From assembly GCA_036867785.1 (NCBI GenBank), contig CP145419.1, forward strand, positions 1 through 64,000: a stretch of 64,000 nucleotides of DNA. The letters are read 5' to 3'. Below the pieces are notes generated by a model. It worked only from the letters and a program-made list of their open reading frames with translations. It ran no database searches and was not told the origin of the DNA. Position numbers and translations under genes: made by a program. Positions 1-64,000 of the stretch are shown piece after piece. Source of the DNA: Plasmodiophora brassicae (Eukaryota). How positions within the stretch are numbered: position 1 is the first letter of the stretch; each line of letters begins with the position of its first letter.

Positions 1-381
1 CCCTAAAAAACCCTAAAACCCTAAGCCCTAAAACCCTAAAAACCCTAAAAACCCTAAAACCCTAAAACCCTAAAAAACCCTAAAACCCTAAAACCCTAAA
101 ACCCTAAAACCCTAAAACCCTAAAACCCTAAAACCCTAAAACCCTAAAACCCTAAAACCCTAAAACCCTAAAACCCTAAAACCCTAAAACCCTAAAACCC
201 TAAAACCCTAAAACCCTAAAACCCTAAAACCCTAAAACCCTAAAACCCTAAAACCCTAAAACCCTAAAACCCTAAAACCCTAAAACCCTAAAAACCCTAA
301 AAAACCCTAAAACCCTAAAACCCTAAAACCCTAAAAAACCCTAAAAACCCTAAAAACCCTAAAAACCCTAAAAAACCCTAA
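1..381. repeat. Telomere, (CCCTAAAA)n = (TTTTAGGG)n, with 5-6 A variants at both edges
   Basis: Continuous CCCTAAAA tandem array from base 1, C-rich strand at the 5' end as expected for a left chromosome end. Confidence 0.98.
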
Positions 382-3300
382 CAGCCGCGTCTCGAATCGA
401 CTGGCAACCGGCACACGTACTGAAAGGGCGTTGGAAATGCTTTCCGATGCACCTGGTTTCTGAGCAATATGGAATTTCCCGAAGGCGAACAGCACGCAGA
501 TGCACAGCAGTTCTCAGCGGACGCCGTCACCGCCGCCGACCAACTGTCAACAGCCGCGTCTCGAATCGACAGGCAACCGGCACACGTACTGAAAGGGCGT
601 TGGAAATGCTGTCCGATGCTCCTGGTTTCAGAGCAATATGGAATTTCCCGACGGCGAACAGCACGCAGATGCACAGCAGTTCTCGGCGGACGCCGTCACC
701 GCCGCCGACCAACTGTCAACAGCCGCGTCTCGAATCGACAGGCAACCGGCACACGTACTGAAAGGGCGTTGGAAATGCTGTCCGATGCTCCTGGTTTCAG
801 AGCAATATGGAATTTCCCGACGGCGAACAGCACGCAGATGCACAGCAGTTCTCGGCGGACGCCGTCACCGCCGCCGACCAACTGTCAACAGCCGCGTCTC
901 GAATCGACAGGCAACCGGCACACGTACTGAAAGGGCGTTGGAAATGCTGTCCGATGCTCCTGGTTTCAGAGCAATATGGAATTTCCCGACGGCGAACAGC
1001 ACGCAGATGCACAGCAGTTCTCGGCGGACGCCGTCACCGCCGCCGACCAACTGTCAACAGCCGCGTCTCGAATCGACAGGCAACCGGCACACGTACTGAA
1101 AGGGCGTTGGAAATGCTGTCCGATGCTCCTGGTTTCAGAGCAATATGGAATTTCCCGACGGCGAACAGCACGCAGATGCACAGCAGTTCTCGGCGGACGC
1201 CGTCACCGCCGCCGACCAACTGTCAACAGCCGCGTCTCGAATCGACAGGCAACCGGCACACGTACTGAAAGGGCGTTGGAAATGCTGTCCGATGCTCCTG
1301 GTTTCAGAGCAATATGGAATTTCCCGACGGCGAACAGCACGCAGATGCACAGCAGTTCTCAGCGGACGCCGTCACCGCCGCCGACCAACTGTCAACAGCC
1401 GCGTCTCGAATCGACAGGCAACCGGCACACGTACTGAAAGGGCGTTGGAAATGCTGTCCGATGCACCTGGTTTCAGAGCAATATGGAATTTCCCGAAGGC
1501 GAACAGCACGCAGATGCACAGCAGTTCTCAGCGGACGCCGTCACCGCCGCCGACCAACTGTCAACAGCCGCGTCTCGAATCGACAGGCAACCGGCACACG
1601 TACTGAAAGGGCAGGAGAAATGCTATCAGCTGCACCTGGTTTCAGAGCAATATGGAATTTCCCGACGGCGAACAGCACGCAGATCCACAGCAGTTCTCAG
1701 CGGACGCCGTCACCGCCGCCGACCAACTGTCAACAGCCGCGTCTCGAATCGACAGGCAACCGGCACACGTACTGAAAGGGCGTTGGAAATGCTGTCCGAT
1801 TCTCCTGGTTTCAGAGCAATATGGAATTTCCCGAAGGCGAACAGCACGCAGATGCACAGCAGTTCTCAGCGGACGCCGTCACCGCCGCCGACCAACTGTC
1901 AACAGCCGCGTCTCGAATCGACAGGCAACCGGCACACGTACTGAAAGGGCGTTGGAAATGCTTTCCGATGCACCTGGTTTCTGAGCAATATGGAATTTCC
2001 CGAAGGCGAACAGCACGCAGATGCACAGCAGTTCTCAGCGGACGCCGTCACCGCCGCCGACCAACTGTCAACAGCCGCGTCTCGAATCGACAGGCAACCG
2101 GCACACGTACTGAAAGGGCAGGAGAAATGCTATCAGCTGCACCTGGTTTCAGAGCAATATGGAATATCCCGACGGCGAACAGCACGCAGATGCACAGCAG
2201 TTCTCAGCGGACGCCGTCACCGCCGCCGACCAACTGTCAACAGCCGCGTCTCGAATCGACAGGCAACCGGCACACGTACTGAAAGGGCGTTGGAAATGCT
2301 GTCCGATGCTCCTGGTTTCAGAGCAATATGGAATTTCCCGACGGCGAACAGCACGCAGATGCACAGCAGTTCTCGGCGGACGCCGTCACCGCCGCCGACC
2401 AACTGTCAACAGCCGCGTCTCGAATCGACAGGCAACCGGCACACGTACTGAAAGGGCGTTGGAAATGCTGTCCGATGCTCCTGGTTTCAGAGCAATATGG
2501 AATTTCCCGACGGCGAACAGCACGCAGATGCACAGCAGTTCTCGGCGGACGCCGTCACCGCCGCCGACCAACTGTCAACAGCCGCGTCTCGAATCGACAG
2601 GCAACCGGCACACGTACTGAAAGGGCGTTGGAAATGCTGTCCGATGCTCCTGGTTTCAGAGCAATATGGAATTTCCCGACGGCGAACAGCACGCAGATGC
2701 ACAGCAGTTCTCAGCGGACGCCGTCACCGCCGCCGACCAACTGTCAACAGCCGCGTCTCGAATCGACAGGCAACCGGCACACGTACTGAAAGGGCAGGAG
2801 AAATGCTATCAGCTGCACCTGGTTTCAGAGCAATATGGAATTTCCCGACGGCGAACAGCACGCAGATGCACAGCAGTTCTCAGCGGACGCCGTCACCGCC
2901 GCCGACCAACTGGCAACAGCCGCGTCTCGAATCGACAGGCAACCGGCACACGTACTGAAAGGGCGTTGGAAATGCTGTCCGATGCACCTGGTTTCAGAGC
3001 AATATGGAATTTCCCGAAGGCGAACAGCACGCAGATGCACAGCAGTTCTCAGCGGACGCCGTCACCGCCGCCGACCAACTGTCAACAGCCGCGTCTCGAA
3101 TCGACAGGCAACCGGCACACGTACTGAAAGGGCAGGAGAAATGCTATCAGCTGCACCTGGTTTCAGAGCAATATGGAATTTCCCGACGGCGAACAGCACG
3201 CAGATGCACAGCAGTTCTCAGCGGACGCCGTCACCGCCGCCGACCAACTGTCAACAGCCGCGTCTCGAATCGACAGGCAACCGGCACACGTACTGAAGGG

Positions 3301-6300
3301 GCAGCAGAAATGCTATCAGCTGCACCTGGTTTCAGAGCAATATGGAATTTCCCGACGGCGAACAGCACGCAGATGCACAGCAGTTCTCAGCGGACGCCGT
3401 CACCGCCGCCGACCAACTGTCAACAGCCGCGTCTCGAATCGACAGGCAACCGGCACACGTACTGAAAGGGCGTTGGAAATGCTGTCCGATGCTCCTGGTT
3501 TCAGAGCAATATGGAATTTCCCGACGGCGAACAGCACGCAGATGCACAGCAGTTCTCAGCGGACGCCGTCACCGCCGCCGACCAACTGTCAACAGCCGCG
3601 TCTCGAATCGACAGGCAACCGGCACACGTACTGAAAGGGCAGGAGAAATGCTATCAGCTGCACCTGGTTTCAGAGCAATATGGAATTTCCCGACGGCGAA
3701 CAGCACGCAGATGCACAGCAGTTCTCAGCGGACGCCGTCACCGCCGCCGACCAACTGTCAACAGCCGCGTCTCGAATCGACAGGCAACCGGCACACGTAC
3801 TGAAAGGGCGTTGGAAATGCTGTCCGATGCTCCTGGTTTCAGAGCAATATGGAATTTCCCGACGGTGAACAGCACGCAGATGCACAGCAGTTCTCAGCGG
3901 ACGCCGTCACCGCCGCCGACCAACTGTCAACAGCCGCGTCTCGAATCGACAGGCAACCGGCACACGTACTGAAAGGGCGTTGGAAATGCTGTCCGATGCT
4001 CCTGGTTTCAGAGCAATATGGAATTTCCCGACGGCGAACAGCACGCAGATGCACAGCAGTTCTCAGCGGACGCCGTCACCGCCGCCGACCAACTGTCAAC
4101 AGCCGCGTCTCGAATCGACAGGCAACCGGCACACGTACTGAAAGGGCGTTGGAAATGCTGTCCGATGCTCCTGGTTTCAGAGCAATATGGAATTTCCCGA
4201 CGGTGAACAGCACGCAGATGCACAGCAGTTCTCAGCGGACGCCGTCACCGCCGCCGACCAACTGTCAACAGCCGCGTCTCGAATCGACAGGCAACCGGCA
4301 CACGTACTGAAAGGGCGTTGGAAATGCTGTCCGATGCTCCTGGGTTCAGAGCAATATGGAATTTCCCGAAGGCGAACAGCACGCAGATGCACAGCAGTTC
4401 TCAGCGGACGCCGTCACCGCCGCCGACCAACTGTCAACAGCCGCGTCTCGAATCGACAGGCAACCGGCACACGTACTGAAAGGGCGTTGGAAATGCTGTC
4501 CGATGCTCCTGGTTTCAGAGCAATATGGAATTTCCCGACGGTGAACAGCACGCAGATGCACAGCAGTTCTCAGCGGACGCCGTCACCGCCGCCGACCAAC
4601 TGTCAACAGCCGCGTCTCGAATCGACAGGCAACCGGCACACGTACTGAAAGGGCGTTGGAAATGCTGTCCGATGCTCCTGGTTTCAGAGCAATATGGAAT
4701 TTCCCGACGGCGAACAGCACGCAGATGCACAGCAGTTCTCAGCGGACGCCGTCACCGCCGCCGACCAACTGTCAACAGCCGCGTCTCGAATCGACAGGCA
4801 ACCGGCACACGTACTGAAAGGGCGTTGGAAATGCTGTCCGATGCTCCTGGTTTCAGAGCAATATGGAATTTCCCGACGGCGAACAGCACGCAGATGCACA
4901 GCAGTTCTCAGCGGACGCCGTCACCGCCGCCGACCAACTGTCAACAGCCGCGTCTCGAATCGACAGGCAACCGGCACACGTACTGAAAGGGCGTTGGAAA
5001 TGCTGTCCGATGCTCCTGGGTTCAGAGCAATATGGAATTTCCCGAAGGCGAACAGCACGCAGATGCACAGCAGTTCTCAGCGGACGCCGTCACCGCCGCC
5101 GACCAACTGTCAACAGCCGCGTCTCGAATCGACAGGCAACCGGCACACGTACTGAAAGGGCGTTGGAAATGCTGTCCGATGCTCCTGGTTTCAGAGCAAT
5201 ATGGAATTTCCCGACGGCGAACAGCACGCAGATGCACAGCAGTTCTCAGCGGACGCCGTCACCGCCGCCGACCAACTGTCAACAGCCGCGTCTCGAATCG
5301 ACAGGCAACCGGCACACGTACTGAAAGGGCGTTGGAAATGCTGTCCGATGCTCCTGGTTTCAGAGCAATATGGAATTTCCCGACGGCGAACAGCACGCAG
5401 ATGCACAGCAGTTCTCAGCGGACGCCGTCACCGCCGCCGACCAACTGTCAACAGCCGCGTCTCGAATCGACAGGCAACCGGCACACGTACTGAAAGGGCG
5501 TTGGAAATGCTGTCCGATGCTCCTGGTTTCAGAGCAATATGGAATTTCCCGACGGTGAACAGCACGCAGATGCACAGCAGTTCTCAGCGGACGCCGTCAC
5601 CGCCGCCGACCAACTGTCAACAGCCGCGTCTCGAATCGACAGGCAACCGGCACACGTACTGAAAGGGCGTTGGAAATGCTGTCCGATGCTCCTGGGTTCA
5701 GAGCAATATGGAATTTCCCGAAGGCGAACAGCACGCAGATGCACAGCAGTTCTCAGCGGACGCCGTCACCGCCGCCGACCAACTGTCAACAGCCGCGTCT
5801 CGAATCGACAGGCAACCGGCACACGTACTGAAAGGGCGTTGGAAATGCTGTCCGATGCTCCTGGTTTCAGAGCAATATGGAATTTCCCGACGGTGAACAG
5901 CACGCAGATGCACAGCAGTTCTCAGCGGACGCCGTCACCGCCGCCGACCAACTGTCAACAGCCGCGTCTCGAATCGACAGGCAACCGGCACACGTACTGA
6001 AAGGGCGTTGGAAATGCTGTCCGATGCTCCTGGTTTCAGAGCAATATGGAATTTCCCGACGGCGAACAGCACGCAGATGCACAGCAGTTCTCAGCGGACG
6101 CCGTCACCGCCGCCGACCAACTGTCAACAGCCGCGTCTCGAATCGACAGGCAACCGGCACACGTACTGAAAGGGCGTTGGAAATGCTGTCCGATGCTCCT
6201 GGTTTCAGAGCAATATGGAATTTCCCGACGGCGAACAGCACGCAGATGCACAGCAGTTCTCAGCGGACGCCGTCACCGCCGCCGACCAACTGTCAACAGC

Positions 6301-9300
6301 CGCGTCTCGAATCGACAGGCAACCGGCACACGTACTGAAAGGGCGTTGGAAATGCTGTCCGATGCTCCTGGTTTCAGAGCAATATGGAATTTCCCGACGG
6401 TGAACAGCACGCAGATGCACAGCAGTTCTCAGCGGACGCCGTCACCGCCGCCGACCAACTGTCAACAGCCGCGTCTCGAATCGACAGGCAACCGGCACAC
6501 GTACTGAAAGGGCGTTGGAAATGCTGTCCGATGCTCCTGGGTTCAGAGCAATATGGAATTTCCCGAAGGCGAACAGCACGCAGATGCACAGCAGTTCTCA
6601 GCGGACGCCGTCACCGCCGCCGACCAACTGTCAACAGCCGCGTCTCGAATCGACAGGCAACCGGCACACGTACTGAAAGGGCGTTGGAAATGCTGTCCGA
6701 TGCTCCTGGTTTCAGAGCAATATGGAATTTCCCGACGGTGAACAGCACGCAGATGCACAGCAGTTCTCAGCGGACGCCGTCACCGCCGCCGACCAACTGT
6801 CAACAGCCGCGTCTCGAATCGACAGGCAACCGGCACACGTACTGAAAGGGCGTTGGAAATGCTGTCCGATGCTCCTGGTTTCAGAGCAATATGGAATTTC
6901 CCGAAGGCGAACAGCACGCAGATGCACAGCAGTTCTCAGCGGACGCCGTCGCCGCCGCCGACCAACTGTCAACAGCCGCGTCTCGAATCGACTGGCAACC
7001 GGCACACGTACTGAAAGGGCGTTGGAAATGCTGTCCGATGCTCCTGGTTTCAGAGCAATATGGAATTTCCCGACGGCGAACAGCACGCAGATGCACAGCA
7101 GTTCTCAGCGGACGCCGTCACCGCCGCCGACCAACTGTCAACAGCCGCGTCTCGAATCGACAGGCAACCGGCACACGTACTGAAAGGGCGTTGGAAATGC
7201 TGTCCGATGCTCCTGGTTTCAGAGCAATATGGAATTTCCCGACGGTGAACAGCACGCAGATGCACAGCAGTTCTCAGCGGACGCCGTCACCGCCGCCGAC
7301 CAACTGTCAACAGCCGCGTCTCGAATCGACAGGCAACCGGCACACGTACTGAAAGGGCGTTGGAAATGCTGTCCGATGCTCCTGGTTTCAGAGCAATATG
7401 GAATTTCCCGACGGTGAACAGCACGCAGATGCACAGCAGTTCTCAGCGGACGCCGTCACCGCCGCCGACCAACTGTCAACAGCCGCGTCTCGAATCGACA
7501 GGCAACCGGCACACGTACTGAAAGGGCGTTGGAAATGCTGTCCGATGCTCCTGGGTTCAGAGCAATATGGAATTTCCCGAAGGCGAACAGCACGCAGATG
7601 CACAGCAGTTCTCAGCGGACGCCGTCACCGCCGCCGACCAACTGTCAACAGCCGCGTCTCGAATCGACAGGCAACCGGCACACGTACTGAAAGGGCGTTG
7701 GAAATGCTGTCCGATGCTCCTGGTTTCAGAGCAATATGGAATTTCCCGACGGTGAACAGCACGCAGATGCACAGCAGTTCTCAGCGGACGCCGTCACCGC
7801 CGCCGACCAACTGTCAACAGCCGCGTCTCGAATCGACAGGCAACCGGCACACGTACTGAAAGGGCGTTGGAAATGCTGTCCGATGCTCCTGGTTTCAGAG
7901 CAATATGGAATTTCCCGAAGGCGAACAGCACGCAGATGCACAGCAGTTCTCAGCGGACGCCGTCGCCGCCGCCGACCAACTGTCAACAGCCGCGTCTCGA
8001 ATCGACTGGCAACCGGCACACGTACTGAAAGGGCGTTGGAAATGCTTTCCGATGCTCCTGGGTTCAGAGCAATATGGAATTTCCCGAAGGCGAACAGCAC
8101 GCAGATGCACAGCAGTTCTCAGCGGACGCCGTCACCGCCGCCGACCAACTGTCAACAGCCGCGTCTCGAATCGACAGGCAACCGGCACACGTACTGAAAG
8201 GGCGTTGGAAATGCTGTCCGATGCTCCTGGGTTCAGAGCAATATGGAATTTCCCGAAGGCGAACAGCACGCAGATGCACAGCAGTTCTCAGCGGACGCCG
8301 TCACCGCCGCCGACCAACTGTCAACAGCCGCGTCTCGAATCGACAGGCAACCGGCACACGTACTGAAAGGGCGTTGGAAATGCTGTCCGATGCTCCTGGT
8401 TTCAGAGCAATATGGAATTTCCCGACGGCGAACAGCACGCAGATGCACAGCAGTTCTCAGCGGACGCCGTCACCGCCGCCGACCAACTGTCAACAGCCGC
8501 GTCTCGAATCGACAGGCAACCGGCACACGTACTGAAAGGGCGTTGGAAATGCTGTCCGATGCTCCTGGTTTCAGAGCCCGGCACACGTACTGAAAGGGCG
8601 TTGGAAATGCTGTCCGATGCACCTGGTTTCAGAGCAATATGGAATTTCCCGAAGGCGAACAGCACGCAGATGCACAGCAGTTCTCAGCGGACGCCGTCGC
8701 CGCCGCCGACCAACTGTCAACAGCCGCGTCTCGAATCGACTGGCAACCGGCACACGTACTGAAAGGGCGTTGGAAATGCTTTCCGATGCACCTGGTTTCT
8801 GAGCAATATGGAATTTCCCGAAGGCGAACAGCACGCAGATGCACAGCAGTTCTCAGCGGACGCCGTCACCGCCGCCGACCAACTGTCAACAGCCGCGTCT
8901 CGAATCGACAGGCAACCGGCACACGTACTGAAAGGGCGTTGGAAATGCTGTCCGATGCTCCTGGTTTCAGAGCAATATGGAATTTCCCGACGGCGAACAG
9001 CACGCAGATGCACAGCAGTTCTCAGCGGACGCCGTCACCGCCGCCGACCAACTGTCAACAGCCGCGTCTCGAATCGACAGGCAACCGGCACACGTACTGA
9101 AAGGGCGTTGGAAATGCTGTCCGATGCTCCTGGTTTCAGAGCAATATGGAATTTCCCGACGGCGAACAGCACGCAGATGCACAGCAGTTCTCAGCGGACG
9201 CCGTCACCGCCGCCGACCAACTGTCAACAGCCGCGTCTCGAATCGACAGGCAACCGGCACACGTACTGAAAGGGCGTTGGAAATGCTGTCCGATGCTCCT

Positions 9301-12300
9301 GGTTTCAGAGCAATATGGAATTTCCCGACGGTGAACAGCACGCAGATGCACAGCAGTTCTCAGCGGACGCCGTCACCGCCGCCGACCAACTGTCAACAGC
9401 CGCGTCTCGAATCGACAGCACACGTACTGAAAGGGCGTTGGAAATGCTGTCCGATGCTCCTGGGTTCAGAGCAATATGGAATTTCCCGACGGCGAACAGC
9501 ACGCAGATGCACAGCAGTTCTCAGCGGACGCCGTCACCGCCGCCGACCAACTGTCAACAGCCGCGTCTCGAATCGACAGGCAACCGGCACACGTACTGAA
9601 AGGGCGTTGGAAATGCTGTCCGATGCTCCTGGTTTCAGAGCAATATGGAATTTCCCGACGGTGAACAGCACGCAGATGCACAGCAGTTCTCAGCGGACGC
9701 CGTCACCGCCGCCGACCAACTGTCAACAGCCGCGTCTCGAATCGACAGGCAACCGGCACACGTACTGAAAGGGCGTTGGAAATGCTGTCCGATGCTCCTG
9801 GGTTCAGAGCAATATGGAATTTCCCGAAGGCGAACAGCACGCAGATGCACAGCAGTTCTCAGCGGACGCCGTCACCGCCGCCGACCAACTGTCAACAGCC
9901 GCGTCTCGAATCGACAGGCAACCGGCACACGTACTGAAAGGGCGTTGGAAATGCTGTCCGATGCTCCTGGTTTCAGAGCAATATGGAATTTCCCGACGGT
10001 GAACAGCACGCAGATGCACAGCAGTTCTCAGCGGACGCCGTCACCGCCGCCGACCAACTGTCAACAGCCGCGTCTCGAATCGACAGGCAACCGGCACACG
10101 TACTGAAAGGGCGTTGGAAATGCTGTCCGATGCTCCTGGTTTCAGAGCAATATGGAATTTCCCGACGGCGAACAGCACGCAGATGCACAGCAGTTCTCAG
10201 CGGACGCCGTCACCGCCGCCGACCAACTGTCAACAGCCGCGTCTCGAATCGACAGGCAACCGGCACACGTACTGAAAGGGCGTTGGAAATGCTGTCCGAT
10301 GCTCCTGGTTTCAGAGCAATATGGAATTTCCCGACGGCGAACAGCACGCAGATGCACAGCAGTTCTCAGCGGACGCCGTCACCGCCGCCGACCAACTGTC
10401 AACAGCCGCGTCTCGAATCGACAGGCAACCGGCACACGTACTGAAAGGGCGTTGGAAATGCTGTCCGATGCTCCTGGTTTCAGAGCAATATGGAATTTCC
10501 CGACGGCGAACAGCACGCAGATGCACAGCAGTTCTCAGCGGACGCCGTCACCGCCGCCGACCAACTGTCAACAGCCGCGTCTCGAATCGACAGGCAACCG
10601 GCACACGTACTGAAAGGGCGTTGGAAATGCTGTCCGATGCTCCTGGTTTCAGAGCAATATGGAATTTCCCGACGGCGAACAGCACGCAGATGCACAGCAG
10701 TTCTCAGCGGACGCCGTCACCGCCGCCGACCAACTGTCAACAGCCGCGTCTCGAATCGACAGGCAACCGGCACACGTACTGAAAGGGCGTTGGAAATGCT
10801 GTCCGATGCTCCTGGTTTCAGAGCAATATGGAATTTCCCGACGGTGAACAGCACGCAGATGCACAGCAGTTCTCAGCGGACGCCGTCACCGCCGCCGACC
10901 AACTGTCAACAGCCGCGTCTCGAATCGACAGGCAACCGGCACACGTACTGAAAGGGCGTTGGAAATGCTGTCCGATGCTCCTGGGTTCAGAGCAATATGG
11001 AATTTCCCGAAGGCGAACAGCACGCAGATGCACAGCAGTTCTCAGCGGACGCCGTCACCGCCGCCGACCAACTGTCAACAGCCGCGTCTCGAATCGACAG
11101 GCAACCGGCACACGTACTGAAAGGGCGTTGGAAATGCTGTCCGATGCTCCTGGGTTCAGAGCAATATGGAATTTCCCGAAGGCGAACAGCACGCAGATGC
11201 ACAGCAGTTCTCAGCGGACGCCGTCACCGCCGCCGACCAACTGTCAACAGCCGCGTCTCGAATCGACAGGCAACCGGCACACGTACTGAAAGGGCGTTGG
11301 AAATGCTGTCCGATGCTCCTGGTTTCAGAGCAATATGGAATTTCCCGACGGTGAACAGCACGCAGATGCACAGCAGTTCTCAGCGGACGCCGTCACCGCC
11401 GCCGACCAACTGTCAACAGCCGCGTCTCGAATCGACAGGCAACCGGCACACGTACTGAAAGGGCGTTGGAAATGCTGTCCGATGCTCCTGGTTTCAGAGC
11501 AATATGGAATTTCCCGACGGCGAACAGCACGCAGATGCACAGCAGTTCTCAGCGGACGCCGTCACCGCCGCCGACCAACTGTCAACAGCCGCGTCTCGAA
11601 TCGACAGGCAACCGGCACACGTACTGAAAGGGCGTTGGAAATGCTGTCCGATGCTCCTGGTTTCAGAGCAATATGGAATTTCCCGACGGCGAACAGCACG
11701 CAGATGCACAGCAGTTCTCAGCGGACGCCGTCACCGCCGCCGACCAACTGTCAACAGCCGCGTCTCGAATCGACAGGCAACCGGCACACGTACTGAAAGG
11801 GCGTTGGAAATGCTGTCCGATGCTCCTGGTTTCAGAGCAATATGGAATTTCCCGACGGTGAACTGCACGCAGATGCACAGCAGTTCTCAGCGGACGCCGT
11901 CACCGCCGCCGACCAACTGTCAACAGCCGCGTCTCGAATCGACAGGCAACCGGCACACGTACTGAAAGGGCGTTGGAAATGCTGTCCGATGCTCCTGGGT
12001 TCAGAGCAATATGGAATTTCCCGAAGGCGAACAGCACGCAGATGCACAGCAGTTCTCAGCGGACGCCGTCACCGCCGCCGACCAACTGTCAACAGCCGCG
12101 TCTCGAATCGACAGGCAACCGGCACACGTACTGAAAGGGCGTTGGAAATGCTGTCCGATGCTCCTGGTTTCAGAGCAATATGGAATTTCCCGAACGCCGT
12201 CACCGCCGCCGACCAACTGTCAACAGCCGCGTCTCGAATCGACAGGCAACCGGCACACGTACTGAAAGGGCGTTGGAAATGCTGTCCGATGCTCCTGGTT

Positions 12301-12387
12301 TCAGAGCAATATGGAATTTACCGAAGGCGAACAGCACGCAGATGCACAGCAGTTCTCAGCGGACGCCGTCACCGCCGCCGACCAACT
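380..12387. repeat. Subtelomeric 169-bp tandem satellite, about 71 copies
   Basis: The ATGGAATTT motif recurs every 169 bp from 469 to 12311 (71 occurrences). Three deletion units: about 8577 (-111 bp), about 9418 (-8 bp), about 12194 (-38 bp). Confidence 0.98.
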
Positions 12388-13192
12388 AGATCTCCAGTGC
12401 GATCGGAGGGCGCTGACGATGCAAAGGCAACATAGAAATCACAGGATGAACAGCACGCATGTAGCGTCGCCTGGGTAACAGTGTATGGCAACCAACACGG
12501 CCATAAAGAAGGTACATCTTAGGGAACGAGGCCGGTCGGCTGGGTGCGGTTGTGCAGCTTCAGGGTCAAATCACCAGCAGCGCAGGAGGGTCACTGGGCA
12601 CGGATGGCATGAACACCTGGACACCGAATTCCGAGCGGGTACATCAGGACGGCGGCGTAAACCGACGCAATGCATGACGACGTCCGCACGCACGCCAGAC
12701 GTGGATGTAGTACAAACGGAAACGCGGTTCACCTGTCAGGGACCTTAGCCATGAGTCACACCGGCTAAACGAAGTGCTGCTGGCGCCGACGCATCGTGCC
12801 CAGACCCTGACTGAAATGCGGAAGGGCTGAAGCGGGCGCTCTAGCCATGGTTGATCATCAGGGCGCAGGTTTGCTGGAGAACGAGACGCCAGGCGATGCC
12901 ATCCATGATTCGCAGGCAGTGTCAAAAGAGTCCATACGCGGCATTTTGCGCACTCCCACGGAGTTCAGTTCTGACTTAGTGAAATCAGCAAATCTGCCCA
13001 AGCGGGCTACATTCTCGGTGATACGAAAAGAACGGTGGCACATGTGCCAAATGAAACAGCCCAGCTGCCTCTGATTTTTCCTGCTCTTTCCAACGGTACC
13101 GTTGTGCTCAGCTGATGGTGGCCCAAACTCGCAAACAACCCCTTGTAACGGGCACCCTCTGTACGCCCCTCCTCCCACACTAAACCCAAGCA

Positions 13193-14419
13193 CTGCCGGA
13201 GCACAAGTTCATTATCATTGAGGCGCTGAAGCAACGCGATGTCATCACGGGCATGATGGGTGTTGGTGTCAACGATGCCCCGTCTCTGATGCAGGCGCAC
13301 GTCGGCGTAGTACGACTCCGCTGAGACTCACGCAAGCACCAGCTGATCATCGTTGCTCTTTGTCGGTGTAGGCTGTCGAGGGCGCCACTGATGCTGCTCG
13401 CGCCGCTGCTGACATTGTTCTGACGAAGCCGGGCCTGAACGCCATCGTCGAGGCCGTCCTGATCTCGCGTCGCATCTTTGCCCGCATGAACTCGTTCCTG
13501 GTAACGATATGCTGCTGTGTAAACGGAATCAAGGGTTCAGTGAACGGATGGTGCGTTATGCACAGATCTACCGTGTGGCGGCGACGCTCCAGCTGATCCT
13601 GTTCTTCTTCGTCGCCATTCTGGCCATGCACCCGAACGAGCTCGGTCCGGCTAACGACACGTCGTTCCCCCAGTTCTGGACCATGCCCGTCACTGCGCTA
13701 ATCACGATCACGGTCCTGAACGACGGTACCATCATTTCGGTGGCGTACGACACGGTGCACACGAGCAAGCGCCCTCTGCTGTGGAACATCCCGCGTTTAT
13801 GGGGCATGTCCATCACGCTCGGCCTCGTCGCTTGTGTGTCGTCCCTGCTGATGCTCTGGCTGTCGTTGACCTCGGCGAGTCTCGTTCGTAACAGCCTGTT
13901 CAAGGCGTTCGAATTGTGCGCGCTGACCTTCGACCAGGTCATCGTCGTCATGTACTGTAAGTTGCTCGTCCTCAGTGGTCTTCGCAACGTCCAAGGGGAT
14001 AACTGTTGGTCAGTGAAAGTGTCGCTGAGCGATTTCATGACGTTATTCACGGCGCGAACCGGGGCTCGCACCTTCTTCTCATGCCGCCCGGGCCTGTTCC
14101 TGCTGGTCGCCGGATGCATCGCCCTGGCCATTTCGACATTGTTCGCTCTGTACTGGCCGTTCGGCAACAACGGTGGCGCAGCGATTTCCGGCCACTGGTG
14201 CGGGTTCATCTGGCTCTATTGCTTCATCTGGTTCCTCATCCAGGACTGTACGTACCCAGATAGTGGTGTACGGATCGACAGTGACTAACGCTGCGCCCAT
14301 GACTTCCAGCCATGAAAGTGGCCATCTTCAAAATTGTCGACTGGAACGCGGCTGCTGTGGATGAGAACGCCGCCGACGAGAACGATGAAGTCATGGCGGA
14401 GGTTCTTGCTGCTCTCTAA
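13193..14419 (+). pseudogene. 5'-truncated plasma-membrane H+-ATPase (P3A-type) fragment with introns
   Basis: Spliced translation [82 protein letters not shown] plus C-terminal TM helices. The hinge TGDGVND is altered to MGVGVND and no N-terminal part is visible upstream. Confidence 0.85.
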
Positions 14420-14939
14420 CCGCATACACCCCAACCACTCACTACCACCCCATGCTCAGTAAACTGGCTGTGTGGCTCACAAATGGCTCACCCCCTGTGT
14501 GGACTGGGTTTCTTCATTGACGTTGTCATTCTTCATCACACACTGACACACAGTGAAGATGAGCTCGAATGCGTGCTCAGTTTGCGGGAACGTGTTCACG
14601 AAGACGTCGTCTATTTGGTTGTCATTGCATCCTCTGACGTACAGGCTAACGTTGAGTTTTTAGGCAGTTTTGTAAACGGTGAATCTATGATTATTCATCA
14701 ACTTGTCAGGCGTTGACATAGCAGGTCGGCGCCGGAATAAAGTCCGTGCGAGCGGGAGGGGGGGGGGGGACCAACGTTAGTCGGTCAACGCGTCGTTGTA
14801 TAGTCGTGACAGTTTGACCGACCTTCACCATGGTCACCCGAGGAACCCGACGCGACAGACCACGAGAACCCTGACCCAGCAGAACCACCGAGCCCCCGGG
14901 TACCGACCGCCATGGACCAGTCGGCGCTGACGAGCACTG

Positions 14940-17600
14940 CTGCTCGAAGGCGACACGGAGGCTGCCTCGCAATGGATCTCGGCCATGTTCGTCGTCTTCT
15001 ATGCGCTTCAGCTGGTGCCGACGGCGTCGAAGTCGGCGTTTCATGAAGCGGTTGCTGAAGAAGGACTCCTATCCCATGGACCCGAGCAACTGGCGGGGCA
15101 TCGCGCTCCAGTCGCACCTGCCGTAGACGTACGAGCGCTGCCTCGTCTGGCTGATGCAGTCGCGTGACTGGCTGCGCGTGCACCGCCTCCAGTACATCCA
15201 GAAGGCGTTCGACACGACCGAGCGGGCACTCGTCTACGAGAAGTTGCTGGCGCGCGGCGTCCCCGCTCACGTTGTCGCCGTCGTCCAGTCGCTGTTCGAC
15301 GGATGCACGTTCCAGGTGATGCTGGACGGGCAGCTGTCGAGCGCGATCGACGTGCTGGTCGGCGTCTTCCAGGGCGCCGTGCTGTCCCCGTTCCTGTTCA
15401 ACATTCAGATCGACGACCTGCCGGCCGGGCTGTGCCGCGTCTTCCGGCGCGTTGCACCCTCGCTGTACGGCCAGCCGGTCCCTGCGCAGATGTTCGCCGA
15501 CGACACGTCTCTGTACGCGTTGTCGGACGACGTTGCACAGCGGATGCTGGACTACTGCGAGGAGTACGCCCGCCGGCATCGGTTCGTGTTTAACGCGAGG
15601 AAGTCGCAGGTGACGAGGGACCGCCGCGGCGCGACGTTCACGATCAATGGGGACGAGATCCCAGACGAGGCCGACCTGGCGTCCCCGACCAAGTTCCTGG
15701 GCATGGTGATGCGTGGCGGTGACTTCGCCCACGATGCCCAGCTCCAGGACCGGACGGGGAAGGCCAAGTCGCTGCTGATGGCGATCAGACGAACCGGCGC
15801 CCTGGCGACCAAGCACTTGTCCCTGGCCCGCAAGCGACTGCTCATATTCTGCTGGGTTCGCGCCCGCGCCGAGTACGGCCTCGCCTTCTCGGATCATTCG
15901 AAAGCGTCGCTCGCGGGCATGGACTCGTTGATGAAGTCGTCGGTGGCAATGGCCTTCGGGAACCGCAGCATCGTGCGCGGCAACGTCCTGATGCTGCGTG
16001 CAGCCGGCATCCCGCCGGCGGCCGCGCGTCAGGCGAAGCTGCGCGCGACCCGTCTCTTCAAGCTGGAGTCGTTTGCGGCGTCCGTCCCGACGGACGCGCT
16101 GCTGATCGTCGGCCAGAACGTGCAGTTCCTGCCGTTCACGGCCAAGCGGGCGCTCGCGGATCGACACAGCAACATCGTGAAGATCACGCGCCGGTGCCCG
16201 GTGCTCGCACGCTGTAACCAGCTGTGGGCGGCCGGTGCGCCGGCGCGACGCGAGCGCCAACGGGTGATTGACGCGTGTCGTGATAGGGGCCGACGTGTAC
16301 CGAAGCTGCCGCCGCTGCCGACGAGGGAGGACGCCCTGCTCCAGGCGCTGCATCAGCTGACGTGGGCCGGCGCAAGGGAGAAACTCATGCCGCTGCAAGT
16401 CCAGCCGTACAACCAGCCGCATCCCGTGGCGCGTTGTGCCGGCGAGGACGCGTACGCTGTCCTCTCCTGGATCTGCAACCGGTACCCGGGCTGCCAGATC
16501 CCGTGCCAGGGCTGCGACGGCCGGTACCCGACGTCGCGGTTCCACCTGGCACGTTGCGTCGCGTCCATGCACCTGCTGCACCCGCTGATTGATTGGCGGG
16601 TTCGGCTGATGCATCCTGGGCGGGCGGACTACAAGAACGCGTTCGACTACGTTTCCATCCAGCTGCAAGATTACGATGTACTTCTCCGACAAGAACCCGA
16701 GGCGGCCGACTCGACGACGGCGCCCTGCATCATGCCGACCTGGAAAGATCCGACCTTCCGGTTGTCTGACCGCCAGCGCCGGTGGATGCACGTGCTGGGC
16801 ACGGTGATCCGGGCGACCGTTGCCAAGTGCCTGCACGGGGCGCCGTTGTCGATTTCGGCCCAGGGCGTCGCGGCGCTGGCTGGACCGGCCTCCATCGCGT
16901 TCATCGAGCCGGGTCTACAGGACGAGCCGGACAACCAGGCCGCCGCCGCCGCCGTTGCCGCTGTCGAGGCCGTCATCGAGGACGCCCAGCCCGAGCCAGA
17001 CCGCCGCGTCGACCTGCTGTTCAAGCTAGTGCCGGCCGCGCTACTACTCCTGCTCATCTCGTCCGTCGCCGCCGATCCCGTCCCGCGCCCTGCGCAAGAC
17101 ATCGTCGAGCCGGCCCGCCTGCGGCCGTACCGTCACAGGCACGCGCCCGCCGATGATGATGACGACGACGAACACAGTATTCACCGGGCGTCCGGCAATG
17201 CCAGCCCACGCTGGCACCCGCCATGACCGCCCCGCCGCCCGCGCCGCTCCCCTGAGCGTGCGCCGCCGAGACCGTTCCCCTAGCTCCTCAAGATCAAGCC
17301 GTGCTGCTCCGCGCGGTCGGGCACCCACCTACTACTGTGACGGCACCCCCGATCCGACGCAGCACGGCACCAACTCTTCTAATTTCCACCACGACCAGCG
17401 CCATGCGACACGATCACATCGCGCGCCGAGCACCACACTGCCGCCGCTCGCCATATTTGGCTGAGCGGCGCAGTGCGCACAATCATCAGCTGCTCGGGCG
17501 ACTGGTCCCCGCTGTCGACCCGGCATCGCTTCCGAGCGACGCCGGGCGTCGCCTAGCATTCATTCGCCGCCTGAACAACGGCAAATAAACGAGAATGGCC
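14940..17600 (+). mobile_element. Degenerate, 5'-truncated non-LTR (LINE-like) retrotransposon: RT plus CCHC zinc knuckle
   Basis: ORF 15154-17226 has IQKAFDT, GVFQGAVLSPFLFNIQIDDL, MFADDT, KFLG and CQGC-x8-H-x3-C. The upstream RT region (LLKKDSYPMDPSNWRGIALQSHL*TYE) has a stop at 15124 and frameshifts. Element boundaries are approximate. Confidence 0.85.
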
Positions 17601-18849
17601 TAAAGCCCTGTAACAAAACCTAGTGTGTCATGCACTGCCGTCAAGGGTCTGCAGACGCGGGACAACAGTATGGATTTAATTGTGCTTCGCTCGTCGTCGA
17701 AGTGCGCTAGCCCTTAACGGCGGCGGTTGCAGATTCGAAACAGGAACAGGAACAGCGCCACCATCACAACCGTCCTCGACAGGTATGGCTGCGCGCTATA
17801 ATATCAAAAAACTGTTCGCGAACATTATCAGCGAAAATCGTACGGCTGAGGGCGGGTGGACGTTGGGGATAACGCCGTTCAGAACTATGAGCAGTGGACC
17901 CCAGTTGTTGCCAATCCGGCGCTGGACGCCGAAATAAAGCACATACATGAGCAACCGTCTTTCTTGCAGCGACGAGAAACCAATCGCCTACGAGGATCGT
18001 CGTGTCCTCTAGAAGTCCAACCAGCGTTATCAAAATATAGCCACGCGTAAATCGAAGCAAGAAGTACCGGCGGGTGGGGCGGCGGGCGGGGCGGCGGGAC
18101 GTGACGCGACATAGGCGGCCAGGGCAGCGTCGCGGGCACGCTCGGCGGCGGCGGCGTCGCGTTCCATGTCGGGCAGCCGCGGGTCATCGGGGTTGGCGTC
18201 CCGCACGGCCCTGTTCGCGGCCACGGAGTCGACGAGCGCCTGCTTGAAGAGGTCCTCCAAAGACTGCGACATGATGGCCGCCCACGTCAAACTGGAGTGA
18301 AAGTCCGTGTGGACAGACCTGGCCAGGAAGGTTGTGAGCGTCGCTCCGAGGCTACCAGTCAGGCGCTCCGAGGCCACTAGTCAGGCACTTCAGGTCGCCA
18401 TCATGTCCGAGGGCAGTGCCAAGCGCATGTCGGTATCGGGCACGCCAACGCCGGACATGCAGGTTGTTGGTCGATGACGATGGTGGCCCGTCGGCCACCA
18501 CAGATGGGGCTCTGCGGCCAGATGTTGTTGGCGCAAGAACCATGGCACGATTGTCGACAATAGAGTGTACTTACTCAACCGAGAAGCCCGGGCCGCCCGC
18601 ATGCGAAAATGGGCATGTCGGCGGAGGCTTGGTACGCCAGCATTATCGTCTGTTGGTGGCGCGCGGCGCCGGCGGCGGCCAACCTTCGCACCGCATTGGG
18701 GCGTCGCCCCCCGTGACGACGGCACGTGGACGGAAGGACGATGCGTCGCCCGATCGATCCGCCATCGTGTGCCGCACGAATATGCTGGTGCCGAGGGGCG
18801 GGAGGGTGCTTGTGGCGTCGAAAGAGAGGATGAACGGCGAGTGAGGATT

Positions 18850-19420
18850 TAACTTCATCGGAAAGGAGATGTACATTCGGAGGTCAGGGGTAAGTACTGT
18901 TGCAGGGTTGCTGGCCTATCGTGCGGCGACCAGCACAGCGAAGAACCACGTCGTAGCTTGGTGTCCTGGTTCTGACGAACTTACAGCAGGTTCTGCTGCT
19001 CGATGCGAAGATACTGATGCACCACGACTGTGGAAACAGCTTACCACACCGAATTAATGAGGACGTTGTCGCCAATGTCGCGTTGCTGGAGAGGTACTGC
19101 GTGTCCGCCTTCAACGTGACGCCCGTGTCTTGCTTGAATGCGATAGGCCAGCCTTCGCGACCGTGCCAAACCATAATCAGATAGGAAAGGGCGTTGTACA
19201 GCGGGTGTGTCTCCTTAACGAAGCGCAGTCCGCCACCACGTACATGTACATAGCACCAAGTTGCGTCCCTTGTCAAGCGCGCCCGTCGACATTGTCTGCA
19301 TCGAGTACGACAGCATCGAACTTCGGGACCGTGGGCTCGTTGTAGCGCCGAACATGTTCCCTGCTGGGGCGCTGGCAATGACAACCACTCGCAGATTTGG
19401 CGACTTGCACATGCGGCCCT
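18850..19420 (-). mobile_element. Helitron Rep/helicase N-terminal relic (frameshifted)
   Basis: Minus-strand fragments lie in Helitron order: EHVRRYNEPT, then GGLRFVKETHPLYNALSYLIMVWHGREGW, then GKLF..HQYLRIEQQNLL*VRQNQDTKLR. Confidence 0.75.
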
Positions 19421-19476
19421 TCCAACCGATTTCGGACCGGGCACCAAGGTCGGATCAGCCCTGACAGCGGGGTGCA

Positions 19477-19563
19477 TTTATGCAAATTGACGGCGTTGAC
19501 ACAGCGCGTTGCTTGATCAAGCAACGCGCTGCGCGGTGTGTCAATGCCGTCAAGTTGCATAAA
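19477..19563. repeat. 87-bp near-perfect palindrome/hairpin
   Basis: 27-bp outer arms with 2 mismatches around a perfect 30-bp core CAGCGCGTTGCTTGATCAAGCAACGCGCTG, with a short bulge. Confidence 0.9.
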
Positions 19564-20856
19564 CCAGGCGTGGCATTCGGTCCTACTTGCGTGCTCCAAT
19601 GCACGACATTCCGTTTTTCTCGTCTGGTCAGAGCCTGGCATGGTCGTATCGCACACGGAGCCAAACCCGGTGGCCCGGAACGACGACTGGCCCCTCGCCC
19701 TTTGTCGACTCCAGCGATTGCTGCCGCTGCGAGCGGGCTGCGGCCAGGGCGACTTGCGGGGCTGGTGTGCACGAGTATAGGCCAGCTGCTGCATTCAGCG
19801 TTATTCGTTGTGGAGATATATGTCGCTGGGGTCGTCCACAGCAGGCGGCGCTAGACGTCGCTGTTCTGCAGGACGACCTGCAGGACAGGGAAGAGACGCA
19901 TTCTATGCTGTTGGCGAGGTCGGCAACACCCTTGGCTGGTCTGCCGATCGCGACACCGATGTACGTCCTGCGACGGGCGCCGCACCCAGCGCCGTCTTCG
20001 GCAGACGGCAGGACGACGTCATGCTGAGTCGGCGGACGCGCGTGTCGACCTAATATTCTTGCACTGGGCGCTTCGGATTGCTGCGATATTTCAGCAAGGA
20101 GGGCGGCGGTTCGTCGACGTCAGGCAGGCATCCACATGTCGAGGCGACGGCCACGTGTGCTTGGTGGTGTTATGGCACGGCCGCGACGGGGGTCGCGCAG
20201 CCGCGCAGTTTGAATAAACGTCCACGGCAACCGACGGCTTCGGCAGTCGGTTAAGATGTCAGGAGACGACACGACGGACGACTATTGTCTCCACAACACG
20301 GAATTAACCGACTGCCGAAGCCGTCGGTTGCCGTGGACGTTTATTCAAACTGCGCGGCTGCGCGACCCCCGTCGCGGCCGTGCCATAACAGTACTGTTAT
20401 GGCACGGCCGCGACGGGGGTCGCGCAGGAGAACTACACGGTACAGGTGGGCTCAACGAATTGTTGGTTAACTTCCACGCTCGGTACCCAACCAAGCCGGG
20501 GCCGAAGTGGCGAAAGCCACCCCGCCGGCCGGCCCGATGACAGGGGACTATACTGTTATGGCACGGCCGCGACGGGGGTCGCGCAGCCGCGCAGTTTGAA
20601 TAAACGTCCACGGCAACCGACGGCTTCGGCAGTCGGTTAATTCCGTGTTGTGGAGACAATAGTCGTCCGTCGTGTCGTCTCCTGACATCTTAACCGACCT
20701 TAACCGTTCGTCACCGTCTGTCGTCGCATCGTCTGTCGCTGTCTGTCGTCACCGTCTGTCGTCGCATCGTCTGTCGCCGTCTGTCGTCACCGTCTGTCGT
20801 CGCATCGTCTCTCGATCGTCTACCTTCGGCCTGTCCGCCCCCTTCGTTCTTCGCTC

Positions 20857-21711
20857 GTGTACGTCTCGATGACGGTCACGCGCTCCGGCTCGACGGGCTC
20901 GACGGCTGACGAAGCCAAGTGCCCAACGACGCCTCCCTCTCCCATCGACCCAACGACCTTGGCCGATGTGGACGCCGCCGATCGCGCCCTCGCGGGTGCC
21001 TTACGGGCCTTCCAGATCCAACAGGATGCGTTCTTCACGGAAATGCGGGCTCGCGCTGAGGAGCAGCTGAAGATCTTTACCAACGCGCTTGCCAGTCCAC
21101 ACTCTACGCCGCCTACGCCCATGACCGATCCCTCGGCAACATCTGCTGAGCCGTCGTCACATGGCAACGATCCTGTTGTCACGACGACTAAGGTGTCGTT
21201 GAGCGAATTTTCCGGCAATTCCGACGACCTGCCGGCGAGCGAGTGGCTGGCGCTATTCGCTAGCATTGCCCGCGTCGATCTCTCGTCGACCCAGCCACTG
21301 TCAGCGGGCGCTCGTGCGCTCCTGGCTAGCTGCCTGAAGGGCGAAGCGCGTTTCGTTTTTCGTCAACTGGATGCGACCGCCTCCCCAGCCGCGTTCGCCG
21401 CGCTGCTCCGGTTTAATTTTCCAGAACCGGACGTCGAGACCCTCGAATCCCGGTTCGATGCCCTTCGTCAAACGGGACCGTTCGATGCTCATCTGCGTCG
21501 GTTCATGTACCTGTACAACGCCGTACAGTCGGCCTCGAAGGGCGAGTACAGTCTCCCGTCAAAGCGCCTGGCGACGAAGTTCCGCAAGTCGCTCGCCCCA
21601 GAGCTTTCGACCGAGCTCTTCAAGCTCAATCCGCCGACATTCGACGCCATGGTCAAAGAGGCAGCGCGCCTGGCCCCCCTCTATGCCCCGGCACACGCGC
21701 TGCCTCTTTGA
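20857..21711 (+). CDS. gag: Gag (C-terminally truncated) of the chromovirus
   Basis: 284-aa ORF between the 5' LTR and pol, with retrotransposon-gag-like motifs FSGNSD..EWL and LRQTGPFDAHLRRF. Confidence 0.75.
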   Translation: MYVSMTVTRSGSTGSTADEAKCPTTPPSPIDPTTLADVDAADRALAGALRAFQIQQDAFFTEMRARAEEQLKIFTNALASPHSTPPTPMTDPSATSAEPSSHGNDPVVTTTKVSLSEFSGNSDDLPASEWLALFASIARVDLSSTQPLSAGARALLASCLKGEARFVFRQLDATASPAAFAALLRFNFPEPDVETLESRFDALRQTGPFDAHLRRFMYLYNAVQSASKGEYSLPSKRLATKFRKSLAPELSTELFKLNPPTFDAMVKEAARLAPLYAPAHALPL

Positions 21712-21730
21712 CCATGGCGTCGAATGTCGG

Positions 21731-44859: not shown

Positions 44860-46106
44860 TCAGGCGGCAGGACGAACAATGTAACTCGGTTTGTTTCGCC
44901 ACATGAGAATCTCGTGTTGCTTGAAGTACCTGCGGTCCTCCTCGTCGACCAGGACCAGGTTCAGGTAGTACTTGACGCTGAACTTGTTGTACACATCCTT
45001 CATGGTCGGCGTGAGGTCGTACGGCTCGAGAAACAGGCGGACGGGGACGCATTCGCCCCTAACCGGCGCGCCATCCATGATTTCGAATTTGGCAATGACA
45101 TCGGTGTCGGTAGAGACCGACGGGGACCCAGACGATTCCCGGCGCAGGATCTGCAACTCCATGTGCTTGATCTTGATCCGCACGAGTAGGAAGTAGATCT
45201 TCCCGATGACCACGTCTGACATGTGGAACTTGTCCTTGCCGTACTCGAACTCGATGTGCAGGCAATCCTCAATGCCGACCTGCACAAACGCGCCCGGAAT
45301 CATTTTAACACGTTCCTGCGGTCACCAGGGCAGGCACGCTAACCTCCATTTTGATTGTGTTGCTGACCTGCGGGTCTTCGCCCACATTCTGAACGGCGAA
45401 ATCGACCTCTTTCGTTATCCTATGCGCACGATCAATGAACAGGAAACTTTCTCTTAGGGTCGGCGCACTTACGATGTGGAATACTGCCTGGGAATCTTCA
45501 CCCGGATAAAGTAGCGCAGACGTACGTTCGTGCCACGGTAGGTCTCGTGTTGTTTCTCGACGTGGTTGAATTCGAACGCGTAGGACTTGCTCGCAACCTG
45601 TGTCCCACAACGGACCTTAGAATGCATAACCAGTGCCTGTGGGCCAGAAACCCGTCGCGGTACCATTTCGCCGGGCGGTTCCAGCTCCCTGAGCAACGAA
45701 ATGAAGACGTAATGGGATCCGCGATCATTGGCGAGCTCGACCTACAAACGTCACTGACGAGTCAACGAGACGGCATCCAAATCACGACGGCCGCGTAATC
45801 TGGGACCTGTCCGACGAGTTCGCACTTGATGCCCTGGTGCTCGAGCTTCTTGCCCTGCGGGACGCGAACATGGACGGTGCCGGCGATATCGTCCAACCCC
45901 ATGAAGAGCGGCATCTCGATGACGCCGGCCTTCTCACCCGGCCCTTCCTTCACCGCCACCAACTTCATCGACGCCTGGTCCCGGAATTCCACCTCGACCT
46001 TGGCCGCGTTGCCGAACCCGAACAGGCTCTAACCCGGCAGAGCCGCCCACTGTTACCTATCCGTCGACGCTGACGACGAGCGCACCGCCAACCTGACCTT
46101 GACCAT
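44860..46106 (-). CDS. VPS26: Retromer subunit VPS26, multi-exon
   Basis: GKKLEHQGIKCELVGQ, EVGIEDCLHIEFEY, GKIYFLLVRIKIKHME, EIMDGAPVRGE, YYLNLVLVDEEDRRYFKQ. Confidence 0.96.
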
Positions 46107-46450
46107 GGTGCCAGCAGCAGTTAGTTGGACGGGCGCCGTCGGGGCCCGACTATTACAGCCTCGTACGCCGCAGCGTCACGCGCCGTCCAACCCGGTGCAC
46201 AGATCCGCCCAAGTCGCGGAATGGGGCGGTGCGCGACGCACACGGACACATCCCGCGACGGCGACGCGTCACGCCCCGGGCGCGCCAAAAAGAGAAGGAG
46301 ACGATGACGACGCCATCATGCCGCCCGTGCAGTAATTCAGTCGTCAACAGCGGCAGTATAGTTAGCACAGCCAGCCTCTGCTGTTTTATGGCTTATACGG
46401 TGCAGTGTGACCCGTCGGGCGGTGGACGACGGCCTCGGGGTGACCAGGGC

Positions 46451-49400
46451 CTATCGGTCAGCGTACGCCTGCAGTTCCTGGTCCTGTTTGGCGAGCTCCA
46501 GCAGCATGGGGTCGTCGAAGAACTTGCTGACGGTGACGTCTTCGCTCAACCCTTTGCGACGCCGGGTCTTGATCATGAATTCACGGGCGAGCGCGGGCGG
46601 CGGGCTGGGCTCCAGTGGATGCAGGACGATGGACTTGTCGAGCGGGTCGCCAGGGACGATCGCCCAGTGGTCGAACACGGACACGCAGAACGCCTGGCCC
46701 TGCGTGTGCGTTCGCAGGTCGGTCTCGAACCCGAACGAATCGATCACGGGGACGAACGCTTCCACGTCGAAGAGCGGCGTGCCGGGCTTGGGCACCTCTT
46801 TCGTCACGTGTCCACGTCGACGCGCCAGCACCTTGTAGATGGCCGCAATGCAGTCCGCCGGCGTCTGGATGTGCACGCTGTACACCGGCTCCATGAGGCG
46901 AGGGGTCGCCAGCAGGAACGACGAGTAGACGACGCGCCGCGCGGTCGGGATGATCTGCCCGCCACCACGGTGCATGGCCTGTTCGGCGATCTGCGCTTCC
47001 AGGATCTTGAACTTGACGTTGCGGATGGGTTCGTCGCATAACGGCCCTTCCCGGGTGCCCCACTGGAAGCCCTGGACAATGGACGGGCGCACGCTGTAGA
47101 GCAGGCGCTTGTCGGCCTCGTCCGACAGCGTGTCGTCGATGAGAACGTTCGGCCCGTTGCCTGGGTCCGGGCCGAACGCCCAGACGGTGCGCGCGGCCAG
47201 GACGTCCCAGTTGTACGGCGGCGACTGGAAGAAGGCGGCAACACGGGGGCGCTCCCAGGACAGGTTGATGCGCCCGGATTCGATATCGCCGGCCAGGCCT
47301 TCGTCGAGCGGCTCAGCGATCATGGTCAGGCGCGACATTCGGTTGGGCGTCTCGGCGAAACACCGGATGGACGACGTGTCGACGACGGTCTCGGCGAACG
47401 ATGCGACAGGGTCGGCCACCTTGATCTCGATGTCGGCGTACATGCGACGCAGGTCGTGCAGGATGCAGTCGAGGTAGAGCTCGCCCGTACCCAGAATGAT
47501 GTGCTCGCCGCTGTCCTCGATCTTGGTATGCGCCAGTGGATACGACTTGCCGATCTTGCGCAGGGCGTCCAGCATCTTGGGCAATTCCGACGGGTTGATC
47601 GGCTCGATGGCGACCTTGACGCAGGCGATCGTGTCGAACGACAGCGGGCGGAACACGCAGGCGTCGCCCGGGGACGGTCGCGTCAGAGTGGCCGTCTTGC
47701 TGATCGCTTGGTCCAGCCCGTCGAACAGGGCCCAGTTGCCGGCTTGGACGCGGTTCACGGCGACGCGGTACCTTGCCTGGTACACCCAGATGCCCGTGAT
47801 CGTGCAGACCGACATGTCCTCCGGGTCGTCCAGCGAGTACCCGGGCCGAAGGACGGCGACGGTATCGCCGACAGTGACCGATCCGCTCATCACCCTGCCG
47901 AACGCGTCGAACACGGAACCGTCCGACCTCGAGTACAACTTCGTCACGTTCACCATGAGCTGGCCGTGCGGGTCGCACGCCTGCATGCCGGCAGCGATCT
48001 CGGTCGTCAGGTCGCCGGTGTAGATGGATTCGACGCGAGACGGGGCGCTGTCCACCGGCGACGGGATGTGCCGCACCAGAGCGTCCACGAGACCGGCACT
48101 GTTGTTGAACAGCTTGCTCAGGACGAGACGAAGCAGCGGGCGCGGGTCCTGTCGCATCTCCTTCTTGGTCAGGAACACGCCCAGTTCGGCCAGCAGAGCC
48201 TGCAGGTCGGCACCGGGTTCGGATCCCAGCGCGTGGCTGTAGATCTTGTACAGCGGTTCCAGGACGAACGCGACGAACGTGCGCTGGTCTCCACGTCGTT
48301 CGAAAGAGCCCGTTTCCTCATCAACGTACCAGTCGCCCCACAGTCGTTTCGCCAGGGCAGCCGCATTGATGGACGGGTGACGCTCGGCGTACAGGGACGC
48401 GAACGACGGCAACGTGAATGACCAGGAGTACAACGCCGACGCAAAGATGACGTTGCCGAGCTCGGGCGACAGTCGCCGACCTGAGTATCCGCAGCCGGCA
48501 AGCACTGAGTTCACCTCCTCGATCGTGTGCACGAGCTTGTGGTACGCGTCGCCAGGCGGCAACTTCAACTCGAGCAGGAGACGATCGACCTTGTTGATGA
48601 GCAGAACCAGCGGGACACCTTCCGCAACGGCATGGCGTAACGCACGAGTCGTCTGCGTCATGACTCCCTCTACAGCATCAACGACGACCAGAGCGCCATC
48701 GGCCAGACGCAGTGCCGCCGACGTCTCGTCACTGAAGTTGACATGGCCGGGACAGTCGAGGAGGTTGACCAGGTACGATTTGCCGCGCAGAGATTGCAGG
48801 ACGAGCGACATGGGGACACACTTGATGGATAACTGCCGGGCTTGTTCGTCTGGCACAGAACAATAACATTTGTCAGCGCCACACGTGGGCGAACGAGGCA
48901 CCGCGCGAGCGTGTTTTACCAAGGCGTGTGTCCGTGTATCGCGTAGAAACATTCGGATCCCACTGGCGAGGGTGCGTCTCTCGTACTAGCATATCCATAA
49001 TGGAGGTCTTCCCATGATGCAGATGCCCAATCATGGCGACGTTGCGGATCAGGGCGGGGTGATCCATCAGACCTATGCCAAATCGTCCATTCAGCAATAG
49101 GAGCATCGGGCAACGTCATTGTGGAATCCGTGCCTGTTAGGAACGTCCAGTCGAAGGTCGTTTCAGGCGGGGTTTCCTTCTCCAGGACCTCGAAGCATTT
49201 GCCTTTGATGGGCGCTATGATGGGCGTCTCCAGCGGTTGCGTGTCCTCATCCTGGACGAGCGTCTCGGCACCGGCGTACACATCTTCGGCGGACGGGAAG
49301 TACGACTTGTCGTGATACAGGACGACCTGAGCAGCCGCCGCCGCAGATCCGGCAGCCTCGCGGTCCATCTGCATCTCCGACACCGACTGGGCGGCCTGCT

Positions 49401-49509
49401 CGACGGACTCATCCGATTCACCGTCGGATTCGACGCCGATACCGTCGGCCTCGTCGAATCGGGCGCCGCCGATGTAGTTGCCGAAATCGTCGTACTCAGC
49501 GTCGTCCAT
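46451..49509 (-). CDS. EFTUD2: U5 snRNP GTPase Snu114/EFTUD2
   Basis: [73 protein letters not shown]; two short introns. Confidence 0.97.
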
Positions 49510-50037
49510 GGTTGCGAGCTGCACGACGCCTTCACGGACTGCGCGTCGCCGCCTTCGACATCCTGCCGTAGCCACTCCATGTACGCGCCGCGCGTCGGAC
49601 TCTCTGCCGGCGTTGCCAGCACGAGCTAAACGATGTAGGTCTGCTGGATGTAGTCTAGGTAGGCAACAAGGAAAGGTGATGTCGGCCTACCTAGGTGTAC
49701 GGTACAGACGGCATTCGTGGTCTGTGGGCGTAATATTGTTCTTGGGGTAACAACTTACCAGGAACCGGCCACTGGCGCTTGGGTACGATCCCCATTGAAG
49801 GCATGTGCGCTCTGGAACTGCTGCAGACCCAGTGAACAGAATATGCGCCTACTGCTTGTTTGCTGAGGGTGTCTCTGTGGTGGGGGAAGCTGGTTTGGCG
49901 TTGAGGGACGAGCAATCATGGGCCTCAATTTGGAATCAGACCACGTACTACATTGACACCAAATCTGTACACTTCGATCGGTTGCAGGTGCATTAACTGA
50001 TTAGCAGGCCGTCGCCGCATGCCGCTCGCAAGCGGCC

Positions 50038-51925
50038 ATGCTTCCCACACGATTCCAGCAAACGATTCGACCATCGCGAAATGAGCACGTCCTCGAACAG
50101 CGCATCGGGAAGCTTATTACCGGCCTGAAACAGTTCACCCAAAGCGATCATTCGCTACCCTTCACCATCCACGAGCTCAAGCAGTCGAAAGCCGTTGCCA
50201 TGGCATCTGTCCGATCCGACACTCTGAAGCCACAGGCATCGGCCGACAAGGAGTCGCCAGCGACGACGTCGTCAGAACCGGCATTGCCAATATCCCACAT
50301 CCGGATGGCGCGCATGCGAAAGCCTTTAGTTCCTGACGGATTCACCGCTAAGATCCAGCTGAACCTTCCCTCGGACGCCCTTGCAGATTGGCCCACCGAC
50401 CCAGCAGCGATGTCTCCCGACATGGCGTGCTGCTTGGAATCGCAATTTTTCGTGCAGTACCTTGGTAGCCTTGGTGTAACCCCGACCCAGTCCAATATCG
50501 CTAGTCTACGAAGGGTCCTTCTTTCGGAACGAAGTCGCGGGACGTTGCGCTACAAGTTCTGGCTCAGGTCTCACGGATGGTACGCACAGGTATTGCTTTC
50601 TGTAGACGCTGGGGAACTTATACCCGCACAATGGAACCGATAGGGATGAAGACGTCGTACAGATAACGTGGGTTAGGAATCCCCTCCGTCCCTACAAACA
50701 GAACAAGGTTCCTCCACATCAGCCACGGCTCCGTCAACCCTGTAAAGATCCGTGCGACGATTCGCTATCTAGGCGACGAGCGTCGAAACGGTGGACAACA
50801 GTTCGCAAAATGAACATATCGAATGGTGCAGTTGAGGCCAAGAGGGATCGCGAGTGGAGGAAGACGCGGATGGAGCGTGTTTTCTTCAATTACTCCGGCG
50901 GAATCGGGTTTCCTTCGGCGAACGGCATGGCTCCGAGCCATAACCGCATTCTTTGTTTCGATACCTTTTACAGGGCCAATGCGTTCTGTTGCGCCGACCC
51001 ATCCATTCCGTTTGAAACCGTTCATGCCCCGCCCGGTACTGAACCTTTCCGTTACGCGGACACCATGATGGACCAGTCGGCGGCTGATGCGAATACTACG
51101 ATGACTGATCCACCGTCAGGCACACGCTTCGTCTCCCCTGTGAAAGCGTCACGCTTAGAGATCGATCGCATCTTGCGACTTTTCCTTGCGCGCGTTCCCA
51201 TGTCGCTATTCCCCCAGTACACCGAGAATGATATCTGCCAAGCAACCGCGATTCTAACCGGGAACGCCAGCGTTGACTTGATGTCATTGCTATGCCATTA
51301 CATTTTCTGGAGAGTCATGATGGGCCCAAGTGCGGTTCCCCGTGCCACAGTCGAGGCAACCTACCTGCAAATCGTGTCGACGTGGACCGCGATGCAGGCC
51401 ACAATCAACGGGCAGGTCCACAGTACATTGTTTACTCGTCCCCTTGTTATAGACGCGATCATCTGCGTCGTATCCTGCATGATCGAGTATCAAACCCCGG
51501 GTCCATTTTCAGGTCCACGTCGCGATGCGAAACACGCCGAAATTCGCGCGCAGCTTCTTTCTTTGCTGAACCCGATCGTGTCGAACTCTGTCGACTGCCC
51601 GTTGTCGAGCGCGCCCTGCCTCGCATCGCCTCGTGTCTTTGCGCGGCAAATGAGGAAGCAGCGTCAGGTTCGTTCCAGCCCCGGGTACACGACAATACGA
51701 AGGCTCATGCATGCGACAACGCCGTTCCTACGCGGAGTGCTCCCCAATGTGACAAGCCCGGCCGCCCGGACCATGCTTCTCCGGCACGACCCCGGCGCAT
51801 TCGTCGATCGCGCTGACATTCCGCGGCTCCCTATGTCTGCGCTTGCCCGCCCACAGGCACCCGCACGACTGCCAGTACGTCAGTCGGCAGCGTCTCGCAC
51901 AGCAGCGGCGATGCCCTTCCTATAA
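50038..51925 (+). CDS. Hypothetical protein(s), probably spliced
   Basis: Co-oriented 201- and 371-codon ORFs with protein-like composition filling the gap between recognised genes; no family recognised. Confidence 0.45.
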
Positions 51926-52278
51926 TACAGCTACTACGTGGCACTGCAGTCGTGCAGGCCGGTGCGTGCGATTTTCCCAGGCATGCAGTGGCATGTACCG
52001 GCGGTAGCCGCCGCGCAGTGCGCAAGTCAGGTCGTCGCCATCGCGCGACTTGGTTCGCGTGTGTGGGTTCGCAAAAAAAAGCACCACGCTGAAACGGCGG
52101 CGGAGCGCACACCGGGGGGATCCCTCCTCGCGGCCCTCCACACTCGGCCTTACATAGCGTGACGGCCTCCAAGACACGTGTGGACGTGCTCTGACTGTGG
52201 ATCGACGCAGACTGGCGCCGCCGATCCTTATACCACGATTCGGCCCGTACTGGACGCAGACCCCGACGCGACGGCATC

Positions 52279-53909
52279 ATGCCCAACGACGTATCAGGCG
52301 GCGGCGCCCCACCTCGACTTCGCGTCTGCGTCCTGCAGTCGTCGTACGAGGGCTCACAGTCGGACACGAAAGCTTACGACGACTATGCGTGCACGCCGGC
52401 ATACGTAGTAGGCAAATCGCCTTTGGCAGACGAGTACGAGTTCACATCCGTCATGATCAAGAAAGCGACCGCGTACTCGCAGGTTCGATGCGACCCCTCT
52501 GCAGTGTCGTTTCACGTCCCTTCTCCGACGACTGAATGACGGTTGACTAGGTACGGGAACTAGTACGTTCCCGCAAGTACGATGTGTTCTTCAACCTGTG
52601 TGATGGCGCGCTGGACGAAGACCGTGCGGGAATCTCGGTTGTGGACGCCCTGGAGCGCTTCAAGGTGCCCTTCACGGGTGCCGACTCGAAGCATTTCGAA
52701 CCCACCAAATTGGACATGAAGATGCTGGCCTACTTCGCGGGTATCGAGGTGCCCGCGTACGCGCACATGACGCCGCAGGACGACATTGAGACCGTATGCG
52801 CCCATCTGAACTTCCCCGTTATCGTCAAGCACACCAGCGGTTACAACTCGGTTGGCATGACGAAACGGTCGCTATGCCAGTCGATGGACGAACTGAAGTT
52901 CGAGGCGACCCGTTTTATGAAGCTGTTCGGCGATGTGCTCGTTGAAGAGTACATCGAGGGCGTTGAGGTGACCGTGCTGGCATGCGAGGACCCGCACACG
53001 GGCAAGACGCGCGTCTTCACGCCGATCCAGTTCAACTTCCCGGTCGGCGAGTCGTTCAAGCATTTCGACCTGAAATGGGTCGACTTTGGTCAGACGAGGT
53101 GTGCGCCGGTCAGCGATCCGGTTCTGGCTGAGAAGTGCAAAGCGGTCGGCGCCTCCGCGTTCGAAAATCTGCTGGGCGGTATTGGATATGGGCGCAGCGA
53201 CCTGCGCGTTGACGCCAGCGGGAAGGTATTCATGCTGGAGATCAACCCGAACTGTGGCCTGTTCTACCCTGAGTGCGACGGATCCGCTGACCTGATCCTG
53301 GCCAATGACCCGTACACGGCGGCCGGATTCGCCAAGCTGATGATCGAGGCGGCCATCATGCGAAACGACCGGAAGCGTGCGGCGGAACCACCAGTCAAAG
53401 TGTCGTTCTCGTCTGCCGAGGGGCGCGGGTACCATGTCCTGGCGTCGCGTCGCATCCAAAAGGGCGAGCTCGTGTTCCACGATGAGGGCAGGCCGCTGCG
53501 CCTGATCACGAAGCAGTACGTGGAGAGCAACTGGTCGCCGTCGGAGAAGAGCATGTTCGCACAGTACGCGTGGCCGTTCACGAAAGTCGTCTGGGCGATG
53601 TGGTCGAACGACCACCGAGACTGGCGCCCCTTGGTGCATTCCTGTTCGCCATGCCTGTGGTTCGGTGAGAACTTCTCACTGAATATCTATGCTGCGCGCG
53701 ACATTGAGATCGGGGAGGCTTTGACCATGGATTACTCCACGTTCTGTTGCGGCGAGGTCATGGAGTTCGACTGCCAGTGTGGGTCCAAGGCGTGCCGCGG
53801 CCGGGTTACCGGCCGAGACTACGAGATCTACCCGTCCATGCGCGAGTATTATGGCACGCGCGTTAGCGATTTCGTCTATCAGCAGTGGGTGGCGTCCAGC
53901 AGCAAGTAA
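52279..53909 (+). CDS. ATP-grasp (D-Ala-D-Ala ligase-like) + SET/post-SET fusion protein; intron about 52483-52550
   Basis: FNLCDG..VPFTG..FPVIVKH..VLVEEYIEGVEVTV..GYGRSDLR..MLEINPNCG, then GRGYHVLASRRIQKGE..HSC..AARDIEIGEALTMDY..CQCGSKACRG. Confidence 0.88.
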
Positions 53910-53978
53910 CGTGCGCATGGCTCTGCCCCGGTCCCTCTCTTGTATTAAACCATGATCAATGACAGCGGCAATAGCCAG

Positions 53979-55937
<1,959 letters not shown>

Positions 55938-56096
55938 TCAACCGGCTGAAACCTTGAACCATGGCGCCTTGGTCGCACACCAATCCCATTGACGGCAAAC
56001 GCCGCTGCGGTCGACCTTCTGCGTTCAGGGCATGACTCTCCGTTCGGTGTTCTATTCCGGCACGGGTATTGCCTGAATTGCTGAATTGTATAGGTG

Positions 56097-57303
56097 CTAC
56101 TTGGGTGGGACCAGCATGCCCAGGATCGATCGCAGCATGGCTCTGGTGTTGATGTTCCCGGGGATGTCGTGTCTGAGGTCGATGCGATGTGCCAGGCAGG
56201 CACCGGCGACGCTGTCGATGTCGATGGGGCGAACGTAGGCGACGCCGGTCAGGACGGCATGAATCCGGGCGGCGTACAGGACGGCCTGGAAACCGAGCGG
56301 CGATGGTCCCAGTCCAGTATGCGCGTGGTTCCGGGAGCAGACGACAATGTCGCGAATGTACTGCTGCAACGTGTCCGCGACGTACACGCCGCTGTCGTCC
56401 ATGTCCCGGAATGCCCTCAGCTGTGCTGTCGGCAACCGCGGCCCGTCCTCTAGCGACGACCTCGCCAGTTGCTGCTGCCGGTACAGGACACTACACCAGT
56501 GAAGCACGACGTCATTGTAGCGATAGTCGCACTGGCAACTCGCCGTACCGCATCATGCCATCGTTGATGCACAATTCCATGACGAATCGATCGCGCATGT
56601 CCCGCGGCAGACTTGTTCCTCGTTGGGTACTGTGCACTGCAACGATAGTGAAGTCGTTCGGCAGGTCCCGACGATGGCCGCGACGAATGCAAACCGCCTT
56701 CATGCGCATGGCCTCCAGGACGACTAGCTGCGTGTCGACCGGGGCATGCTCCAGGCCCTCACAGAGGAACATGCTAGAGAAGATTGGGCCTTCGCCTCCC
56801 CGGTTATCGACATGGCGTCCATCGGACCGCTTGTAGTACAGGGCGTCAGGCTGCGTGTCTTCAGTCATCTTCAGGTACGTGCAGGTGCAGAACGATGCCC
56901 GCAGGACATCGAGAACGACCTGCACAGGATCGTACTGAACGCGGGCCGAAAGGTCCAAACGGATCAGAAGATGATGCTGGGCGCCGACCATTGCAGCCAT
57001 AACGGCATGCACGAATGGCGACGGGAACCGGGACAGGAACCTCAGCCCGCCTTCACTGGACCAGAATCGGGCGACATTGTCGACCGAGTGCAGGTGTTCA
57101 CCGCCTCTCGAATCACCCGGGTTGCCAGAGATTGCCGACGGCGTCGGGATCTTCGGCCCTGAACCGAACCGCGATAGGCGCAACGACCCCGACGATTTGA
57201 TCATTTGGATCGGACGCGGCCTCCATCCCATGGTGTCCGCCCACACACACAACTCGGCCTGAGCGGCATCCCCGATGGGAAGACGCATCTTGGACCCGGC
57301 CAT
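56097..57303 (-). CDS. Degenerate MoxR/ChlI-like AAA+ protein with lid domain; start uncertain
   Basis: EHAPVDTQLVVLEAM, LPRDMRDRFVM, VYVADTLQQYIRDIV..GPSP..AARIHAVLTGVAYVRPIDI..LAHRI. Confidence 0.65.
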
Positions 57304-57747
57304 GTCACCTGCTGCATCGGGTATCTAACTTGTGAGCGTAATAACTACCCGTAGCTGATGGGCGGATGCGTATATACGCGAGTGGACGGCCAATGGGCAA
57401 TGGCCAGTGCTGTTTTCCCGTTGGCCGTCCAGTTTGACGTAAAGTGGCGATACGTGGCAACCCTGAAGTGGGCCTTGGTGTCTGACGCCATTGGCTAATT
57501 GGCTTCTGCTCGCATGTGGGCCGGCCTAGGTATGTCCATAGCCCATAGGCCCAGTAGATAGGACGCAGGTTACACGTGCGGGGCTATTTCTGGCGCAACT
57601 CGCAATGGCCAGTGACCAGTGGGGCAATGGCCACCTCACATCTGGGCCGGACCAACGGTCCGAAATGATAACCTGCTGCACCGGTCCGTACGTAAGAATC
57701 GACGACCGACGAGCAGCAGTTCTGGCGCGTATCCCCACCGTTGTGCT

Positions 57748-59538
57748 ATGTCGTCCGGGCCGGACCGTCCTCGAGTCGGGTCAGCAGACCAGACGGCGCC
57801 CCCGGTCGATTATCGTCTCATTTTCGAGACACTCCCGGCCTTATGCATCGTCCTAAATACCGAGCTGCGCATCGTTGCTGCGACCGATGCCTACCTTGAG
57901 GCGACGATGACGCGAAGGGACGATATTGCGGGGCGAGGCATATTCGATGTGTTTCCTGAAAACCCGGATGATCCGACCACCAGCGGCTCTCTCCATAACC
58001 TGCGTTCATCGCTGCAATACGTCGTGAAGCATCGCGCGCCGCATGTCCTGGCCGCCCATCAGTACGATGTCAGGAAACCAGGCGGTGAATTCGAAACGCG
58101 GTACTGGAGCCCGCTCAGCTGCCCGGTCCTGGACCCGACCACGGGCGACCTGGTCTACATTATCCATCGCGTCGAGGACGTCACCGAGCTCCTGCTCGCC
58201 CGCGATCGCGGGACGAACTTGGAAAAGGAACGGCAACGACGGTTCGGCGCTGAGGAGACGGTTCGGCGCATGGAGTGGGAGGTCTTGCAACGGGCCGAGC
58301 AGGTCCAGCAGCAGGCGCGCGAACTGTCGGAGATGAACGCACAACTGGCCGTGGCGCGCGACAAGGCCATCCAGGCATCCAACGTCAAGTCGGCGTTCGT
58401 CGCGATGGTCAGCCACGAGTTGCGCACGCCGCTGACAGGCATCATCGGCTTCACTGACCTGCTCATGGCGACGCCCCTCTCGGACGACCAGACCGACCTC
58501 GTCAACCTCATCGGCGATTCAGCGCGCGTTCTCCTTTCCTTAGTCAACGATATTCTCGACATATCAAAGCTAGAAGCCGGCAACGTCGTCCTCGAGCAGG
58601 TCCCGTTCCACGTCGCCGATGTGGTCCGTAATTCCCAGCGTCTGTTCGAAGGGCAGGCGCAGATGAAATCGCTCCAGCTCAGTGTCACCATCGACGACGA
58701 CGTGCCGGAGCTGGTGCGGGGTGACCCGTACCGCCTCCGGCAGATCCTGCTGAACTTGATCAGTAACGCCATCAAGTTCACGGACACTGGTGGCGTGACC
58801 GTGAACGTCGGTCGCAACGACGAGCAGGGCCGGGACGAAACTATTGTCCGGGTCCGGTTCGAAATCGTTGATACCGGAATCGGCATTATCGAATCGCACC
58901 TGGCGCGTCTGTGCGAACCGTTCTCCCAGTTTGACTCGTCGGATACGAGGCGATACGGTGGCACTGGCCTTGGGCTCAACATCGTGCGGACGCTGGTCGA
59001 CCTGATGGGCGGGCAGATTGGCGTGCAAAGCGTGATCGGACAGGGGTCCGTCTTCTGGGTCGTGCTACCATTCGGCGTCGTAGACAGCACGTCTGATGCG
59101 ACAGTGACAGACGACGTTCTCGATCCCAGATGGTGCTCGGAGTTAGGAAGCGTGATTAATACCGAGAAGGTCATACTCGTCGTTGACGACAACGCGGTCA
59201 TTCGTCGGTTGGTGTCCAGGCAGTTGTCCAACCTCGGCTACGAACACGTTCTTATCGCGTGCGACGGCCAGGAAGCATTGTTGCAGTTCGACGCGTCTGG
59301 CCCGGTGGACCTCATCCTGATGGACTGCCAGATGCCGGATCTCGATGGATGTGGCGCCACCAGGGCCATGCGCAACATCGAATCCCGATCCGGCAACCCG
59401 CCTGTTCCCATTATCGCCATGACGGCCAGCGCCATGCACCGTGATCGCGAAATGTGCCTCCAGGCTGGTATGAACGATATGCTGACGAAACCGTTCACTG
59501 TGGCCGACCTCGCCGCCATGCTCCAGAAATGGCTGTGA
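57748..59538 (+). CDS. Hybrid sensor histidine kinase 1 (PAS-HisKA-HATPase-REC), intronless
   Basis: SHELRTPL, LRQILLNLISNAIKFT, DTGIGI, GGTGLGL, LMDCQMP, LTKPF. Confidence 0.95.
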   Translation: MSSGPDRPRVGSADQTAPPVDYRLIFETLPALCIVLNTELRIVAATDAYLEATMTRRDDIAGRGIFDVFPENPDDPTTSGSLHNLRSSLQYVVKHRAPHVLAAHQYDVRKPGGEFETRYWSPLSCPVLDPTTGDLVYIIHRVEDVTELLLARDRGTNLEKERQRRFGAEETVRRMEWEVLQRAEQVQQQARELSEMNAQLAVARDKAIQASNVKSAFVAMVSHELRTPLTGIIGFTDLLMATPLSDDQTDLVNLIGDSARVLLSLVNDILDISKLEAGNVVLEQVPFHVADVVRNSQRLFEGQAQMKSLQLSVTIDDDVPELVRGDPYRLRQILLNLISNAIKFTDTGGVTVNVGRNDEQGRDETIVRVRFEIVDTGIGIIESHLARLCEPFSQFDSSDTRRYGGTGLGLNIVRTLVDLMGGQIGVQSVIGQGSVFWVVLPFGVVDSTSDATVTDDVLDPRWCSELGSVINTEKVILVVDDNAVIRRLVSRQLSNLGYEHVLIACDGQEALLQFDASGPVDLILMDCQMPDLDGCGATRAMRNIESRSGNPPVPIIAMTASAMHRDREMCLQAGMNDMLTKPFTVADLAAMLQKWL

Positions 59539-59990
59539 CACTTCGTATCAGCACCGGCAGACGGCTACCAAGCAATAATTACCATTGGTCTTTCTATACA
59601 ACGCGAAATTGTCATTAAGTACAACTACAGAACTGTCGCCTTTCGAGCCCGCCATTAACCTGTTCGCGCATAGGTCCACGCTCAGGACGACGGCGTCGAC
59701 ACCAGCAGGCAGTCGTTCAACGTACCCGTATGACGTGTTCCGCACGGGGGCACCAGGCGAGGGGCCACGTACGTGGGCGCCAGCGACAGGTCGGCGGGGC
59801 CTGCACCATCTCCCGGGCCGCTTGGCCCGTGCCTGCACGCACCGCAGTCCGCAGCGCCAATAATCAGTCTGCGGCCCCGGCGGCAGAAGAACAGTCGTGT
59901 CCCGGGGCGGTTGTGCGCAGTCTGGCAATGGCCGATCCGTCGGGTTCCCCGCACCATCGTATTTTGGAGCGATCGGGGGCGCAGCGACCG

Positions 59991-61829
59991 ATGCGTTTCT
60001 GGTCACGACAACGTCCCGATCGTCAACCAGCGCCCGCCTCAGACACCGATCATGCGGGACGGGGCGCGGTGCCTGCGCCCGTCGATTTTCGGCTCGTGTT
60101 CGAGGCGCTCCCCGCCCTGTGCCTCGTCCTCGACCCCAACCTGCACATCGTGGCGAGCAGCGGTGCCTACCTGGAGGCCACGATGACGCGCCGGGAAGAC
60201 ATCGCGGGGCGGTACCTGTTCGACGTGTTCCCCGACAACCCCAGTGACCCGTCTGCCACGGGCGTTGCCAACCTGCGCTCGTCGCTGGCGTACGTCCTGA
60301 AGCATCGCACGGCGCATGCGATGGCCGTGCAGAGATATCCAGTCCGGAAGCCCGGCGGCGGGTTCCAGCTCAGGTATTGGAGCCCGGTGAACTCCCCCGT
60401 CCTGGACTCGGACACCGGCGACCTCAAGTACATCATCCATCGCGTCGAAGACGTCACCGAGCTGGTCGCCGCCCGCGACCGTGAGGTCTACCTCGAGGTG
60501 GAGCGGCAGCGACGGGTCGGAGCCGAGGAGACGGTCCGCCGCATGGAGTGGGAGGTGGTGCAGCGCGCCGAGCAGGTCCAGCGGCAGGCACAGGAGCTGG
60601 AGAGGATGAACATGGAGCTGGCCGAGGCGCGCGACAAGGCCATCGAGGCGTCCAACGTCAAGTCGGCGTTCGTCGCGACCATCAGCCACGAGCTGCGCAC
60701 GCCGCTGACTGGCATCCTCGGCTTCACCGACCTGCTCGCCGCGACGCCCCTGTCCGGCGACCAGAACGACCTGCTTGGCCTGATCGGTGATTCAGCGCGC
60801 GTCCTGCTCGCCCTGGTCAACGACATCCTCGACATGTCCAAGCTGGAGGCGGGCAAGGTCGTCCTGGAGCACATCCCGTTCCAGGTGCGCAACGTGGTCC
60901 GGAATTGTGAGCGCCTGCTGCAAGGGCCGGCGAACCTCAAATCCCTCCATCTGCGCGTCGCTGTCGGCGATCGCGTTCCTGCCCTGGTGCGAGGCGACCC
61001 GAGCCGCCTGCGCCAGATTCTGACGAACCTGCTCAGCAACGCCATCAAGTTCACCGATGCCGGCGGCGTGACCCTGAGCGTCGATCGGGCCGACGAACAG
61101 GACCGGGACGACGACGGCGACGACGACGACGTCGTCCGCATACGATTCAAAATCACCGACACCGGGATCGGCATCGCCGACTCGCTCCTGACGCGACTGT
61201 TCGAGCCGTTCTCGCAGGTGGACTCGTCGGACACGAGGAAGTACGGCGGCACGGGCCTCGGCCTGCACATCGTCAGGACGCTAGCGGAGCTGATGGGCGG
61301 GCAGGTCGGCGTCCAGAGCGTCGCCGGCCAGGGATCCGTCTTCTGGGTCGACATCCCGTTCGGCGTCGTCGACCGGGCCGGCGATGCCGGCGGCGTCGCA
61401 GTAGCAGGTGCCGTCGACCAGGTCGCCGGGTCCGGCGCCGGCAAGGCCGCGGAGAAGGTCATCCTCGTGGTCGACGACAACTCGATGATTCGACAGCTGG
61501 TGTGCAGGCAGCTGTCCAAGCTCGGCTACCGGAACGTGCTCGTGGCGGTCAACGGGCAGGACGCCCTGTCCAAGTTCGAGGCATCGGGCCCGGTGGACCT
61601 CATCCTGATGGACGGGCAGATGCCCGAGCTCGATGGCAACGGCGCCACCATGGCCCTGCGCGACATCGAATCGCGATCGCCTGGCTGCGTCGCAGTCCCG
61701 ATCATCGCCATGACGGCCAGCGCCATGCACCGCGACCGCGAGATGTGCCTCCGGGCCGGCATGAACGATGTGCTGACGAAACCGTTCACGCTGACCGAGC
61801 TCGCGTCCACGCTGGAGAAATGGTTATGA
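59991..61829 (+). CDS. Hybrid sensor histidine kinase 2 (tandem paralog), intronless; start uncertain
   Basis: Same motifs: SHELRTPL, NLLSNAIKFT, DTGIGI, GGTGLGL, LMDGQMP, LTKPF. Confidence 0.95.
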   Translation: MRFWSRQRPDRQPAPASDTDHAGRGAVPAPVDFRLVFEALPALCLVLDPNLHIVASSGAYLEATMTRREDIAGRYLFDVFPDNPSDPSATGVANLRSSLAYVLKHRTAHAMAVQRYPVRKPGGGFQLRYWSPVNSPVLDSDTGDLKYIIHRVEDVTELVAARDREVYLEVERQRRVGAEETVRRMEWEVVQRAEQVQRQAQELERMNMELAEARDKAIEASNVKSAFVATISHELRTPLTGILGFTDLLAATPLSGDQNDLLGLIGDSARVLLALVNDILDMSKLEAGKVVLEHIPFQVRNVVRNCERLLQGPANLKSLHLRVAVGDRVPALVRGDPSRLRQILTNLLSNAIKFTDAGGVTLSVDRADEQDRDDDGDDDDVVRIRFKITDTGIGIADSLLTRLFEPFSQVDSSDTRKYGGTGLGLHIVRTLAELMGGQVGVQSVAGQGSVFWVDIPFGVVDRAGDAGGVAVAGAVDQVAGSGAGKAAEKVILVVDDNSMIRQLVCRQLSKLGYRNVLVAVNGQDALSKFEASGPVDLILMDGQMPELDGNGATMALRDIESRSPGCVAVPIIAMTASAMHRDREMCLRAGMNDVLTKPFTLTELASTLEKWL

Positions 61830-62335
61830 CCCAGGCGACGACGACGCCTGTGTCGTGGGTTCCCGTCTTCCCTATTATGTGTATATACGTAGTGTGTGCG
61901 CCTGGCCGGATCGATAGCACCGCGCCAGGTGCGGGCCCTGATAAACAATATACCAACTGTCACCTGTCTCCGCGATACGGCCTCGGGCGCGGCACCGTTG
62001 GCCGCAGCAGGTGCAGCGTCGCGGCTCGGGCCCTTGTGTAGGAATTGCGGTCCTGCAGCGCAATGGGACTGCGCGGGGTTGTCTGACCACCTGTCACCGC
62101 CCGCGACGACGCGTCCCGCATCGGATGTCTGTCTCACCCGCCCATGCAGTGCACTGCCGTCCCTCGCCGTGGAAGTCTCCTTGGCACGGCACCACCGCCG
62201 GCCGTCGGCCGTCCCCTTTGGCGGCAGTGAGTAGTCGTCGCACATTTTGGGTCGGTGGTGAACGCGAGCCGCCCCAATACAGATTGCGCGCCGGCCGCCC
62301 CCCGCCGCGCACATCGTCAGGCGGCGTGCGGCATC

Positions 62336-63649
62336 ATGGCGCAGCTGCACTGGATCGAGGCGGGCCTGCTGCTGTCGGCGTTCCTCGACCTGGTCGAGGA
62401 CCTCGCCTGGGTCACGTCGGGCGTCGCCATCGTCCTCCTGTCCCTGCATCGGTGGCGGGTCTCGCTGACGGCCCTGTATACGTCGCTGGCGGTCGGCGCC
62501 CTGGCCCGCCTCGGCGTCATCGTCGCCATGCCCGGCGTCCGCGTCGCGTTCCTCGTCGTCGCCGTCCTGTTCGCGCTGCTGCACCCGATCGCCGTCTTCC
62601 CCGACCTGTCCGGCCCGTACCTCGTCGGGTGCCGCACCGAGCGCCTGCGCGGCATCGACTGTCGCATCCTGTACCCGACGACGCGTGCGTCGTCGTCGTC
62701 GGGCGCGGACCTCGTCCCGTACCTCGAGTGGCACCGGCACACGCCGGCGGGCATCGCCAAGTACGCCGGCATGCCCGCGTTCCTGTTCGCCCACCTGCCG
62801 TCGTTCCGCCTGCGCGCCTACCGCCATGCGCCCGTCGCCGACGACCAGGCGTCGCACCCGCTGATCGTCTTCTCCCACGGTGCGTAGGGCGGGCGGGGCA
62901 CGCCACCGAACCGATGATTGCTGACGCCCCTCGTGAGGTCAGGCCTGGGCGGCACGTTCGAGATGTACTCGGCGCTGCTCGAGGACTGGGCGTCGCGCGG
63001 CTTCGTCGTCCTGGCCGTCAACCACGGCGACGGCAGCGCGGCCGCGTTCCGCCGCGCCGACTCGGACGACACGGTCCTGTACGTGCCCGTCGACGACGAC
63101 GGGCAGCGACGCGTGCAACTCGAGCACCGCGTCGCCGAGCTGTCCAGGGCGGTGAGCGCGTTCCTCGACGTGGGCCCGCCGTCCATCCCGGTCGACCCGG
63201 CCCGCGTCTTTGTCGTCGGGCACTCGTTCGGCGGCGCCACGGCCGTTGCCGCCGCCGCCGACGACCCGCGCTTCCGGGCCGTCGTCGCCTACGACATGTG
63301 GATGATGCCGGTGCCGCCCGAGACGCTGTCGTCGGCGCGCCTTCGCGACCTGCCCGTCGCGCATTGCATCTCGCGGGCCTGGCGCGAGTCGGCGACGTTC
63401 CCCGCGTTCCTGCAGGCGTGCGGGTCGGCGTCGGGCGGCGTCTGGCTCATCGACCAGGCCGACCACGTGTCGTTCAGCGACGTGTACCTGTACTCGCCGT
63501 TCCTGGCGCGCCTGGCGCTGCGCGGCGCCGACCCGGCGACCCGCCCGATCCTGCAGGCGGCCAGCGCGTTCGCCGCCGACTTCCTGTCGGGAGGGCACGA
63601 CGCGACCCGGGCCCCGTCGCCATACATCCGACGCCTGTCGTCGTCGTGA
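62336..63649 (+). CDS. PAF-acetylhydrolase-like alpha/beta hydrolase with hydrophobic N-terminus; intron about 62880-62942
   Basis: SGPYLVGC, ILYP, PLIVFSH|GLGG, ASRGFVVLAVNHGDGSA, GHSFGGAT, AYDMW, DHVSFSD. Confidence 0.88.
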
Positions 63650-63700
63650 ACCTCGCCTGTACTGTGTGTGTGTGTGTGTGCTGCCGCTGCCGCTGCCTGG

Positions 63701-64000
63701 TCACAGGTCGGCGTCCGGCAGCGCCGGGTGCGACTCCAGCAGGGCGTTGAAGCGCGCCATCAGCGACTGGATGCGCTGTGCGTTCGTCGGCGGGGGCGCA
63801 CCCGGCGCCACGGCCGCCGCTGTCTTCTTCGCCCTCGCCGTCGTCGCGCCCTTCGCCCGGGCGCCCGGCTGTGCCCTGCGCCCGGCCGACGGCGGCGCAC
63901 CCGGCGGCTTCTTCTGCGCCGCCTTCTTCGTCGTCGTCGTCTTCTTCACCTTCGCACCGTCCCGCTGGGTGGCCGCGGATCGTGGCCGCTGGTGCCGCCG
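63701..64000 (-). CDS. C-terminus of a Lys/Ala-rich protein that runs off the window
   Basis: Open frame to the stop at 63701: KKTTTTKKAAQKKP...IQSLMARFNALLESHPALPDADL. Confidence 0.5.
   Translation of the reverse strand, partial: RRHQRPRSAATQRDGAKVKKTTTTKKAAQKKPPGAPPSAGRRAQPGARAKGATTARAKKTAAAVAPGAPPPTNAQRIQSLMARFNALLESHPALPDADL

Follow-up and report, generated by a model that had tools for sequence, protein, structure and literature searches.

The element at positions 20168 to 24655 of the window (the whole 64-kb stretch of plasmodiophorid DNA that was analyzed) is, with a probability of about 0.7, a single recent insertion of a defective cDNA of a self-priming chromovirus, the left end of which reverse transcriptase assembled, with three template switches, before the cDNA was integrated. 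The scrambled left end is best read as a natural record of the element's own copying start and not as a new type of system. The finding is one of a single copy and leaves the understanding of the family unchanged, and no second 5′ end of this kind occurs elsewhere in the 64-kb window.

The element is enclosed by one target-site duplication (TSD), GGTGG, found at 20163 to 20167 on the left and at 24656 to 24660 on the right, and seen both in the sequence and at the empty-site joint. At the base composition of the window, a 5-bp match of this kind arises by chance with a probability of ∼0.0012. Contigs of public sequencing runs were compared with the window, and in three of the runs (X12, X4, and X1, from three studies), one contig each joins 20162 directly to 24656, with five letters fitting both sides, showing that the entire 4,488-bp block is one polymorphic insertion. 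Among the four runs compared, the filled site was present in X2 only, where contigs bridge the flank to the long terminal repeat (LTR) at both ends (19900 to 20197 and 24626 to 24889); X2 may be the sample behind the window assembly. All repeated segments of the element are 100% identical, as expected if they derive from one recent event. Contig depth over these parts is uninformative because they fit several places. Loose contig ends at 20167/20168 and 20382/20390 in X2 and X1 mark further insertion sites of the family. The window includes a telomere repeat and a 12-kb satellite array, is gap free, and carries the insertion at a subtelomeric position, about 20 kb from the telomere repeat. A separate contig joint, 20061->24682, was observed with side 22 only.

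The element carries a regular 5′ LTR (20554 to 20687, plus strand) that is identical to the plain 3′ LTR (24522 to 24655, plus strand), both of 134 nt with TG...CA termini (TGTTATGG...CTGACA). A remainder of pol (21731 to 24508, plus strand) was recognized by Pfam as reverse transcriptase (RT), RNase H, integrase (H2C2, rve, and SH3_Tf2-1), and chromodomain, with E values of 6e-38 for RVT_1, 5e-33 for RT_RNaseH_2, 7e-20 for Integrase_H2C2, 2e-19 for SH3_Tf2-1, 4e-11 for rve, and 6e-11 for Chromo. [quoted passage not shown] The domain order, the TG...CA LTRs, and the short TSD identify the element as a chromovirus, that is, a Ty3/gypsy element with a chromodomain, and every domain found agrees with this class, which had been proposed earlier. 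The chromodomain integrase with an SH3_Tf2-1 domain, both from Pfam matches, is shared with the Tf1/sushi group (the clade of Tf1, Tj1, and Tcn1).

Upstream of pol, a gag open frame of 335 codons from stop to stop (20704 to 21711, plus strand) has no match to any Pfam family, and a 38-nt tandem repeat of about three copies (20708 to 20821, plus strand) occupies the leader and the start of the gag frame. The C-terminal part of gag is replaced by a second fold-back (21634 to 21730), with 35-nt arms at 21634 to 21668 and 21696 to 21730 and a 27-nt spacer. After it, the sequence jumps to the start of the RT, with the C terminus of gag and the protease missing; Pfam retrieved no aspartic protease family between gag and RT in either frame. 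Contigs of other copies (X2, X12, and X4) diverge after 21698/21701 and before 21731, and these copies hold at least 1,130 nt at the gag/protease gap (X2 record 20 has 1,513 nt, of which 383 nt match the window). The missing protease is a defect of the window copy and not of the family. Neither this internal deletion nor the second fold-back had been described in the earlier note.

The extra material at the left end amounts to 386 nt and is made of pieces of the LTR, the primer-binding site (PBS), the polypurine tract (PPT), and the end of pol, in part inverted. Segment A (20168 to 20254, plus strand) is LTR nt 1 to 87, 100% identical to 20554 to 20640 and 24522 to 24608, and ends in GTCGGTTAA. 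Segment B (20246 to 20393, minus strand; 148-nt arms) consists of an inverted TAC from the end of the PPT, the complete LTR, TC, and the PBS TTAACCGAC. It is the exact reverse complement of 20551 to 20698, with the identity ending at the next base on both sides, and it overlaps segment A by the 9 nt of GTCGGTTAA. Segment C (20392 to 20427, plus strand) is, by sequence identity, TAC plus LTR nt 1 to 33 and forms with the end of segment B a perfect palindrome at GTAC, centered between 20392 and 20393, with 35-nt arms and zero spacer. Segment D (20423 to 20553, plus strand) is an exact duplicate of the final 131 nt before the 3′ LTR, comprising the chromodomain end of pol and the PPT; the identity runs on through the regular LTR, so that 20423 to 20687 equals 24391 to 24655 exactly. 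Segments C and D are joined via five common nucleotides, CGCAG, and the microhomology at the three internal junctions is 9, 2 to 4, and 5 nt. The PPT region itself, AGGGGACTATAC (24510 to 24521, plus strand), ends in the TAC that is found beside B and C.

The segments that the earlier note had listed for this 5′ end, in order and inside one GGTGG duplication, are thus all present at 100% identity. What it had described as GA plus a complete inverted LTR does contain the inverted LTR, but the copy is longer and also takes in the whole complement of the PBS and 3 nt of the PPT end. The inverted LTR of segment B is therefore bordered by the PBS at one end and by the terminal 3 nt of the PPT at the other. 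Neither integrated LTR has both flanks, as the 5′ LTR is preceded and the 3′ LTR followed by GGTGG. The combination found in segment B matches plus-strand strong-stop DNA or a minus-strand 5′ end with its primer.

A variant LTR with GACGGTTAA is present in X12 contigs. A contig joint between 20287 and 24539 on opposite strands in X12, and joints or letters between 20571 to 20657 and 20252 to 20753 in X4 and X12, were considered as fold-backs and rejected, as they correspond to divergent LTR variants of other copies.

The PBS TTAACCGAC lies 2 nt past the LTR (20690 to 20698, plus strand) and is, over 9 nt, the exact complement of GTCGGTTAA at LTR nt 79 to 87 (20632 to 20640, plus strand), the predicted self-primer at the predicted RNA 5′ end. 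Of 40 control windows of 20 nt taken from the element, none has a complement of at least 9 nt in the LTR. In the predicted RNA fold from nt 79 to the PBS, the two 9-mers are paired around an inner stem-loop, with an energy of −24.8 kcal/mol and a z score of −3.45, and none of 200 shuffles folded equally well. A TATA-like motif, AATAAA (20599 to 20604, plus strand), lies 33 nt upstream of LTR nt 79, and this spacing suggests an RNA 5′ end near that nucleotide. No TGG of a tRNA-type PBS occurs in the first 28 nt past the LTR, and ARAGORN found no tRNA genes in the 64-kb window; a half-tRNA may nevertheless be the primer, as an alternative to self-priming.

The complementarity, which the earlier note had reported for the window, recurs among relatives with different sequences. 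Of 18 elements, the window copy and 17 relatives with defined LTRs, 8 (the window copy and 7 relatives) have a complement of at least 9 nt within 20 nt past the 5′ LTR, compared with 14 of 720 control windows; an exact complement of this length is missing from the other 10 relatives. A TATA motif together with a pair of the primer/PBS type occurs in the upstream regions of 18 of 71 relatives, against 5 of 71 and 3 of 71 in controls, with at least nine different primer sequences. The TATA-like motif stands at −33 or −34 from the predicted primer in seven of eight elements (TATAA in six of seven relatives), and RNA folds of five relatives also predict the primer:PBS duplex around a stem-loop. 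The 9-nt complement, the RNA fold, the TATA-like motif, and the covarying complements in relatives together support a Tf1-type self-priming in which LTR nt 79 to 87 would serve as the primer.

In the excerpted text of two reports, Tf1/sushi-type self-priming relies on complementarity between the PBS and the 5′ end of the element's own RNA (PMC4600332 and PMC6317226). The window element resembles this group in that its PBS, just past the 5′ LTR, is the complement of an LTR segment at the predicted RNA 5′ end, with a predicted stem-loop between the two, and in that it is without a tRNA-type PBS. It differs in its host, a plasmodiophorid and not a fungus, vertebrate, or moss, and in its duplex of 9 nt, compared with 11 nt for the Tf1 primer duplex.

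In the standard model of reverse transcription, plus-strand strong-stop DNA is the template for the left LTR. Of the two LTRs of the element, the left one alone is abnormal and the right one is plain. The error therefore belongs to the final stages of reverse transcription and not to priming, and lies either in the synthesis of plus-strand strong-stop DNA or in the final extension of the minus strand. Because LTR nt 79 to 87 is complementary to the PBS, a DNA 3′ end that carries either 9-mer can pair with the other one and serve as a primer there. The first junction, GTCGGTTAA followed by GA and the inverted LTR, matches exactly the product expected if this LTR segment annealed to the PBS and was extended, as the earlier note had suggested. 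Its wider proposal, that the element may have integrated with a record of its own priming and of later fold-back template switches, is partly supported. The block, however, opens with LTR nt 1, the starting point of plus-strand DNA, and U3 precedes the primer, and therefore the junction is not a natural RNA-primed intermediate. A better reading is that a DNA 3′ end used the 9-nt pair, this end belonging either to a nascent plus strand that replaced the primer or to a minus strand that had copied a retained primer.

For the order of the switches and the strand that made them, the simplest putative path is as follows. Plus-strand strong-stop DNA would begin normally at LTR nt 1 and leave its template after nt 87, whereupon GTCGGTTAA would anneal to the PBS copy that forms the 3′ terminus of a second molecule of plus-strand strong-stop DNA. 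Copying of this second molecule to its 5′ end, still carrying the last 3 nt of the PPT primer, would give segment B, a switch back onto the minus strand, made via 2 to 3 nt where PPT and U3 meet, would give segment C, and a slip of 164 nt back through CGCAG would give segment D. The long strong-stop DNA would then be completed, ending in the PBS, and after a normal second strand transfer the minus strand would copy the aberrant molecule, which would leave the complex at the left end only and a correct LTR terminus usable by integrase. A mirror-image path would yield the same sequence, with the last minus-strand extension jumping between strong-stop ends, including a copy of the retained self-primer. 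The plus-strand and minus-strand paths are indistinguishable from the sequence, as are RNA and DNA templates for part of segment B. The plus-strand path requires an unexplained stop at nt 87, and the minus-strand path requires a plus strand begun at 24391. The fold-back in gag/protease, with its deletion of at least 1.1 kb, would fit the same error-prone event. An intramolecular snap-back of the nascent plus strand, from nt 87 onto a PBS look-alike in U3 (nt 62 to 68), was rejected, since two 3′-terminal A's would be mismatched.

Four other origins of the left end were weighed against its construction by reverse transcriptase before integration. The most credible of these, although unlikely, is that a plain element was inserted first and that host replication or repair, by microhomology template switching (after fork stalling) or fold-back, later built the 386-nt block, switching at the same 9-nt inverted repeat, GTAC, and CGCAG. 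Microhomology is present at all three junctions and is typical of replication-based rearrangements, the TSD and the empty allele would be expected equally, and the site is subtelomeric, in regions that are prone to rearrangement. Yet the PBS and PPT flanks of segment B would then need a hidden switch between LTRs 4 kb apart, bringing the total to at least four switches, and the ends of segment B (LTR nt 1 plus 3 nt, and the first base of the primer) are the ends of strong-stop DNA and not those of a chromosomal template; the same copy, moreover, has the further fold-back and deletion in gag. It is very unlikely that the left end is an artifact of assembly or polishing in which identical short repeats were misassembled at a locus that truly has a plain 5′ LTR. 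The breakpoints fall at biologically meaningful sites (primer/PBS and the PPT/U3 border) that are invisible to assemblers, X2 contigs join flank and LTR at both ends, and the gap-free telomere repeat and satellite suggest long reads, which would easily span 530 nt. Against this, the repeats are 100% identical over 33 to 148 nt, beyond the resolution of short-read graphs, and among the contig pieces listed there is none that bridges the internal junctions J1, J2, and J3 or the gag fold-back.

It is highly improbable that an authentic RNA self-primed minus-strand intermediate, in which the RNA 5′ end had paired with its own PBS and primed synthesis, was captured and integrated, even though GTCGGTTAA followed by GA and the inverted U5-R-U3 is what the 5′ end of a self-primed minus-strand DNA would look like. 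The Tf1 self-primer is reportedly not removed, according to a reference cited in the excerpted text of PMC11042837. An RNA starting at about nt 79 would have no 5′ U3 (LTR nt 1 to 78), and an intermediate that had gone no further than priming would lack the complete body and the plain 3′ LTR that follow downstream here. Least probable of all is a history in which several copies were inserted into or next to one another and were then reshaped by deletions or LTR-LTR recombination. Such a history would draw on the other insertion sites of the family, seen as the loose ends in X2 and X1, and on head-to-head LTR-like pairs in a distant relative (L060), but neither a TSD nor host DNA separates the pieces, the bases on either side of the inverted LTR come from the PBS and the PPT and not from the target, and all pieces are 100% identical within a single TSD for the whole. 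A reading of the pieces as solo LTRs is ruled out by the same lack of inner TSDs and host bases.

Among known systems, one close parallel to a left end made by reverse transcriptase concerns the ends of Tf1 cDNA. In the excerpted text of PMC11042837, a complete copy of the PBS is retained at a 3′ end in about 50% of Tf1 cDNA, and the terminal 4 nt of the PPT, or more, are retained in about 20%. Segment B has both extensions, the PBS copy and the PPT bases, flanking an LTR; the Tf1 footprints in that text were measured biochemically on cDNA from virus-like particles of this yeast element, whereas those of the window are fixed in a chromosomal copy and inverted. Complex LTR insertions that arise through abnormal template switching before integration have been described (Sabot and Schulman 2007, PMC1950507, and a rice survey, bioRxiv 10.1101/452573, both as excerpted). 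As in those complexes, an aberrant product of reverse transcription was integrated as a unit within one TSD. The grass complexes of these excerpts are LTR-internal-LTR-internal-LTR tandems, whereas the window element has one internal domain with a 386-nt block at one end, and its breakpoints coincide with the primer/PBS pair and with the PPT/U3 border.

In HIV-1, fold-back proceeds via the TAR hairpin, on minus-strand DNA, and has mostly been shown in vitro. The two cases are alike in that the 3′ end of a strong-stop DNA can anneal to a complement and be extended to a dead-end product, and they differ in that the HIV-1 fold-back takes place on minus-strand DNA. We know of no HIV-1 fold-back preserved as an integrated genomic fossil. 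Self-priming of HIV-1 minus-strand strong-stop DNA is the topic of PMC6088434, as far as its excerpted text goes. The literature searched contained no integrated fold-back like that of the window, which is not proof of absence in print. Among 80 related loci, two (L021 and L060) have inverted repeats of at least 40 nt at 90% identity or more. Neither was accepted as a parallel fold-back: L060 appears to have LTR-like units arranged head to head on either side of its element, and the inverted repeat of L021 is not relatable to an LTR.

If the proposed path is true, self-priming elements would carry a built-in hazard, in that plus-strand strong-stop DNA ends in a PBS copy complementary to the primer in the same LTR, and their DNA ends could re-prime one another or snap back. 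To our knowledge, bench evidence of self-priming exists for very few elements, and elsewhere it is deduced from complementarity. An LTR with both primer footprints, joined at primer/PBS, would be independent natural evidence of the 9-nt pair as a priming duplex, and it would come from a distant host lineage (Rhizaria). It would also extend the list of aberrant cDNAs accepted by integrase and offer annotators a concrete template-switch reading of inverted LTR fragments at element ends. It is possible, although doubtful, that the copy is the first natural integrated record of DNA-level re-priming in vivo that still gave an integration-competent cDNA, and that this is linked to a hairpin in U3 that masks the primer.

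This hairpin is predicted by RNA folds over the putative U3/R border (20615 to 20638, plus strand), where AACCGAC at LTR nt 62 to 68, the PBS look-alike, pairs with GTCGGTT at nt 79 to 85. As a safeguard, it would mask the primer copy in DNA and in the RNA 3′ end, leaving the RNA 5′ end, where the U3 arm is absent, as the one place from which the primer could act. No description of a U3/primer hairpin was found in the literature searched, and, if general, it would be a new testable cis-element of self-priming elements. The energy of the U3/primer duplex is reached by 12 of 647 control windows, and the hairpin is strong in 5 of 13 predicted self-priming elements, in each with a different sequence.

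The window contains a single LTR retrotransposon (20168-24655) with two identical 134-nt LTRs (20554-20687 and 24522-24655) that have TG...CA ends. GGTGG directly adjoins the element, both left of 20168 and right of 24655, a 5-bp target-site duplication (TSD) for which the chance of a match is ∼0.0012 at the base composition of the window. The frame at 21338-24508 encodes reverse transcriptase, RNase H, the zinc and core domains of integrase, a Tf2-type SH3 domain, and a chromodomain. This domain set identifies the element as a chromovirus, and the chromodomain and integrase domains bear out the assignment made in the earlier note. A domain search of the element's frames retrieved no protease, and the gag frame (20704-21711) has no Pfam match. 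No further copies or fragments of the chromovirus were found in the rest of the 64-kb window. Among named proteins, those of Plasmodiophora brassicae come closest to the proteins of the element (66% and 70% identity). For an SNU114-type GTPase, encoded by a host gene in the window, the nearest named sequence is that of Spongospora subterranea (76%). The host is a plasmodiophorid.

The regular 5' LTR is preceded by 386 extra bases composed only of the element's own parts, at 100% identity throughout. Segment A (20168-20254, plus strand) corresponds to LTR nt 1-87. Segment B (20246-20393, minus strand) is the exact reverse complement of 20551-20698, which reads TAC, the LTR, TC, and TTAACCGAC. 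Segment C (20392-20427, plus strand) consists of TAC and LTR nt 1-33, and segment D (20423-20553, plus strand) equals 24391-24521, the last 131 nt preceding the 3' LTR. Segments A and B have 9 nt in common at their junction (GTCGGTTAA), the B/C junction is a perfect palindrome centered on GTAC, and C and D share CGCAG; the identity of each segment ends at the next base beyond its boundary. With all pieces 100% identical at the coordinates checked, the left end was correctly described in the earlier note as to its segments, their order, and the single TSD. [quoted passage not shown]

Twenty public sequencing runs from 12 studies contain most of the stretch, and contigs of four runs from four studies (X1, X2, X4, and X12) were compared with the window. 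One contig each in X12, X4, and X1 presents an empty site, in which 20162 is joined directly to 24656, with 5 letters fitting either side; the joint is a single GGTGG, and in X1 both halves lie adjacent within a 913-nt contig. X2, which may be the same sample as the source of the window, presents the filled site, with one contig that spans 19900-20197, reaching into the LTR, and a second over 24626-24889. The empty site in three runs versus the filled site in X2 shows that the 4,488-bp block, including its abnormal end, was inserted as a unit delimited by its TSD and is polymorphic. Structural differences between the strains extend to the sequence flanking this site, where contigs of X12, X4, and X1 break into unlike sequence at 20030/20054 and 24703.

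As the earlier note claimed, the PBS position exactly complements a segment within the LTR: TTAACCGAC, located 2 nt beyond the 5' LTR, pairs over 9 nt with LTR nt 79-87, a length of complement attained in 0 of 40 control windows taken from the element. The 28 nt following the 5' LTR contain no TGG, so the PBS is apparently not a tRNA 3'-end site. In the predicted fold of RNA running from nt 79 through the PBS, the two 9-mers pair around an inner stem-loop (−24.8 kcal/mol; z = −3.45), and none of 200 shuffles equals this energy. Self-priming as such is an established mechanism in Tf1, Tj1, and the Tf1/sushi and Tcn1 groups (PMC4600332 and PMC6317226). Right after the PBS, at 20699-20707, C followed by TTAACCGT repeats the PBS in part. 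In X12, one variant LTR carries GACGGTTAA in place of GTCGGTTAA (loose end at 20642), and the predicted 8-nt pairing of this variant with the second, partial copy may reflect either an alternative PBS or covariation among members of the family.

Relatives were taken from the matches listed as 80 metagenome loci, with pol proteins 37 to 53% identical to that of the window. An LTR pair is present in 25 of these, and 17 were examined, as the other 8 have repeats at both contig ends that leave the LTR end unplaceable. Seven of the 17, as well as the window, contain an exact complement of at least 9 nt that links the 20 nt following the 5' LTR with a site inside the LTR (14/720 control windows); the other 10 do not, some having shorter, mismatched versions. 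A boundary-free scan for a TATA motif followed 24 to 38 nt on by the first arm of an inverted pair of at least 9 nt matched 18 of 71 upstream regions (controls, 5/71 and 3/71), with at least nine different primer sequences among the matches. The conserved and covarying complementarity proposed as a check is thus found in relatives. Moreover, 7 of 8 elements have a TATA-like motif 33 or 34 nt ahead of the first base of the predicted primer, including AATAAA in the window. This complementarity and spacing make LTR nt 79 the likely transcription start. Relatives of the window's pol are very common on ∼5-kb metagenome contigs, with 579 of 595 among the matches listed encoding one. Two distant relatives have large inverted repeats upstream of pol, at 930-1186/1399-1655 in L021 and 1225-1555/1810-2141 in L060 (also 7052-7611), and the L060 element has LTR-like units in head-to-head arrangement on either side; these may be fold-backs of the same kind or neighboring insertions.

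Just before the predicted start, AACCGAC (LTR nt 62-68) is a look-alike of the PBS and pairs with primer nt 79-85 in a predicted hairpin with a TTCG loop (20615-20638, also 24583-24606). When the whole strong-stop molecule is folded as DNA, this local hairpin is predicted to be preferred over pairing of the 3' PBS with nt 79-87. Among 13 predicted self-priming elements compared, the hairpin is strong in five of differing sequence, judged by control windows equally stable: the window (12/647) and metagenome loci L060 (0/647), L063 (0/647), L069 (3/648; its near-twin L071, 0/622 in a separate count), and L006 (0/632). It is weak in L061 and L068 and absent from L004, L013, L015, L017, L044, and L052. 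One possible role of the hairpin would be to hide the primer copy in any context that includes U3, both in DNA and at the RNA 3' end, so that priming would be open to the RNA 5' end alone; no description of this was found in the literature searched.

Segment B is an LTR with the PBS on one flank and the polypurine-tract end on the other. An integrated 5' LTR has the PBS, with host DNA before it, and an integrated 3' LTR has the tract, with host DNA after it; apart from one-LTR circles or tandem arrays, an LTR with both flanks is found only in reverse-transcription intermediates. One such intermediate is plus-strand strong-stop DNA with a few primer bases kept at its 5' end and the primer copy at its other end, and the mirror form is the primer-bearing 5' end of minus-strand DNA. 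The same two footprints occur at the ends of Tf1 cDNA, where, according to PMC11042837, about half of the molecules retain a full PBS copy and about a fifth retain the final four bases of the tract or more. The abnormality is confined to the left LTR. In standard reverse transcription, the right LTR derives from the first-made minus strand, and plus-strand strong-stop DNA is the template for the left LTR. An error on the left only must thus date from the synthesis of that strong-stop DNA or from its final copying by the minus strand. The first base of the block is precisely LTR nt 1, where plus-strand DNA normally begins.

We therefore favor, with a probability of roughly 0.7, a single, recently integrated, defective cDNA from a self-priming chromovirus, with template switches already recorded in its left end at integration. 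On the simplest path, the plus strand would begin at nt 1, quit its template after nt 87, pair via GTCGGTTAA with the 3'-terminal PBS copy of a second strong-stop DNA, and copy that molecule to its end, giving B with GTA from three retained tract bases. It would then return to the minus strand at the tract/U3 border (C), slip back 164 nt through CGCAG (D), and continue normally across the tract, the LTR, and the PBS. Copying of this long molecule by the minus strand, following the second strand transfer, would yield a left end with an integrase-proper terminus. Alternatively, the minus strand in its last extension could hop from template end to template end, one template being a minus-strand 5' end with retained self-primer; the new TTAACCGAC 3' end would then prime on nt 79-87. 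The same sequence fits both paths, and each has a step without ready cause, namely, the stop at nt 87 for the plus-strand path and a plus strand starting at 24391 for the minus-strand path.

A rearrangement produced in the integrated element by host replication or repair would retain the TSD seen here and likewise uses microhomology, but it needs at least four switches, one hidden between LTRs 4 kb apart, and gives no account of B ending at the natural ends of strong-stop DNAs; we regard it as unlikely. An assembly artefact is rated lower. The three inner junctions are not individually resolved among the contig pieces listed, where repeats are identical and contigs match several places, but the assembly crosses the telomere and a long satellite, and the breakpoints sit at positions special only through retroelement biology. 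The earlier note took the A/B junction as the product of the LTR segment annealed to the PBS and extended, and in this respect it is correct. Its literal reading, a captured RNA-primed intermediate, is less probable again, because U3 (nt 1-78) directly precedes the "primer" and the 5' end of an RNA initiated near nt 79 lacks U3; the end that primed would instead be DNA that borrowed the self-priming duplex. Nested insertions are the least probable source, and very improbable.

Complex elements formed before integration by template switching are already on record (parts of PMC1950507 and bioRxiv 10.1101/452573), as are primer footprints on cDNA ends (PMC11042837, in part), so the product differs from these precedents in form, not in kind. 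Particular to it are the joining at the self-primer/PBS pair and the partial inversion.

A second fold-back lies at the end of the gag frame, where 21634-21668 recurs inverted at 21696-21730 with a 27-nt spacer, and right after it the sequence jumps to the start of the reverse transcriptase. Contigs of other family copies in X2, X12, and X4 diverge after 21698/21701 and before 21731, one X2 contig with 1,130 additional bases. By this evidence the copy in the window is short of at least 1.1 kb, and it has intact relatives. The overlap at the fold-back, compared with loose ends of those contigs, is 3 to 6 nt (CGC or CGCGCT). The fold-back fits a plus strand that folded onto its own sequence before a forward jump, and it suggests one very error-prone event. 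A 38-nt unit is tandemly repeated (∼3 copies) at 20708-20821, between the PBS and gag; contigs with C>T at 20788 and with a joint from 20819 to 20850 suggest that copies differ in repeat number or sequence.

The window opens with ∼44 copies of the telomere-type repeat AAAACCCT (7-373), followed by 12 kb of a 169-bp satellite (380-12193; ∼70 copies, 95% alike). The window is thus a chromosome end, with the chromovirus inserted ∼20 kb from it. Between the satellite and the chromovirus, a 690-codon open frame (15154-17226, plus strand) with an RVT_1 match (E = 1e-13) belongs to another retroelement. A hybrid histidine kinase with PAS, HisKA, HATPase_c, and receiver domains is encoded at 59730-61829 (plus strand), and 60001-64000, which holds it, is the most GC-rich part of the window (GC 0.70).
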